Shown piece by piece: positions 1-54,723 of a stretch of DNA of 54,723 bases. Position numbers and translations under genes: made by a program. The notes beneath the pieces are model-generated. The model saw only the letters and a program-made list of their open reading frames with translations. It did no database searches and was not told the DNA's origin. Within the stretch, counting starts at the first letter, position 1, and every line of letters begins with the position of its first letter. Source of the DNA: a virus (Duplodnaviria; Caudoviricetes). The stretch lies in IMG/VR virus record IMGVR_UViG_3300047288_000037, positions 1 to 54,723 of that record, one strand, 5' to 3'.

Positions 1-546
1 ATTCATCACAGTCCACTGAGTACCGCCCGCGCCTTGCACTGGGGTAACGATTGCGGAGGCATCACCTAGGTTGGCAATACCAACTTGTGACGAACCCACC
101 GGAGTAGTAGCCGCAGATGTAGCATTGGCAGACATGGCAGGACCAGCATTAGCAGCACTGAAGTAACCGGACACACCGCCACCAATAGCACCCATCAGCA
201 TAGACTCACCAATTTTCTGTTTAGTAAGCAGGGCAGAGGCAGCACCAAGACCCGCACCGACAAGTGCAGAGCCTACAGTCGAAGCCGCAGTAGCACCAAT
301 CGTACCAGCCAGAGCTGTGGATAACCCGATACTTGCAGCGATAGACGGTGCTGCCATCGGGATAGCAATAGAGGCTGCAATCTTAACGATAGTCTTTAAG
401 CCCTTGGATTTTTCATAGTGCATCCCCAAGGCTTTAGTCATTTCTCTACGTGCGAATGGGGGGAGGTCACCACCAAATGCGTTAGGTGATAAATCAGGTA
501 TCCCCAAAGCCATCGCGTTACGGCTACTAAATGTTGTAGTATTCAT
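1..546 (-). CDS. N-terminal 182 aa of the first ejection/internal virion protein; continues across the window join into 53728..54714 (about 510 aa in total)
   Basis: Hand-translated open frame from ATG 546 (MNTTTFSSRN...GGTQWTVMN) with long Gly/Ala hydrophobic stretches. The last 3 codons (VMN) equal the first 3 codons of ORF 53728..54723 because of the 9-nt terminal overlap. Confidence 0.85.
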   Translation of the reverse strand, partial: MNTTTFSSRNAMALGIPDLSPNAFGGDLPPFARREMTKALGMHYEKSKGLKTIVKIAASIAIPMAAPSIAASIGLSTALAGTIGATAASTVGSALVGAGLGAASALLTKQKIGESMLMGAIGGGVSGYFSAANAGPAMSANATSAATTPVGSSQVGIANLGDASAIVTPVQGAGGTQWTVMN

Positions 547-1025
547 TTCATAATCTCCGATAAGTCCAAGCGCATCTGTGTATAAACTGGTTTAAACCCA
601 TAACGAGCGATAACACGTTGCATAGCTGGGGATACCATTCCCTCTAGTACACGTGCGCCGTTCATATAAGCCCAACCACACAGTTGCTTCCAGTATTTCT
701 CATGTAAAGCATCCAAGTCCATACCACCAATCGCCAAGATATTTAGGGATGGCAGTCTTGGGTAGCCACCCATCTCAAGAACCAAAGCAAAGATTACGCT
801 TTTCACTATGGTCGCATCGCTCTTAACGATAAAGACAAAAGCCTTACTCTGTAAGGCCGCATTGTAAATATCCTCAACGGTGTACTCTCCGTGTGTGGCC
901 TTGTTCACACACTTCATAAGAAGCGGCTTGGTAGCAGGCCAGTAAGTGTCGAAATGTTCCTTAGTGCTCAGTAGCAATGGCTCGTAAGCGTCTAGGGTCA
1001 TACCGTTGGGATATACTTTGCTCAT
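543..1025 (-). CDS. GNAT-fold-like virion assembly protein (position of T7 gp13 / P22 gp14)
   Basis: 160 aa; LNILAIGG and WAYMNGARVLEG...RYGFKPVY patterns; lies immediately before the ejection genes. Confidence 0.55.
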   Translation of the reverse strand: MSKVYPNGMTLDAYEPLLLSTKEHFDTYWPATKPLLMKCVNKATHGEYTVEDIYNAALQSKAFVFIVKSDATIVKSVIFALVLEMGGYPRLPSLNILAIGGMDLDALHEKYWKQLCGWAYMNGARVLEGMVSPAMQRVIARYGFKPVYTQMRLDLSEIMK

Positions 1026-1960
1026 TTCTTGTCGCTATATTTCTCTAACATTGAATCAAAGAACTCCTTGCCTTTCATCTTAACGACATGGGCAGGGATT
1101 ACGTATTCCCCAGATGATACTCGGATAGGAACGCTATCGCTAGTACCTGTACCCGGACCTTTTACTGGACCACCTGATGAACCATCTGTATACGGGGTTA
1201 CTTCGCCACCCATAGCAAAGTTACGTGGCTCTGGCTCAGCAGCAGGCTGGCCTGATTTCAATGCACGTGCGACCAGAATCAGTACGTAAATCAAACCTTC
1301 ATCGTACTCAGGTGATAAATCCTGTTCTGTTGCTAGACCTTGCTGGATTGCATAGTTGCGGATATAAGGGTACATATCCGGGTTTTGTAGAGCAGTAGTA
1401 GCCAGTTGCTCAACCATGTTGAGTTCTTGTTGTGATAATTCACCAGTGGAAATCAAGTACTGAACTACTTGTTTGAACTCAGCAACTTCTTGCTGGTTGT
1501 TTCGTAAGAACTCTTGGATGTTCATTTCCATAATCTCAGGAGTCATACGTTTGTTTGGGCTCATGCCTGTCTGTACACCAACGCCAGTAGCTGGAGGCAT
1601 ATTACCCATACCACTCACGCCTGTCATATCTGGCATACCGCCAACACCTACCATACCACCCTGAGCATATGTAGGTTGCAAGTTAATATCAAACGCCGGA
1701 GCGTTTTGGTTTGTAGCCGTAGTACCCATCGGGATTGTACCGATAGCCTGCTGGTTAATTGCAGGCATAGCACCTTGGTTCATTAAACCATCTAGGTCGG
1801 GCGGTAAATCTAACGAGGTAGATGTAGGTGTAGCACCAGTTTGTGGTGTTTGGGCCATACCACCTTGAGGGGCCATAGTAGGAGCGGCTAGTCCTACCCT
1901 TGTTGGTATTGGTGCTGGTCGAGCATCTGAGCTACCGCCGCCAAATAATGGGAAATTCAT
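1022..1960 (-). CDS. Putative internal virion protein with C-terminal GPGTGTSDS...GEYVIP motif
   Basis: 312 aa; low-complexity Q/M/P/G N-half, YAQGG and FAMGG motifs, C-terminal GGPVKGPGTGTSDSVPIRVSSGEYVIPAHVV. Confidence 0.6.
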   Translation of the reverse strand: MNFPLFGGGSSDARPAPIPTRVGLAAPTMAPQGGMAQTPQTGATPTSTSLDLPPDLDGLMNQGAMPAINQQAIGTIPMGTTATNQNAPAFDINLQPTYAQGGMVGVGGMPDMTGVSGMGNMPPATGVGVQTGMSPNKRMTPEIMEMNIQEFLRNNQQEVAEFKQVVQYLISTGELSQQELNMVEQLATTALQNPDMYPYIRNYAIQQGLATEQDLSPEYDEGLIYVLILVARALKSGQPAAEPEPRNFAMGGEVTPYTDGSSGGPVKGPGTGTSDSVPIRVSSGEYVIPAHVVKMKGKEFFDSMLEKYSDKK

Positions 1961-1963
1961 CTT

Positions 1964-2311
1964 CTATCCTTTCAACTGCGTAATAAGCGTGTTCAACATT
2001 TGTCGCATAATAGCTACGTCATTTGCCAGTAGCTGGACATCATTTATCAGCTTACCAACATCCTCAAGTGCAGCCACGTTTACACCGTCAATCGTGAACC
2101 CAGCACCTGTCGCAGATACCCTCGTAAACGTAGGGTCATCATACGTCTTTATTGAAATCCTGTCATCTGTAATTGCACGACTGGCATTATCTGTTTCACC
2201 CCTAATACCGCATAGGAGTTCTACGTTTTCTTTAATCCTGTTCAGTACCTGCCCTTGCCAATCACTAATATCAGCAGTAGGGATAGTAGGAATCGCTGTA
2301 AATCTAGGCAT
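1964..2311 (-). CDS. Tail-associated coiled-coil protein (needle/plug-like)
   Basis: 115 aa directly after the nozzle gene; C-terminal heptad pattern LINDVQLLANDVAIMRQMLNTL. Confidence 0.5.
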   Translation of the reverse strand: MPRFTAIPTIPTADISDWQGQVLNRIKENVELLCGIRGETDNASRAITDDRISIKTYDDPTFTRVSATGAGFTIDGVNVAALEDVGKLINDVQLLANDVAIMRQMLNTLITQLKG

Positions 2312-4671
2312 TATGCTGTCCTCAACCCATAAGGTGTCTCGCCAATATGAATAGCCCGAATCCGCGCAGACCCAGACACAGCAACCTCAAATGTATCTGA
2401 GCGATACCCACTAGGCAATCGGAAGATTTCACTGTTATACAATACACCTTGAAATACAAGCTGCTTGTTAACCCACAGGCGGAATACAACAGGTAATGCA
2501 ACTGGCAATGGCTTCTTATATATAGTGACTGGGTCACCGTTAACCATCATGGAGTTAAAACTACCCGGAACATTTACCCGTTCAAGAGCATCATTGATGT
2601 AATCATGCGGCCCGTTAACAGTACCTAGTTGCAATAACTCAGCCCACAGAGGGGCATTATAAATTGGCACTGTTTCGTTGTAGGCATTGATAATATCAAT
2701 CTCATCATCAGGCACATCGTAGTCGGCAATTACACGAGCCGCACCCAGATTCATGTAATCCTTAGTAACAATGACTTTGGACTTCCATTCAAGAGGCGAT
2801 AGAGGCTGTGTAGGGTTATCCCACTGATAAATACTACCGGTTGTATCAGCTGCAAAATAAAGTTTATTGGTCAAGCTATCTACTACAGTTGCGGAAAACT
2901 TGTACTGTGTTTGTACAAAGAACCCGCCGATACGTTCATCACGCTCAAACACAAACGCTCCCCGGCTATGGCTTGCGTGATACTTACCATTATAGAAAGT
3001 AGCTACTACAGTGGTTGGGTCTAAAGCTTCAAGCCATGTATCCCAGTCATGCACGAGTTTGGTTACAAGGTCCATACCTGCATTAGGAGCATAGACCGCA
3101 ATACCACCATGGGAAGCATAGGCTGCACCGTAACCCATATTTACAATAGACCGCTTAGATAGGCATGGATATGGCGTATCAATACGGTTAAACACCATAG
3201 TAGCAGGACTATTTCCAGATACTTGATATGGATACCCTTCAGTTAGTACAAGGATATACCCCATAACTGCAACAACACCAACTACGTTATCTTCGAACGT
3301 CAGTGCGTATTTTGCAGGCCATGCGTGTGGTTTATCAGGCTCGGAAAAGTAAACTTGGTTTCCAGTAAACCCAACATAAATACTATTTTGAGCTACAACG
3401 ATACCTTGAAGGTCACTTGGAGGCGGGTCATAGTCATTAGTAGATAACAAGTCAAACAAGTTTGATGTATCAAAATCATCTATAAATGAGTAGCTACCAT
3501 CGCCCCAGTACCTAGCAGCACTTGAACTTGTTTCAGATACGTCATGGTATAGTGTACCGGCGGTTTCTGATTTATCGGCTACATTAGACCCAGCTTGTGA
3601 GTATTCAAAAGTTTCATCATCTATAACATCGGTAACTATACCATCGGTAATATTAAACGTAGTATCAGTACATCCTGAGATTTTAAATCTATCCCCAACA
3701 CCTAGCCTATGAGGATTTGAAAGTTGTACTCTTGACGTGCCGCTACTACGGCTGACTCTAGCTAATGAGGTAGGAAACCATAAAGTAGCCAACCGATAAT
3801 ACGCAGTATCATTTAGATTAGCTAGTGTCCTATACAAACGTACACCACGGACAAAGTTCTTACCAGCTGGTTTACCTGTAGGGATATTAGTTACTGTTAC
3901 TATCTGTCCGTCTTTAATATATAGCGTAGTAGATGGGTCAGATGCAATAGATTCTTCACCCCATCCTGTCATCCATGTATAGACATAAGACCTAGGTATA
4001 GTATTCCCAGCTAAAGTAACTTTACCAGTAGTTTGAGTTGACGTTGCGGCATTACCCGGACTAAAGTACGAAAACTGTGTGCTACTAAGAACTGTAACTT
4101 TAGCGTTTACGGCGTTAAATCCAATTTCACCAGCAGTAAAACCTGTAATAGAGGCAACATTTCCAGAGCGTAACCCATGGGCAGCACTTGTGGTTGCCGT
4201 TACAGTATCGCTAGTATCACGTACACAGCTTGATATAATTGCATTAGGCAGTGCCGCCGCAGTAGGTGTAACTACAGTTGTAGGTAACGGAAGACCTAGT
4301 TCATAGTAATCACGTGGATATGGAAGTCCACCAGTAGTAGCAAGTTTATAGTTGCTAACCTTAGGAACTCCGTCACCAGTGTAATAAAACCGCTGTTCAT
4401 TATCAGATGAGGCTGCACCAAGAGCAACGTCAACTTCTTGATTCCAGCTAAGAAATACGGGGTCATTTGTTACTGGGTCATGCAGAATATGAAGGGTTTT
4501 AACTTCACCGTTCCTACCAGAATTAGTTATGATAACTGGTGCTCGATATGGGATGAGGTCGCCAGAATATAGCTTGGCGTTAACTGTAAGTTGTGCTGAA
4601 GAATCGGGAAGAAGCTCCGGAGAAATCTTCGGGGCTTCGCCTAAGAATTTAATTATTTTAACCGCAGCCAT
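2311..4671 (-). CDS. Tail nozzle / tubular protein B (P22 gp10 / T7 gp12-like)
   Basis: 786 aa, beta-rich; VYFSEPDKPHAWP, CLSKRSIV and EWKSK motifs typical of podovirus nozzle proteins. Confidence 0.7.
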   Translation of the reverse strand: MAAVKIIKFLGEAPKISPELLPDSSAQLTVNAKLYSGDLIPYRAPVIITNSGRNGEVKTLHILHDPVTNDPVFLSWNQEVDVALGAASSDNEQRFYYTGDGVPKVSNYKLATTGGLPYPRDYYELGLPLPTTVVTPTAAALPNAIISSCVRDTSDTVTATTSAAHGLRSGNVASITGFTAGEIGFNAVNAKVTVLSSTQFSYFSPGNAATSTQTTGKVTLAGNTIPRSYVYTWMTGWGEESIASDPSTTLYIKDGQIVTVTNIPTGKPAGKNFVRGVRLYRTLANLNDTAYYRLATLWFPTSLARVSRSSGTSRVQLSNPHRLGVGDRFKISGCTDTTFNITDGIVTDVIDDETFEYSQAGSNVADKSETAGTLYHDVSETSSSAARYWGDGSYSFIDDFDTSNLFDLLSTNDYDPPPSDLQGIVVAQNSIYVGFTGNQVYFSEPDKPHAWPAKYALTFEDNVVGVVAVMGYILVLTEGYPYQVSGNSPATMVFNRIDTPYPCLSKRSIVNMGYGAAYASHGGIAVYAPNAGMDLVTKLVHDWDTWLEALDPTTVVATFYNGKYHASHSRGAFVFERDERIGGFFVQTQYKFSATVVDSLTNKLYFAADTTGSIYQWDNPTQPLSPLEWKSKVIVTKDYMNLGAARVIADYDVPDDEIDIINAYNETVPIYNAPLWAELLQLGTVNGPHDYINDALERVNVPGSFNSMMVNGDPVTIYKKPLPVALPVVFRLWVNKQLVFQGVLYNSEIFRLPSGYRSDTFEVAVSGSARIRAIHIGETPYGLRTA

Positions 4672-4675
4672 AATA

Positions 4676-4852
4676 CTATCCTTTAGGCTCTTTCACTGAG
4701 TTCATACTATCGAGTACGGCTTTAGTCTGGTCAATCAGAACTGGCAGGTCACCCTCAATAATTTCAGGTTCTTCCACGATTATACCACCAACTGGAATAG
4801 TTTCACTACGAGCAAAAAACCCGTTCGGATACATAACCAATGGCATCTTCAT
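4676..4852 (-). CDS. Small hypothetical protein (58 aa)
   Basis: Hand-translated MKMPLVMYPNGFF...KEPKG; ATGA overlap with the o-spanin stop; fills the gap to the nozzle gene. Confidence 0.55.
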   Translation of the reverse strand: MKMPLVMYPNGFFARSETIPVGGIIVEEPEIIEGDLPVLIDQTKAVLDSMNSVKEPKG

Positions 4853-5055
4853 CGTTCATACCCTCGTTCTAGTTCCATAATGTAAATACCGAGCTCAGTA
4901 GCGTTCTGCTTATCTAAACAGATTCCACCAGATGGCTCAGGCCTTACCAATAGTATCGGTTTTGTTGGTTTTATCGGCATCGTTTGATTGCACCCCACCA
5001 CCGAAATGGTCACGAAACCAACTATCAGGTGTCTGCTCAAGTTTTGTACGTTCAT
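4849..5055 (-). CDS. o-spanin (Rz1-like outer-membrane lipoprotein)
   Basis: Signal peptide with lipobox-like VVG-C, Pro-rich mature part; overlaps the i-spanin in another frame. Confidence 0.7.
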   Translation of the reverse strand: MNVQNLSRHLIVGFVTISVVGCNQTMPIKPTKPILLVRPEPSGGICLDKQNATELGIYIMELERGYER

Positions 5056-5128
5056 TCTGAGCCTTCCTTACCTTAATGGCTGTCAGAATCTCATCCAACA
5101 GCCTAATGATAATTTCAACTACCTTCAT
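4937..5128 (-). CDS. Putative very short i-spanin (Rz-like)
   Basis: 63 aa, amphipathic N-terminus, follows the holin and is overlapped by the lipoprotein ORF. Confidence 0.5.
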   Translation of the reverse strand: MKVVEIIIRLLDEILTAIKVRKAQNERTKLEQTPDSWFRDHFGGGVQSNDADKTNKTDTIGKA

Positions 5129-5319
5129 GTTCCGATGCGCTTAGTGGCTCTGATACGACCCCAAAGGGCTAAGCCATCGCCTACAAACGAAGCTATAGCT
5201 TCAGCCAACCCGCCAGTATCACCAAGGTCATATCCTTTAATGTAGGCAATCTTACCGACTATAGATAAAGCGATTCCCCAGAACGTAACAGAACTCAATA
5301 AACCTTTTGCTTCTTCCAT
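5125..5319 (-). CDS. Putative holin
   Basis: 64 aa, two hydrophobic segments and a basic C-terminus (WGRIRATKRIG); adjacent to the endolysin. Confidence 0.6.
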   Translation of the reverse strand: MEEAKGLLSSVTFWGIALSIVGKIAYIKGYDLGDTGGLAEAIASFVGDGLALWGRIRATKRIGT

Positions 5320-5322
5320 GAC

Positions 5323-5772
5323 TTACTCCTTTTTACTAACATCACTAACACCAAATTTGCCAGTCCATGTACCGTATAGGAATACTTTTTGTGGCAACCC
5401 AAACCCTACTCGCCAATCTACATGACAAAACCCGTCATGAAGCCCTACGCTAAATCCTAGGGAGTAAGCGAGTCTGGCAAACTTCAACTGACTATCGGCA
5501 GCCCAACTACGCCATCGAATATCTGCTGCTGCGCTACCTAGCGTGTTATGCTTGGGGTTTACTGTCAGATGTAACGAACTTGGATGTCCCTTCTCAGCTG
5601 TATTATGCGCCGGACTCCGGCACACACTATTAAGCGTTAATGGCTGCCCCCACTTCAGTCGTAGGAACGGTAAGGCAGCAGCAAACTGCGGGTCTATTAC
5701 TATTACCCCGGACCCTTTACACTGTAATTCACTGGCCCCAAAATACGGTAGCTCTTTAGTCCATGCTTTCAT
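5323..5772 (-). CDS. Endolysin, peptidase M15 family (Zn, Hedgehog/DD-peptidase fold)
   Basis: YF..ELQCK, SVCRSPAHN, SSLHL, AADI and FCHVD motifs. Confidence 0.85.
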   Translation of the reverse strand: MKAWTKELPYFGASELQCKGSGVIVIDPQFAAALPFLRLKWGQPLTLNSVCRSPAHNTAEKGHPSSLHLTVNPKHNTLGSAAADIRWRSWAADSQLKFARLAYSLGFSVGLHDGFCHVDWRVGFGLPQKVFLYGTWTGKFGVSDVSKKE

Positions 5773-5774
5773 AA

Positions 5775-6092
5775 TTACCTCGATGCAAAAAATGCTGCCG
5801 TCAGTGCCCCTGCTACAAGAATCATAACGATTTTATCAACCCATGTTGATGACCCATTATGTGTAGCTTGTGCGGTTTCAACTGTGGCAACGCGGCGTTC
5901 GATGCTAGTTTGTTCTTCATCGTATTTATCCATACGTTTAAACAGTGTAATCATACGTTCTTCCATTCTGGCAAGTGATACGATAGCCTCACTCATCTTA
6001 TCCAGCTTACCTTCAATTCTGTCAAGACGGTCTGTACTATCTCCATCGTGACGCCTATCGCTACCTGTTCGTCTTTCTACTGACATACTCAC
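5775..6092 (-). CDS. Membrane-anchored coiled-coil lysis-region protein (holin/antiholin-like)
   Basis: RLDRIEGKLDKM coiled coil plus C-terminal TM (IVMILVAGALTAAFF); directly upstream of the endolysin. Confidence 0.55.
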   Translation of the reverse strand: MSMSVERRTGSDRRHDGDSTDRLDRIEGKLDKMSEAIVSLARMEERMITLFKRMDKYDEEQTSIERRVATVETAQATHNGSSTWVDKIVMILVAGALTAAFFASR

Positions 6093-6136
6093 TCACCTTT
6101 CTGGTCATATTATTACTTTAGCACCTCTTATTGGGG

Positions 6137-6361
6137 CTATACTGGAAACTTACTTATCAACTCTCTGGCATACCTAACATCATTGTAGTGCGAGTTTTTG
6201 CAGTGGTCTTTATCAAACCATAGTACTGTGTCTATAACCTTGTACCATATTGACTTGGTGCGCCATGCGCGACCACTAAGGCTTTCATTAGGATGCCCGT
6301 TTAAAAAAACTACATTAGCCAACTGGCTAGTAGCGTCACCTATCTTTACAAACCACTTCAT
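6137..6361 (-). CDS. Small phage protein (SQLAN...NESLSGRAW...HC type)
   Basis: 74 aa between tail and lysis genes; motif pattern recalled from other phages. Confidence 0.6.
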   Translation of the reverse strand: MKWFVKIGDATSQLANVVFLNGHPNESLSGRAWRTKSIWYKVIDTVLWFDKDHCKNSHYNDVRYARELISKFPV

Positions 6362-6702
6362 AGTGTGCTCGCCAATAAGAATAGTGAATCAAGCTGCGAA
6401 CTGGACAACCCTAGGGCCGCTGCCATATTGGATACAAGCGAATCCCCACGATTTACTTCTGTAGCATATTCCCATGTAATCTGGTCAGCACGAGACCCAT
6501 TCTCAACAGCCGACTCAACTAAATCTAAAACCCCAAACTGCAATAAGGCAAGTCTAGCCTGACGCATTGACACAACTGATGGGATTCTAAGCCGTTCTTG
6601 CTCGGCAATAGCATCTTTTTCCTCTTGCGTGAGGTAGTGCTTAATCTCTTTAACCTCACCAGTCTTAGAGTCTTTTTCGTAAAAAACGACAAAATCATCC
6701 AT
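6358..6702 (-). CDS. Tail-fibre-associated / assembly protein
   Basis: VSMRQARLAL...WEYATEV.R...LGLS..QLDSLF pattern, typically found after tail fibre genes. Confidence 0.6.
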   Translation of the reverse strand: MDDFVVFYEKDSKTGEVKEIKHYLTQEEKDAIAEQERLRIPSVVSMRQARLALLQFGVLDLVESAVENGSRADQITWEYATEVNRGDSLVSNMAAALGLSSSQLDSLFLLASTL

Positions 6703-6703
6703 G

Positions 6704-7588
6704 TTATTTCACCCCGTAAATTGTGAACTTCCCACCAGACAAGTTATAGTTACCAGAGGCAAGTCTAAAGTAAATTGTGGTAGTGCTATTGGTAATGTTT
6801 GTTCTTACCTCGACACCTGCTGCACCAAGTTTTCCAACCACATTGCCGTAAAGCAATTCGATTTGTACTGAACCAGCTCTGCCCGGAGTGGCTCCTGAAG
6901 CACCAGCTGTACCTAGCAATTGGCCGCCTTGATATGACTCAGTATTGGCATTGTTGGATGATATGTAAAATGCCCAGCCACTCGCGCTGCATCTAATGTC
7001 CACATAAGTCACCAGCAGCGTTTTATACTCAGTCAAATCAAGTTCGCTTAGACTTACAGAGTTACCAGAGGATGCGGCAACAGTACCAAGTAGTGTGTAA
7101 CTATCAGTGTTTATTTCTGGGAACGGCTGGCTACTCCATGTTGTCCCACTAGACCTTAGGATATTTCCAGATGTGCCGGGCGCAATTTCACCTATTGCTG
7201 TCGTGCCATTTCCTACTAATAGAGAGTTTGTGGTTAATGTATTCTTACCAGTGCCTCCACGGGCGACAGTAGTAACGGTCTCAAGGTCAACTTTCTCGTT
7301 GAACAACGCAGCTACAGGGCGGAGTTCTAGGCGGTCATTAAGTGCATACGATTTAGCTGTAGTCCCATCTTGGGCTCGTACGATTGTCATTGAGTCTACA
7401 GAACGGGCCGTAACCTTAACAATCTCAAGGTTGTTGCTTGTATCTACAAGCGTTGCATAGAAATAGTCCCCAGCACCAAGTGCTGGAAACCTTGCACCCT
7501 CGCCAGAGTTTAGCGTAAGGGTGGTCGCCGTATTCGTAATACTGGCACTTAATGTACCGTATGCGTTATTCGTAACTTTAGCTGCCAT
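6704..7588 (-). CDS. Tail fibre / receptor-binding protein A
   Basis: 294 aa; N-terminal EIVKVTAR..D.MTIVRAQDGT anchor, VARGGTG and LLVGNGT shaft repeats, C-terminal FTIYGVK head. Confidence 0.75.
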   Translation of the reverse strand: MAAKVTNNAYGTLSASITNTATTLTLNSGEGARFPALGAGDYFYATLVDTSNNLEIVKVTARSVDSMTIVRAQDGTTAKSYALNDRLELRPVAALFNEKVDLETVTTVARGGTGKNTLTTNSLLVGNGTTAIGEIAPGTSGNILRSSGTTWSSQPFPEINTDSYTLLGTVAASSGNSVSLSELDLTEYKTLLVTYVDIRCSASGWAFYISSNNANTESYQGGQLLGTAGASGATPGRAGSVQIELLYGNVVGKLGAAGVEVRTNITNSTTTIYFRLASGNYNLSGGKFTIYGVK

Positions 7589-7600
7589 GATTATTCCTTA

Positions 7601-8665
7601 CTACCAATTTTGTAGATTGAGTCGTTTCCACGTATTTGTTGCAATACAGACATACACATAATTAGAATCAAATGCTATCCAGCCAGCAGTACCAGTATCC
7701 GATGAGGTAGCTGGCACAGTAGCAGTAATATTGAGTCTGCCGTTTTTCCATAGGGAAGATGCTGCGTCATACTGGAGTACATGCTTATCGGCTTTGGTTC
7801 CCATCAGCACATCATGCAGCTCATCAAGTTCGTACCCGTTCATGACATCTACAAAGATGACGCCAGTGGTTGAATTGCTTACTATGCAATACCCAACCTT
7901 TACAAGATGTTCGGGAGCTACAGGTTTAACATCAGTCATTGTTCCGGGAGTTGACCCTACATAAAGCGGTGCACCCTCAATAAACATTGATGTATCAATA
8001 TTGCGTACAAGGCCATACGTAGTAACGTACCCTTCAAGTCCGGCGGATATGTTCTCCGTTATGACGCCAAATGTAGCAGCGGATGTTCCTTCGGCAGTGG
8101 ACGATGCTTTGGCTACAGTCTTGCGACCAAACTCGGCACCAGTCGTATACACAACCTGACCTTCTAACAAGGCAGCACCAGTATCGTTGTATATACGCTG
8201 CACCATCTCCTGACCAACTTGTAGTGTTACTGCGCCACCTTTTAATCCTAGGTCTATCGTACCATCTGTGTCGTTCCATTTAGCACGACCAGCTAATCCG
8301 GGTGTAGGTCCAAAGTCTACGTAATCGGTGACGTGAATCTTACTAGCTTCACCTGAAGTTGCATCTAACTTCTCGTTGAACAAAGCTGTAACCATGCGTT
8401 GCTCTATGCGGTCACCCACAAGATACGCACGTGCTGTTGTACCATCCTGACCGCGAACTACTGTCAAGATGTCGGATACCCTAGCTGTTACTTTGACTAC
8501 CTCAAGGTTGTTGTTCACATCCACAAGGGTAGCGTAAAAATACTCACCGGCAGCCAGTGACGGGAACTGAGCCCCGTTACCGGTTGCTAAGGTGATGGTA
8601 ACATCAGAGGCACTAATACTTGCCAGTAACGTGCCGTAAGCATTGTTTTTGAGTTTAGCACCCAT
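7601..8665 (-). CDS. Tail fibre / receptor-binding protein B
   Basis: 354 aa; first ~100 aa paralogous to fibre A; LDELHDV...VLQYD..LWKNG and C-terminal YVYVCIATNTWKR motifs. Confidence 0.75.
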   Translation of the reverse strand: MGAKLKNNAYGTLLASISASDVTITLATGNGAQFPSLAAGEYFYATLVDVNNNLEVVKVTARVSDILTVVRGQDGTTARAYLVGDRIEQRMVTALFNEKLDATSGEASKIHVTDYVDFGPTPGLAGRAKWNDTDGTIDLGLKGGAVTLQVGQEMVQRIYNDTGAALLEGQVVYTTGAEFGRKTVAKASSTAEGTSAATFGVITENISAGLEGYVTTYGLVRNIDTSMFIEGAPLYVGSTPGTMTDVKPVAPEHLVKVGYCIVSNSTTGVIFVDVMNGYELDELHDVLMGTKADKHVLQYDAASSLWKNGRLNITATVPATSSDTGTAGWIAFDSNYVYVCIATNTWKRLNLQNW

Positions 8666-9111
8666 TATGCGTACCTCCAGTGCTGCGCGTTTTTAATACG
8701 CTGAATTGTTTTACGCGACACTTGGAACTCCTCAGCTATCAAATGTAGAGGTCTATAATCGTCTATCAATAGTTGCTTAATTCTTTTAGCCTGCTCCGGC
8801 GTTAAAACTTTCCCTGCTCGCAACTTTTTGGCCTTATCCTCATGGTTATCCGCGTCAGTACCTAAGAACAAATGGTCAGGGTTCACACACGCCGGGTTAT
8901 CGCACTTATGGCATACATGGAATCCAGTAGGGTTACCCTTTATGAGTTCGTATGCAACACGATGAGCTGGTACGGAAGACCCTAAAAATTTAAATCGCCC
9001 ATACCCAGAAGGAACTTTAGCCCCCATCCATAGCCAGCAGCCAGCCTGCTTCTGAACATAGTACCAAAAGCGTTGGTCATCCGACATATTTATCGTGTCC
9101 CACTTACTCAT
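8665..9111 (-). mobile_element. Free-standing HNH homing endonuclease 1
   Basis: CWLWMG, AHRVAY, VCHKCDNPACVNPDHL.LGT..DN motifs and a C-terminal HTH. Start placed at ATG 9111 (ORF track extends to 9141). Confidence 0.9.
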
Positions 9112-9119
9112 TGCTATAC

Positions 9120-9560
9120 CTAATTCACAGTTACAGTCCAAGTAATACCGAGTGAGTCAGCAGCTGCCTTGTTGATTACTGAGAACACTGTGCGGCACAA
9201 CAGAGTACCTGCTGACGCTGCGTTAAACAAACCTGCTTCGGTAATAGCACCAGTGCCTGTACCAGCTGGGAATGTCGCTACATATTCTACGTTGTTTGTA
9301 GTAACTGTTGTAGATGTCAGAGCTACGCGGCCTGCTTCAGCACCTAATGTAGTATCACCTACGTCAGCCGCAACTGTACCAGTACCAATAGCCATATGTG
9401 ACATAGCTGCATCTGTAGTATCTTTCATGCGCGAGGCGATGAAGTTTTTACCAACGGTAACAACCAAGTTATCAATCTCTTGGCTGTGTTTTAACTCACC
9501 ATCAGGACCACGCAGCTCAATGCTGAGCTTACCGGTCATCTTTACTTTATCTGAAAGCAT
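9120..9560 (-). CDS. Tail structural protein (fibre-attachment type)
   Basis: NLVVTVG, HMAIGTGT, ITEAGLFN and RTVFSVINK motifs. Confidence 0.65.
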   Translation of the reverse strand: MLSDKVKMTGKLSIELRGPDGELKHSQEIDNLVVTVGKNFIASRMKDTTDAAMSHMAIGTGTVAADVGDTTLGAEAGRVALTSTTVTTNNVEYVATFPAGTGTGAITEAGLFNAASAGTLLCRTVFSVINKAAADSLGITWTVTVN

Positions 9561-9578
9561 AATATTTCTCCTATTAAA

Positions 9579-10850
9579 TTACCCGTTTACAGCTACTACG
9601 TTAACCATCTGCTCGTTAACAATGCCGGACTTGGCCCCTTCAAAGAAGGTCAGCTCAATACTATCTGTAGCTGTAACAGTATCTGTTCCGGATATTACCT
9701 TACTCAGTGTATTTGCGCTAGAGTCTGTAGCTGATACAGAATCCGTAGCGACTTTTCCAATATCTAGTACATCGTTATCTGCTATAGTGACAGAGTCAGT
9801 CGAAACCTTACCGATATTAAGAACGTCATTATCTGTTGCAGTGACTGATTCAGTAGCTACCTTACCAATATTTAGTACATCATCGTCTGTTGCAGCAATA
9901 GAGTCAGATACATCTGGTCTAATGAAAGCTTTAGCAAGCGTGTCTGTAACCGATGCTGTATCAGACATTATCTTAGCTACATCTTTGGTACTTATTGTGT
10001 CGACAGTAGATGCTGTATCAGTAAGACCCCTATCATAAGCAAAGCTATTGATTACGTCAGTTGCATCTACAGAATCAGTAGATACTTTACCGACTATGCT
10101 TGCTAATGAATCAATAACAGTAGCCGTGTCGGATACGTTAGGGCGTATAAAGTCCTTATCCATAGTGTCAGCTACTAATACAGTATCTGTGGCACTTTTA
10201 CCTACATCCTTGGTATTGATAGCATCTGTTGCTGTAGCTGTATCGGATAATGGTCTGCCATAAGCAAAACTATTGATTGCGTCTGTAGCTGTAGCCGTAT
10301 CAGTTAGAGGCCTACCGTAGGCAAAACTATTGATTGCGTCTGTAGCTGTAGCTGCATCAGTTAATAGTCTACCATAGGCGAAGCTGTTGATTGCATCTGT
10401 AGCTGATACTGAATCAGTTGATACTTTAGATACCTGTTTAGCTTGGGTATCGGCAATACTCAACACATCGGATATTGGACGTATAAACTCGATTGCATAG
10501 CTATCAGATGTCAGGGCTATATCAACCAATACCTTGTCTATATCGAACTGAGTAATACTATCGACTACACCTAACTGGTCTGCCAAGTACAATGGCACTT
10601 TGCCATAAGACACAGTTGCACTAATCTGCTGGGCGTATATAGTCCCAAGACTTATATTCTCATACTGGACTTGTACAGTAGGCTTACCAGCCATCTTGAC
10701 TGGTGTTTGAACTGGGGCTACTTTAACGAGCTCTACTTGGCTGATTGATACAGCAGCGTATACTACGATAGCTACAAGCGACACATATCCAACGACAGCT
10801 CTAATCTTGCCAGCTGACTCTAGAATTGAAGCTGTCGCACGTACTCGCAT
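9579..10850 (-). CDS. Repeat-rich virion fibre/spike protein
   Basis: 423 aa, D/T/S/A-rich 18-19 aa repeats (DTATATDAINSFAYGRPLT; DNDVLNIGKVATESVTAT). Confidence 0.7.
   Translation of the reverse strand: MRVRATASILESAGKIRAVVGYVSLVAIVVYAAVSISQVELVKVAPVQTPVKMAGKPTVQVQYENISLGTIYAQQISATVSYGKVPLYLADQLGVVDSITQFDIDKVLVDIALTSDSYAIEFIRPISDVLSIADTQAKQVSKVSTDSVSATDAINSFAYGRLLTDAATATDAINSFAYGRPLTDTATATDAINSFAYGRPLSDTATATDAINTKDVGKSATDTVLVADTMDKDFIRPNVSDTATVIDSLASIVGKVSTDSVDATDVINSFAYDRGLTDTASTVDTISTKDVAKIMSDTASVTDTLAKAFIRPDVSDSIAATDDDVLNIGKVATESVTATDNDVLNIGKVSTDSVTIADNDVLDIGKVATDSVSATDSSANTLSKVISGTDTVTATDSIELTFFEGAKSGIVNEQMVNVVAVNG
9720..10420 (-). repeat. Intragenic 54-57 nt tandem repeats
   Basis: GCAAAACTATTGATTGCGTCTGTAGCTGTAGC at 10264 and 10321 (57-nt period), with more degenerate copies on both sides. 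Confidence 0.85.
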
Positions 10851-11182
10851 TAGAACTGCCCTCGTACCCTGAAGCGTAAGATGTCATATACGGTTTGTGT
10901 ACCAGCAGGACCATATGTAATCTCAATCTCACCTTCATACATTCCGGGGTCTACATCAAGCACACCATTAGAAAAGTCGAACTGAACTTTACCATCAGCA
11001 CCACCATTAGTTTTATCACATGAAATAGTAGACAACAAAGTGCTACTACCAGAGGCTCGGAACTTTACCTGTACCGTAGTTGCAGTCGCAGACAAATCTA
11101 TAGGTAGACCTGTATTATCGTCTGTCAGCGTCAGAATAATTATCGGCTTGCTGTCACCTTGAACTAAACGAATAACATCCAT
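10850..11182 (-). CDS. BppU-N-like Ig-fold tail protein
   Basis: 110 aa; IRLVQGD, PIDLS, DGKVQFDF and YEGEIEITY motifs. Confidence 0.65.
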   Translation of the reverse strand: MDVIRLVQGDSKPIIILTLTDDNTGLPIDLSATATTVQVKFRASGSSTLLSTISCDKTNGGADGKVQFDFSNGVLDVDPGMYEGEIEITYGPAGTQTVYDILRFRVRGQF

Positions 11183-11190
11183 AATCTACC

Positions 11191-11844
11191 TCATACGAAT
11201 CTACGTAACTGTACTGAAACAGTAGCGCGGCCAGTACCTAGATTCGCTCGTGCTCTACGCTCAACTGTTTTAGACAGATATTGTTTGGCATGGTACGCAG
11301 CAAGCTCTCTATCGGACCATGGTTTGTTAGGCAACACCAAAAGATGTTGTAGTGCCCCGTGCATGATAACATTCTCAAGGTCATCAAACACGGTTTTTTC
11401 CATCCCAGAGGCTGTGCGAACCGGCTTCAAAGCCAGCACCATTTTCATATCATAGGTCTGAGCGGCATCTGGGATTGGAGCAACAGCAAAATTATCGACA
11501 TCGAACTGCACAACGTACCGTGGGTTGCTTCGATACTCCACAGATAAATCAGGCCAGTGTGGAAACTTAGTATGCACATCTTCAATAGTAAGCGGAGTGA
11601 CTGCTTCATTGTTTACTGACGCCGTAAGAAACGCATGAACCTCAGTATCCGACGGCGTTTCGTACGGATACTCATATACCCCCGCAGTAAGGCGAATCAC
11701 AGGCTGCTCATACCGCCACGCTAATGTACGTTCACAGACTTCTACAGCAGCGTCACGAATGTAGTTTGCAATGACAGGTAATGGGCAGCCCGGAACGCTA
11801 GGAGATAACCTGTTAGCGAGTGACAGAAAGGTTCTGGTAGCCAT
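11191..11844 (-). CDS. Head-tail adaptor / tubular protein A paralogue 2
   Basis: 217 aa; VPGCP..VI..YIRDAAVEVCERT, PIPD and GAL..LL.LPNKPWSD motifs. Confidence 0.65.
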   Translation of the reverse strand: MATRTFLSLANRLSPSVPGCPLPVIANYIRDAAVEVCERTLAWRYEQPVIRLTAGVYEYPYETPSDTEVHAFLTASVNNEAVTPLTIEDVHTKFPHWPDLSVEYRSNPRYVVQFDVDNFAVAPIPDAAQTYDMKMVLALKPVRTASGMEKTVFDDLENVIMHGALQHLLVLPNKPWSDRELAAYHAKQYLSKTVERRARANLGTGRATVSVQLRRFV

Positions 11845-12488
11845 TATCTAACCTTATTCTCAGGTAACCCTGAATCTTCAACATCAGTCAGAACCCTAGC
11901 CTGCATTCCTGCGCCGAGGGCTTGAGTGAACGATTGCTGGAACAACTGAGCCCTATTAGAGTTTACATGCTCATTATCAATAGACTCAGCCAAATATACT
12001 GTACCATCAACTACCACTGGGAAGTACGCATCTGACAATAACTCTACTGTTTCATCAGCGGTATATTCTCTAGGCGACTTGGCGTATTCGCCTATCAGTA
12101 TCTGGCCCACAGGGGCTTTTGGGTACACGAAGAACTTATTGGGATTCCTCACATGGCGCATCCAGTTCACACAAGGTGCCGCTTCATCATTCATCCATAC
12201 AGGATATGTTTCATCCAGCATGTCGCGGTTTACCTCTGTAATACCGTTACCATCTTTTACATAAAGAATCTCAATAATTCTCAGCGAATCAGCTGGAGCA
12301 CCTTGAATAACAGTGCCAGCAGTTGTTGGAATCTCTCCGATATAAGCGAACAAATCAGGGCGAATAACGGCCATACGCTTTAGAGCTTGGTTCGCAAACC
12401 CTAAAAGCAGCGCATCACTGTACCGTACAGGCTCGTTAATATCCTGAAGGAGTCGCCTTGTTTCTGCTATGACATCGGAGAGCTTCAT
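11844..12488 (-). CDS. Head-tail adaptor / tubular protein A paralogue 1
   Basis: 214 aa; RRLLQD...RYSD..LL.F.N.A...IRPDL and FFVYP motifs. Confidence 0.65.
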   Translation of the reverse strand: MKLSDVIAETRRLLQDINEPVRYSDALLLGFANQALKRMAVIRPDLFAYIGEIPTTAGTVIQGAPADSLRIIEILYVKDGNGITEVNRDMLDETYPVWMNDEAAPCVNWMRHVRNPNKFFVYPKAPVGQILIGEYAKSPREYTADETVELLSDAYFPVVVDGTVYLAESIDNEHVNSNRAQLFQQSFTQALGAGMQARVLTDVEDSGLPENKVR

Positions 12489-12490
12489 AA

Positions 12491-12718
12491 TTACAGACCT
12501 TTACTTGCCTCTTGGTCAACGTCAGGATTACCTGTTGGTTCATTGACTGTAGGAACATCAATCTCTAACTTAGACTTACGGCCTTTCTGGGCCTTGGGGA
12601 TAAATCTTTCTGGGTATGCTTCTTCTTCAGAAACTTCTTCCACATTTGGGTTCTCTGCTAGAATAGGATTCCAGTCGTAGATAAACCCGTCTTTCTTACC
12701 ACGTAAAAACCGTGCCAT
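12491..12718 (-). CDS. Hypothetical protein (75 aa)
   Basis: Tightly packed in the structural operon, with a GGAG SD. Confidence 0.65.
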   Translation of the reverse strand: MARFLRGKKDGFIYDWNPILAENPNVEEVSEEEAYPERFIPKAQKGRKSKLEIDVPTVNEPTGNPDVDQEASKGL

Positions 12719-12727
12719 TATAATCTC

Positions 12728-13207
12728 CTACCTATTAGCAGCTACCGCTGCACATAGCACTAAAAAATAATCCTGAGTAAATTGCTGCTTAGCCATGTTA
12801 ACATCTTTATGTACTATTTGAATATTTCCTACTACATATCCTAAACTAGAATCTACACGGTCAATAGATGCTGTATGTATGGCCCCAACATCAGACCAAC
12901 CTATAGGCCACCCAGATAAAGCGCATCTGAAGTCTTGGTTCACGTACGTACTCCAAACATCCTCGACAGATATGCTAAACTGAATACCCCTAGTTTCCGC
13001 ACCAACTCTAAACTTATGAAACCACGAAATTCGAATATCGTTGTAATACCCGCGATGGCAGTTATCAGTTTCCCTATTCGAGCACTTCTTACAAACCTTA
13101 TTTAACCTAAATGACTCCTCGGCATAGTTTCTCCGTAGATAGCTTTGGATTTCTCCACATCCACTACAGGGTTTGTACCACCTTCCGTCACTACCTTTGG
13201 TCACCAT
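12728..13207 (-). mobile_element. HNH-type endonuclease 2 with N-terminal Zn-ribbon
   Basis: CSGC...CKKC, QDFRCALSG and ASIDRVDSSLGYVVGNIQIVHKDVNMAK motifs. Confidence 0.85.
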
Positions 13208-13473
13208 TTTACGCGGTCACTCCAATAAGCTGCGCTCATTTTGCCTTTTTGTATATTATCAGCATGGCGAGCCTTAAAGCTTTTTTGCCTTGCTTTATCC
13301 TTAGCGGAACTTGGATTAGCACCGGCACCTTTAACACCTTGCTGCCCGAATCGAATTAGCTTCACTTCATCACCTGACTTAGCCAGTACAGCATGTGACT
13401 TTGTTGGGTGATTTGGCGTACGCTTGGGTTGATTATACCCGCTAAATTCCTCTTGTCCACGTTTAATAGCCAT
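13201..13473 (-). CDS. Small basic phage protein (IRFGQQG...SFKARH...SAAYWS type)
   Basis: 90 aa from ATG 13473 with GGAG SD 7 nt upstream; K/R-rich. Confidence 0.75.
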   Translation of the reverse strand: MAIKRGQEEFSGYNQPKRTPNHPTKSHAVLAKSGDEVKLIRFGQQGVKGAGANPSSAKDKARQKSFKARHADNIQKGKMSAAYWSDRVKW

Positions 13474-13488
13474 GACTATTCTCCCCAT

Positions 13489-13514
13489 GAGGAAAGGGGC
13501 CGAAGCCCCTTTTT
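13489..13514 (-). terminator. cUUCGg hairpin, likely leaky intrinsic terminator after the capsid/decoration genes
   Basis: Minus strand AAAGGGGC-TTCG-GCCCCTTT followed by CCTC. Confidence 0.6.
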
Positions 13515-13515
13515 G

Positions 13516-13992
13516 TTATGAAGCGTCAGCTACCAATGCCCATACACGAACAACAGCTTTATCCGCTGCGTTTACTGTAACAACATCAATAGTGTCAGCT
13601 GCTGCGTAGTACTTACCAGCACCATAACCTACAAATGTATTTGGCGCACCTTCCGCTAAAGCAGCTGCGGAACAATATGATGCAGCTGTATTAGCGTTAA
13701 CGCCATCTAACCAACCGTCTGGGTCAGTACCGTCACCAACGTCAAGTGTTAAAGTACCGCCTTCAGCAGTAGTAACATCTGCACCTACAGCCAAAACCAA
13801 TGACTTAGCTGGGATAGCGATAGCCTCCAAACCGTCACCGGCACCAATAGCAGCAGCACCAGCAGCAGTACGAGCAGCTGCAATAGCAGCAAAATCAAGT
13901 ACAACTTCATAGCGTGTTACTTTATGCAAACCCTCTGCACGAGGGGCTGCTGAGCCTTTATTAAAGCCCAAAGCTTCTGTTGTAATAGCCAT
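13516..13992 (-). CDS. Capsid decoration/cement protein
   Basis: 158 aa after the major capsid gene; IPAKSLVL, TLDVGDGTDPDGWL and YYAAADTID motifs. Confidence 0.65.
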   Translation of the reverse strand: MAITTEALGFNKGSAAPRAEGLHKVTRYEVVLDFAAIAAARTAAGAAAIGAGDGLEAIAIPAKSLVLAVGADVTTAEGGTLTLDVGDGTDPDGWLDGVNANTAASYCSAAALAEGAPNTFVGYGAGKYYAAADTIDVVTVNAADKAVVRVWALVADAS

Positions 13993-14021
13993 TTACATTC
14001 TCCTAAATCTTAAACATTGAA

Positions 14022-14039
14022 TGGGGGATTACTCCCCCG
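14022..14039 (-). promoter_or_regulatory. GNRA hairpin after the capsid gene (mRNA stabiliser or weak terminator)
   Basis: Minus strand GGGGGA-GTAA-TCCCCC a few nt after the capsid stop codon. Confidence 0.5.
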
Positions 14040-14044
14040 TTCGG

Positions 14045-14971
14045 TTAGCCTAAAGTAACAACGCCCATTGCCAAAGCTTCTGGCTTCACTACTTTGTAGC
14101 CATACACTTGCAAACCACGGATGATATTACCGAATGTGGTTTCTGAACGCAGAGTTTCCATATTGGTCATCTGTGATGCAAATGTGAAGCCCATTTTGTG
14201 GCCAGCAACGATGCTGAACTTACCGCTTGATACTGCCAAGTTGTGGCTCATATACACAGTGAAACGGTCAATCATACCCAAACGACCATTACGCAGGATA
14301 GATGTACCATCACCTGAGATAGAAGCATCACGCAACTCAGATTTCTTAATCATACCAGCCATCTTAGCTGGGATAACTACGAAGCGGTCACCCTCTGGGC
14401 AGTTAGCTTCATCAAGTACAGTACCCAAGTCAACCAAGTAATCCAATACTGGGATTGTGCTTGTGTTACCGTCTTTGGTCAAAGCTGCTGGAGTAGCAGT
14501 AGTACCCAAATTGATGTTACCTGAAATACGACCAGCGTTAGCACCTTTGTTTAATGCTGAGATGTCTGGCAGAATGTCTGTCAGAACACGTTGGTCAATC
14601 TTAATCTTCATACGCTCTGAAGCGTCTTTAGACCATGTATCCATCAACTGGATGTCAGATTGAACTTTGTCCACATCATCTTCGATACACGCAAAGTATT
14701 CACCTTTGTCGATTACCAACTGGATTTTTGGTTTGTCTGGGTTCTCAACAGACAATGTCTGGCCTTTAACGTAGGTCTTGATTGTGATTTCAGGAGTAGT
14801 ACGGATGTTAACCGTATCACCCATCTGACGAATCTCACCTTCGTAGTCAGTATTAGAAATAGATGCCAGAACTGTAGCATCATAGAAATTCTCAATCAGC
14901 TTACCTGACCAGATTTCTGGAATAAAATTGCCGCTGTAATCAGGGCGGCCACCTGCAACTGGGAATGCCAT
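14045..14971 (-). CDS. Major capsid protein (HK97 fold)
   Basis: NFIPEIWS, DYEGEI..GDTVNI, GRLGMIDRFTVY.S and RGLQVYGYKVVKPEAL motifs; follows the scaffold. Confidence 0.9.
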   Translation of the reverse strand: MAFPVAGGRPDYSGNFIPEIWSGKLIENFYDATVLASISNTDYEGEIRQMGDTVNIRTTPEITIKTYVKGQTLSVENPDKPKIQLVIDKGEYFACIEDDVDKVQSDIQLMDTWSKDASERMKIKIDQRVLTDILPDISALNKGANAGRISGNINLGTTATPAALTKDGNTSTIPVLDYLVDLGTVLDEANCPEGDRFVVIPAKMAGMIKKSELRDASISGDGTSILRNGRLGMIDRFTVYMSHNLAVSSGKFSIVAGHKMGFTFASQMTNMETLRSETTFGNIIRGLQVYGYKVVKPEALAMGVVTLG

Positions 14972-14987
14972 AATAATTCACCTTTAC

Positions 14988-16028
14988 TTATGCGTTAACA
15001 ATGCGATTCTCGCGTGTTGCTGCGAAAATATCGCGTTCGATTTTAGCGCGTTCCGCGTCACGATTCTTGTACTTACCTTGACGGATGTCAGCATAGAACT
15101 TTTCAACATCCTTCGTTGTGTACTGTTTCGGTACGTTTCCTGCCGGAGTGCCAGTACTACGGGACCTGCCCGGAGCAACTTGACGTTCCAGCTCAGAGGT
15201 AGAACTTGCCTGAGAGTTTTGAGCCACATTAGCCTGTCCAGTTATTTCTAACCAAGACTTAAAGAAGTTACCTACTCGGTGTACATCAAGGCTGCGCTGA
15301 GCATCCTCAAGAATAGTTTGTCTGCTAATACCGGTCAGCGGGTCTATCTGTAACAACCATGATTGGAAATCCATGTTGTTATTGATGTCGCGCCAATTAG
15401 GTACGTATGCAGATAAGTCAGTCCAGAACTGCTGCTCGGCGGTCATTGCTTGGCGTTGTGAGATAGCGTTTACCTGAGGTACTACACTACCCTGAATCTG
15501 ACCAATCAATCGCTCCAACTGTGAAATACGTTGCGTTAATGGACCAACAACTTCCAGTGCTGCACGGCGCATAACTTCGATAGACTCACCATATTCCTCA
15601 CGGTCTTGCGCTGTAATTACTTCTTGCGCTGACACGGGAGCGGTAGCCTGAGCCTGCTGCTGTGCTGTCATGGAAGCTAGTAACTGCTCCATCTGCTGCA
15701 ACCTATTTTGCATTTCACGGTTTTGTGAGTGCAATCTAGGAACTTCTGCATTGTACATACCCTGAAGGGTACGGTATTTCTGCACTATATCCTCTTGCGG
15801 GTCTTTGCCATCAACTGGTTTGTGCTCACTACCAGCAGATGAATTTGCATCTTCAGTACCAGTACTCGTGTCGGCTGCATTGTTTACATCAGAATTCTGG
15901 TCACCATCTTGCGTACCTGTGTCGGGGTTAGGCGCACCTTCTCCCTCACCGGCTACTGCTGCGCCGAGTTCCTTATATAAATCTTGTACTGCCTCACTCT
16001 GTTTACGAATTTGCTCTGGAATTGCCAT
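14988..16028 (-). CDS. Scaffolding protein
   Basis: Acidic disordered N-terminus, KYRTLQGMYNAEVPRL coiled coil, C-terminal IFAATRENRI; lies between portal and capsid. Confidence 0.8.
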   Translation of the reverse strand: MAIPEQIRKQSEAVQDLYKELGAAVAGEGEGAPNPDTGTQDGDQNSDVNNAADTSTGTEDANSSAGSEHKPVDGKDPQEDIVQKYRTLQGMYNAEVPRLHSQNREMQNRLQQMEQLLASMTAQQQAQATAPVSAQEVITAQDREEYGESIEVMRRAALEVVGPLTQRISQLERLIGQIQGSVVPQVNAISQRQAMTAEQQFWTDLSAYVPNWRDINNNMDFQSWLLQIDPLTGISRQTILEDAQRSLDVHRVGNFFKSWLEITGQANVAQNSQASSTSELERQVAPGRSRSTGTPAGNVPKQYTTKDVEKFYADIRQGKYKNRDAERAKIERDIFAATRENRIVNA

Positions 16029-16069
16029 GATAAAACGCTCCTATCGGTGTGCGTAAAGTAGAGGGCGAA

Positions 16070-16291
16070 TCATTTCGATTTTGCCGCTGCTATATCAGGA
16101 GCTTCTTTGACAAGTTTATACAACTCGCCTAAAACCTGACACCGCCCCTGCATAAGTGTCGGGTTATTTATTGCCTGTGGTAGGTTTTCCAGCTCATGAG
16201 TCCTCCACTCGGTAAGCCAATCCAAAACTTCCGGATAGTTACGAACCGTAATGGCTAAAGCCTTAACTACGTCTGGGCTTGGCCGAATCAT
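16070..16291 (-). CDS. Small head-assembly protein between portal and scaffold
   Basis: 73 aa helical protein with QGR motif; overlaps the portal stop. Confidence 0.65.
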   Translation of the reverse strand: MIRPSPDVVKALAITVRNYPEVLDWLTEWRTHELENLPQAINNPTLMQGRCQVLGELYKLVKEAPDIAAAKSK

Positions 16292-18342
16292 GCAGCTGCC
16301 CCACTCACACGGCTACTGACTGTGTTGCCCGCCATACCACCTTTTGGAGAACCGTCTGGTTGCAGCGGTGCGCCCTGCTGCGGCTGCTGTTGAGCAGCTT
16401 GAGCTTGGGCTTGCTGGTTACCCAGATACTTCGACTTCTCCCTAGATGGAACAACATCTTCCACAGGCATTTGCAACCCTTTAGCCACTTCACGAAGAAT
16501 CGCGGCGCGGCCATCCTTGCCCATAATTTCCGCATCAAGCGGGTTGGCGGTTGCGTTAAGAAATTCAATTCGGCGCACGTTGACTGTTTCTTTAACAGCC
16601 AAGTTAACTGCACCACGGGCAATGACTTCTGCATCGCCTTTAATACTTTCGTCATCATCGTACCGCATGTTGTACACAAACTGACGTTGTACAACTGGCT
16701 TAATGATGTCTGAGTCAATGTGACCCACAACCTGACGGATACCTTTACCTGCCGCACCCATAAGCATAGACAGGCCAGATGAGGTTCTACCTGCACCCTG
16801 TACGTTTAAATCACCGTACATATATGACGGAATACCTGAGTGGTCATCGGCAAGTTTGCTGAAGCGTTCGTAAACAGCCATCAATGTACTTGCATTGTCG
16901 TCTGGCTGGTGGAACTTAACAGCACCGCCGCTACCACCGACAGGGTCGCTTGTTGTCTGCCATATCTTCCATGGATACAGCTGAGTAATATCCTCATTCG
17001 CTGGAATGCGCTCAAGGTTAACTTCTACCTGAGGCCCGGATGAGATACCCATGTTGTTAATCAGTGCGCGGGCAGCAGCGTTACATACACTTTGCACGTC
17101 CTCAATAATTTCAGGAATACCTTTACCCCAGAATGCACCGGGGCATTTGATAAATGAGGTTTTCGCGTAAGGTTTCTGGCCCAGTGGGTCGTAATTCAGT
17201 ACGGCCTTGATAACGTAGTTACCAACAAGCCACACATTGGCATCATACTCACGTGCTTCATCTGGTACTTCTTCCTCAGTCATACCCCATTCACGCAACA
17301 TCTTGCCAGAAACTTTACCCCAAAACTCCAAGGCATCGTAGATTTCAGTCGGGCGGGTGTAGGAGTAGTACTTGCGCTCCTCCTCAGCCTTCTGCAATTC
17401 AATATCTTCGCTAATCCATGACTGACCATTGCCAATATCCAGCAACTTGCGGATTGCATCGTCATCATATCCGGGAACACCAATCAGCTCGGACAACTCC
17501 ATACGAGTCAGCGGGTGGTGTTCAAACAAATACCCATCTTCAATGCGGGTAATGCCCGGCTCTGGGTAAATGCGGAACGGGTCAACACGCTCATACTCAG
17601 GAGCTAAACGCTCTGCGGCATCGACAACAGTTTTACCTGTAACTGGGTCCCGCTTCCACCCAAGTGTACGTTGTCTACGTACTACTGGCCCCTTAACTAT
17701 GGCAGCGGGATAAGTGACGAGGTCAGTGATGAAGTCATTGAATGAATCAGCCCAGCCGCCTTGAGCAAACTGGTCTTGAATCTTGAGCTTCATCTTGTCA
17801 GTGCGATTCTGTGCTTCCTGCAAAATATGAAAGCGGTAGTCTTGGCTGACCATCTCCTTCAACTCAGCCATCTGAGCCTTAGTTGGAGCCTGACCTGTTT
17901 CTTCGATGAGTCCTAATACACGCTCAGCAAAGATGTCTTGAATATCCTGCACCTGTGCAGGACTTAAATCCGGAATGGGTGTAGCAACAATATCCCATGG
18001 TGGCGTACCTGTATCCAGCATAATGTCGCGCAACCAGCTTTCAGCGGCGCGGCACTTTACTTCGGTTATCATCATGTATATCTCAGAACCGCCTTGGGCC
18101 CTGATTTGTTGCAGCTTATCTGCATCATACTCACCGTTACGCTGACGTAACGCCTTAAGCATAATGTTCTCAATCGGCTTCTTCGCCTGCTGAGCTACAT
18201 CCCAACATGCACGGAGGTGACTAACCAAGCCAAGAATCATAGGTTGATTCTGACGTTCTGCTAACGCTTTCTCTGCGAGTTCTCTTTCCTCGCGCATCAT
18301 GGTCGCGTTATCCACGACACGTAACAGGGTTAGTCCAGCCAT
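16288..18342 (-). CDS. Portal protein
   Basis: 684 aa; RVDPFRIYPEP, FWGKGIP, DDHSGIP..MYG and RTSSGLSMLM motifs, Q-rich C-terminus. Confidence 0.9.
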   Translation of the reverse strand: MAGLTLLRVVDNATMMREERELAEKALAERQNQPMILGLVSHLRACWDVAQQAKKPIENIMLKALRQRNGEYDADKLQQIRAQGGSEIYMMITEVKCRAAESWLRDIMLDTGTPPWDIVATPIPDLSPAQVQDIQDIFAERVLGLIEETGQAPTKAQMAELKEMVSQDYRFHILQEAQNRTDKMKLKIQDQFAQGGWADSFNDFITDLVTYPAAIVKGPVVRRQRTLGWKRDPVTGKTVVDAAERLAPEYERVDPFRIYPEPGITRIEDGYLFEHHPLTRMELSELIGVPGYDDDAIRKLLDIGNGQSWISEDIELQKAEEERKYYSYTRPTEIYDALEFWGKVSGKMLREWGMTEEEVPDEAREYDANVWLVGNYVIKAVLNYDPLGQKPYAKTSFIKCPGAFWGKGIPEIIEDVQSVCNAAARALINNMGISSGPQVEVNLERIPANEDITQLYPWKIWQTTSDPVGGSGGAVKFHQPDDNASTLMAVYERFSKLADDHSGIPSYMYGDLNVQGAGRTSSGLSMLMGAAGKGIRQVVGHIDSDIIKPVVQRQFVYNMRYDDDESIKGDAEVIARGAVNLAVKETVNVRRIEFLNATANPLDAEIMGKDGRAAILREVAKGLQMPVEDVVPSREKSKYLGNQQAQAQAAQQQPQQGAPLQPDGSPKGGMAGNTVSSRVSGAAA

Positions 18343-18345
18343 TTG

Positions 18346-18690
18346 TTAATATCCTTTTTTACGCCCAAGCACTGACTTAGACACTGCCTTGACGACATCG
18401 ACCTTGTCAGGCATTTTAAGTTTCTCTTTACCCACAACATCAAATGCGTGGTCACACGACAAACCTTGGTTCACATAACCAGCGGCAGCTCGCATATTCT
18501 GCGTTGTAGTAAGTGCATCTGCCTTACCACCTTCCTGCTCCTTGATTGCTTCCATGTAGAGTTTACCGCCAGAAACTGGCTTGGGTTGCAGTGGTTGGCC
18601 CATGTAGCCGTACTGCGGAGAAGATGCTGATACCCCCGATGTATCCATTTTCGGGTTAGTCGAGAATATCGTTGAGTTCTTGGTAGCCAT
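18346..18690 (-). CDS. Hypothetical protein (114 aa)
   Basis: AAGGGAG SD upstream; first gene of the portal operon. Confidence 0.7.
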   Translation of the reverse strand: MATKNSTIFSTNPKMDTSGVSASSPQYGYMGQPLQPKPVSGGKLYMEAIKEQEGGKADALTTTQNMRAAAGYVNQGLSCDHAFDVVGKEKLKMPDKVDVVKAVSKSVLGRKKGY

Positions 18691-18756
18691 ATACTTTCTC
18701 CCTTACTAAACATATTGTAGTACGGTCCTGTCAAGAAGTATATAGATATTTTTTAA

Positions 18757-18793
18757 TAAAAGAAACCCCGGTGCTTTGGCGAGCTACCGGGGT
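18757..18793 (-). terminator. Intrinsic terminator after the terminase large subunit
   Basis: ACCCCGGT/ACCGGGGT stem (18765-72 with 18786-93) followed on the minus strand by TTCTTTT. Confidence 0.65.
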
Positions 18794-18845
18794 AGGGAGG
18801 CATACGGGGGAAAGGAACCGCATGAAATGACACAAGTGCAGTATA

Positions 18846-20234
18846 TCAAGTCCATCCTGTAGATGCAACACGTTTTACATCACGCTTCTGCACCCGCGCT
18901 ACACCATCGCCTACGGCCCCAATATGCAGCATCAGATACTGGAGTGCCTCAGCTACGTGTGAGTGTTTGTTCTTGTCAATCTCACCGTCACCTTTGGGCT
19001 TGTAGCGGTAGCCGCCCATCATGGCAGCTTTAAGATGTGTACAGCCGGGGTCAAGCAGGAACGCCGGGTCACCATCCACCTGCCGCATGAGGAAGTCATC
19101 CACAGCGTTAATACGCGCCGACACACTGTTCGTCTTGGCTGGAATGACCTTGAATTTTTCGGCCTTGATAATATCCACAGCACTGCGCTCATCAGTCTGC
19201 GCCCGCTGGATGCCTGCCGGGTCAGTCACGATGAGTATGGGAGCCCCACCGAAACGCTCGTAGAGCATCGGCTTGAGTAATGACCGCACGAAGCGTTGCA
19301 CACCCATGTCGAAGCTGACGCACTCGCCGAGTATCAGTGCCCGACCACGCGGGTCCTGCTGCCCGATAACCGCAGCTGGCGTAAGCCCCAAGTCCATACC
19401 CACGATGATGGGTCGTATGCCGTTGTTGATAAAGCGCAGCCGCTCCCGCGCCATGTGGTAGTCAGTCCTGAAGTATTTATACACTGGCATACCGGCTGAG
19501 GCCAGCCCGTACTCACCGTCAATGTAAACGCGAACATACTCCTCGCTGCGACCCTGTGTGTCGTAGTATCCGTCTGGCAGGTTCTCGATGTTCTCCGCCA
19601 TTGCGCTTCGACCTGACGGTTGCTTGAATACAGCCCAGCCGTTGTTGTTCGGTGACACGCCATCCTTAGGGTCTAGCCCTTCCATCTGGTAGTACCACCA
19701 TGTATCCATAGTCGGCGGGTTGGTATCGCCCCACATCCCGTGCCATGTCGGACCGCCATCCTTCGCAGACGGGAAACGCCCCACACGCTTAGACATCGCA
19801 TCGACAATGTCAGGATGAATATCCCTACACTCGTTGAACCACGCGAACGTAAGCTCCAGTGAGTTCAAGTTAGCCACGTCATCCGCGTCATCCAGTGCAC
19901 GGAACATAATCTCGCACTCAACGTCACCGACTTTGAAAAAATACGTCTTGGTCGTACGCATGTACTGACCGCACTGCCCCGGCGGGAACCAGTCTAGGAA
20001 GGTTTTAATGGTCGTATCCTGCAACTGCCGCGCAGTTTCCCGGACAATCGCCGCCCGGCTCTTGCGTATGCCATGCTGGTTGGGCTCCTGCATGGAAGCA
20101 CGGCGAATAATCTCGAACGATGAGGTTACAGACTTGCCCGAACCTACCGGACCCATGAGAACGCGCATCTTGGCGTTGCTTTCCATGAATTTGGCCCCAG
20201 TTGGGGGCGGCGTGTAATCTATAGTTAACCCCAT
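18846..20234 (-). CDS. terL: Terminase large subunit
   Basis: Walker A GPVGSGKS, Walker B-like AWFNE, coupling motif DTNPP, RNase H nuclease motifs GMDLG, DPAG and HSHVAEALQY. Confidence 0.93.
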   Translation of the reverse strand: MGLTIDYTPPPTGAKFMESNAKMRVLMGPVGSGKSVTSSFEIIRRASMQEPNQHGIRKSRAAIVRETARQLQDTTIKTFLDWFPPGQCGQYMRTTKTYFFKVGDVECEIMFRALDDADDVANLNSLELTFAWFNECRDIHPDIVDAMSKRVGRFPSAKDGGPTWHGMWGDTNPPTMDTWWYYQMEGLDPKDGVSPNNNGWAVFKQPSGRSAMAENIENLPDGYYDTQGRSEEYVRVYIDGEYGLASAGMPVYKYFRTDYHMARERLRFINNGIRPIIVGMDLGLTPAAVIGQQDPRGRALILGECVSFDMGVQRFVRSLLKPMLYERFGGAPILIVTDPAGIQRAQTDERSAVDIIKAEKFKVIPAKTNSVSARINAVDDFLMRQVDGDPAFLLDPGCTHLKAAMMGGYRYKPKGDGEIDKNKHSHVAEALQYLMLHIGAVGDGVARVQKRDVKRVASTGWT

Positions 20235-20740
20235 TATACTGACTCCCGTAGTTTTATAGCATCATCTTTACTTTTACGCCGCCCATACCGCCTGCCTGCT
20301 ACTTCAACTACCCATAACCCACTAGATTTCTCTAAATAAACCCCAGATACCCCGGAAGTATTGTTTCGTAATAACCCTCGATTAAGGCAGTTTTCTGACC
20401 TACTTACTTCACGTAAATTACATATTCTATTATCCGCTTTATCCCTATTTATATGGTCTATTTCTATTGGGTCATACCCATAAACAATCTTCCATATAAT
20501 TCGGGCTGCAACATATGCTACTCCGTCTAAAAGCCCTACTCTATACCCAATATTTGATGTAGTTGTAAACGCTTCTGTGCCAGCAAACTTAGCGTTCCAA
20601 TTATTACACGCCCATTCAGCTGACCTTCTCTTGTTACTGAACATATCTGGTGTTCTGGATTTCCAATACATCAATCCGGACTCTGAATCATACCGAAGTC
20701 TAGCTAATAGATACTCTTGTGGTGGTAATTGTTTTTTCAT
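20234..20740 (-). mobile_element. HNH homing endonuclease 3 (HNH_3 + AP2-like)
   Basis: LRYDSESG, IDHINRDKADNRICNLREVS..EN and NNTSGVSGV motifs. Confidence 0.9.
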
Positions 20741-20746
20741 ACCGAC

Positions 20747-20775
20747 AATTTACTGGTGGTGTCAGTTTATGTCAA
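20747..20775 (-). promoter_or_regulatory. Sigma70 promoter giving a leaderless HNH3 mRNA
   Basis: TTGACA-N17-TAAATT-N6-ATG; no SD present. Confidence 0.75.
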
Positions 20776-20781
20776 GGATTT

Positions 20782-20955
20782 TTAGTGTAATGTCCTCGGC
20801 AGAGCCTCAAAATATTCGCGCATATCCATGCTGTTGTGTATCACGACCTGATTTTCCTCGTCATAGTCCGGCTGACACCAGCATTCACGCCCATCTAGGT
20901 AGTGGTCCCACATATCTTCAATGGGAAATACGTGCAACCAGCGTTTATAACGCAT
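20782..20955 (-). CDS. Small putative metal-binding protein (57 aa)
   Basis: Hand-translated MRYKRWLHVFPIEDMWDHYLDGRECWCQP...VIHNSMD; H/H/CxC/H ligand set; GAGGT SD; abuts the upstream stop. Confidence 0.7.
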   Translation of the reverse strand: MRYKRWLHVFPIEDMWDHYLDGRECWCQPDYDEENQVVIHNSMDMREYFEALPRTLH

Positions 20956-21153
20956 TCAAGCCACCTCAAGCAGGGTAATTACGAACTCACGCCCCCGTTT
21001 TTTGTGTTTGTGTATGCGGGTGTGGTAGGAAATGCTGTTTTCTTTGAGCATTAGCTCCAGATTATGTGCTTCAACCGAGCTTGCGATGCGGGCAACCCGT
21101 GTTCCATCATGAATTACTACGAATTTATTCAGAATACTCTGCATCGGTGACAT
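20956..21153 (-). CDS. Hypothetical protein (65 aa)
   Basis: Packed between TerS and the next gene; basic C-terminus. Confidence 0.6.
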   Translation of the reverse strand: MSPMQSILNKFVVIHDGTRVARIASSVEAHNLELMLKENSISYHTRIHKHKKRGREFVITLLEVA

Positions 21154-21619
21154 CTTTTTCCTCCAGCTCAGGTGCTTGGTGCTCGATTATGGCGGTTTCT
21201 ACCTGCTGCCCGCCCAGATTTATGGTGATTTTAACGCCACCGGCGTTGTTGCCACCATCATTTTCAGTATTCTTCGGCTCTAGTCCAGCCCATTTGACCG
21301 TTGACTTGATTAAATCTGCCTTAACCGCTGCGGATACAGACGGGTCATGAATCAATAACCAAGAAGTTGTCAGGAGTTCTTCCGATTGGGCCCGCGCTTT
21401 GAGCCGAAAGGTAAGGCCTTTGTCCCTGATTTCCTCACGGTAGGAGTCCACGCGTTTCAGAAAGATGGGGTCGCGGTTGAATGCCAGTATGTCTTGAGTG
21501 GTTATGTTGTGCCTGACGGTTACTTCGGTCAGGGTTTCGCCGCTTCCTTCGAGAGTGAGGGCTATGTCAAACGCTAGGCGGTCTGACCACTTGGTGTGAT
21601 TTAACGGTAATGTGTCCAT
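21125..21619 (-). CDS. terS: Terminase small subunit (putative)
   Basis: 164 aa from ATG 21619; helical body and a GVKITINLGG C-terminal strand; upstream of TerL. The ORF-track TTG start (21658) is the -35 hexamer. Confidence 0.7.
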   Translation of the reverse strand: MDTLPLNHTKWSDRLAFDIALTLEGSGETLTEVTVRHNITTQDILAFNRDPIFLKRVDSYREEIRDKGLTFRLKARAQSEELLTTSWLLIHDPSVSAAVKADLIKSTVKWAGLEPKNTENDGGNNAGGVKITINLGGQQVETAIIEHQAPELEEKDVTDAEYSE

Positions 21620-21629
21620 AGTGAGAGTC

Positions 21630-21658
21630 AGCTTAGTGGAGGCGGGGAAGTTTGTCAA
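21630..21658 (-). promoter_or_regulatory. Sigma70 promoter for terS (near-leaderless)
   Basis: TTGACA-N17-TAAGCT-N10-ATG; no SD. Confidence 0.6.
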
Positions 21659-21664
21659 GCAAAT

Positions 21665-21682
21665 GGTTACGTGAATGTAACC
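21665..21682. promoter_or_regulatory. Palindromic operator-like site GGTTAC-N6-GTAACC
   Basis: Perfect inverted hexamers 6 bp upstream of the terS -35. Confidence 0.55.
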
Positions 21683-21699
21683 GATGGTATTTTTGAACC

Positions 21700-22188
21700 C
21701 TAGTTTTTTCCGTGATTAGGATGGTAGCCTAGTGCTTCATACGCTGCGTCTCTTACTTTTGCGGCTTCTTCCATTGTGTCAAACGTACCGAGGCATATTC
21801 GTTTGTGTTTATACCCTATTCTAATCCTATACCCTGTACTAACTTTAGTAATTCCAGTTTCACCAGAAGTATTGTTACCATATTTAGGTAGGTTTTGCTG
21901 GTTCTCTTGGATAGAAACCTCACGTAGATTTTCGATTTTATTATTCCGTTTATCCCTGTCTATGTGGTCTAGTGCTTTAGAAGGCCAGTCTCCATGGACA
22001 ACAGCCCACACCACCCTGTGTATGGCGTATTGCTTACCATTTACCTTAACATATCCATAGTCTCGGTATCTAGCGGCTTTGTATTTTATGTACGCAGGTT
22101 TTCCAGAGCTAATACGGATTAGAACTCCGCTGGTTACGTCATACCGGAATATTTTTCGGAAGTCTATTTGTGGTTGTTTAATGTTCAT
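21700..22188 (-). mobile_element. HNH homing endonuclease 4 (HNH_3 + AP2-like)
   Basis: FRYDVTSG, HRVVW, LDHIDRDKRNNKIENLREVS..EN and LGTFDT.EEAA..RD motifs. Confidence 0.9.
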
Positions 22189-22194
22189 GAGGGG

Positions 22195-22223
22195 ATTTTA
22201 TAATGGACTATTCAGTAAGTCAA
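22195..22223 (-). promoter_or_regulatory. Sigma70 promoter giving a leaderless HNH4 mRNA
   Basis: TTGACT-N17-TAAAAT-N6-ATG; no SD. Confidence 0.75.
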
Positions 22224-22368
22224 TACCCCCTTTTGTTTTTAGGCACTTTATTTTGTGAGGTTTACTACTCAAGGGGCGGTGCAACCACGGCAATCCGACT
22301 GTACCCCCGTCAAGGCAAGCGACCAAGCAACAGCGCACGAACCGCCCGCAAACCCGCACCAAATCAGG

Positions 22369-22405
22369 ACTTTTTGTCATTTTTTATGGTTATGGCAATC
22401 TGAAA
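22369..22405 (+). promoter_or_regulatory. Early promoter copy 1
   Basis: ACTTTTTGT-N19-AATCTGAAA: TTGTCA, 16 bp spacer, extended -10 TG-G-CAATCT. Same blocks and spacing recur at 24005. Confidence 0.6.
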
Positions 22406-22462
22406 TTGTGCTGATACAGCACTGATTCACAAAGTTCTTTAACAACATTTAGGAGATTTAAA

Positions 22463-22726
22463 ATGGCTCAACAAGCTACTGTTAAGAGGTCTATCGCCCC
22501 AGTTACTTTCACTATCGAAGTAACAGCCACGAGGGTCAATGAAAACGGTACATTCTCTGGCATCACAGCCAAGATTGTTAAACAACCGAAAGGTTGCGAG
22601 TTCATGACCAGTGTACCACCAATGGCAGGCGGAGCGGTCTACTTCAAGACACAATCGCTGGAAGGCATCACGCTAGTCGAAGGTGATAGTCCGAAAGCAC
22701 CAGCCGAGAAGAAGAAATTGTTCTAA
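22463..22726 (+). CDS. Early protein, paralogue A (87 aa, beta-rich)
   Basis: AGGAG SD; about 55% identical (hand alignment) to 24107..24373. Confidence 0.85.
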   Translation: MAQQATVKRSIAPVTFTIEVTATRVNENGTFSGITAKIVKQPKGCEFMTSVPPMAGGAVYFKTQSLEGITLVEGDSPKAPAEKKKLF

Positions 22727-22730
22727 TCGG

Positions 22731-22764
22731 TAACTAGGCTAGGCAGGGCAACCTGCCTAGTTTT
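22731..22764 (+). repeat. GNRA hairpin unit 1
   Basis: TAACTAGG then CTAGGCAGG-GCAA-CCTGCCTAG, followed by TTTT. Confidence 0.8.
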
Positions 22765-22789
22765 CTCAATCAAGCTAGGAGCGAAAGCG

Positions 22790-22966
22790 ATGAAAGCTAG
22801 AAAACCACGTAAGTACGAACCAGTTCGTTATGTAGTCAAATGGATTGAAGGCAACATGATGTACTTCAGAGCGTTCAAACGAGATGCCACGGCAATGAAG
22901 TTCCAAGATTATCTAATCGAAGAACTTGGTATTCCAATGGCAGATGTACGAGTAATGACAAAATAA
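22790..22966 (+). CDS. Early small protein (58 aa)
   Basis: Hand-translated MKARKPRKYEPVRYVVKWIEG...VRVMTK; AGGAG SD. Confidence 0.75.
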   Translation: MKARKPRKYEPVRYVVKWIEGNMMYFRAFKRDATAMKFQDYLIEELGIPMADVRVMTK

Positions 22967-23000
22967 CGAGGCAGGCTAGGGAAACCTAGCCTGAGTACAT
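22964..23000 (+). promoter_or_regulatory. GNRA hairpin unit 2 (split ribosome-binding site)
   Basis: TAACGAGG-[CAGGCTAGG-GAAA-CCTAGCCTG]-AGTACAT-ATG. Confidence 0.75.
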
Positions 23001-23105
23001 ATGAAACAAATAAAGAAAATTGTTTTGCATCCTGATAACCCATTGTTTATAGCCACAGGATTAGCACTATGGCTGTTCATGTATGAGTTACTAACCCACT
23101 ACTAA
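23001..23105 (+). CDS. Early membrane peptide (34 aa)
   Basis: MKQIKKIVLHPDNPLFIATGLALWLFMYELLTHY; exactly fills the space between hairpin units 2 and 3. Confidence 0.65.
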   Translation: MKQIKKIVLHPDNPLFIATGLALWLFMYELLTHY

Positions 23106-23136
23106 CGAGGCAGGCAGGGCAACCTGCCTGAATGAT
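23103..23136 (+). promoter_or_regulatory. GNRA hairpin unit 3 (split ribosome-binding site)
   Basis: TAACGAGG-[CAGGCAGG-GCAA-CCTGCCTG]-AATGAT-ATG. Confidence 0.75.
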
Positions 23137-23286
23137 ATGCACAAATCAAAATTCATGGTGATGTACACCACAGCAATACACACAACAGACTCATCAATCA
23201 CTTACGGCTACATCGGCCTGCTCAGACTGAGGTTCAAACTCTGGGTATGTAAGTGCTACGACATCAAGGTACTACCAATCGAGTAA
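23137..23286 (+). CDS. Early small protein (49 aa)
   Basis: MHKSKFMVMYTT...KLWVCKCYDIKVLPIE; ends 4 nt before a terminator. Confidence 0.6.
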   Translation: MHKSKFMVMYTTAIHTTDSSITYGYIGLLRLRFKLWVCKCYDIKVLPIE

Positions 23287-23290
23287 TCCC

Positions 23291-23317
23291 AGCCCGGCGA
23301 AAGCCGGGTTTTATTTT
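23291..23317 (+). terminator. Intrinsic terminator closing the first early operon
   Basis: AGCCCGGC-GAAA-GCCGGGTT followed by TTATTTT. Confidence 0.85.
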
Positions 23318-23399
23318 GTCCGTTGTTTTTGTGTATATAAAACAAACCATACGCCGGGGGGTGCAGGCATGACATAGCGACACATCTGACAGTATCGCG

Positions 23400-23930
23400 C
23401 GGGGTGGTTACGTTTTTGGCGGTAAAAGTGGGGCGGTTACATGGTTTTGCACCAAGTTAGTGCATAATCTACAATAATCTACGAAATAATCTAAGTTTTA
23501 AAATAATCTAAGCCGGTTACATTCCATAGATTTTTTTGGGTGTTTTGTAACCACCGCATGAATACTGGGTTTGAGCCATATATATATATAAATAATCTAA
23601 ATAATCTAAATAATCTACGATTTTTTTATACACACCCCCCGCGCGAGAGTTTTTTATGTTACATAAGGGTAACCGTGTAACCATCTAACTGTTTAACTCC
23701 CCCCTGTCTTACGATTTTATGCGTAGATTATTAGATTATTTAGATTATTGCCTCTGAAACCCAAGCCCAGCAAGGAGGTTACAATAATCTAAATTTAGCG
23801 GTTACATTATATCGCAGTTTTTTAGTTAGATTATTTCAGTACTTTTTGTGTAACCGGTTACATTATGTTATGAGCAAACGCCCTGTGGCTTACTCCGTGG
23901 TTACAAAATACAAATCAATGCGGTTACATA
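23400..23930. repeat. Non-coding iteron-like region (candidate origin or packaging/terminus region)
   Basis: 12 copies of ATAATCTA/TAGATTAT, 12 copies of GGTTAC/GTAACC, an (AT)n tract at 23578-23590 and no long ORF. Confidence 0.75.
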
Positions 23931-23986
23931 ACCCTTATACACAAACAAATACATACAAAAACAATTACAAAGTAAGCGAACCTCGC

Positions 23987-23999
23987 TAAGTCGTTGATT
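23987..23999 (-). promoter_or_regulatory. IHF-binding site
   Basis: Minus strand AATCAA-CGAC-TTA is an exact match to WATCAANNNNTTR. Confidence 0.6.
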
Positions 24000-24004
24000 T
24001 TTAA

Positions 24005-24041
24005 ACTTTTTGTTCGAAACCCAGCCCGTGCTAATCTGAAA
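24005..24041 (+). promoter_or_regulatory. Early promoter copy 2
   Basis: ACTTTTTGT-N19-AATCTGAAA with extended -10 TG-C-TAATCT. Confidence 0.6.
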
Positions 24042-24106
24042 CCTGACCAAGCCGCCTTGGTTTTATATTATTTTTATTTTATTTACACACTTTAGGAGTA
24101 GTTATT

Positions 24107-24373
24107 ATGGCTATTACAGCTACGTTGAAGAAGTCTATTAAACCAGTTACATTTTACCTAGAAGTTACTGCTACCAAAGTCAATGAGAACGGTACGTTCA
24201 GTGGTATTACTGTACAGAAGGTATCATCATCCATTAAGAACGAAACCATTAGGGCATCTATTCCACCCCAAGCTGGTGGTGCTATGTACCTTAAATGTGA
24301 TGACCTTAAAGGCCTTGAGTTCGTAGAAGGTACACTGACTGGTGCTACCGTTGAGAAGAAAAAGCTGTTCTAA
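24107..24373 (+). CDS. Early protein, paralogue B (88 aa)
   Basis: AGGAG SD; shares PVTF..EVTAT.VNENGTFSGIT, PP.AGGA.Y and EKKKLF with paralogue A. Confidence 0.85.
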   Translation: MAITATLKKSIKPVTFYLEVTATKVNENGTFSGITVQKVSSSIKNETIRASIPPQAGGAMYLKCDDLKGLEFVEGTLTGATVEKKKLF

Positions 24374-24381
24374 CAATCAAT

Positions 24382-24414
24382 GGAGGAGGCGGTAGCAATA
24401 CCGCCTTTGAACCT
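24382..24414 (+). promoter_or_regulatory. GNRA hairpin unit 4 (split ribosome-binding site)
   Basis: GGAGG-[AGGCGGTA-GCAA-TACCGCCT]-TTGAACCT-ATG. Confidence 0.75.
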
Positions 24415-24777
24415 ATGACTTTACGCATTGAACATTTAGAGCGTATCAACAACCGTGATAGTGCTAAGTATGTGTCATACAAGCAAGAGTTTCAGGGTAG
24501 CAATATGTATGCAATACACCTTGAAGGTAAAAACAAACATACATACGTGGTGTATAGCTACGGCCCTCACTGGCCTATGTGGGTTTATGACTATGGAACC
24601 AGAGAGTGGTACGGTATGCTAGATAAGTTTAGCCGTACAACCAGTAAACAACAAGGGCAATCACACCCTGATGTACCAAACGACAGCATCCATTGGTATG
24701 GTGAAGATATGATGATTAAGATTGCCGTTCATGGTTTTAACGGTGCATTTGCAGACAGATTGGGGGTAACAGCATGA
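24415..24777 (+). CDS. Early phage protein (YVVYSYG...SRTTSKQQ type)
   Basis: 120 aa; motif pattern recalled from early genes of other phages. Confidence 0.75.
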   Translation: MTLRIEHLERINNRDSAKYVSYKQEFQGSNMYAIHLEGKNKHTYVVYSYGPHWPMWVYDYGTREWYGMLDKFSRTTSKQQGQSHPDVPNDSIHWYGEDMMIKIAVHGFNGAFADRLGVTA

Positions 24778-24971
24778 TACCGAAAGATGCTTTAGAACCG
24801 ATGCAGTACTACGTTGGTGAAGGTAGGTTTGTTGGTTACCCATGTGTAGCTATGTGGGATGGGTTACGGTTCGTTGGTTTAAGTACAGCTTGGAATATGT
24901 ACGAAGCTAATACAGCAGAGTACGGCGACAAAGGCTTCACACCATTGGCTAGTGTACTTAAACCAACATAA
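24774..24971 (+). CDS. Hypothetical protein (65 aa)
   Basis: ATGA coupling to the previous gene. Confidence 0.65.
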   Translation: MIPKDALEPMQYYVGEGRFVGYPCVAMWDGLRFVGLSTAWNMYEANTAEYGDKGFTPLASVLKPT

Positions 24972-24985
24972 GCAAAGGAAACAAT

Positions 24986-25204
24986 ATGATAGTAGTTCAC
25001 ATTGATGTATTCAAAGAGGCTTATCACAAAGCCACTGGTGGTAGTACTGACAACGTAGAAACAGCCATTATCTATTACCTTGATGGTGATGATTACACTG
25101 TTATACCTGATGGTGTCCGCATAGTGGATATGTACAACTTTTTGCATGTGTATTTAGAACTGGGGGTAAATCATGGCACACGAGTACAACAACCTGTGTG
25201 TTAA
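24986..25204 (+). CDS. Hypothetical protein (72 aa)
   Basis: AAGGA SD; operon packing. Confidence 0.6.
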   Translation: MIVVHIDVFKEAYHKATGGSTDNVETAIIYYLDGDDYTVIPDGVRIVDMYNFLHVYLELGVNHGTRVQQPVC

Positions 25205-25391
25205 GTGCGGCAGTCATGTACTGCAAGCACGATGGAAGTTGGGTTATAACACCTGCTTACAGTGTGGTGAGATTGCCGCTAAGCAGGTAAAGCATACGGT
25301 TGTACCCATGCCAAAGTCAAATTACATACCCATAACAAACATGGAGTTGTTGATTGGGTTAAACAGTAGTCATAAAGGGGGTGTGAAGTGA
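25173..25391 (+). CDS. C4 zinc-finger protein (DksA/TraR-type finger)
   Basis: CVKCG...ARW.LGY.TCLQCG. Confidence 0.7.
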   Translation: MAHEYNNLCVKCGSHVLQARWKLGYNTCLQCGEIAAKQVKHTVVPMPKSNYIPITNMELLIGLNSSHKGGVK

Positions 25392-25494
25392 GTCCGTACA
25401 GACTGCGTATGCTGAAAGAGTTACAAGCTGAGTGGGATGCTTGGTAGTTACAGATGGCTATTGACCGACTGTTTAAACGGAAGGGTAAGCGATA

Positions 25495-25544
25495 GCGAGT
25501 ACTGGTCTAGTGCTTTCAACGAGAGTACTAGCACGGCGACTTGC
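25495..25544 (+). promoter_or_regulatory. Long imperfect hairpin, candidate RNase III processing site
   Basis: GCGAGT/ACTTGC lower stem, internal loops, and an 11-bp upper stem CTAGTGCTTTC/GAGAGTACTAG. Confidence 0.5.
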
Positions 25545-25565
25545 CGATAACACTAGGAGAAACAA

Positions 25566-25745
25566 ATGAAGCTATTTGCACTGCGTGATGTTAAACACAA
25601 TCTGGTTAAGGATAACAACGGACAGGTTGTTTACTTTTCAAGCAAAGAAACGGCACGTAAGTACCGCTCACAGTTGACTGATGACCAGTCAACATATTTC
25701 GTAACCTATGGCGTTGACCATAAATCATACAAGGGGAATAAATAA
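25566..25745 (+). CDS. Small hypothetical protein (59 aa)
   Basis: MKLFALRDVK...YFSSKETARKYR...GVDHKSYKGNK; AGGAG SD; TAATG coupling to the ATPase. Confidence 0.75.
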   Translation: MKLFALRDVKHNLVKDNNGQVVYFSSKETARKYRSQLTDDQSTYFVTYGVDHKSYKGNK

Positions 25746-26731
25746 TGCGAGCCACATTACTCAAAGACACACTCAAAGCACTCTTTCCACTGCAACGTAC
25801 AGTATGTATCGAGGGTAGTCCCGGTGGTGGTAAGACTACGATGGTGCATGAGATTGGTGAGGAACTGCAAGTACCAGTAGTTGAGCGTCATATGCCAACC
25901 ATGCTAGTCGAGGACTTCGGTATTATGTTCCCACATGGTGAAGATGGTTTGATGTACCGCATACCTGACTGGTTTCCAGTTAAAGGCAAAGCCCCTGAAC
26001 GTGGCATCTTGTTGTTCGATGACCGCAACCAAGCTAACCCTGACTTGCAGAAAGTACTGGCTAACATCTGCCAAGCACGAACACTGCATGGTGTACCAAT
26101 GCCTGATGGGTGGATGGTAGTTTCGACAGGTAACCGACAGTCTGACAGAGCAGGTGCTAACCGTGTGCTTAGCCATCTGCGTAACCGTGAAACAGTTATC
26201 GAACTTGAAACCCACCTTGATGACTGGACTACATGGGCTATTGACCATGGCGTAAGGCCTGAGGTTGTTAGCTTTATCCGCTTCAGACCAAACCTGTTAC
26301 ATGACTTCGATGCACAGCGTGACCAGAATGCTACACCTCGTAGCTGGGTTGAAGGTGTATCCGATGTACTTGGTACAGTGCCAGCTGAAGCAGAGTATGA
26401 ATGTTTCAAGGGTGCAGTAGGTGAGGGTGCGGCAGCAGAGTTTGTTGGCTTTATGCGTATCTACCGTAAGTTACCGAACCCTGATGCAATCCTGCTTAAC
26501 CCCAAGACAGCAGACGTACCGACTGACCCTGCGACACTGTATGCCTTGAGTGGTGCGTTAGCTGAACGTGCTACTGAGAATAATCTTGACAGAGTGGTAG
26601 AGTATTCTGGAAGAATGCCACCAGAGTTTAGTGTATTAGCCATTAGCTATGCGTGTCGGAAAAATCCTGACTTGTCTAATACACAAGCGTTTACACGTTG
26701 GGCAATGAGCCACCAAGACGTGTTGTTCTAA
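25745..26731 (+). CDS. MoxR/dynein-related AAA+ ATPase
   Basis: Walker A GSPGGGKT, Walker B ILLFDD, sensor-1 STGN, R-finger LRNR, sensor-2 TPRSW. Confidence 0.9.
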   Translation: MRATLLKDTLKALFPLQRTVCIEGSPGGGKTTMVHEIGEELQVPVVERHMPTMLVEDFGIMFPHGEDGLMYRIPDWFPVKGKAPERGILLFDDRNQANPDLQKVLANICQARTLHGVPMPDGWMVVSTGNRQSDRAGANRVLSHLRNRETVIELETHLDDWTTWAIDHGVRPEVVSFIRFRPNLLHDFDAQRDQNATPRSWVEGVSDVLGTVPAEAEYECFKGAVGEGAAAEFVGFMRIYRKLPNPDAILLNPKTADVPTDPATLYALSGALAERATENNLDRVVEYSGRMPPEFSVLAISYACRKNPDLSNTQAFTRWAMSHQDVLF

Positions 26732-26735
26732 GGGG

Positions 26736-26764
26736 TTGTAATAGTTTAGACTAGCCTATACACT
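26736..26764 (+). promoter_or_regulatory. Putative sigma70 promoter for HNH5
   Basis: TTGTAA-N17-TACACT, then AGGAGG SD and ATG 26788. Confidence 0.5.
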
Positions 26765-26787
26765 TACAAATTTTAGGAGGAGATATT

Positions 26788-27339
26788 ATGAAATATAAAA
26801 AACGTGAGTTTCATGGGCTGTCTAAACACCCACTATACAATATCTGGGCAAGTATAAAACAAAGGTGTACTAACCCAAAAAGTGCAGGGTATAAGTTATA
26901 TGGGGCACGAGGTATAACTATGCAGCCTGAGTGGGTTACGTCATTTGCTACGTTCTTAGAAGATGTTGGGGAACGACCTCACGGAAGTTCTATTGACCGC
27001 ATAGATAACAATAAAGGGTATGTTCGTGGAAACATTAGATGGGCTACACCTCAAGAGCAGTCTAATAATACCCGAACTAATAGGTATGTAACTGTTGATG
27101 GTGTAACAAAAACGCTTGCACAATGGGCAAGAGAATTAAACATTTCATATCGATTACTACGCAGTAGGTTAGACCGTGGGGTAACACCGCCAGAATTATT
27201 TCAGGTGAAAGCAATGCCAACAAAGACAGCTACATTTTATGTAGAAGTAAACGGGCAGCTAATGACTATAAAAGAAGCCGTATTACACACTGGACTTAGT
27301 AGGTCTACTTTATATTACAGATACCGAAAGGAAAAATAA
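26788..27339 (+). mobile_element. HNH homing endonuclease 5
   Basis: HGLSKHPLY.IW..IKQRC, YGARGI and SIDRIDNNKGY..GNIRWAT..EQ.NN motifs. Confidence 0.9.
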
Positions 27340-27341
27340 TT

Positions 27342-28190
27342 ATGCAATTATCAGATAGAGCATTACTTGTGCAGTTATCCGTTAGTCAGTGGACTGCACG
27401 TAAGTATGACAAGAAAGTAACCCAAGAAGTAGCTAGTGCCAATGGCGTAGCCAGTGGTGTAGGCAGATACAACAAGTCGCTGTTACCCATGAACGATATG
27501 CTGGATAACGTGCATAAAAAAACAACCCACATTCGTACCAAGTTCTATGAGAATACCCTGCCGTGGGGGATTGAAGGCACGATGATGCTACCGACTGCTA
27601 ACTATCTGCGCTTTATGACTGAGTTCCGCAAGGAAAAATCCGAGTGGGAGTTACTTGTGAACCGCTTTATCTGGGACTATCCCAAACTGAAAGCTGATGC
27701 ACAGCGCATACTTGGTAGCTTGTACAACGAAGCAGACTACCCGACAGTTGATGACCTCAAGACCAAGTTTAAAATGGACATGGCTATATTCCCTGTACCT
27801 GCAACAGACTTCCGTGTGCAGATTGCAAGTGATGAACTGACACGTATCCAGCAAGATGTTGAGGCACGTGTTAAGTCTGCCCAGTCTACTGCTATGAACG
27901 AAGCATGGAACAGACTGTATGAACGTGTTAAAAACATGGCTGAAAAGCTGGCTGACCCTAGTGCTATCTTCCGTGATAGCTTGGTAGAAAATACCCGTGA
28001 GTTATGTGCACTGTTACCACGACTGAACTTTGCAGATGACCCACACTTGGAACAGATGCGGCAAGATGTTGAGGCTTCACTACTCAAACACCCTGAAGCG
28101 TTACGTAATGACCTCGACTTGCGCCGTGATACAGCTGATGAAGCTAAGGCTATCATGGACAAGATGAAATCTTTTATGGGAGTAGCATGA
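27342..28190 (+). CDS. DUF3150-like helical protein associated with the AAA/vWA module
   Basis: 282 aa; LVQLSVSQWTARKYD, YENTLPW and LPRLNF..DP motifs. The family name is from recall. Confidence 0.6.
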   Translation: MQLSDRALLVQLSVSQWTARKYDKKVTQEVASANGVASGVGRYNKSLLPMNDMLDNVHKKTTHIRTKFYENTLPWGIEGTMMLPTANYLRFMTEFRKEKSEWELLVNRFIWDYPKLKADAQRILGSLYNEADYPTVDDLKTKFKMDMAIFPVPATDFRVQIASDELTRIQQDVEARVKSAQSTAMNEAWNRLYERVKNMAEKLADPSAIFRDSLVENTRELCALLPRLNFADDPHLEQMRQDVEASLLKHPEALRNDLDLRRDTADEAKAIMDKMKSFMGVA

Positions 28191-28273
28191 TGGAACTGAT
28201 ATTTAATTGGGATTTTATTGCTGGTTACATTACTGGCATGATTGTTTACTGGTTACTTTGGAGGAAAAAATAA
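28187..28273 (+). CDS. 28-aa single-pass membrane peptide
   Basis: MMELIFNWDFIAGYITGMIVYWLLWRKK; ATGA overlap upstream and TAATG overlap downstream. Confidence 0.6.
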   Translation: MMELIFNWDFIAGYITGMIVYWLLWRKK

Positions 28274-29418
28274 TGACACAAGTTGCACAACAAACTGATG
28301 AACCAAAAGTAATGACGCCTGATGAAGAAGCAAAGCTGGTGCGCCGTATGGCTAAGGCACGTACCTCACTGGTACTTGAACACGCTTTCATTGGTAACAT
28401 TGCACTAAACCTGCCAGTCAAGCTGGACTACACCATAAAGACAGCGTGTACCAACGGCCATGAGATACGCTACAACCCATGGTTTGTGAACGATATGTCT
28501 GATGAAGAAGTGAAGTTCTTGATTGCACACGAGTGCTTTCATCCTATGCTTGAACACCCGACACGTATCAGAGGCCGCGACCACCGTAAGTTTAACCAAG
28601 CTGGCGACTATGTAATCAACCAACTACTGACTGATGAACACATTGGCAAGATGCCTGCTGGTGGCCTGCTTAACAAGTCAATCTATGATGCTGGTGGCGG
28701 TACGACAGACGGTATCTACAACATCTTGCCTGATAATCCTGATGGTGATGACCCACTAGATGATTGCGAAGATAGCGGTGGCACACCAGCCGAACAGCAA
28801 CAGCTTGCCGCAGAGTGGAAAGTTAAGGTAGCCCAAGCAGCACAGGCCGCTAAGATGATGGGTCAGTTGTCAGCTAACATGGCACGACTGGTAGAAGATG
28901 TACTTGCACCGAAGGTAGACTGGCGTGATGTACTGCGTAGGTTCTTATCCAAAGCGCGTAGTGATGAACGCTCATTCGCTAGGTTTAACCGCCGCTTTAT
29001 CTCACAAGGATTGTACTTGCCTAGTGTGAGTGGTGAATCCATGGGTGAGATTGTGTTTGCCGTAGACTGCTCAGGTTCTATTGACCAGCATACCATTAGC
29101 CAGTTTGCCGCAGAGATACAGTCAAGCAAAGATGAATGTAACCCACTAGCAATCCATGTGGTGTATTTCGACAGTGAAGTATCACACTACGATAAGTTTA
29201 CACGTGATGATGAAATCGAAGTCAAGCCACACGGCGGTGGCGGTACAGCATTCAGCCCTATCTTTGCATACTTAGCAGAGCATAATGTAGAGCCAGTCGC
29301 TTGTATCGTACTGACTGACTTGTATTGTAGCGACTTTGGTCCAGAGCCTAGCTATCCAGTGCTATGGGTATCAACCCATGCAGATGAAGCCCCATGGGGT
29401 GAAGTGGTGATGATGTAA
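28273..29418 (+). CDS. DUF2201-type zincin metallopeptidase + vWA domain protein
   Basis: TACTNG, HECFH (HExxH), N.AGDYVIN, MIDAS VDCSGS, GGGGT.F and LTD; GGAGG SD before ATG 28273. Confidence 0.88.
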   Translation: MTQVAQQTDEPKVMTPDEEAKLVRRMAKARTSLVLEHAFIGNIALNLPVKLDYTIKTACTNGHEIRYNPWFVNDMSDEEVKFLIAHECFHPMLEHPTRIRGRDHRKFNQAGDYVINQLLTDEHIGKMPAGGLLNKSIYDAGGGTTDGIYNILPDNPDGDDPLDDCEDSGGTPAEQQQLAAEWKVKVAQAAQAAKMMGQLSANMARLVEDVLAPKVDWRDVLRRFLSKARSDERSFARFNRRFISQGLYLPSVSGESMGEIVFAVDCSGSIDQHTISQFAAEIQSSKDECNPLAIHVVYFDSEVSHYDKFTRDDEIEVKPHGGGGTAFSPIFAYLAEHNVEPVACIVLTDLYCSDFGPEPSYPVLWVSTHADEAPWGEVVMM

Positions 29419-29738
29419 TGGCTACTGATGTTAGTAACAAACTACATAACTGCGCTACTTTAATACAAGTACTGTTACCTAAAGGTTACACGGTAAAAAA
29501 GCCTAGTGTCTACACCATACCAGCCTATATGTATGAGGTTCATTACGAACCTGTTAGAGAAAACAAGGTACAGCGTACAACAATGGCCTTTAGAGTAACC
29601 TGTGAGTGGTCAGTGCTTGACGACAAGATGCACTTCGCAGGTCAACTTATTACAGCAACACCAGAGTGGCATACGTACAACACACTGGAAGAAACTGTAC
29701 GAACTTTATGTGCAATGCACAGAATAGGAGTGATGTGA
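29418..29738 (+). CDS. Hypothetical protein (106 aa)
   Basis: TAATG coupling. Confidence 0.65.
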   Translation: MATDVSNKLHNCATLIQVLLPKGYTVKKPSVYTIPAYMYEVHYEPVRENKVQRTTMAFRVTCEWSVLDDKMHFAGQLITATPEWHTYNTLEETVRTLCAMHRIGVM

Positions 29739-29944
29739 TGGGAGGTATAGAAATTGCGGCAATTATTATCGCCGGTTATGCAGTACTTTTATGGAAGTTA
29801 CATCAAGTAACTCAAGAGTACAAAGAGTTTAAGCGTAACACGATGCGCTTTATAGGCGACATAGCAACCAAACGAGTGGAGGTATCTTTGAATGACGACT
29901 TCAGCCTTAGAATTAGTAACAGAAAGCCTACTGGAGAAGTATAG
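29738..29944 (+). CDS. Small N-anchored membrane protein (68 aa)
   Basis: MGGIEIAAIIIAGYAVLLWK; AGGAG SD; TGATG coupling. Confidence 0.6.
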   Translation: MGGIEIAAIIIAGYAVLLWKLHQVTQEYKEFKRNTMRFIGDIATKRVEVSLNDDFSLRISNRKPTGEV

Positions 29945-30485
29945 GGATTGCAACGTAGACTTCAATGACTGGTGGGATTATGTGTATGAGGGCTTTATTG
30001 ATGATATGAAAGCCATTGGGGTACGTGTAGATAACATTTATTTCAGTGGCTTTTGGTCGCAAGGTGATGGTGCTTGCTTTGAAGGTGCAGTACAGGACAG
30101 GGAACTGTTCATGAAAAACTTTGAAGGCTACCCAATGATACGCAAACTTGTTGTTGATGGTGGGTCGGTGTACCTAAGTGTTGAACACAGCGGACATTAC
30201 TACCACGAGAACTGTACCAGATGGAACTATGAGTGGGAAACGTTTGAGCAAATACTACCAGCACCAACAGAGTTTCATGAAAAAGTAATTGCAATAATGG
30301 ATGAGGAACTAGACACAGAAGCTAGTGCGTTTGAGGAGGAAGCCATAGAGTTTATGAAAGACAAGATGCGTGAACTTTATAGCAGGCTTAGCGATGAGTA
30401 CGACCACTTAACAAGTGATGAAGTAGTAGCAGAAACCATAGTAGCCAATGACTGGCACATTAACGATGATGACAATGAGGAGTAA
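29892..30485 (+). CDS. Acidic protein (IYFSGFWSQGDGACF type)
   Basis: 197 aa, very D/E-rich; GGAGGT SD; motif recalled from phages and mobile elements. Confidence 0.75.
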   Translation: MTTSALELVTESLLEKYRDCNVDFNDWWDYVYEGFIDDMKAIGVRVDNIYFSGFWSQGDGACFEGAVQDRELFMKNFEGYPMIRKLVVDGGSVYLSVEHSGHYYHENCTRWNYEWETFEQILPAPTEFHEKVIAIMDEELDTEASAFEEEAIEFMKDKMRELYSRLSDEYDHLTSDEVVAETIVANDWHINDDDNEE

Positions 30486-30490
30486 TAGAA

Positions 30491-31114
30491 ATGGCAACAG
30501 TAAAATTTTCAAAAGAGTTACAATCAGCTATCGAAGGTAGTGCAAAGAGTATCTTTGCCGCCAAGCTGGAACGGCATAAGCAGAACATCAAAACCGAGTG
30601 GTTTGATACCATCTACAACCGTGTGTTTGCACAGTACATTCCACACATGAACGCATTACCTGATGAGTTCTTTAGTATGCGTAGCAAATTAAACTTGGTA
30701 CGCTTCGGCAGTTCAGATATGCAGATACAGTTCCTGATGCCACGTGAATACAAGTTTCCACATGATTTACCAAAAGGCCTGATGATTAGCCGCAATTCGT
30801 GGAGGGATGAACTGGCTATTGCTGATGACAATCAGTGGGGTGATTTAGCTGGTGAAATCTACGGCTATCAGGCACGTGTAAGACAGATTGAAAATGAGTG
30901 CGCTGAGTTTGTTGAAGCAGTACGTAAGGTAACCACAACATATTCTACGTTAGCACCAGCACTAAAAGCATGGCCTCCATTGTGGGACTTGTTGCCGGAG
31001 GAAGCCAAAGAAAGACACAAGGCAATCACACAACGCACCAAGAATGATGCGACACTCGACATAGACTTGAGTAAATTTACAAGTACTGTAATCGCCCACA
31101 AACTAACCAAGTAG
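30491..31114 (+). CDS. Hypothetical protein, possibly Nmad5-like
   Basis: 207 aa; STLAPALKAWPPLWDLLP C-terminal motif. Confidence 0.6.
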   Translation: MATVKFSKELQSAIEGSAKSIFAAKLERHKQNIKTEWFDTIYNRVFAQYIPHMNALPDEFFSMRSKLNLVRFGSSDMQIQFLMPREYKFPHDLPKGLMISRNSWRDELAIADDNQWGDLAGEIYGYQARVRQIENECAEFVEAVRKVTTTYSTLAPALKAWPPLWDLLPEEAKERHKAITQRTKNDATLDIDLSKFTSTVIAHKLTK

Positions 31115-31124
31115 GAGGTGTGAA

Positions 31125-31289
31125 ATGAACCCATTGGTAACAATCACAAGTTTGTATGGGATAAAACACCCATCAAAGAAAGATGCACAGCGATTGGAAA
31201 AGAAATTGCAGGAGTGCAAGGACAAGTATGGCGACAAGCTGTATCACACAATCACAATCGGTAATGTTAAGGAGGTAAAGAATGATTAA
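31125..31289 (+). CDS. Small hypothetical protein (54 aa)
   Basis: MNPLVTITSLYGIKHP...; AGGAGGTG SD. Confidence 0.65.
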   Translation: MNPLVTITSLYGIKHPSKKDAQRLEKKLQECKDKYGDKLYHTITIGNVKEVKND

Positions 31290-32079
31290 GTCATACCACG
31301 AAGCACTGACAGTATTCAACACGGCACGAAACCCTGACAAGGGTAAGCCGATTACTAACTGGGCACGTATGTATAAACTCGCTGATGGTTCTTTACTGGT
31401 TCGTGTGTACGAACTGGATATGTTTAAGTACAACCCTGACAACACGTTTGAATTTGTTTGTGATAGACCTGCGGTAAGACGTAATGCGGTTACTTTATCT
31501 CAAGCATTGCATAGACACCTTCCATTTAACTGGATGCGTAAATCCACAGGTGTGTACACAGTACAGCACATCAATGAGAACACATACCGTGGCCCGTGGC
31601 GCGAGATTGATACCAAGCTAAAGGCTATCCCTAAGCAGGAAGTATTTCAAGGCCTGAAGTTTAATCTGACTACTGGCGAGTGCCTCAATCCTAAAGTACC
31701 AGAGATTGAAACGGTTATCCCTGAGAAGCGTAAGGTATGGCTACGCAAAATCAAAGCATTCAACAAGGCACTACAAGTACGTGCCAAGATAGGTGTGCTT
31801 GATAGGATTGTTGAGGAAGTACAGGCAGAGCGGCAAGCTACACCTAGACAGTGGCAACAACCTGACTGGGCTTCTGATGAATGGCTTGATACATGGGCTA
31901 AAGTTATCGACACAGGCGACATACCAGTATCATTCCTAAAAGGTATCGCTCAATCCACCCGTTATGGCTGGCGCAACCGAACTACACAGCAACAAGTTAA
32001 GGAAACCATGGATACAGCCAAGCAATTACAGCGTACATACAGCCGTGAATTGCGTAGACGCTTTGGAGTATTTGAATGA
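31282..32079 (+). CDS. Hypothetical protein (265 aa)
   Basis: AAGGAGGT SD; long ORF in the early operon. Confidence 0.8.
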   Translation: MIKSYHEALTVFNTARNPDKGKPITNWARMYKLADGSLLVRVYELDMFKYNPDNTFEFVCDRPAVRRNAVTLSQALHRHLPFNWMRKSTGVYTVQHINENTYRGPWREIDTKLKAIPKQEVFQGLKFNLTTGECLNPKVPEIETVIPEKRKVWLRKIKAFNKALQVRAKIGVLDRIVEEVQAERQATPRQWQQPDWASDEWLDTWAKVIDTGDIPVSFLKGIAQSTRYGWRNRTTQQQVKETMDTAKQLQRTYSRELRRRFGVFE

Positions 32080-32363
32080 TAGACTACACAACTGCGATGC
32101 GTATTCGTGCCAAGCTAGAGGCAGGTCAACGCCCGAAAGTTATAGCTATTGATGAAGGCGTTGGCCTTAACACGGTGTATGGTATTAGGAACGGCACGTT
32201 GTTTAAGAAAGACGTAGTAAAAGAGCGCGAGATTGAGCGTATCCGCCGTGTAACTAAAGCCCTAGAAGATAATCCGAACGCGCCACTACGACAGTTAGTG
32301 AGGGCAAGTAGGGTTTCTTTTGGGAATATGAAAAGGATTATGAATGAGTACAGAAAACGATGA
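32076..32363 (+). CDS. HTH DNA-binding protein
   Basis: KVIAIDEGVGLNTVYGIR plus a second HTH-like segment LRQLVRASRVSFGNM. Confidence 0.65.
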   Translation: MIDYTTAMRIRAKLEAGQRPKVIAIDEGVGLNTVYGIRNGTLFKKDVVKEREIERIRRVTKALEDNPNAPLRQLVRASRVSFGNMKRIMNEYRKR

Positions 32364-32574
32364 CTGGAATGAAGAACGTATGGATGTTATAGGTTCTAAC
32401 GGCAATGATGGGTTACACTACCGTAACGGGTGGTTCAAACATGATGGCAGTGCTACTTGCCCAGTGCCAGTAGACACGATGGTAACCATTGAAACGTGGA
32501 CACCAGACAACCCGATGAAGAAAGCCAGTGATGTGAACTGGTCATGTGTAAAGTTCTACCGAGTGGAGGTGTAG
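32344..32574 (+). CDS. Hypothetical protein (76 aa)
   Basis: RMDVIGSNGNDGLHY motif fused to a W..HDG..CPV domain. Confidence 0.65.
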   Translation: MSTENDDWNEERMDVIGSNGNDGLHYRNGWFKHDGSATCPVPVDTMVTIETWTPDNPMKKASDVNWSCVKFYRVEV

Positions 32575-32575
32575 C

Positions 32576-32749
32576 ATGGAGTTCAGCATGGTAGTAGAGC
32601 AACTGTTAGTAGCCGCAGATAAACTCAAGGAAGAAAAAGAAAGGTTAAATAAACACCGAGCAATGCAAAACGCTCAGAAGAAAAACGCATACAATAAGCA
32701 ACGCAAGAAACCTAATGTTGATATTGATGACGAGGAAGATGATGAGTGA
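32576..32749 (+). CDS. Small charged protein (57 aa)
   Basis: MEFSMVVEQLL...DIDDEEDDE; GGAGGTG SD. Confidence 0.6.
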   Translation: MEFSMVVEQLLVAADKLKEEKERLNKHRAMQNAQKKNAYNKQRKKPNVDIDDEEDDE

Positions 32750-32948
32750 TGAAGCAGACTTGACGCAAGAGCGTGAGGAACGAGAAGCTGAACTTAGACG
32801 GAAGTTTATTACTACACCAGTGCGTGAAGCAGAGCCGTGTGGTGTTTGCCTTAACTGTGGGGAGGAGTTCCCAGAGGGTAGTGATAAGCGATGGTGTGAT
32901 GAACACTGTGCGATTGACTGGACAAAACGACAACAAAGGAGAAAGTAA
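32742..32948 (+). CDS. TraR/DksA-like C4 zinc-finger protein
   Basis: MSDEAD acidic N-terminus, helix, CLNC...WCDEHC; GAGGA SD. Confidence 0.75.
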   Translation: MSDEADLTQEREEREAELRRKFITTPVREAEPCGVCLNCGEEFPEGSDKRWCDEHCAIDWTKRQQRRK

Positions 32949-33196
32949 TGGCTGCTAAAGATATACAAATTGATGGTTCACACTACCATGAACTAGGTCT
33001 ACAACCTTGGACTGCGATGGAGGCATGGGGTACTGCCGAAGAACTGCGCGGATACCACAAGTTTACTGCACTTGCGTACCTAGCACGTGAGCATTTGAAG
33101 GGCGGTAACGCTGACATTCGCAAGGCACATCATCATCTGACTAGACTGGTGGAAATCCTAGACGAGATTGAAGCAGAGGAGGAAGTGTCTTTATGA
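32948..33196 (+). CDS. DUF3310 (T7 gp1.7/SaV-like) domain protein
   Basis: QIDGSHY...QPW, YLAR...KGG.ADIRKA.HHL. Confidence 0.75.
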   Translation: MAAKDIQIDGSHYHELGLQPWTAMEAWGTAEELRGYHKFTALAYLAREHLKGGNADIRKAHHHLTRLVEILDEIEAEEEVSL

Positions 33197-33576
33197 CAGC
33201 ATCGGAAACCAAAGAGTATATGTTAGACGTATTGCGCCATCGCAGGATGACACTCGCAGAAATAAAGCAAACATTTGGGTTGCGTAAGAGCCAAGCACTA
33301 AACTACCTGACTTCATTACGCACGTTTAATCTTGTACTGCATGACAAAGCAAGCAGGACATACACCGCAGTACCCAATGCTGGCAGTTACGCTAAAGCAT
33401 ACCGCAAAGCAAAGCAGGAGGGGGTTGAACGTGCGATAGCAGGGCAAAAACCACCAGAGGAGAAGCACCCACTGGCAACAACAGTTGTATCAGCTAATGA
33501 CTATCACACCACAAGAAGTATGGGCAGACGCAGGTCTGCGTGGGTTGGTTCAACACTAAGTACGGCTGACTTCTAG
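33193..33576 (+). CDS. Putative winged-helix DNA-binding protein
   Basis: MTLAEIKQTFGLRKSQALNYLTSL followed by a beta wing. Confidence 0.6.
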   Translation: MTASETKEYMLDVLRHRRMTLAEIKQTFGLRKSQALNYLTSLRTFNLVLHDKASRTYTAVPNAGSYAKAYRKAKQEGVERAIAGQKPPEEKHPLATTVVSANDYHTTRSMGRRRSAWVGSTLSTADF

Positions 33577-33597
33577 GAGGGAATAGATAATGAGTAG

Positions 33598-33627
33598 TTG
33601 ACTATTGTTATGTAAACGTATTACTAT
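33598..33627 (+). promoter_or_regulatory. Sigma70 promoter giving a leaderless HNH6 (+ polymerase) mRNA
   Basis: TTGACT-N18-TACTAT-N6-ATG 33634. Confidence 0.7.
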
Positions 33628-33633
33628 CTACAT

Positions 33634-34140
33634 ATGAGTAGAAAAAACACACCCGAAAGTTTTTGGCAAAGGGTAGCCAAATCAGATGTAGATAGTTGCT
33701 GGGAATGGCAAGGGTCATGCACTAGCAGTGGATACGGTAGTGTAGCTTGGCATGGTAAGGTTGTTCAAGCACATAGGGTAGCTTATTACTTAGCCATCGG
33801 TGGTATCCGATTACATACCGAGTTTAGGTTAGAAGGTAGAGCAAAGAAATATAAACGGTTCGTACTACATAAGTGCGATAACCGTAAATGCTGTAATCCA
33901 TCGCATTTATTTCTGGGTTCTATGCGTACTAATCTACTAGATGCGTATACCAAAAAACGTAAGTACCAACCACGTAGCACCCATGTTAATGCGAAGTTAT
34001 CTGCACAACAAGTGCGTGATATACGATTCGCATATGATACAGGTGCTATGACACAAGTACCTTTAGCAAAGATGTACGGTGTAAGTCAGAGAGTAATTAG
34101 CCTAATTGTTAGACGGGAATCATATAAGGACATAGAATGA
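33634..34140 (+). mobile_element. HNH homing endonuclease 6
   Basis: CWEWQG, AHRVAY, VLHKCDNRKCCNPSHLFLG and a C-terminal HTH. Confidence 0.9.
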
Positions 34141-35999
34141 GTATAATAACTATAGACATGGAAACTTACTATGATAAGGACTACACCCTAAAAAAGATGA
34201 CGACTGAGGCGTACATACGTGACCCACGCTTTCAGGTTATAGGTGTAGGCATCAAGATAGATGACGGGCAGACGGATTGGTACAGCGGCGATAGGGTCGG
34301 GCAGTTTCTGAACTCGATTGATTACACTGACAAGGCTATCTTATGCCACAACACAGCATTCGATGGTGCAATTCTTTCATGGCATTACGGCATCAAGCCT
34401 AAGCTATGGCTGGACACACTATCAATGGCACGACCCAAGCACTCGCTTACGGTGGGTGGTAGCTTGGCGGCACTGGCTACGTACTACAAACTTAATGCCA
34501 AAGGTACTGAGGTAGAGAACGCACTCGGTAAACGCAGGGAAGATTTCGACCATGCGGCATTGGCTAGGTATGCAGAGTACTGCTGTAACGATGTGGATAT
34601 TACATATGAACTGTTCAAGAAGTTGAAGGTTGATTTCCCTGTATCAGAGCTGCTAATCATAGACCGCACCATTCGTATGTACACCGAACCACGCATTGTG
34701 TTAGATGAAAGCTTGCTTAGTACTCATCTGGCTAATGTAATCGCTCGTAAAGAAGCACTGCTGGATAGTATCCACGTAACCAAAGACGAACTCATGTCTA
34801 ACAATAAGTTTGCAGATGTGTTACGTTCACTTGGTGTAGAGCCACCGATGAAAACTTCGCTACGTACAGGCAAGCAAACCTATGCTTTTGGTAAGACAGA
34901 TGTAGGTATGGAAGAATTGCAGGAACATCCTGATGAAATGGTACAGGCGGTAGTAGCCGCAAGGCTGGGGGTTAAGTCTACGCTTGAGGAAACCAGAACA
35001 CAGGCACTCATTGGTGTATCACGGCGAGGCAAGCTACCAATCCTGCTCAACTACTATGGCGCACACACAGGCCGCTTTAGTGGCGGTGACAGGCTGAACT
35101 TGCAAAACCTACCTAGTAGGGGGGACAACACTATACGCAGGGCGATACGCGCAGAGGAAGGACACGTACTAATATCTTGTGACTCGTCACAGATTGAGGC
35201 TCGTACCGTAGCGTGGCTGGCAGGACAGCTTGACTTAGTACAGGCATTTGCCGAAGGGCGTGATGTGTATTCAGAGTTTGCCAGTGAGGTTTACGGCAGG
35301 CCGATTACTAAGGCCGACAAGGTGGAACGCTTTGTTGGTAAGACCTGTATTCTGGGTCTAGGCTATGGCATGGGGGCTGAGAAATTCAGACGCACCTTAG
35401 AGATTGGGCAGGCAGGCGTGAACGTAATCATTACGTTAGAAGAAGCACAGCGTATCGTGCAGATTTACCGCACCAAGAACCATAAGATTGTGGCTCTATG
35501 GACACTGATGAACCATGCTATTAAGTGTATTGCCGCAAGGCAGAGTGGCTTGATTGCTAAGAACGTAAGCTATGATGAAGAAGGTATCCGCTTACCGAAC
35601 GGCTTTTATATCCGCTACCCTGCGCTACGCTTAGGACCTGACAATAACTATGAGTATATCGCTGACCCACGGCAGTACCGCAAGGCTTTTAAAGAACGTG
35701 TGATGAACGGTAAGACAGACGAGAACATCAAGTGGACAAAAATCTACGGCGGTAAGGCCACAGAGAACGTGGTGCAAGCACTGGCTAGGATTGTAGTTGG
35801 TGAGCAGATGATACTTGTAGGGCAGAAGTACCCAGTATTGTTTCAGGTACACGATGAACTAATCGTTACAGCCCCGGTAGATGATGCGGATAACGCACAG
35901 AAATATGTTGAGGCTTGTATGTCTACCAGACCATCATGGGCCCCTGATTTACCTATCGCTTGTGAAAGCGGTGTGGCTGATAACTATGGAGATACATAA
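34137..35999 (+). CDS. polA: DNA polymerase family A with 3'-5' exonuclease
   Basis: Exo motifs IDMET, HNTAFD and YCCNDV; motif A DSSQIEAR; motif B RFVGKTCILGLGYG; motif C VHDE. Confidence 0.95.
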   Translation: MSIITIDMETYYDKDYTLKKMTTEAYIRDPRFQVIGVGIKIDDGQTDWYSGDRVGQFLNSIDYTDKAILCHNTAFDGAILSWHYGIKPKLWLDTLSMARPKHSLTVGGSLAALATYYKLNAKGTEVENALGKRREDFDHAALARYAEYCCNDVDITYELFKKLKVDFPVSELLIIDRTIRMYTEPRIVLDESLLSTHLANVIARKEALLDSIHVTKDELMSNNKFADVLRSLGVEPPMKTSLRTGKQTYAFGKTDVGMEELQEHPDEMVQAVVAARLGVKSTLEETRTQALIGVSRRGKLPILLNYYGAHTGRFSGGDRLNLQNLPSRGDNTIRRAIRAEEGHVLISCDSSQIEARTVAWLAGQLDLVQAFAEGRDVYSEFASEVYGRPITKADKVERFVGKTCILGLGYGMGAEKFRRTLEIGQAGVNVIITLEEAQRIVQIYRTKNHKIVALWTLMNHAIKCIAARQSGLIAKNVSYDEEGIRLPNGFYIRYPALRLGPDNNYEYIADPRQYRKAFKERVMNGKTDENIKWTKIYGGKATENVVQALARIVVGEQMILVGQKYPVLFQVHDELIVTAPVDDADNAQKYVEACMSTRPSWAPDLPIACESGVADNYGDT

Positions 36000-36130
36000 T
36001 GAGTAACATGACTGTTATATCGGAAGATGAATTGGATGCTTTAGCATCTGAACTCAGAACCATATCCTACGGGTACAGCAAACCATTCTATTGGTTTCGA
36101 TACCCTGATTTAATTATTGAAAAGTATTAG
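35999..36130 (+). CDS. Small hypothetical protein (43 aa), possibly a degraded gene
   Basis: MSNMTVISEDELDALASELR...; GGAG SD; TAATG coupling to polA. Confidence 0.45.
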   Translation: MSNMTVISEDELDALASELRTISYGYSKPFYWFRYPDLIIEKY

Positions 36131-36193
36131 TAGTCAGCGTACACTGGAAGTTCAAATCTTAGGACACGGACTAACCATCCGTGAGTACAATTT

Positions 36194-36853
36194 ATGAAGC
36201 TGTCACATTCTTACTCAAGCATTAAGTTGTTTGAGAACTGCCCATACCGATACATGAGGCAGCGTGTAGTAAAAGATATTGTGGATGAAGGTGGTGAAGC
36301 CAGTATCAATGGTGAACGCATACACAAATTTCTGGAAGATAGGCTCAAGGAAAACCTAGAGTTACCTCAGGAGGTAGCGCATTACGAGCCACTATGCAGA
36401 GCAGTTGAGCATCTGTCTAGCGCAGGTGAGTTACACATCGAGAAAGAACTTGTGCTTAATGATAACTTGCAACCGACTGGGTGGTGGGATACCGATGCTT
36501 GGTTTAGAAGCAAGTTGGATATTCTGGTAATCATAGGCCGCGATGCTGTGGTTATGGACTGGAAAACAGGGAAGCGCAAACCAGACTTCTTTCAGATGCA
36601 GATATTTGCAGTGCAAGTATTCAAGCACTTTCCTAACGTAGATAGAGTAAAGACCTCACTCGTGTGGCTCAAGGACAACAAGATGGATACAGAAACGTAT
36701 ACCAGATTGCAAGCCAATGAACTATGGGCTGAGATTATTAAGCGAGTAAACCGTATTGAGAAGGCACTGGAACATGATGTGTGGCCTGCTAAACCTAGTG
36801 GCTTGTGCCGCTACTGCCCAGCCAGACATGATTGTGACTTTGCTAAACTTTAG
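36194..36853 (+). CDS. PD-(D/E)XK (Cas4/RecB-like) exonuclease
   Basis: SYSSI..FENCP, G..IH, KLD, DWKTGK, QM..FA and CRYCP....C. Confidence 0.88.
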   Translation: MKLSHSYSSIKLFENCPYRYMRQRVVKDIVDEGGEASINGERIHKFLEDRLKENLELPQEVAHYEPLCRAVEHLSSAGELHIEKELVLNDNLQPTGWWDTDAWFRSKLDILVIIGRDAVVMDWKTGKRKPDFFQMQIFAVQVFKHFPNVDRVKTSLVWLKDNKMDTETYTRLQANELWAEIIKRVNRIEKALEHDVWPAKPSGLCRYCPARHDCDFAKL

Positions 36854-36855
36854 AG

Positions 36856-36884
36856 TTGACATGAATGTAACCGAGGGATATTAT
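36856..36884 (+). promoter_or_regulatory. Near-consensus sigma70 promoter containing the GTAACC motif
   Basis: TTGACA-N17-TATTAT; the spacer holds TGAATGTAACCGA, identical to 21672-21684. Confidence 0.55.
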
Positions 36885-37176
36885 GAGCACAACACCTGAG
36901 GGTAAAGTAAAGAAAAAGGTGGTCGAGTTATTTAAGAAGTACGAAGTATGGTACTTCATGCCAGCTAACAACGGCTTTGGCAAATCTGGGATACCAGACT
37001 TTATAGCCATAGTTAGGGGCAGGTTTGTAGGTGTGGAGTGTAAGGCAGATAAAACCAAGAAGCCTACCGAACTACAAATTATTCGGGGTAAGGAAATTCA
37101 AGAAGCTGGTGGTGCATGGATGGTTGTCTATGACGCTGACACACTGGCGGCTCTTGAGAAGTTGATAACGTATTGA
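36883..37176 (+). CDS. VRR-NUC nuclease / Holliday junction resolvase
   Basis: PEGKVK, GIPDF, VECKA and PTELQ......I..AGG motifs. Confidence 0.88.
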   Translation: MSTTPEGKVKKKVVELFKKYEVWYFMPANNGFGKSGIPDFIAIVRGRFVGVECKADKTKKPTELQIIRGKEIQEAGGAWMVVYDADTLAALEKLITY

Positions 37177-37185
37177 GGTGACACG

Positions 37186-38736
37186 ATGCTAGTAATCGAG
37201 AAGGCAAGGACACTTGCCCTAAGGCTTAATCACCCTGCAAGGGTGCTAGACAGCATACCAACAGCCAAGACTATCAAGGTCAGGGGCATTGAGTTGGTTA
37301 CTGTGCCGCATAAAATGGATGAAGTTAAAGTCCTGAACAACCTTGGTATTAAAGCACCATCACCCATACTGTATTACTATGACTGGCCCGGAACATATAA
37401 GCCATACGACCACCAGAAACAGACAGCAGCTTTCCTGACAACAAATTTCAAAGGCTTAGTTCTCAATGAGATTGGTACAGGCAAAACGCAGTCATCCCTG
37501 TGGGCGGCTGACTATCTGATGCAGACTAAACAGGTGAAGAAGGTACTAATACTGTCGCCGCTATCAACACTTGAGCGTGTGTGGGGTGATGCAATATTCA
37601 AAGGCTTTCCCAACCGTAGATTTGTTGTACTGCATGGTACTGCGGCTCGTAGGATTAAGTTGCTACACACTAATGTGGATTTCTACATCATCAACCATGA
37701 TGGGTTCAGTATTATTTCTGATGAAGCCAAAGGTATGTTCGACTTGGTTATCGTGGATGAGGCGGCTGTACTGCGTAACGCATCTACTAACAGGTTCAAG
37801 GTATTCCGTAAGTTCATGGAACAGAATCCTACAACACGTTTGTGGTTGATGACTGGGACACCGACACCCAATGACCCGACAGATGCTTGGGCTTTAGCTA
37901 GATTGGTTGGTAGTCCGCACTGTACCAAGACGTTCACGGCTTTCCGTGAGCAAGTGATGATGAAGATAGGACAGTGGAAGTTCGTGCCTCGCCCAGAGTC
38001 TGTGGATATTGTTAAGCATATCTTACAGCCATCGGTTAGGTACACTCGTGATGAATGCTTTGACTTGCCTGATACCGTGATACAGACACGGCAGGTTGAA
38101 ATGACACCAGAGCAGAAGAAGCACTATGCAGCCATGCTCAAGCACTATTCTACCGAGTTGGCAGAGGGGGCTATCACAGCCGCCAATGAAGCAGTCAAGG
38201 TACAGAAGCTGGTACAGATTGCTTGTGGTGTAGTGTACGGTGATGAAGGTGAGAACATTGAACTTGATTGTTCACCACGGATTAACTTAGTGAAGGAGGT
38301 GATTGAGGAGGCAGGTGAAAAAGTAATTGTCTTTGTGCCACTGACAGGCACATTGCATATGTTAGAGCGTGAACTGTCCAAGCACTGGTCAGTTGGTGTT
38401 GTGAACGGCGAAGTATCTTCTACCAAGCGTAATGAGATATTCCAAAACTTCCAGCATGAGAAAGACCCACACGTTCTGATAGCCCATCCGGGCACAATGG
38501 CTCATGGCCTTACCCTTACCAGTGCGTCAACGATTATCTGGTATGGGCCTGTGACAAGCAACGAGCAGTATGTTCAGGCAAATGGTCGCATTGAGCGAAT
38601 CGGGAAGAAGCATGTATCCAATGTAATCCACATTGAATCAACAGAACTTGAGTACAAGATGTATGAGCGACTCAAGAACAAACAGAAATTACAGGGTCTG
38701 CTTCTTGATGTAATTCAATCGGAATCGAATAGGTGA
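37186..38736 (+). CDS. SNF2-family (SF2) helicase
   Basis: PYDHQ, GTGKT, VDEAA, MTGTP, GLTL and QANGRIERIG motifs. Confidence 0.92.
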   Translation: MLVIEKARTLALRLNHPARVLDSIPTAKTIKVRGIELVTVPHKMDEVKVLNNLGIKAPSPILYYYDWPGTYKPYDHQKQTAAFLTTNFKGLVLNEIGTGKTQSSLWAADYLMQTKQVKKVLILSPLSTLERVWGDAIFKGFPNRRFVVLHGTAARRIKLLHTNVDFYIINHDGFSIISDEAKGMFDLVIVDEAAVLRNASTNRFKVFRKFMEQNPTTRLWLMTGTPTPNDPTDAWALARLVGSPHCTKTFTAFREQVMMKIGQWKFVPRPESVDIVKHILQPSVRYTRDECFDLPDTVIQTRQVEMTPEQKKHYAAMLKHYSTELAEGAITAANEAVKVQKLVQIACGVVYGDEGENIELDCSPRINLVKEVIEEAGEKVIVFVPLTGTLHMLERELSKHWSVGVVNGEVSSTKRNEIFQNFQHEKDPHVLIAHPGTMAHGLTLTSASTIIWYGPVTSNEQYVQANGRIERIGKKHVSNVIHIESTELEYKMYERLKNKQKLQGLLLDVIQSESNR

Positions 38737-38740
38737 CACT

Positions 38741-39148
38741 ATGACACAATTAACGGTAGACGCAGTAGTAGCTACGTACATGAAGCTACGAGCCAAGAAG
38801 GATGCCATCGAAGCGCAGGTCAAGGCTGAGGTGGATGGTATTAAACAACAGATGGAAAAGATTGAGGCGTGGATTAAGGAACAAGCTGATGCACAGGGCG
38901 TTACCTCATTCAAAACCAACCACGGTACAGCGTTCTTAACCACCGTAGACTACGCCAACGTAGCCGACTGGGATGCAGTACTCAACTACATTCGTGAGAA
39001 CGAGGCATACGATATGCTTGAGAAGCGCGTCAGTAAGACAGCAGTCCGTGGCTATATCGAAAATACCAAGACAGTACCACCCGGTGTGAACTACGGTACA
39101 AAGCTTGAAGTAAGTATTCGTAAACCCACAAAGAAAGTTGAGGAGTAG
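38741..39148 (+). CDS. Replication-module coiled-coil protein
   Basis: Coiled coil followed by SFKT.HGT, DWD, LEKRVS and PPGV. Confidence 0.75.
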   Translation: MTQLTVDAVVATYMKLRAKKDAIEAQVKAEVDGIKQQMEKIEAWIKEQADAQGVTSFKTNHGTAFLTTVDYANVADWDAVLNYIRENEAYDMLEKRVSKTAVRGYIENTKTVPPGVNYGTKLEVSIRKPTKKVEE

Positions 39149-39149
39149 A

Positions 39150-39437
39150 ATGATACGTTCGTACTTAAAAAGAATTATTCGTGAGGTGATGTTAGAACCT
39201 CGTGAAGGGCCGCAGATATTACGTGACAGGTCATACACGGTAGAAGAAGCACTAAGTAATACAGCACCTAGCCATATGATTTTCCAGATTGCAAATGGGT
39301 TTATAGTAGTAAACAGAAACTTGAACGAGCCTATAGTTAGGTCAATGAATTTACCTGTATTCTGCAAGACAGGTGAAGAAATAGCAGAGGCAATAGTTGC
39401 AGGCGCAGTAAAAGATAAGATGAATATTGGGGTTTAG
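39150..39437 (+). CDS. Hypothetical protein (95 aa)
   Basis: GAGGAG SD before ATG 39150. Confidence 0.65.
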   Translation: MIRSYLKRIIREVMLEPREGPQILRDRSYTVEEALSNTAPSHMIFQIANGFIVVNRNLNEPIVRSMNLPVFCKTGEEIAEAIVAGAVKDKMNIGV

Positions 39438-39539
39438 GCTGTAGGCGCAGGTGGTAGTGGAGTTAGGTCTAATACTCCAACCACAGCACAAAAAGCAAGT
39501 CCATATTAAGCATCAACATATTTAACCACGGAGTATATT

Positions 39540-40565
39540 ATGAGTACAAATCTCACACTAGCAAATGTTCAAATCCCAGCACACGTGGCAGCACGTATTG
39601 GTACACCAACAGCTTTGAGTACCGCATTGGCAAGCGGTTTATCAAGCGGTGAAAATCACCCACGAATTTCAATCAAGGGCAGTCGCTTCCGTATCATCGA
39701 GGATGGCGTTGAAACCGTTTTGGATTCTATGGCGTTGGATGTAGTAATCGTAGGTGCTAACCCTAACATTACCAAGACTTGGTACGCCAAACAGTGGACA
39801 CCAGATGGTGACCCAGTAGCACCTGATTGTTTCTCACATGACGGTAAGACACCAGACCCACAGGCATCTAATCCACAGAATGACCTGTGTGCTTCATGCC
39901 CACAGAATGCTTGGGGTTCACGTGTCACACCACAAGGTAAGGAAATCAAGGCATGTTCTGACCAGAAAACTCTGGCTATCGTAGCGGCTGATGACCCAGA
40001 AGGTACTATCTATCAGTTGCAAGTCACACCTGCCGCACTGCAAGGCCTGAGCAAGTTCCACAAAGAACTTTCTGTACGTGGTATCCCACCAGAAATTGTG
40101 CGTACTAAGGTGACGTTCGATACCGATGCTTCATTCCCTAAACTGATGTTCAGCTTCAATGGTTTCTTGGATGAAGATACACAGGCCGCAGTCGATAAGC
40201 TGTTTGGTTCTGATGAGGTTAAGGAAATCACTGGTGAGGCCAGAGCATTGGCAGCTGCCAACATGGTAATGAACAAAGCACCAGCAGCTAAGCCAAGCGT
40301 AGCACCTGCACCAGAGCCAGCACCTGCACCAGCAGCGAAGGCTTCAGGTTTTGGTAAGAAAGCGGCTGCACCCGTAGCAGAGCCAGCACCTGCACCAGCA
40401 GCGAAGGCTTCAGGTTTTGGTAAGAAAGCGGCTGCTGCCCCAGCTGCGACAGAAGCACCAGTAGAGAAAGAAGTACAGGCAGCACCAGCTGATGTACCAT
40501 CTGCATCTTCACTGGCTGATGAAATCGCCGCATTAGTAGGTTCAGTAGGTGCTGATGATGCCTAA
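39540..40565 (+). CDS. Putative ssDNA-binding/annealing protein with Zn motif
   Basis: PRISIKG, PDCFS.DG, CASCPQNAWGS and KACS; long P/A linker and acidic tail. Confidence 0.7.
   Translation: MSTNLTLANVQIPAHVAARIGTPTALSTALASGLSSGENHPRISIKGSRFRIIEDGVETVLDSMALDVVIVGANPNITKTWYAKQWTPDGDPVAPDCFSHDGKTPDPQASNPQNDLCASCPQNAWGSRVTPQGKEIKACSDQKTLAIVAADDPEGTIYQLQVTPAALQGLSKFHKELSVRGIPPEIVRTKVTFDTDASFPKLMFSFNGFLDEDTQAAVDKLFGSDEVKEITGEARALAAANMVMNKAPAAKPSVAPAPEPAPAPAAKASGFGKKAAAPVAEPAPAPAAKASGFGKKAAAAPAATEAPVEKEVQAAPADVPSASSLADEIAALVGSVGADDA
40312..40435 (+). repeat. Exact 58-bp direct repeat (66-bp period) in the SSB-like gene
   Basis: CAGAGCCAGCACC...GAAAGCGGCTGC at 40312-40369 and 40378-40435. Confidence 0.95.
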
Positions 40566-40839
40566 TCCAATCGACTTCACTAAAGTCGAGGCACTACGTA
40601 AACACATGATGCTTCGCCGACAGGATATGTCGGAGTTGCTAGGTGTGACTAGGATGACTTACTACCGATGGATTCAGGGCAGGGTTCCTGAGGATAAGTA
40701 CCTAGAAAAAATTAGGCTTGTTTTAAAAAATCTTTTAGCTATCATGGTAGAAGATAAGTGGCCTACACCAGACGTTATAATTCTGGATGCGGAAACTAGA
40801 CGAGCCAAATTAGACGAAGTGCTAAAGCGGTTTAACTGA
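40555..40839 (+). CDS. XRE/Cro-type HTH transcriptional regulator
   Basis: LRKHMMLRRQDMSELLGVTRMTYYRWIQG. Confidence 0.8.
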   Translation: MMPNPIDFTKVEALRKHMMLRRQDMSELLGVTRMTYYRWIQGRVPEDKYLEKIRLVLKNLLAIMVEDKWPTPDVIILDAETRRAKLDEVLKRFN

Positions 40840-40844
40840 TGGAG

Positions 40845-40864
40845 TGAGGGGCCGAAGCCCCTCA
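40845..40864. promoter_or_regulatory. Hairpin upstream of the primase gene
   Basis: TGAGGGGC-CGAA-GCCCCTCA; 16-bp core identical to 13495-13510. Confidence 0.55.
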
Positions 40865-40882
40865 TAATGATACGGGGATAAT

Positions 40883-43738
40883 ATGAACACGCTGGATTTC
40901 TTTCGGCGAGTACTCCCATCTGAGGGGCTATACTGTATAGCCAGCTTTACTAAAGACCATCCTGCACCAAGGCATGGTTTTTTCACCTCAGTAGATGAAC
41001 TCGCAAAGGTGGCTCTTGCGCTTGACGCAAGGGGAAACGCAACATACTACGCTATCGCTGCATATAACGATAAAAAACGTAAGCAGGAATTTGTCAGTAG
41101 CATCCGTGTAATCGCTATGGATGTAGACTGCGGCGAAAACAAACCATATCCAACATACAAGGAAGGCCTACTGGCACTGGGCAAGTTCGTGACTGACTTC
41201 GGTATGCCGAAGCCTATGGTCGTGTTCTCAGGTGGCGGCTTGCATGTGTACTGGATATTAGAAGAAGCACTGGACTATGATACGTGGAAGCCATTGGCAG
41301 AAGCGATGAAGGCCTTAGCCTTGAACAGTGGCTTTATGATTGACCCTGCCGTTACTGGTGACGCGGCGCGAATCTTACGGCCAGTCGGTACGACAAACAA
41401 CAAGAACGGTAATACGGTAAAGTTATTGGTGGATGCACCAAATGTACCGCTCATCTACTTGCGTTCTATACTGGAACAACACAAAGTAATTCCAAAGGCT
41501 CAACCGGTAAGCCAGAGGTCAGCATCCAGCAGTACGTTGTTGGATGCTCTAGCAGTTAAGGTGGAGTTCAATCCATCCAGACCAGACAAAATTTACAACG
41601 CTTGCGCTCAAGTGCAATGGGCTGTGGACAACCAAGATAAAGTAGAAGAACCTACTTGGTATGGTGTGTTAGGTATCGCTGCGTACTGCGAGAACCCTGA
41701 GTATGTAGCCATTGAGTGGAGTAAGAACCATCCCGGCTTTGACCAGCAGAATACCATCGACAAGATGGCTCACTGGAAAGAACAGGTATCAGGACCGACA
41801 ACCTGCAAACGCTTTGCTGAACTCAACTCTGGCCTATGTAAAGGCTGTAAATTCAAAGACAAGATTACCAGCCCAGCTATACTCGGTGTAACTTATGTTG
41901 AAGCTGAGTCAGAGGCTGCCAAGTTTGACCCGATTGCTTCCGATGTGCCAATGCCACGGGCGTTCAAGCGTACCACGGCAGGTATCGTAATCAAGATTGA
42001 GGACAATGAGATTCCAGTATGCTCATTCGACATATACCCAGTGGGCTATGGTAAGGATGAAAGCTTGGGGTATGAAGTTGTACGGTATATGTGGAATAGA
42101 CCACACGTTGGATGGACTGAGTTGGTCTTGCGACAGGCCCATCTGGTTGATAACAGTAGTGAGTTTGGCACTACGATAGCAGACCAAGGCATCGTGCTTG
42201 AGTCGGCATCTAAGACGAAGAATTTTCAAATGCTATTACGTTCATACATGGAAGAATTAAAACAGAGGCGTGGTCTGACCAACCTGTATTCATCTATGGG
42301 TTGGAAGGATGGCTACAATCAATTCATCATAGGCAATACGCTACTGCGCCGTATGCCAGATGGCAGTATATCTCAGGAGTCTGTAAACCTCGCATCATCA
42401 ATAGCCAAAGTTGGTGACCAGATGTATGGTACAGCAGGCTCACGTGATGAGTGGGTTAAGTTCACCAAGATTCTTGAAACAGCCAAGATGACACCACACA
42501 AGTTCTTGCTAGGCTTTAGCTTTGCCACACCACTACTCAAGATGACAGGCATTAAAGGTCTGACACTATCCATCTACGGCGAAACTGGTGCAGGTAAAAC
42601 ACTTGGGCAGTTGATGATGCAATCAGTATGGGGAAACCCAGACCAGCTACACTTCGGTGGTAAGTTCACACAGAATAGTATGTTCGCTAGGCTGTCTACT
42701 CATGGCAATCTACCCATGACTATTGACGAAACCACGATGATGGATGCCGATGAAGTAGGCGATATGCTCTACTGGGTAACACAAGGTAAGGACAAAGGCA
42801 GGTTGGGTCGTGCCGCCGAAGAACGAGCGGCTCGTGAGTTCCAGACTACCGCTACATTATCCACAAACAAATCCATACAAAGTATGCTCTACGCTGGTGG
42901 CAGTGCGTCAGACGCGCAGCTTGCTCGATTGCTTGAGTTTCACATGCCAGTGCATCCACTATTGAGTAAAGGTACGGCAGTTGGTCGCCAGCTGTATATG
43001 TTCCTCATGCACAACTATGGGTGGGCAGGCATTGAGTTCATTAAGAACGTGATGGAGTTGGGTGAGGACAGAGTAAAGGCTATGGTGCAACACGCTATCG
43101 CTGAGTTCCCCACCAGATACGGTGTCGTGTTCTCAGGTAACGAACGCTTCTGGGAAGTAGGTGTAGTGCTTGCCGACTTGGGTAATAGACTAGCCAAAGA
43201 CTTCGGTTTAATCCAGTATGAAGTGGAAGACGCAACCGAGTGGGCACTAGAAGAACTTGTTGGTATCAAGAAAAATGCACTGGCTAACCGTGTTGATGCG
43301 TTCGATTTACTGGGCGAGTTCATCAACGAGCACATGGACTCGGCTATTACCGTGATGCACACCGATGGTCAGAAGCCAATGAAAGATAGCACCAGACCTT
43401 ACGTTGCTGAGATTACAGTACGCTATGACCTGTACCGTAAGACATTCGATGGCAAGTTCACCAGCGGTACGGTGATGATTGAGCGAACCAAACTCAGACG
43501 CTGGTTAGCCAAACGTGGTATTGACTACAAAGGATTCCTCAACGAGTTTGATGCTGAGAACATCAACGCTACACCAAAATCACAGAAGGCATACTTCGGT
43601 AAAGATGTTGGCATTAAAATTCCACAGTGCTATGTGGTAGGCATAAACTTAAACCACCCACGACTACAAGGTATCTTGGACGATGCCGAGCAATCAGTAG
43701 GCGATTTAAGTTTGGGTCAGTTGAAAGCAGTTAGTTAG
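40883..43738 (+). CDS. AEP-type primase fused to a DUF927/SF3-like helicase
   Basis: MDVD, SGGGLHVYW, RILRPVGTTN, Cys cluster (TTC...CKGC), GWK, Walker A GETGAGKT, Walker B IDE. Confidence 0.88.
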   Translation: MNTLDFFRRVLPSEGLYCIASFTKDHPAPRHGFFTSVDELAKVALALDARGNATYYAIAAYNDKKRKQEFVSSIRVIAMDVDCGENKPYPTYKEGLLALGKFVTDFGMPKPMVVFSGGGLHVYWILEEALDYDTWKPLAEAMKALALNSGFMIDPAVTGDAARILRPVGTTNNKNGNTVKLLVDAPNVPLIYLRSILEQHKVIPKAQPVSQRSASSSTLLDALAVKVEFNPSRPDKIYNACAQVQWAVDNQDKVEEPTWYGVLGIAAYCENPEYVAIEWSKNHPGFDQQNTIDKMAHWKEQVSGPTTCKRFAELNSGLCKGCKFKDKITSPAILGVTYVEAESEAAKFDPIASDVPMPRAFKRTTAGIVIKIEDNEIPVCSFDIYPVGYGKDESLGYEVVRYMWNRPHVGWTELVLRQAHLVDNSSEFGTTIADQGIVLESASKTKNFQMLLRSYMEELKQRRGLTNLYSSMGWKDGYNQFIIGNTLLRRMPDGSISQESVNLASSIAKVGDQMYGTAGSRDEWVKFTKILETAKMTPHKFLLGFSFATPLLKMTGIKGLTLSIYGETGAGKTLGQLMMQSVWGNPDQLHFGGKFTQNSMFARLSTHGNLPMTIDETTMMDADEVGDMLYWVTQGKDKGRLGRAAEERAAREFQTTATLSTNKSIQSMLYAGGSASDAQLARLLEFHMPVHPLLSKGTAVGRQLYMFLMHNYGWAGIEFIKNVMELGEDRVKAMVQHAIAEFPTRYGVVFSGNERFWEVGVVLADLGNRLAKDFGLIQYEVEDATEWALEELVGIKKNALANRVDAFDLLGEFINEHMDSAITVMHTDGQKPMKDSTRPYVAEITVRYDLYRKTFDGKFTSGTVMIERTKLRRWLAKRGIDYKGFLNEFDAENINATPKSQKAYFGKDVGIKIPQCYVVGINLNHPRLQGILDDAEQSVGDLSLGQLKAVS

Positions 43739-46700
43739 AAATTTCGAACCCGTACAAGGCGGCTAGTTCTTCGGCCTCTTGTCTACCTGCTCTGGCAGAT
43801 GACTTGAGTGCCCTAGCTGCCAGTGGTTTTGATGCTTCTCTATACGCTCTGTTTACACCACCAGTAAAGTTTCTAATCTCAAGGCGTGTACCTTTAACAT
43901 CGGCATTCCACTCACGAACATATTCTTTTACGTTTGCTAAACGCTCAGAGTCACCATTTAGTCTGGCTGCAACAGCCTCACGGATAGCCTCACTTCTAAT
44001 CATTTGACCATAGCGTTGCTCTTGGCCATCAGCCATCATCCAATCCATCTGTACCTGAGCACGACTTGGGTAGAAGCCTACTGCCTTTCCGATAATTTCC
44101 CACGCAGTTACATCCTGAGAAACTACATAGCCTTTGCTGTCTAAGATTGCACCTGTGTTTGCGTACTTCCATGACTCGGTAGCGTTCTTCAATGCACGAA
44201 CAGGTGCGTCTGTAAGTATCTTGCTGATTGGCTGTCTGCCTGTAATCACAGCAGGGATAGTACCAGTTGCCCACTCAAATGCACCGAGCATGAATGAGGT
44301 TGGAGCACCAGCCAAGTTCTCTACCTCACGCAGTTTTTCCTGAGCAGATGCCGATGGTTTAAACAGGGCAGTACCCGGAACTATATCGCCAAGACCTAAA
44401 CGGTTAGAGAATGACCATCCTGTGGTAGCATCGAGCAAGCCGCGCATCATTACTGGGGTTAGTGCAGCACCCAGTTCATCACCAAATGCACCACGAGTCA
44501 GACGAGCAAATTCTTTCTCTACTGAGCCGGACTGTAATCCTAGACGCTGCATCAAGCCATCAATAATATCCAGCAAGTCGTCAGCACCGGGCAGACCGCG
44601 TAAGCCTGACAAAAGAATCAATGAACCTAGCATGATAATCTGGCCGTTACGGTCCATGTTCTTGAGCAGTTGCAGCATGATGATTGGATACTGCTTGTAC
44701 ATATACACGAAAGACATTAGACCACCACGGAAGAACGCAGGGCGGTTGTACTGTGAGTAGTCACCTTGAGTAGCATCGAGGGCTTTGTCAGCGGCGTTAC
44801 GTGCAGCATCATCGGCTTTCATTGGGCTTACACCAGCAGCAATCTGGCGTTCATATTCACCACGATAGGCAGCAAGTACAGTTACACGGCGGTTAAACTG
44901 CTCTGAGTAACTGAACGGGAACATCCATGTCTGAACAAATTTCTGGAAGGTTGGGTTACCCATGAAGCCTTTGCGCCCACGCACTGTACCAGTCAGTGCA
45001 TTGAACTGAGCAGCATCCAAGCGTTGTTCTTCGGTTAAGTCTTTCAGGAATCGTAACTCACCAGCAGTTAATCCATCTTTGCTCTCAGTTGCACCAGTGC
45101 GTTCAAGTTCATCTAGCTGTGCCTGTAAGAAGTCTACATTGATGTACTTAGGATTGGCGGCAGATATAGCGAACTTGGATAGCAGTGCACCAGCACGACC
45201 AGCACCGAGGCCCAGACCGAAGTTGTTCTCTGGGTTGTATGATGACAGGTATGCCCATGAGTTGGTAGGCAGTGACAGCATCTGCGTAATACCGGTAGCG
45301 ATAGAACCACCAAGTTGTGCTACCGCAGCCCAAGTACGTGCGCTCAGTGAGAACTGGTTGTTGTTCCAGAAGTCATCGGCAAACACAATGTCACCAGTAG
45401 AATCTTGCCAGTCAAGTTGTGACTTAGCGCGTTCTTTGTACCAGTTACCACGTAATACGTTAGTGTCACCAACTTTCTCATTGGCTTTTTCAAAGTAAAA
45501 TTTTTCTTGGAAGTACTCACGCGCTGCCAGTTCTTTAGCTGGGCCAGTAGCGGCTTCCCACTTGGCTTTAAGTTCTGCCAGCTTATCACGGTCACCGAAC
45601 CAGTTGCGGTTATCTTCCAGCACACCATCGAACTGGTGACGGAATGTTTTGTTCGCTGCGACATATGCCTGCTGCTCTAGGAATGCAGATGAACTACGGA
45701 CAACATCTTTATCCCAGCCCGGCACACCTGCACGTTGCAAGTTAGCACGAGCCCTAGAGTTCTGGGCAGTAACTTTCTTAATCAAAATCTCACGGTCAGC
45801 CACTGGCATCTGAACACCCAAGCGGCTCAAAGCGTACATAACATCATCGTAGTGCATGATGTCTACCAGTGCTGGTGTAGTTTCTACGTCACTGACGATG
45901 GCTTTCAAGTACACTGGAACCACGCGGTTGTTAGCATCTCGCATGGTGTACTCACCAGTCAGCAGGCCGTTTAACTCCTCAGCATATCCAATGGATTCAT
46001 CTTTCTTCTCAGTCATGAACAGCGGTAAGGAATCCTGCTGCCCTTGATGCAGCTTAACTGGCTCCTCATTACCATCAGCGTCAATAGTGTATGCCTGCAC
46101 ACGAACTTGGAATTTGCCTCGGCGAGATAGGGGGGCATAGCCACCGGCAATACTGCGCTTGGCGTATAGTGAGTCATCATTCAATGAGATGGTGAACGTA
46201 CTGCGTTCTTCCATGGCGTAAGCCACAGGCCAGATTGATGAGTCGGTGATGGCATCTGTATCAGGGTCAATCTTCACGCGCAGTTTATCACGCAGACCAG
46301 TAACCAAAGTCTTAACTTCGTCAGGAGTGTAGTTAGGTAGCTTGGTTGCGAAGTCATTAAGCGCGTTGTCATTGTAGAATGAACGGGCAAAGCGCATCTC
46401 AACATAATCCACAGCGTCAGCCTGAGATACCTCATTCATCTTGAATCGGTTGTTCTCGTAGGATGCACCCTCCATAGCGATACGGTCATACTCATCGGAT
46501 ACGGCTGTGATGAAGCGGCGTTCAGCTTCGGTCAGGGTTTTCTTAAATGCCCGGTCAATACCACGGTTGAGTACACGTTCTTGCTCATACATAGCACCAG
46601 CATACTTGGCATTCAGAACATCCATCTGGCTCTCATTGATAGCTTCACGGAACTGCAAGTACATTTTGTACTGGATACTATCTTCGGTCAGGTCTTTAGC

Positions 46701-49700
46701 CCATGCGAAGTCAGCCATGTCTTTGGTGTTCACATAGTTCGGTGCGCTGTATGTATTGCTATCAAGTTGTTTCTTGTAGTTCAGCTTAGTGCTGCGAAGC
46801 ATAGAGTCGAACTTATCTTCGGTCTTATCGTATGTAGCCTGTAATGAAGTCTTGACCTTGGCATCCTTAGCACCATCAATCTTACGTTTAATACGGTCAA
46901 GGTCACGTTTCTTACGGGCTTCAATCGTTGCAACTTCTTGGTCGCGCTCAGCTTCCAGTTGCTTTCTATACTCGTCAGTCATTGGCTTCTCAGTGAAGCC
47001 CATCTGAACATCAAAGCCTTTCTTGAAATCTTCCACTGACAATGTACCAGCTTTAGCAAGGGACTCGAACGCATCAGGGTTTACAATGATTTGGCCCAAC
47101 TCAGTGGAGTATGCGATAGGGGCTTCAAACTTAGATTGCAGCTGTGTATCCGTGAACTGGTTACCTTTAAGCAATGAACCTAAGGCCAGTAACTGTCCAG
47201 CCTGTTGTGATTCCATTGGCTCAGGACCATCACCGAACATCAAGAACTTAGCTTCATGTGCAAGCTGTGTCAGCTTAGAATACTTTGTCTTAAGTTTCTG
47301 CTGCATCTCACCTTTACGTTGGGTAAGACTGAAAACCAATGACGCACCCTTACTATCACGAGCCATGTCATCCTGAGTACGCAGGAGCCCAAAGAAGTTC
47401 TTCATTGTATCCTTGGCGTTTACTTTCGACCCGTCATACTTGCGGCGCAAGTCTGCAACTTTGGTGTCGTTGTTGTTCAACCAGTTCATAATGCCTTCTA
47501 AACCACCAGTTGTAGTCACGTTTTGGTTCATGGCGTTCATGGCAGCGGTTTGCTGGCCCTGTGGCGCGAGTTGGGCAAATCTTAATACCTCGACATCAGA
47601 CTGTTCGAGTTCTCGCATTGTAGCCGCTTCCTGCAAGAGAGTTTTTAGGTTGACTTCTGAACGACCCACACCTTGACGTACGTACTTGCGTGATAGGCTG
47701 ACTAAGTAGCGAGCAGCGTCATCGTTGAACTTAAAGCCGAGTTTGTTCAACTGGTTTTTCATCCAAGTCCAGAATCTCATCATGGTTGATGAGTCGATTG
47801 CAGCTGCGCGGTCAGACAGAACTTCTTCCACAGCTTCCAAGAACGGAATGTTCTGTGCTTCTGACAGAACTACTGCTGCGTTGTTAACCTGCACATCTGA
47901 GTCGGCGATTGACTGCAAGATTTTATTTAGCTGAGCATCACTGAACAACCCACGGAAACCTACGTGACCCAGAATCTCATGAGCCATGATGAAGTTAGCG
48001 TGTTTCTCACCGTTGATATTGTCAGCGAACAGAACGACTGTGTTGCCCCATGCCATACCAGCAGCATTGACAGCTTCAAAGTCACCAGCCTTACGAGCAG
48101 CGGCAGCTTCTCTAAACAACTTGGGGTTTGCTTTACGCATGTCATCCAGATTCTGGAATACATGCAGCTTAGGTTTACGTGCCAGCTTAGATACGAACTT
48201 GTTAGCCATCAGACGGAGCGCACCAGCCTTCATTGGCTGACTTGCCTTCTCATCGACACGGTAATAGTTAGCCAGACCACCTAGAATATTATCGTCTTCT
48301 TGGACACCAGACTCCTGCTGGAATTTAAGTTCCAGTGCGGTACGTTGTTCTTCCTCAGCGGCTTCCAGTTCAATGTCACGCAGCTCTTTACGGGCTGCGG
48401 CATGGGCCTTGGCAAATTCTTCACGTGATACTTTGGCTTCTTCTACGCTAGACAAAACGTACTTGTTAGTACCCGGCTTCTGAACTACGATTGGTTTACC
48501 ATCTTTGAAGAAGTCCTCAATGGAACCACGCTCGCCAACTACAAAGGCAGCATCTTCCACTTGCTTGAATAAAGCTTCGGCCTTAGCAGTCAGTTGCTTC
48601 TTGTTAATCCAGCCTTCACGGTTGTTGATGAGGTCTGCCAGCTGAATAGCTGCGCGGTCAATTTCTTCAGGTGCTTGTTCAGCTTCCGTAACTGCGGCTG
48701 TAATATCCTCATCCTTCTTAGTGGATACACGAACACCAATCTTAGGGTCTGTCAGCAAGTTGTAGTCGTTCAGCAGTTTATACAGGCGTGACCGTGGGTT
48801 GATGCTAGGCATAGTGATAGCGAATGCACGTAGTGCCTTAGTGAACTCAGCCACAGGGATAGGCTCTGCGCCAAACAGGAACTCATTGGCTGTTTTAAAT
48901 AGCTTGGTCGCCTGATTTGTTTCAGTCACATAGACATCAACAATCTCATTCATAGCGATTGCATAGTCTTTAGGTGAACTGGTAGTTTCGACAGTATCAA
49001 TGGCTGCTTCAAGTGCCTGCTGTGCGTCTAGTGTTTCCTGTGACGCTTCGCCTGACTTTTTTTCCTTCTCCTGCGCTGGAGCTGTGACCTGAGCGACTAA
49101 CGATGCTAAAGATGTTTGTGGTACTTGAGCCGGTGTAGCCTGAGCTTTAGGTGCTTTAAGACGCTGCTCACCTACCGGTGCGGCAGGTGTAGCTTTAGTC
49201 GTTTCAACTTTAGGTTCTTTTTTCAGCGTGGCTTTACCAGTTGGTTTAGGCGGTGTTGGCTCTGGTGGTTTAATACCACCGATACGGTCAGCCTCAGCCA
49301 TAGAAGCTTTCTTGTCTTCTACTAAATCAGTCCACTCTTTACGCTGGGCATCAGTCAGCTTCTCCCATGTTGGTGCTTTAGGGTCACGCTTTTCACGCCA
49401 CTGGGTACGCGCATCGCGCTCTACTGCTAGACGCGCAGCCTTAGCTTCCTGTACTGCAATTACATCTTGTAGACTTTTTCCTTGCTTTTCTTGCGTGGCT
49501 TTTGCACCTTCTCTGGTAGCTTGGCGGAGCTTGGCGTCTTGTCCTCGTACTCCTTCGCCAGTTCCGGTTTGTTTGCGTACATCCACTTGCGCTGTGCTTG
49601 GCTCTTGAACGGCATTTGGTTTCTCCTTCGCTTTGAGTTTAGCAGTAGTGGTTTTCTTAGCCAGTGCTTTAGCCACCGTAGCAGGTGTGACAACACGACC

Positions 49701-51881
49701 TGTCGGAGGTATCTGACTACCACCTACTTCTGGGATAGAACGGTATGGCTGTTTAGTTCCGGCAGAACGCAGGGCAGCCATTGTCGGTTCACCTTCTTGG
49801 GTGAACAATGACAGCTGTCTACCACGGCGTAAGTCAACCTTAGGCGCAGCCACAACAACAGGGGCTTTCTGCTGCGGTGCAGGAATGCCACGGCGTACGC
49901 GCTCACGCATTGATGGTTTAGGTGCTTGCCCACGACCAAACAGTTGTAATTGCTGTGGGTTTGGCGCACGAGTTTCGCGCATAGGCAGCGGAGCTACGGG
50001 TTCAGGTGCAGGCTGTGCCAAGTCTAACTGACGTTGGTTCTGCGCCACGATTGCAAGGCGGTTAAGCTCTGCCTGACGTTGTTGTTCCTGTGCAATTTGT
50101 TGCTGCTCAATAGCTTTAGCCACTTCAGCCTGCTGCATAGCCAGTTCCATCTGGGTAACTGGTGCATTGACCGGTGTTGGTGCAGGCGGTGGAGGTGCGA
50201 ACTGTAGTTGACCTTGGCCCGGAATCTCAGCTGGCTGTTCACCAAGGTATGGAATACCAATCGGGTTAACCAATGTACTACGTTGCTGCAACTCTGCAAT
50301 GGTTGCACCTTCAGGACCAAAGATGTCGAGTACGCCTTGTTGTCCAAACTGACCGGGTGCTACTTCACCTGCAAAAATCGTATCGCTAGGGCGTGATGGT
50401 CGAGTTGTACCGTCAGGTGCGGTAATCATATCAGGGCGACCCATCATGCCACCGGTAGTGACAGGACCTTGAGGTACACCTGCTGGAGGTTCAGTAATTG
50501 TGAGTGCTGTGCTAGGTTCTGGTGATTGCTCTGGGTTCAGCAAGTTAGTAGGCTGGTCACCTACTGGAGTCTTACCCTTACGCAGATTGGCAATACCACC
50601 CAAAGGGCTGCCTACACCGAAGCCTGCGGCAAATGATTCAAGTAATCGCTTCTGAGCTTCTGGGCTAGACAAATCCTGACCAGATAAACCGAGAACCAAG
50701 GCTTCTTGGCCTGCTTCAGTAGCACCCTCAAGTGGACCACCAACAATAGCACCAGTAGCACCACGTTTAAGTAACTCGCCTGCGCGTTTAGCACCAGTAC
50801 CTAATGCTGTCTTACCTTGGATGGATGCTAAGTCTGTACCTGTACCTTTAATGCCGCCAAAGATACGTGAAGCTAAAACAAATTCAGGTAAGGTTTCCAG
50901 TGCAGCGTACGGTAAAGACCCGGCAAGTGCAGCTAGTCTGGCACTTGCATCGTCAGCAGGTACACCCTGCTCGCGCATCTCACCATAAATATCAGCAGCA
51001 CCAGTGGCAATATTACTACCATAAGACGCAGCCAACGCCCCGGCGGTACCGGCAGCAGTACGCAACAACTTGCTTTCCGCAGCGTCAAGAGCTTCACCCG
51101 CAGCTTTTTTCTTGGCAGCAGCTAAGATAGCCTGCTTGGTTGCAGACTTACCCAAGATACCGGCGACACCAGCATACAACCCTGCCGCTGGACCACCTAC
51201 CGCAGTACCGGCACCAAAGCCAGCAACACCGACAGCTAATGATTCAAGCAGGTTAGGACCTTGTTGCGCCAAGTTAGCCACGAACCAATCGACAGCGTCA
51301 CCGCCTGACTGAATGTTTGAGAACTCACGTACAAACGGTGCAGACTTCTGAATGTCACGAACTTGCTGGTCAACGATTGCCTGCCCAGTTTGCTCAGCAC
51401 CTAGAAGTTGCAAGCCTCTGCCTGCAAGCAGCTGCATATTGTCGACACCGATGCCGAAGTTCTTCCTAGCCAGACGCCCAAGACTTGGATTGCGGATGGA
51501 ATTTATATACTGACTGTATGCGTTCTGGTCTATCGGAGTCCAGTTACCAGTGGTAGGTAAACCAACAGACGGATAGGACAGGTACTGCTCAGATTGTAGA
51601 GCAGTAGTAGCATCGTCAGCGTCAAAAGTAATGCCGTTAACATAGAGCTTGTTCTCCGTTGCATTAAAGGCAATAGCCGGAGCCTGCTTTAACTCCGGCA
51701 TTGTGAACTGACTTTGCTTGACGATTTGCTGCCCAACGGCAGCCATGTCTGCTAAAGATGGGGCTAACCCATTCAACCCTATATCTGACGTAGGGCTGTT
51801 AATCGCATATGGATTAGCCTCAGGCCCTAGGTTAGATTTCGCCAGAAACGGGTCAGCAAACGAAAGACCTTCTTTAGCCAT
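43731..51881 (-). CDS. Giant ejection / polyvalent protein (2716 aa)
   Basis: Gly/Ala membrane-type helices near the N-terminus, disordered P/Q/K linker, zincin HEILGH, PLxRFG-like YAPLSRRG, C-terminal helical region (EQFNR, TQGDYS, F..MYKQYP). Confidence 0.85.
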   Translation of the reverse strand: MAKEGLSFADPFLAKSNLGPEANPYAINSPTSDIGLNGLAPSLADMAAVGQQIVKQSQFTMPELKQAPAIAFNATENKLYVNGITFDADDATTALQSEQYLSYPSVGLPTTGNWTPIDQNAYSQYINSIRNPSLGRLARKNFGIGVDNMQLLAGRGLQLLGAEQTGQAIVDQQVRDIQKSAPFVREFSNIQSGGDAVDWFVANLAQQGPNLLESLAVGVAGFGAGTAVGGPAAGLYAGVAGILGKSATKQAILAAAKKKAAGEALDAAESKLLRTAAGTAGALAASYGSNIATGAADIYGEMREQGVPADDASARLAALAGSLPYAALETLPEFVLASRIFGGIKGTGTDLASIQGKTALGTGAKRAGELLKRGATGAIVGGPLEGATEAGQEALVLGLSGQDLSSPEAQKRLLESFAAGFGVGSPLGGIANLRKGKTPVGDQPTNLLNPEQSPEPSTALTITEPPAGVPQGPVTTGGMMGRPDMITAPDGTTRPSRPSDTIFAGEVAPGQFGQQGVLDIFGPEGATIAELQQRSTLVNPIGIPYLGEQPAEIPGQGQLQFAPPPPAPTPVNAPVTQMELAMQQAEVAKAIEQQQIAQEQQRQAELNRLAIVAQNQRQLDLAQPAPEPVAPLPMRETRAPNPQQLQLFGRGQAPKPSMRERVRRGIPAPQQKAPVVVAAPKVDLRRGRQLSLFTQEGEPTMAALRSAGTKQPYRSIPEVGGSQIPPTGRVVTPATVAKALAKKTTTAKLKAKEKPNAVQEPSTAQVDVRKQTGTGEGVRGQDAKLRQATREGAKATQEKQGKSLQDVIAVQEAKAARLAVERDARTQWREKRDPKAPTWEKLTDAQRKEWTDLVEDKKASMAEADRIGGIKPPEPTPPKPTGKATLKKEPKVETTKATPAAPVGEQRLKAPKAQATPAQVPQTSLASLVAQVTAPAQEKEKKSGEASQETLDAQQALEAAIDTVETTSSPKDYAIAMNEIVDVYVTETNQATKLFKTANEFLFGAEPIPVAEFTKALRAFAITMPSINPRSRLYKLLNDYNLLTDPKIGVRVSTKKDEDITAAVTEAEQAPEEIDRAAIQLADLINNREGWINKKQLTAKAEALFKQVEDAAFVVGERGSIEDFFKDGKPIVVQKPGTNKYVLSSVEEAKVSREEFAKAHAAARKELRDIELEAAEEEQRTALELKFQQESGVQEDDNILGGLANYYRVDEKASQPMKAGALRLMANKFVSKLARKPKLHVFQNLDDMRKANPKLFREAAAARKAGDFEAVNAAGMAWGNTVVLFADNINGEKHANFIMAHEILGHVGFRGLFSDAQLNKILQSIADSDVQVNNAAVVLSEAQNIPFLEAVEEVLSDRAAAIDSSTMMRFWTWMKNQLNKLGFKFNDDAARYLVSLSRKYVRQGVGRSEVNLKTLLQEAATMRELEQSDVEVLRFAQLAPQGQQTAAMNAMNQNVTTTGGLEGIMNWLNNNDTKVADLRRKYDGSKVNAKDTMKNFFGLLRTQDDMARDSKGASLVFSLTQRKGEMQQKLKTKYSKLTQLAHEAKFLMFGDGPEPMESQQAGQLLALGSLLKGNQFTDTQLQSKFEAPIAYSTELGQIIVNPDAFESLAKAGTLSVEDFKKGFDVQMGFTEKPMTDEYRKQLEAERDQEVATIEARKKRDLDRIKRKIDGAKDAKVKTSLQATYDKTEDKFDSMLRSTKLNYKKQLDSNTYSAPNYVNTKDMADFAWAKDLTEDSIQYKMYLQFREAINESQMDVLNAKYAGAMYEQERVLNRGIDRAFKKTLTEAERRFITAVSDEYDRIAMEGASYENNRFKMNEVSQADAVDYVEMRFARSFYNDNALNDFATKLPNYTPDEVKTLVTGLRDKLRVKIDPDTDAITDSSIWPVAYAMEERSTFTISLNDDSLYAKRSIAGGYAPLSRRGKFQVRVQAYTIDADGNEEPVKLHQGQQDSLPLFMTEKKDESIGYAEELNGLLTGEYTMRDANNRVVPVYLKAIVSDVETTPALVDIMHYDDVMYALSRLGVQMPVADREILIKKVTAQNSRARANLQRAGVPGWDKDVVRSSSAFLEQQAYVAANKTFRHQFDGVLEDNRNWFGDRDKLAELKAKWEAATGPAKELAAREYFQEKFYFEKANEKVGDTNVLRGNWYKERAKSQLDWQDSTGDIVFADDFWNNNQFSLSARTWAAVAQLGGSIATGITQMLSLPTNSWAYLSSYNPENNFGLGLGAGRAGALLSKFAISAANPKYINVDFLQAQLDELERTGATESKDGLTAGELRFLKDLTEEQRLDAAQFNALTGTVRGRKGFMGNPTFQKFVQTWMFPFSYSEQFNRRVTVLAAYRGEYERQIAAGVSPMKADDAARNAADKALDATQGDYSQYNRPAFFRGGLMSFVYMYKQYPIIMLQLLKNMDRNGQIIMLGSLILLSGLRGLPGADDLLDIIDGLMQRLGLQSGSVEKEFARLTRGAFGDELGAALTPVMMRGLLDATTGWSFSNRLGLGDIVPGTALFKPSASAQEKLREVENLAGAPTSFMLGAFEWATGTIPAVITGRQPISKILTDAPVRALKNATESWKYANTGAILDSKGYVVSQDVTAWEIIGKAVGFYPSRAQVQMDWMMADGQEQRYGQMIRSEAIREAVAARLNGDSERLANVKEYVREWNADVKGTRLEIRNFTGGVNRAYREASKPLAARALKSSARAGRQEAEELAALYGFEISN
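49460..49615 (-). CDS. Nested 51-aa basic protein in the +1 frame of the giant gene
   Basis: AAGGAG (49628-49623) 7 nt before ATG; MPFKSQAQRKWMYANKPELAKEYEDKTP... Confidence 0.65.
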   Translation of the reverse strand: MPFKSQAQRKWMYANKPELAKEYEDKTPSSAKLPEKVQKPRKKSKEKVYKM

Positions 51882-51893
51882 AACTACCTCACT

Positions 51894-53717
51894 TTATATT
51901 GTACCTTTTGCCCAACTCAAAGATGGAAGGTTTGCGATTGGATGAGCACCTCTTGATTCTATTTTAACACCATCAATCTCAATAGTGGTAGGCGTTGGGT
52001 TATAGTAGAATATATCGGTTGAACCAGCTGGTTTAATAAACACCCCACCATCGGCAGCACCAGAAGGTTTGACTTCCAATCCATACTTAGCTTTAGCCAT
52101 CTCTTGGTTAATTGTGTTTTGGCCTTTGATGCCTTCAACAGTAACATCAGCAATCATCTTAGCATAAGCCTTGGCATTTTCCTTCATGATGTCTAGGCTG
52201 GTATCCAGACGTTTCATTGAGGCTTCGCTAGATACTTGAGCCATAATCTGACGGTAACCACTATCGAACGAACGGCGTGATAAGTCTGAAACCTCATCAA
52301 CACCAATACCTTCCTTGGTCATAGTGCCATTCACAAACACGTTGTACGTACCATCAGTTCGTGGCTGGAATGCAATCGGTGTACCTGCATAGTGGCTTGC
52401 CACAGCAGACAAGCGGCGTGGGTCATTAGCCAAAGCCAAATCTTGTAGGCCCTGCATACCTTGTAGGTAGAACATACCCTCATCAAGTTCGATGATTTTG
52501 TTGCGTAATTCCATGTACTGCATACCCATACCAGAACGCTGATACATACCAGCTAGTCGGGTCAGTTCATCACGCTGACGTAAGGCACGTTGCATATCAC
52601 CACCGATTGCCTCAGGGTTTGCCAGATAGAAGTCAGATACCTTTTTCTGCACCGCTGGTGTTGGTGGTTTGGTATCGGCTACCTTAACAATCTGACCATC
52701 AGGCGTGATTGGCACGTTCTTGATTACAGATGGTTGTTCGCCACCAGCAAGTGACAATGTCTTAGTTACATAGTCACGTGTTTCTTTAGGCAGCTTGGTC
52801 ATGTCGCCACCAGCAGCCAGCCACTTATCAGTAGCTGTCGGGCCCATATTATAGGCAATCAGTTGTAGTGTCTGATTGTTACCATACTTCTGTGCCATAG
52901 CCAGTGAATACATATTGCCGTACTCGGCACCAACCTCAGGCATCTTCAGTAGCGCAGCCGCTGTATTAGCATCACGCTTACCTACTTGGATGCCCTTAGA
53001 TGCAGCAAAGTCAAACACGTTAGGTAATCCGAAGCCGGGGTCCATTGCAGTTTCAGGCATAACTTGCATCAAACCTGTTGCACCTTTAGGACTTACAGCC
53101 GTAGTCTTACCACCACTTTCAACTTGTTGCTGAGCAGCTAACAATTTTTGTTGGTCGACTGTACCAGCAGAAGGTTTACCCTTGAGTGCATCGAGTTTCT
53201 TCTGTTCAGCTGACATAATCGCTGATTGTTGCGTCATAATGTTTGACGGGGCTAGACCGCCACGCAGTGCATCTGGGGATACTTTGTCCACATAACTGCC
53301 TTTAGTCGTAGATATTGCGTACGGACTTTTTGGCACAGCCACAGGTGGGGTAGTTGGCATCTTCGCTGCATCTTGCTGACGCAAGTAGTTCAGTGCTGCT
53401 AAGTCTTGGTTAGTAACCGCAGGCTTTTGTGCTGCCGGTGCTGGTTGCACTGCTGGTTGAATTGGTGCAGTAATTTGCGGCGCAGCTACTGGAGCTACAG
53501 GCACTTGTTGTACATCAGGCCTAGCAAATTGACCCATCAGGTCAGGAGTCTGCGGCATTGGAGCCTGAGTCATTTCCTGACGTAATCGGTTAAGGCGATT
53601 CTGTTCTTCAATCTTTAGCTGGTTCTGCTGGGCTACGCGCTGCGCTTCTTCTTCCTGACGCCACCCTGCACCGACCCGCCCAGCACTGCTGAGAACTTGT
53701 CCTAGTGTTAGATTCAT
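51894..53717 (-). CDS. Ejection protein with a lytic transglycosylase (SLT) domain
   Basis: QVESGG, AVSPKGATGLMQVMP, AYNMGP and ETRDYV motifs. Confidence 0.88.
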   Translation of the reverse strand: MNLTLGQVLSSAGRVGAGWRQEEEAQRVAQQNQLKIEEQNRLNRLRQEMTQAPMPQTPDLMGQFARPDVQQVPVAPVAAPQITAPIQPAVQPAPAAQKPAVTNQDLAALNYLRQQDAAKMPTTPPVAVPKSPYAISTTKGSYVDKVSPDALRGGLAPSNIMTQQSAIMSAEQKKLDALKGKPSAGTVDQQKLLAAQQQVESGGKTTAVSPKGATGLMQVMPETAMDPGFGLPNVFDFAASKGIQVGKRDANTAAALLKMPEVGAEYGNMYSLAMAQKYGNNQTLQLIAYNMGPTATDKWLAAGGDMTKLPKETRDYVTKTLSLAGGEQPSVIKNVPITPDGQIVKVADTKPPTPAVQKKVSDFYLANPEAIGGDMQRALRQRDELTRLAGMYQRSGMGMQYMELRNKIIELDEGMFYLQGMQGLQDLALANDPRRLSAVASHYAGTPIAFQPRTDGTYNVFVNGTMTKEGIGVDEVSDLSRRSFDSGYRQIMAQVSSEASMKRLDTSLDIMKENAKAYAKMIADVTVEGIKGQNTINQEMAKAKYGLEVKPSGAADGGVFIKPAGSTDIFYYNPTPTTIEIDGVKIESRGAHPIANLPSLSWAKGTI

Positions 53718-53727
53718 GACTTACTCC

Positions 53728-54723
53728 TTAACCGATAGATGCGGCTCGTGACGGACCTGTTAGTGAACCAAATAGCGTACCAATATCTTCGGCTGCTTTA
53801 CGGCGTTGTTCTTCAGCCTTAGCTAATGTAGCCTCGTAACCACTGCCATACGTGCCGTATGTATTTGGGCCTGCGGTTGGTAAAGCTGTTAGGCCTGCTT
53901 GCGTAGTAGCCAGTTTGTTTTGCTGTGCAGTTGTTGCACCTTGCAGGTACGCTGTTTCACCACGAGTAGCAGCTTCAAGATTGTATCTACGTTGTTCCGC
54001 AGTACGCAGACCACCACGTTGTGGAGCTATCTCACGTAGATTTTCTTGAGCCTGACGACCAATACCTGTGGTTACACTACGTTGAGCCATCAGGCCGAAG
54101 TAGTTAGGGTCAAAGTATTTAGCCTCGCCAAGTAACGCAGTAGCTTCGCGCAGACGTTGTTCGAACAGAGCTCGATTGGTCATCTGAAGTTGTGCAAGTT
54201 CAGCTTTCTGTTGTTTAACCAGTTCTTCCTGCTCTGGGGATAATCCGTTACCAGCAGTGAGTGAGCCAGCCAGTTGACCAGCAGCACGAAGTACCAAGTC
54301 AGCTTGCATTTTAGGGTCAGATACCTTCTGCTTGAGAGCTTCCCATGCAGATGTAGGTTGTTGCGGCGCAGCAGCCTGAGCAGTTGCAGCAGCTTGTTGG
54401 GCCGCCGGTGTAACCTGAACACCAGCTTGTTGGTACGCAGGTGCAGTCTGTGGAGCGAAGGTCTGTGCTGCCTGAGCGGATTGCGGTACGTTCGGATTAT
54501 AGAACTGCGTAGTTCCCAGATTGGAAGCACTACCACCCATAGCATTAGGCAGGTTAACTGACAAGCCACCAGATGTAGATAAGGCGTTAGCCAGTGATTG
54601 CGTTTGCTGTGCTACGTCAGCACCGGATGACAGGATGTTAGCCAGCTGTGAGTTAGAAACTGCGCCACCATATGCAACTTGAGAAGCATCAACCACAGCA
54701 CCAGCACTAGGTCCATTCATCAC
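53728..54723 (-). CDS. C-terminal part of the first ejection protein (joined to 1..546)
   Basis: Open to the window edge; A/Q/G-rich; in frame with 1..546 after collapsing the 9-nt overlap. Confidence 0.85.
   Translation of the reverse strand: MMNGPSAGAVVDASQVAYGGAVSNSQLANILSSGADVAQQTQSLANALSTSGGLSVNLPNAMGGSASNLGTTQFYNPNVPQSAQAAQTFAPQTAPAYQQAGVQVTPAAQQAAATAQAAAPQQPTSAWEALKQKVSDPKMQADLVLRAAGQLAGSLTAGNGLSPEQEELVKQQKAELAQLQMTNRALFEQRLREATALLGEAKYFDPNYFGLMAQRSVTTGIGRQAQENLREIAPQRGGLRTAEQRRYNLEAATRGETAYLQGATTAQQNKLATTQAGLTALPTAGPNTYGTYGSGYEATLAKAEEQRRKAAEDIGTLFGSLTGPSRAASIG

Follow-up and report, generated by a model that had tools for sequence, protein, structure and literature searches.

This locus raises the question of why a podovirus-like genome should keep two copies of a small expression module on either side of a repeat region, and what the two encoded proteins might do for the phage. 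The window analysed here is the entire 54.7-kb contig (54,723 bases), and all coordinates refer to it. The sequence-only reading had described a duplicated promoter-gene-hairpin module, and indeed boxes, Shine-Dalgarno sequences, genes and hairpins were all found twice. The features needed for the argument are the following.

22369-22405, + strand: predicted promoter P_A (-35 TTGTCA at 22374-22379, 16-nt spacer, TGG at 22393-22395, -10 CAATCT at 22396-22401)
22408-22422, + strand: 5′-leader hairpin of A, GTGCTG-ATA-CAGCAC, starting at the predicted transcript start (centroid -7.7 kcal/mol)
22448-22455, + strand: Shine-Dalgarno sequence of A, TTTAGGAG, with the ATG 7 nt downstream
22463-22726, + strand: paralogue A, 87 aa
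22736-22763, + strand: GCAA-loop hairpin after A (-20.8 kcal/mol, z -4.17), followed by UUUUCUC
22790-22966, + strand: orf58, a conserved small gene after A, in the short A transcription unit
23291-23318, + strand: GAAA-loop hairpin with U tract, the intrinsic-terminator-like end of the A unit (-15.6 kcal/mol, z -3.68; terminator scan)
23440-23860: iteron array between the modules, AATAATCTA on both strands, and GGTTACA
23841-23874, + strand: third copy of ACTTTTTGT, candidate tandem promoter of B, with TG-T-TATGAG at 23866-23874
24005-24041, + strand: predicted promoter P_B (-35 TTGTTC at 24010-24015, 16-nt spacer, TGC at 24029-24031, -10 TAATCT at 24032-24037)
24045-24062, + strand: 5′-leader hairpin of B, GACCAAG-CCGC-CUUGGUU (by folding), with a U/A-rich tract after it; terminator-like in the terminator scan
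24091-24098, + strand: Shine-Dalgarno sequence of B, TTTAGGAG, with the ATG 8 nt downstream
24107-24373, + strand: paralogue B, 88 aa
24385-24408, + strand: GCAA-loop hairpin after B (-16.9 kcal/mol, z -3.81), its end 6 nt upstream of the following ATG (24415)

The two proteins are 57% identical over their full length (E 1e-31), which agrees with the earlier hand estimate of about 55%, and both end in EKKKLF. When the modules were aligned to each other as DNA, the boxes proved identical and the coding sequences alignable, and the spacer and the leader had diverged. The Shine-Dalgarno sequence of A is preceded by TTCTTTAAC, which is kept together with TAGGAG in the A-type leaders of relatives, and that of B is kept there as TTTAGGAG or TTCAGGAG. 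Both genes are the first on the + strand, adjoining a leftward TTGACT-17-TAAAAT promoter. The arrangement is best explained by two transcription units, a short one headed by cassette A (A, orf58 and small ORFs), which ends at the terminator before the iteron array, and a long rightward operon of early and replication genes headed by cassette B. The small gene orf58 had tblastn matches in 88 of 125 related loci and belongs to no Pfam or PHROG family.

To what extent the boxes can be read as promoters was judged from their rarity and from their footprints in relatives. Scanning the 54,723 bases for ACTTTTTGT-N19-AATCTGAAA with up to three mismatches allowed gave exactly two occurrences, P_A and P_B, both on the + strand and both with 0 mismatches; the expected count was 0.08, and at least two occurrences were obtained in 0 of 100 shuffles. 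Among 34 distinct upstream regions of A in relatives, YAATCT was present in 33, TG at -15/-14 in 26 of these 33 and TTGACA 16 nt upstream in 20 of them. The 32 distinct upstream regions of B gave a corresponding picture, with YAATCT in 31, TG at -15/-14 in 24 of the 31 and TTGCGT 16 nt upstream in 23. When A and B were pooled, CAATCT or TAATCT was found in 64 of 66 distinct upstreams and TG at -15/-14 in 50 of the 64. The -35 boxes differ systematically in strength (TTGACA for A vs TTGCGT for B), and the -10 is shared. The window itself has -35-like hexamers at 16 nt and -10 boxes with A at position 2, T at position 6 and TGn before them. These phylogenetic footprints bore out the promoter reading, and the boxes would form an extended -10 promoter of the sigma-70 type (TTGACA or TTGCGT, 16 nt, TGnYAATCT), its activity being predicted from sequence. 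A simple consensus scan omits both P_A and P_B because their -10 matches TATAAT at only two to three of six positions; TGNYAATCTG occurs four times in the genome, and two of these sites are P_A and P_B. Outgroup -10 boxes differ, being CAGTGT in L063, CACATT in L062, and TAGGTG-like and TATATG in L125.

Two other promoter types were considered. Bacteroidetes-type promoters have the form TTTG ... TAnnTTTG, and this assignment was rejected by eye for ACTTTTTGT, where three of the six specified -7 positions match. The idea of an N4-type virion-RNA-polymerase hairpin promoter had been prompted by a weak match of the 2716-aa virion protein to a 3431-position PHROG; it was set aside in view of the sigma-70 geometry of the boxes and of the lack of any Pfam or PDB match for this giant protein. 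The window holds four exact copies of ACTTTTTGT, three of them within 22369-24013. The third, at 23841, had been described as a gene-less promoter-like copy. The copy is real, but it is not truly gene-less: B begins 266 nt downstream in the same orientation, and the copy could act as a tandem second promoter for this gene, judging by its position. Its putative -10 is without the AATCT box, and the copy is kept only in the closest relative (L001); in L002 its downstream part is absent or different.

The hairpin described after each paralogue was supported by folding, since for neither GCAA-loop hairpin did any of 200 shuffles fold as well. Stable hairpins were likewise present in all 24 distinct A-downstream segments of relatives (median -21.5 kcal/mol) and in all 27 distinct B-downstream segments (median -18.2 kcal/mol). 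With UUUU-C-U-C after A and UUUGAAC after B, the two structures of the window would be better called attenuator-like than intrinsic terminators; the U tracts are mostly longer in the relatives. At 23291-23310, a GC-rich hairpin is directly followed by a U tract, UUUUAUUUU, as in an intrinsic terminator. Hairpins of different sequence occupy the same leader position in relatives, in front of both A and B, and that of A may serve as a 5′ stabiliser.

The pair is a stable property of the phage group. Of the 129 related loci, 70 carry two full copies; in three the second copy is cut by the contig end, and in three it is broken. Two loci have a single copy with flanks of 1800 nt or more on each side, and the other 51 are too short for a decision. 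Two copies or remains of two are therefore present in 76 of 78 informative loci. Within the main clade, first copies group apart from second copies (support 99/99), and each of these two clades has invariant residues of its own: KRSIAPVT and PPMAGGA in A, and KKSIKPVT, PPQAGGA and K-C-[DE] in B. The median dN/dS was 0.134 for A orthologues (161 usable of 210 pairs) and 0.199 for B orthologues (262 usable of 300 pairs), thus both copies are under purifying selection. Pairing, clade split and dN/dS together upheld the earlier view that selection keeps both copies. In a FastTree of 109 proteins, the B copies of the clade of the window move to the A side (support 81), and the two copies of the basal lineages L063, L134, L136 and L125/L126 group within a single clade, so that one old duplication is too simple a picture for the deeper lineages. 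The conserved pair probably does a core job early in infection.

The family is restricted to one group of uncultured podoviruses, mostly from freshwater; the family search gave 57 matches at E <= 0.001 among 1.84 billion representative proteins. The contig probably comes from a lytic freshwater podovirus. By its capsid, the nearest cultured relative is Rhizobium phage RHph_TM3_14A (54% identity), whose 15-kb early region contains neither a family member nor an ORF ending in K[LFV]F, and whose name was found in 0 papers by full-text search. Neither the region (as DNA) nor B (as protein, by tblastn) had a match in 50,697 phage records, and the 15 pattern matches in species-representative genomes included no relative, hence no prophage or host clue was obtained there.

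Profile and structure searches agreed with the previous statement that the family is not a recognised one. Pfam gave 0 families for A and, for B, only a chance-level match (E 0.19, 10.8 bits vs a cut-off of 26.7); PHROGs gave 0 families for both, the best E in a PDB profile search with alignment A2 was 0.21, and the ESM Atlas gave no usable match and contains no model of the protein. Foldseek with the model of B found nothing at E <= 0.001 in the PDB or in the viral library BFVD. VIA-align of the A and B models against 48,161 chains gave no OB fold among the matches listed and no Z above 2.4, and its best matches (WRKY, aerolysin-like, CNA B-repeat and lactococcin 972 chains) were treated as noise. 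The family profile also hit the long proteins P0089, P0103 and P0106, which are Chlam_PMP, beta-helix or Por_Secre_tail proteins and were discarded as spurious. GGAI is a repeat motif, and these hits probably come from a GGA[ILM]Y-like stretch that resembles it. The longer members P0066, P0094 and P0101 contain no Pfam domain and offered no informative fusion. A and B represent a new family. In the models, a core of about 60 residues rich in beta structure is joined by a variable linker, modelled with low confidence, to a tip that is conserved at the C-terminus; by our own count, the core carries only a small net positive charge.

The tip had been described as an invariant KKKLF tail resembling a docking peptide. 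Its literal sequence varies, and what is conserved behind the variable linker is a near-invariant pattern of K at -3, a hydrophobic residue at -2 and F at -1 (K-[L/F/V]-F), even at about 30% overall identity. All of 40 sequences reaching down to 26% identity to B carry K at -3 and at least 90% of them have F at -1, and K85 is invariant in 85 sequences; the B copy of L001 ends in EQKELF, so K at -3 is not absolute. In the model of B, residues 77-87 have a pLDDT below 50; in that of A, the values are 61-64 in the last two blocks of ten residues. Sequence and models thus support a tail that would behave like a docking peptide. The tip is kept in the 60%-GC single-copy lineage L062 (...EKKKLF) as well as in lineages of 37-55% GC, so that its partner must be conserved, be it across hosts or across these phages. 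A heterodimer had also been proposed. The prediction for the A-B complex scored 0.58 (best of three controls, 0.00), with at least 93% contact agreement between runs and a partner pLDDT of at least 69. In calibration, 116 of 157 solved complexes attained this mark, as did 2 of 215 mismatched pairs, and scores of 0.60 or less among those passing belonged to only 18 of the 157 solved complexes and to both mismatches. The model lends weak support to a dimer; close paralogues can pass for each other, and the test cannot separate hetero- from homodimers.

We give a probability of about 0.4 to the reading that A and B are a pair of abundant immediate-early adaptors or inhibitors, which dock by their tails to a conserved machine. 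Each cassette would consist of a host sigma-70 extended -10 promoter, a 5′-end hairpin, a strong Shine-Dalgarno sequence, an ORF of about 88 codons and a terminator-like hairpin, which should let only part of transcription continue, and this layout would give a high output of a small protein. That A and B are expressed first is likewise suggested by their sequence context. The beta-rich cores probably pair into dimers, with weak support from the models, and the core would bind a target, whereas the tip, K-[L/F/V]-F-COOH, would insert into a hydrophobic pocket on a machine that is conserved among the hosts of the phage group. An abundant protein of this kind could act as a stoichiometric early takeover adaptor or inhibitor, and two paralogues sharing one docking tip could differ in the specificity of their cores or form a heterodimer. 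On motif resemblance, ClpX and the beta sliding clamp are candidate receptors of the tail. Takeover genes are typically more variable and patchier than this family, which counts against the adaptor or inhibitor reading and favours a core role in replication or transcription.

The main rival places A and B at the origin or replisome, the beta core binding ssDNA or the AATAATCTA iterons and the tip recruiting a phage or host replication protein, as an SSB-like or origin-architectural factor. We hold this unlikely. The iteron array speaks for it: A[ATC]AATCTA occurs at 17 sites in the window, 13 of them within 23300-24100; all paired relatives whose copies are about 1 kb apart have an array between A and B, and the iteron contains the same core as the promoter -10, YAATCT. 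The core-linker-tip architecture and the core-gene behaviour under strong purifying selection fit as well, and none of the 40 window ORFs scanned against PHROGs matched an SSB family, in a genome that has a polymerase, helicase, primase-helicase and exonuclease. However, the tip is basic, and the tails of bacterial and T7 SSBs are acidic; the models gave no clear match to an OB or other DNA-binding fold (best Z 2.4). The family also occurs without the array, as two tandem copies separated by 325 nt that contain none (L125/L126) or as a single copy with no AATAATCTA (L062/L121), and for this reason iteron binding as a universal family role was downgraded; L063 keeps iterons but its promoters are without AATCT. 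The shared core also underlies the suggestion that A and/or B are autoregulatory transcription factors, binding YAATCT sites in their own -10s and in the iterons and thereby shutting off or timing early transcription, the tail contacting RNA polymerase. The near constancy of a non-consensus -10 across the upstreams suggests a second constraint on this box, and the genome has only two such promoters, one per paralogue. Against it, the outgroups L063, L062 and L125 possess the protein but other -10 boxes, no DNA-binding fold was clearly recognised in the models, and the core has little net positive charge. We hold autoregulation to be improbable.

The sequence-only reading had also proposed first-expressed anti-defence proteins, perhaps of two specificities; these would act as sponges or inhibitors of host immunity. 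Small size and first position behind strong host-type promoters would suit them, as T7 gene 0.3 and many counter-defence genes are of this kind, and two diverged copies could cover two targets. Nevertheless, the analysis brought nothing in support of this role: there is no similarity to any known family, and the same tip recurs across hosts of very different GC content. Counter-defence genes are usually patchy and fast-evolving, and the fixed position, near-universal presence and strong purifying selection of the pair (median dN/dS 0.13-0.20) would fit a core function better, so we regard an anti-defence role as very improbable. We give equally little credence to the proposal that the tail is just a ClpX-type C-terminal degron, producing a short pulse of protein, and that the duplication serves dosage only, the two copies not having diverged in function. 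The tip is the same in both copies, and its basic-x-basic-hydrophobic-hydrophobic C-terminus is like the MuA tag (RRKKAI); yet the invariant residues of each clade, the separation of the A and B clades and the systematic -35 difference argue for divergence of function or regulation rather than mere dosage. A more specific form of the adaptor reading would have A and B as a heterodimeric, very abundant immediate-early adaptor of a new fold, whose two identical K-L-F tails tether it to a universally conserved host hub, either the ClpX N-domain or pore or the beta clamp, and whose two cores capture different targets. The adaptor would be coupled in cis to the phage origin via the YAATCT core that promoters and iterons have in common. 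This elaborate version is, in our judgement, improbable; if true, it would be a two-headed phage tether that redirects proteolysis or replication of the host within the first minutes after infection.

Apart from which reading holds, a family with neither annotation nor fold match sits where the phage places its first, probably most abundant product, and a paralogue pair with a shared C-terminal tip offers a testable handle on how these phages start infection. The receptor of a three-residue tip could point to a new mode of contact with a conserved host hub, and the conserved cassette of promoter, leader hairpin and terminator might serve as a ready-made strong expression module for the hosts of these phages. 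Should the protein turn out to be an ordinary SSB-like or regulatory one, the finding would be of local interest only.

Several known systems share parts of this design. Core-linker-tip proteins include bacterial SSB (...DDDIPF), T7 gp2.5, with an acidic tail ending in F, and SspB, with a C-terminal ClpX-binding peptide. Like them, A and B would combine a folded oligomeric core (oligomeric according to the models), a variable flexible linker and a short, highly conserved peptide at the C-terminus whose last residue is hydrophobic or aromatic; unlike them, their tip is basic (K-x-K-L-F) and not acidic. Their core, of about 60 residues, gave no clear match to an OB or Sm-like fold in VIA-align (best Z 2.4). 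The C-motif-2 tag that serves as the ClpX degron of MuA is CILEQNRRKKAI (PMC12723719). MuA and A/B both have a basic cluster and then, at the free C-terminus, two hydrophobic residues, K occupying -3, and they differ in sequence (R-R-K-K-A-I vs K-x-K-L-F) and in the last residue, which is aromatic in A and B. The likeness to a ClpX tag is a resemblance of pattern, and a plain degron would fit it equally well. The clamp-binding consensus is QL[SD]LF, and Mor is reported to function with DLF alone (PMC12867686). A and B resemble the beta-clamp motif in the terminal L-F, in its place at a protein terminus and in being small phage proteins, and differ in that Q1 and L2 are absent and position 3 is K instead of S or D, two of five positions matching. 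When the tail was aligned to this motif, position 1 was K, position 2 variable (A/T/V/K/R/Q) and positions 4-5 [L/F/V]-F (alignments A1, A2, A4 and A5). As to the cassette, the tandem host-type early promoters A1-A3 of T7 drive the first abundant small gene, 0.3. Unlike in T7, the whole A/B cassette is duplicated with both copies kept across the phage group, its -10 is the conserved non-consensus YAATCT with an extended TG, and its products have no similarity to Ocr or any named family. What the two arrangements share is sigma-70-type promoters that open the early region, a small gene in first place with RNA hairpins after it and, as the layout suggests for A and B, an abundant stoichiometric early protein.

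Two paralogous small genes, A (22463–22726, + strand, 87 aa) and B (24107–24373, + strand, 88 aa), were found in modules of the same layout. Their products are 57% identical over the full length (E 1e-31), close to the approximately 55% estimated in the sequence-only reading, and both end in EKKKLF as stated there. The promoter-like boxes ACTTTTTGT-N19-AATCTGAAA, for which identical spacing had been noted, occur exactly twice genome-wide, once upstream of A (P_A, 22369–22405) and once upstream of B (P_B, 24005–24041), against an expected count of 0.08, and at least two copies were obtained in 0 of 100 shuffles. The proposed SD sequence TTTAGGAG was located 7–8 nt upstream of both ATGs, and the GCAA-tetraloop hairpins were recovered 3′ of A (−20.8 kcal/mol, z −4.2) and of B (−16.9 kcal/mol, z −3.8). 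When the DNA of the two modules was aligned, the boxes were identical and the coding sequences alignable, whereas spacers and leaders had diverged. The third promoter-like copy held only in part: ACTTTTTGT is present at 23841, but the TATGAG in the −10-like position has no AATCT box, and only the nearest relative keeps it. The transcription unit of A includes the following GNRA-loop hairpins, the last of which looks like a true terminator:

22972–22993, GNRA-loop hairpin within the A unit
23111–23130, GNRA-loop hairpin within the A unit
23291–23310, GNRA-loop hairpin with a U tract at the end of the A unit

Directly 3′ of A lies orf58 (22790–22966), a gene of no known family whose conservation extends to 88 of 125 related loci. 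A long U/A-rich tract follows the leader hairpin of B (24045–24062), which appeared terminator-like in the scan and could attenuate transcripts arriving from the upstream third promoter-like site. The orf120 gene (24415–24777), located 3′ of B, is conserved in 46 related loci. Its Shine-Dalgarno-like GGAGGAGG is partly paired within the GCAA hairpin after B, which it directly abuts (24382–24415), and its ATG stands 6 nt past this hairpin, thus folding would set the SD-to-start spacing, which suggests that orf120 translation may be structure-dependent.

The window spans the whole genome record, one contig of 54,723 bases, and looks like a lytic podovirus. The features that define the setting of the two modules are as follows:

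14045–14971, − strand, major head protein
16288–18342, − strand, portal or adaptor protein
18846–20234, − strand, large terminase
− strand, tail-fibre and internal-virion proteins
43731–51881, − strand, 2716-aa protein of the virion module
51894–53717, − strand, SLT-domain protein
22463–43738, + strand, early and replication genes
22223–22195, leftward, promoter-like site TTGACT-17-TAAAAT

The + strand genes include an ATPase, a family-A DNA polymerase, a helicase, a PD-(D/E)XK exonuclease and a DUF927 primase-helicase, and the GC skew changes sign near 22–24 kb. With virion genes on the − strand and early genes on the + strand, this switch places both cassettes at the divergence point of two transcription directions. 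The ORFs scanned included no recognisable RNA polymerase gene. A search of the phage collection found no close relative; among cultured phages, Rhizobium phage RHph_TM3_14A has the nearest capsid (54% identity), and DNA matching the stretch came mainly from freshwater and wastewater metagenomes. The sole match of the 2716-aa protein was a weak one (E 4.6e-42, residues 1913–2671) to the C-terminal part of a PHROG of 3431 positions with unknown function, and Pfam and PDB searches gave zero matches. Five ORFs (20234–20740, 21700–22188, 26788–27339, 28207–29418 and 33634–34140) matched HNH-endonuclease PHROGs, more putative homing endonucleases than is usual for a genome of 54.7 kb, and two of them adjoin the divergent promoter region.

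Family members were located by HMM on six-frame ORFs in 63 related loci from IMG/VR and 62 from metagenomes. Upstream of the first copy, CAATCT or TAATCT was present in 33 of 34 distinct sequences; among these 33, TG stood two bases before the box in 26 and TTGACA exactly 16 nt before the −10 in 20, while 6 more carried TGACAx, that is, the TTGACA hexamer at 17 nt. Second-copy upstreams had YAATCT in 31 of 32 distinct sequences, with TG in 24 and TTGCGT at 16 nt in 23 of the 31. The layout is that of a predicted sigma-70 promoter of the extended −10 type (TGn and a hexamer keeping A2 and T6), and ACTTTTTGT overlaps the −35 hexamer (TTGTCA and TTGTTC in the clade of the window). A hairpin of lineage-specific sequence follows the −10 directly, at the predicted transcript start, in every lineage, and TTCTTTAAC is kept before TAGGAG in A-type leaders. 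In the window, the predicted starts lie near 22408 for A and 24044 for B. Stable hairpins were found 3′ of the first copy in 24 of 24 and of the second copy in 27 of 27 distinct downstream segments, mostly with a U-rich tract and often with GTGACAG or TAACC loops, not GCAA. Since promoter boxes, leader hairpin and downstream hairpin are all kept, the promoter-leader hairpin-SD-gene-hairpin unit is conserved as a cassette, and the small protein would be highly expressed with partial read-through.

Paired copies in relatives, which the sequence-only reading had suggested looking for, proved to be the rule. In 70 of 129 loci, window included (loci, not independent lineages, some being near-identical or from the same phage population), both copies are complete and lie on one strand, with an intercopy gap of 325–1405 nt (median 1057). 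The second copy was cut by the contig end in three loci and broken internally in three others (L057, L061 and L179), where the frameshift or truncation reflects true loss or else an assembly error; 51 loci were too short to judge. Only L062 and L121, from one high-GC lineage, carried a single copy with at least 1800 nt of flank on both sides. Selection to keep both copies, as supposed earlier, is further supported by the pairwise Nei-Gojobori dN/dS of A orthologues (median 0.134, maximum 0.325; 161 of 210 pairs usable) and B orthologues (median 0.199, maximum 0.436; 262 of 300 pairs usable), both sets excluding L063.

A careful tree built from the 54 distinct proteins of the window and the IMG/VR loci separated first from second copies in two clades (99/99 support), each with clade-specific invariant residues; window A and window B each grouped with the matching copies of the related loci L001 and L002, and both L063 copies were placed close to the root, on the side of A. 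A rapid tree that took in metagenome loci (109 proteins) was poorly resolved: window-clade B copies, on a long branch, joined the A copies instead (support 81), and both copies of the basal lineages L063, L134, L136 and L125/L126 lay in one clade. Read together, the trees indicate that the duplication is old in the main clade; elsewhere, repeated duplication or homogenisation may have occurred. In L125/L126 the copies are 325 nt apart, each with a promoter-like site, an upstream direct repeat and a terminator:

1289–1335 and 1841–1887 of L125, direct repeat of ~40 nt (…CAGTCTCGTCGGTTATCGTGCGTA…) before each copy's promoter-like site

Thus, the upstream element was duplicated along with the gene in this distant tandem lineage, too.

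That the family was not recognised earlier is borne out: Pfam and PHROG searches gave no family, no sequence relative was found in PDB, and a name was absent from all sources. Among 1.84 billion representative sequences, 57 proteins matched the profile at E ≤ 0.001, most of ~85–95 aa; long hits, which were beta-helix or PMP-repeat proteins, were rejected as spurious. AlphaFold models of A (mean pLDDT 81.4, pTM 0.58, 85-row alignment) and B (79.3, 0.56, 54 rows) agree in a confident region of residues ~10–70 made of beta strands only and in low confidence over the last 15–20 residues. Neither model resembled a solved fold (best VIA-align Z 2.4), and Foldseek searches with the B model gave no matches. 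Few strands are partnered in the monomers, which would fit an oligomer. The dimer modelling proposed earlier gave an A–B score of 0.58 against 0.00 for the best of three controls. Of 157 solved complexes, 116 reached this mark, as did 2 of 215 mismatched pairs, although scores of 0.60 or under include only 18 of the solved complexes but both passing mismatches. The runs agreed in at least 93% of contacts (partner pLDDT at least 69). This weakly suggests that A and B form a complex, the test being blind to heterodimer versus homodimer.

Between the cassettes lies the repeat array:

23440–23860, both strands, iteron array of AATAATCTA and AACAATCTA repeats, with GGTTACA repeats

Thirteen of the genome's 17 A[ATC]AATCTA sites fall within 23300–24100. 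All paired relatives with ~1-kb spacing carry the AATAATCTA/AACAATCTA array, and its sites, mapped individually in four of the relatives that have it (L063, L134, L138 and L166), looked similar in geometry. GGTTACA repeats are limited to L001, L002 and the window itself; the second repeats of the remaining lineages differ. The array is probably a replication origin or regulatory hub. The non-consensus −10 boxes (CAATCT/TAATCT; 22396–22401 and 24032–24037) share their core with the iterons (A-A-T/C-A-A-T-C-T-A), suggesting that one factor may bind both. If A and B were themselves DNA-binding, they could be origin or replisome accessories, a tentative reading, or autoregulators of their own YAATCT promoters, which we consider improbable; the shared core lends some weight to both. 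However, the protein is found without the array in the tandem pairs of L125/L126 and in single-copy L062/L121, and the −10 boxes of L063, which does carry the array, are different; these cases speak against both.

In 40 sequences, down to 26% identity, the only invariant column is K at −3, in the C-terminal tip; position −1 keeps F at a level of 90% or more, position −2 takes L, F or V, and the preceding 12–15 residues vary freely. The B copy of L001, ending in EQKELF, is one exception, and lineages spanning 37% to 60% GC keep the tip. Such a tip on a variable linker is, as a sequence pattern, the signature of a tethered docking peptide; the earlier idea of a docking tail therefore stands, but not its invariant KKKLF. 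We favour, at roughly 40%, that A and B are stoichiometric early adaptors or inhibitors docking to a conserved host machine. That the tail is a degron and the duplication serves dosage seems unlikely, and we would give as little credence to an anti-defence role. The two cassettes are conserved as a pair, are predicted to be expressed early and encode small proteins of a new family whose tail looks like a docking peptide; they give a firm lead on uncharacterised proteins, though no surprise in principle.

As receptors of the tip, ClpX and the beta clamp are candidates by resemblance, and a phage-encoded partner is equally possible. The ClpX tag of MuA, C-motif-2, ends in RRKKAI (PMC12723719), and it resembles the A/B tip in having basic residues followed by two hydrophobics at a free C-terminus. 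The clamp-binding consensus is QL[SD]LF, and Mor is reported to be functional with DLF alone (PMC12867686); with this consensus, the A/B tip has only the final LF in common.

Follow-up and report, generated by a model that had tools for sequence, protein, structure and literature searches.

This locus raises the question of whether a short open reading frame lying out of frame inside a very long gene is itself a gene, or merely a chance product of the longer coding sequence. The window, by which we mean the whole 54,723-nt stretch that was analysed (IMGVR_UViG_3300047288_000037, Caudoviricetes, a freshwater phage), carries a giant ORF on its minus strand, and the initial annotation had proposed that a hidden gene is overprinted within it. 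The AAGGAG-N7-ATG arrangement, the 51-codon ORF, its quoted translation and the +1 frame at Asn756 could all be located as claimed, and the host-frame reading at the overlap, KEKPNAVQEPSTAQVDVRKQTGTGEGVRGQD, matches the one given there. The nested ORF occupies 49615-49460 (-), wholly within the giant ORF at 43731-51881 (-), and the small frame is +1 relative to the host frame because the nested ATG begins at the second base of the Asn756 codon. The features of the locus are as follows.

49628-49623, minus strand: Shine-Dalgarno-like (SD-like) AAGGAG inside the giant ORF, read directly
Between AAGGAG and ATG, minus strand: 7-nt spacer AAACCAA, read directly
49615-49613, minus strand: nested ATG start, beginning at base 2 of host codon Asn756 (49616-49614)
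49514-49615, minus strand: conserved module, codons 1-34, MPFKSQAQRKWMYANKPELAKEYEDKTPSSAKLP, with two short predicted helices and a TP..KLP motif, from the family alignment
49463-49513, minus strand: basic tail, codons 35-51, EKVQKPRKKSKEKVYKM, Lys/Arg-rich
49462-49460, minus strand: stop codon TAA of the nested ORF, read directly
43731-51881, minus strand: giant host gene, 2716 aa, with a phrog_11358 match at aa 1913-2671
49002-49721, minus strand: low-complexity linker of the giant protein, aa 721-960, which holds the nested ORF, from residue composition

By itself, the length of the nested ORF is unremarkable and not beyond chance. Five same-strand, alternative-frame ATG ORFs of at least 51 codons are present inside the giant ORF, and 55 ORFs of at least 40 aa overlap 46000-54723. 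The small frame also stays open upstream of the ATG to a GTG at 49723 (87 aa), and a promoter and terminator scan of 49300-50100 found neither. RNA sequencing runs contained almost nothing of the window, with shares of 0.00-0.06. The giant protein, for which there was no Pfam match, is probably a virion-internal or ejection protein, and the upstream neighbour of its gene (51894-53717) matches lytic transglycosylase / internal virion protein. The host segment at the overlap had been described as a disordered linker, and it is indeed the least order-prone stretch of the giant, with a fraction of order-promoting residues of 0.15-0.17 compared to 0.20-0.43 in the rest of the protein and a combined P+A+K+E+Q+T share of 0.62-0.72.

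Profile searches assigned the predicted small protein to an existing family. The phrog_1375 profile (PHROGs v4) matched it over residues 3-47 (E 2.8e-5), and the same profile run against all six frames of the 54.7-kb genome returned a single match, the nested ORF (E 1.9e-7). An HMM built from 35 stand-alone homologues only also detected the nested ORF (E 1.6e-22, 76.6 bits, profile positions 1-44 of 46), with the second-best six-frame segment in the genome at E 0.28, and this level of similarity points to homology far beyond chance. A homology search with the 51-mer had been suggested in the initial annotation, along with the statement that small basic phage proteins carrying this N-terminus occur on their own. 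They do: 74 small proteins of 33-68 aa matched the 51-mer in the protein database search (E down to 1e-11, identity 54-90%), and the family profile retrieved 4174 cluster representatives at E <= 1e-3, 741 of them at E <= 1e-10. The window's own 51-aa ORF was missing among the protein-database matches of the family search; gene finders leave the nested gene uncalled because it is wholly nested out of frame in the giant gene.

Hundreds of stand-alone proteins share the MPFKS N-terminus, two short helices, the TP..KLP motif and a basic tail. In an alignment of 43 family sequences, M1, P2, F3, K4, S5, Q8 and A20 are invariant, and the window's ORF has all seven of these residues as well as all eight nearly invariant columns. 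The Lys/Arg-rich tail is found in all family members and varies in length and sequence; the window's product, at 51 aa and ending in EKVQKPRKKSKEKVYKM, lies within the family range of ~40-70 aa with such a tail, and the mean net charge of the nested small proteins is +13.8 (n=33). An AlphaFold2 model places helices at residues 6-15 and 17-26, with pLDDT values of 91-95 over residues 1-20. Among the 150 best family representatives (proteins of 45-575 aa), 131 have a profile match that starts within residues 1-3, and in none does it start beyond residue 39. The Met of MPFKS is always the start in the family, despite the small frame being open upstream in the window. Collectively, these comparisons show that the predicted product belongs, over its full length, to a very large family of phage proteins that are small and strongly basic. 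It shares with phrog_1375 the MPFKS residues, the helices, the TP..KLP motif and the basic tail, but the members of phrog_1375 are stand-alone, whereas the gene here and in 37 of 80 related loci is nested out of frame. Neither the window's small protein nor any of the 43 family sequences in the alignment gave a Pfam match at E <= 1, a PDB sequence search and Foldseek with the small protein returned nothing meaningful, and its BFVD matches were uncharacterised family members only. A language-model search of the protein Atlas pointed to Pfam DUF3008 (PF11450), a group of small viral and bacterial proteins, through the nearest cluster that has a Pfam family (score 0.83), in which 15% of the members carry it; this candidate was not confirmed, there being no Pfam match at E <= 1.

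The nested arrangement is not confined to the window. We compared 80 viral loci in IMG/VR, out of at least 382 related stretches in that database, and in 37 of them the gene is nested in same-strand, +1-offset open frames of at least 500 aa. The other 43 loci comprise 4 in open frames of 172-403 aa, 38 in which the gene is free and 1 N-terminal fusion. The frame relation is +1 in all nested cases, and the nested homologues stop after 42-98 codons. The initial annotation had named the +1 frame in relatives as a place to look for support, and there the ATG, the stop and the family residues are kept. The recurrence of the same arrangement in many uncultured phages therefore argues for a real overlooked gene rather than a chance open frame, and we consider it very probable that 49615-49460 (-) is a protein-coding gene, read in the +1 frame and nested in a giant virion-protein gene. 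Searches of 50,697 GenBank phage records by tblastn, using the 51-mer and a group-A homologue, detected no cultured phage with the nested form and only free or distant relatives, and no match was obtained when 48800-50300 was compared with GenBank phages by blastn. Judged by terminase, the nearest relative in culture is Pseudomonas phage Rollin (43.5% identity), which carries a 2184-aa giant gene; no family match was found in the 21 kb of Rollin that were scanned.

The giant hosts of the nested genes are 1500-3100 aa long. BLASTP with the window's giant matched 5 of the 35 other giants, and the giants cluster as 25, 8, 2 and 1. Profile-profile comparison of the two large groups, A and B, gave a probability of at most 3%, a result that extreme divergence could also produce. 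The host giants thus appear to fall into at least two groups without detectable mutual similarity.

Frame-specific conservation, a further check named in the initial annotation, favours the small frame. Over the first 28 codons of the 33 deduplicated nested genes, pairwise differences at s1/s2/s3 were 0.253/0.175/0.384 (that is, s3>s1>s2), and amino-acid identity was 0.70 in the small frame compared to 0.48 in the host frame. At the level of the alignments, this pattern shows purifying selection on the small frame. The host frame tells the complementary story. Host wobble diversity is 0.62-0.75 in the flanks but only 0.15 in group A and 0.22 in group B over the first 30 codons, and host amino-acid identity rises from 0.14-0.27 in the flanks, which are unalignable among relatives, to 0.46-0.54 in the island; the flank alignments are saturated, and their diversity is near random expectation and does not provide a calibrated rate. 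Within the island, the wobble position is the most conserved host position, at 0.15-0.22 compared to 0.35-0.39 for h1.

These values bear on the possibility that the host-frame peptide, [DN]A[IV]Q..S...VDV, is the functional element and the +1 ORF its accidental shadow. The host frame is open, its flanks are under purifying selection in the strain data described below, and the motif is recognisable in every nested locus, [DN]A[IVLF]Q being read in 33/33 deduplicated loci, window included. The earlier remark that NA(V/I)Q..S segments recur in giant phage ORFs was thus accurate. However, both the conservation of the host wobble and the lower amino-acid identity in the host frame run against a selected host peptide, and the 38 free loci retain the small protein although numerous stops interrupt the host frame there. 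We therefore regard a functional host peptide with an accidental +1 ORF as exceedingly improbable, and the proposal that the 'conserved motif' of the giants is in fact the shadow of a nested gene is borne out by the wobble conservation and by an island identity above that of the flanks.

It is also conceivable that selection acts on the nucleic acid, as an RNA structure or a protein-binding DNA site, with no protein involved. In favour of such an element, the variable linker does contain an island of nucleotide conservation, and short contigs of other organisms match 49557-49617 only. On the other hand, the codon periodicity in the small frame (s3>s1>s2), the preservation of the protein among free homologues despite differences at 61% of s3 sites, and protein-level similarity spanning phages with a GC content of 0.32 to 0.64 make an element of this kind extremely unlikely. 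The s3 diversity of the nested genes is lower than that of the free genes (0.384 compared to 0.610), which could reflect either added constraint from the host frame or closer kinship.

If that lower diversity means recent common descent, the nested ORF might be a relic, a small gene swallowed by the giant ORF that lost its expression and retains only residual family likeness. Yet the island retains its ATG, its stop, the invariant residues and the s3>s1>s2 order amid flanks that are saturated in both giant groups. A dead relic in so fast-evolving a linker should have decayed. Given also the strain variants and the initiation signals presented below, we consider a relic highly unlikely.

Strain-level variants were drawn from four metagenomes, whose contigs drop rare variants, and the counts given here refer to the listed variants, beyond which there are 34 more. 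Among the variants listed, 32 of 34 outside the overlap were host-synonymous, consistent with purifying selection on the giant frame in the flanks of the nested ORF. Inside the overlap, only 1 of the 6 variants listed was host-synonymous and 5 altered the host residue (Fisher p 1.8e-4 compared to outside). All six fall in small-frame codons 26-30, where two are synonymous in the small frame and four affect family-variable positions, and codons 1-25 of the nested gene showed no change among the variants listed. That the overlap variants are mostly host-nonsynonymous and spare codons 1-25 weighs against a relic, and the altered host residues weigh against a functional host peptide.

The initiation signals were examined with an SD-like motif defined as GGAG, GAGG or AGGA at -17..-4 from the nested ATG. 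Outside group A, this motif precedes 10/10 nested starts, compared to 8.4% of background positions in the giant ORFs of those loci (binomial p 1.8e-11), although the nested loci are related to each other and a count such as 10/10 represents non-independent events. Long ORFs in the same non-group-A loci carry the motif in 41 of 85 cases. Conservation of the SD in relatives, which the initial annotation had put forward as a check, is thus seen in all ten nested loci whose genomes use SD, and this is a further point against a relic. The low-GC group A has the motif at 0/23 nested starts and at 2/57 of its own long ORFs; its nested starts instead have an A-rich leader, with a fraction of A of 0.59 compared to 0.36 in the giant ORF. 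The initiation signals at the nested starts therefore appear to match each genome's own style. These data suggest that the small protein is translated independently from the mRNA of the giant gene, by internal initiation at its own SD and ATG, and that in group A, where SD is not used, initiation would occur at the A-rich leader instead.

A different route to expression would be frameshifting, either by ribosomes that leave the giant frame for the small one or by a start at the nested ATG followed by a -1 slip back, giving an MPFKS-tagged C-terminal fragment of the giant. A -1 shift from the small frame does reach the giant frame, the module occurs elsewhere as the N-terminal tag of long proteins, and the basic tails are A-rich. 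Nevertheless, a canonical X_XXY_YYZ heptamer in the small frame is present in 0/33 nested genes (window included) compared to 11/33 free genes (Fisher p 3.6e-4), the nested count again coming from mutually related loci. Moreover, the Met of the module is invariant, and in 19 of the 33 nested genes an in-frame stop lies 0-5 codons upstream of the ATG and so leaves no room to shift into a complete module. A frameshift product is thus very unlikely, and we favour an independently initiated small protein.

Embedded out-of-frame phage genes with their own ribosome-binding site are well known, for example lambda Rz1 in Rz (+1) and phiX174 B in A and E in D, and the usual interpretation of these classic cases is that a new gene arose de novo by overprinting an older one. 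The arrangement in the window is similar in that the smaller gene is fully contained in the larger, is read from the same strand in a shifted frame and has its own SD-like site. In contrast with those systems, the gene embedded here has thousands of free-standing relatives and surpasses the host segment in conservation, so that the host linker is probably the younger reading. The small gene is thus probably older than the linker that overlaps it, and the giant's disordered linker may have come to read through a pre-existing gene in the other frame, in which case the NAVQ..S motif of the giant would be a mere shadow. The far wider spread of free and N-terminal forms suggests that the small gene may have been absorbed together with its RBS. 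A tree of 68 small proteins (40 columns) has 2 starred branches and requires 9 nested/free changes; it is compatible with one origin or several and cannot tell between them. A spanin, by analogy with the Rz1 lipoprotein, was considered and rejected, the 51-aa product having no cysteine, lipoprotein signal or hydrophobic N-terminus.

The genomic context of free family genes offers some indication of function. In one free locus (L009) the family gene lies beside the portal gene, in another (L053) it is upstream of the major head protein gene, and in S-CBS2 it is found inside the structural module. In L011 the family gene directly adjoins the end of a 1608-aa ORF, and the N-terminus of that ORF shares 40% identity with a group-A giant. 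More distant relatives have other surroundings: in Streptomyces phage FlowerPower the neighbours are small genes annotated 'peptidase' and 'holin', and in P-RSP2 they are small hypothetical genes. When ten long fused forms were scanned with Pfam and PHROGs, DUF5661 was identified in 2/10, along with a weak glycine-zipper match and the phrog_1375 module itself, none of which hinted at a function. A predicted complex of the small protein with the window's portal protein scored 0.01, which speaks neither for nor against binding.

Phage internal proteins of the T4 IP type have N-terminal capsid-targeting sequences, and small basic internal or DNA-binding proteins are found in phage heads. By analogy, the MPFKS module may be comparable, as it stands at the extreme N-terminus either alone or before varied C-terminal parts, its genes appear in head or internal-virion modules, and its net charge is strongly positive. 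It differs in that the MPFKS family has no sequence or fold match to solved proteins and some of its distant relatives lie outside structural modules. The initial annotation had suggested a possible DNA-condensing or chaperone partner. One possibility, which we raise tentatively, is that the product is virion-associated, with the free N-terminus and two-helix hairpin serving as a docking or targeting module, the basic tail binding DNA or the acidic linker of the giant, and nesting ensuring co-expression. A broader and somewhat more doubtful extension is that MPFKS is a docking or packaging tag of virion-internal proteins, and that its minimal form, a tag plus a DNA-binding tail, was captured at least twice by unrelated giant ejection genes. 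The linkers would then have evolved by -1-frame 'reverse overprinting', giving an acidic host segment and a basic partner from the same DNA with obligate co-expression. Should this tag-and-capture scheme be true, a conserved virion component would systematically escape gene callers in a large share of uncultured podovirus-like phages.

We found no report of the family or of the nested arrangement in the openly accessible literature that was searched. Comparative support this strong is rare for same-strand overlapping genes of dsDNA phages. An embedded gene apparently older than its host reading is the reverse of textbook overprinting, and may provide a system in which to study the extension of long ORFs across another gene. 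For annotation, the apparent giant-protein motif can be corrected to a frame shadow, and a small basic protein with an invariant N-terminus is a concrete target for functional work in virions or during infection. The nested form of the small gene escapes standard gene callers, and the free form often does too; a family member was left unannotated in three GenBank phages.

Within the giant open reading frame (ORF) of the window, probably the gene of a virion-internal or ejection protein, lies a 51-codon ORF that is likely to be a genuine gene, selected for and translated on its own. The virus record that makes up the window is complete (54,723 bases, GC 0.46), and freshwater metagenomes contain its DNA. 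The features concerned are as follows.

51881 to 43731, minus strand: giant ORF, 2716 aa
49628-49623, minus strand: SD-like AAGGAG, seven bases before the nested ATG
ATG at 49615, TAA at 49462-49460, minus strand: nested ORF, 51 codons, inside the giant ORF

The first base of the nested ATG is base 2 of host codon Asn756 (49616-49614), and the small frame is therefore +1 to the host frame. The ORF, SD-like motif, spacer, ATG and frame are as the initial annotation had described them, with an identical translation, and the disordered host linker that it proposed was also recovered, the overlapped segment (residues 721-960) being the least order-prone stretch of the giant (order-promoting fraction 0.15-0.17). 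The giant contains five same-strand ATG ORFs of at least 51 codons; the length of the nested ORF is ordinary for an alternative frame, and it is the encoded product that is unusual.

The product, earlier taken for a widespread stand-alone small basic phage protein, does belong to such a family. The PHROGs family phrog_1375, of unknown function, matches residues 3-47 (E 2.8e-5), and when all six frames of the genome were scanned with phrog_1375, the nested ORF was the single match (E 1.9e-7). Among 5.8 billion proteins searched, 74 homologues of 33-68 aa were found (E down to 1e-11, 54-90% identity), and in a 43-sequence alignment the window's ORF keeps the invariant M1, P2, F3, K4, S5, Q8 and A20 as well as all nearly invariant columns. 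To avoid circularity, an HMM was made from 35 stand-alone members alone, leaving out nested ones; it detected the nested ORF with E 1.6e-22 across positions 1-44 of the 46 in the profile, and the best of the window's remaining six-frame segments reached E 0.28. Out of 1.84 billion cluster representatives, a family profile matched 4174 at E <= 1e-3, 741 of them at E <= 1e-10. The match begins at residues 1-3 in 131 of the 150 best representatives (latest start residue 39; proteins of 45-575 aa), and in longer relatives (97-958 aa) the module stands at the very N-terminus, followed by varied, mostly unknown C-terminal parts. Among the relatives examined, the module was never seen in frame within the interior of a long protein. 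This position at the protein start in small and long relatives alike indicates a small protein that doubles as an N-terminal module.

Three GenBank phages carry free-standing members of 34-40 aa in unannotated intergenic gaps:

L001 3001-3105, phage C75C1 (OQ984151.1)
L002 3001-3111, Synechococcus phage S-CBS2 (GU936714.1)
L003 3001-3123, Prochlorococcus phage P-RSP2 (HQ332139.1)

Annotation often misses even the free form of the family. A distant 72-aa relative, gene 48 of Streptomyces phage FlowerPower (L087 4001-4219; annotated as a hypothetical protein), is basic, with an MPYKS start and an alanine/lysine-rich tail, and sits between small 'peptidase' and 'holin' genes, unlike the head modules of closer relatives.

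The initial annotation had raised the prospect that nesting is general. When IMG/VR was scanned with the family alignment, at least 600 stretches matched; a relative is encoded in at least 382 of them, and the 80 best of these were classified.

Arrangement of the small gene in the best 80 of at least 382 IMG/VR relatives
37 loci: nested, same-strand open frame of at least 500 aa (host frames 701-3135 aa, often truncated by the 6-kb flanks)
4 loci: nested, open frame of 172-403 aa
38 loci: free
1 locus: N-terminal part of an ORF longer than 1000 aa

All nested cases among these 80 share the frame relation seen in the window, small gene +1 to host, and start 83-1098 residues (mostly 500-1100) into the host. 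An open nested gene within a giant host thus recurs in the 37 loci of the first class. The window's giant matches just 5 of 35 other giants by BLASTP, and the hosts are far less conserved than their nested guest. Single-linkage clustering sorted the giants into group A, with 25 loci of GC 0.32-0.51, group B, with 8 loci among which is the window, one pair and one singleton; homology between group A and group B giants was not found by profile-profile comparison (probability 3% or less). At L011 (1175-6174), the small gene is free and begins at the stop codon of a 1608-aa ORF that shares 40% identity with a group-A giant over its first 500 residues; this may be an intermediate between the nested and free states, or an alternative to them.

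In their start signals, the nested genes appear to follow the usage of the genome that carries them. An SD-like motif is present at -17 to -4 of the nested ATG in 10/10 deduplicated non-group-A loci, which are related to one another, against a background of 8.4% in the giant ORFs of non-group-A nested loci (p 1.8e-11). In group A the motif is found in 0/23, and long ORFs with an SD are likewise rare there (2/57, versus 41/85 in other loci); group A nested starts instead have an A-rich leader (A fraction 0.59 versus 0.36 in the giant ORF). Scanning upstream of the window's nested ATG revealed no promoter-like site. Were the small frame entered from the host frame by frameshifting, it should be open upstream of the ATG, but 19 of the 33 nested genes have a small-frame stop at most five codons 5' of the ATG, and in two it immediately precedes the ATG, which argues against such entry. 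Exit by frameshift is opposed by the distribution of canonical -1 slippery heptamers: none of the 33 nested small ORFs, the window's included, contains one, as compared with 11/33 free ones (p 3.6e-4; related loci). Nested and free ORFs have comparable lysine-rich tails, and the difference in heptamers may reflect selection against slipping between two used frames.

We compared constraint on the two frames. Given the +1 offset, the third codon position of the small frame (s3) coincides with the host first position (h1), and s2 with the host wobble position (h3). For 33 deduplicated, related nested genes, pairwise differences within codons 1-28 were 0.253 (s1), 0.175 (s2) and 0.384 (s3), and amino acid identity was 0.70 for the small frame versus 0.48 for the host one. 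In free genes, the differences at s1, s2 and s3 were 0.322, 0.222 and 0.610. Host-frame codon alignments of related loci, made for each giant group separately, gave wobble diversity of 0.62-0.75 in the flanks, which are saturated. Within nested codons 1-30 it drops to 0.15 in group A and 0.22 in group B, below h1 diversity there (0.35 and 0.39). Host amino acid identity rises from 0.14-0.27 in the saturated flanks to 0.46-0.54 in the overlap. The 'silent' position of the host frame is thus the most constrained, as expected under selection on the small frame and opposite to the expectation for selection on the host peptide.

Strain variants, among those listed, are supportive of small-frame selection. 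Four metagenomes, each from a different study, supplied contigs for comparison over 48900-50300; these yielded 40 listed variants, to which the following counts refer, and 34 more. Outside the nested ORF, 32 of 34 are host-synonymous, indicating that the giant ORF is truly coding, in a single frame, on both sides; inside, 1 of 6 is host-synonymous and 5 are host-nonsynonymous (Fisher p 1.8e-4). In the small frame, two of the six are synonymous (codons 26 and 27) and four fall in codons 28-30, which are also family-variable positions; nested codons 1-25 contain none of the listed variants. The stretch free of listed variants spans 49539-49760 (222 bases, comprising these codons and 145 bases 5' of the ATG), in surroundings with a listed host-synonymous variant about every 20-40 bases. 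In metagenome run X5, one contig (depth 3.6) has 12 other bases in place of the 57 directly 3' of the nested stop (49404-49460), a host-in-frame change, 45 bases shorter, whose edge coincides with the nested ORF end; on this single low-depth contig, the linker tolerates indels up to the nested gene's border. Several short contigs from run X4 and one from X6, of other organisms, match only 49557-49617 (80-90% identity) and differ on both sides, the likeness stopping within two bases of the nested ATG; these are presumably other family carriers.

The nested gene is a conserved and widely recurring one, the embedded partner probably being the older. Because the family is protein-initial and far wider-spread and better conserved than any giant host, and the overlap lies in the giant's least order-prone stretch, the simplest reading of these comparisons is that the small gene was there first and the linkers of the giants came to be read across it. 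Family, recurrence, selection and start signals together support the original interpretation in all its testable parts. The small-protein tree (40 columns) has two well-supported branches and does not discriminate between one and several origins. Out-of-frame embedding is shared with known phage genes, namely Rz1 in Rz and the phiX174 cases. A literature search, with subscription journals mostly outside its scope, returned nothing on the family or the nested arrangement.

In an AlphaFold2 prediction based on the family alignment, two short helices, at residues 6-15 and 17-26, precede a basic tail in extended form; pLDDT is 91-95 across the first 20 residues. Fold and sequence searches matched only uncharacterised phage proteins; a spanin is ruled out by the absence of cysteine, and DUF3008 by the absence of a Pfam match. 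Mean net charge (n=33) is +13.8 for the small proteins and -9.3 for the host-frame reading of the same DNA. Gene neighbourhoods suggest a link to the virion: the host gene comes after one with lytic-transglycosylase/internal-virion-protein matches, free copies lie after a portal gene (L009) and before a major head protein gene (L053), the S-CBS2 member is in the structural module, and in L011 the free copy abuts the giant-like ORF described above. We tentatively suggest, as a possibility short of likely, a virion-associated basic protein, in which docking of the small protein, or of fused cargo, would fall to the helical hairpin and the invariant free N-terminus, and nesting would couple its expression to that of the giant. 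The differing contexts of the distant P-RSP2 and FlowerPower relatives advise caution here.

A Pfam search with the giant protein gave no family. Midway it contains HEILGH (47964-47981, residues 1301-1306), which we take to be HExxH-like, as in zinc metallopeptidases. Pseudomonas phage Rollin, the closest cultured relative, has a 2184-aa giant gene (OR577172.1 15452-22006; L086 6453-13007) with weak, C-terminal similarity to that of the window. Its annotation, 'oligopeptide ABC transporter, periplasmic oligopeptide-binding protein OppA', looks like a mis-annotation, as the gene is in the structural region.
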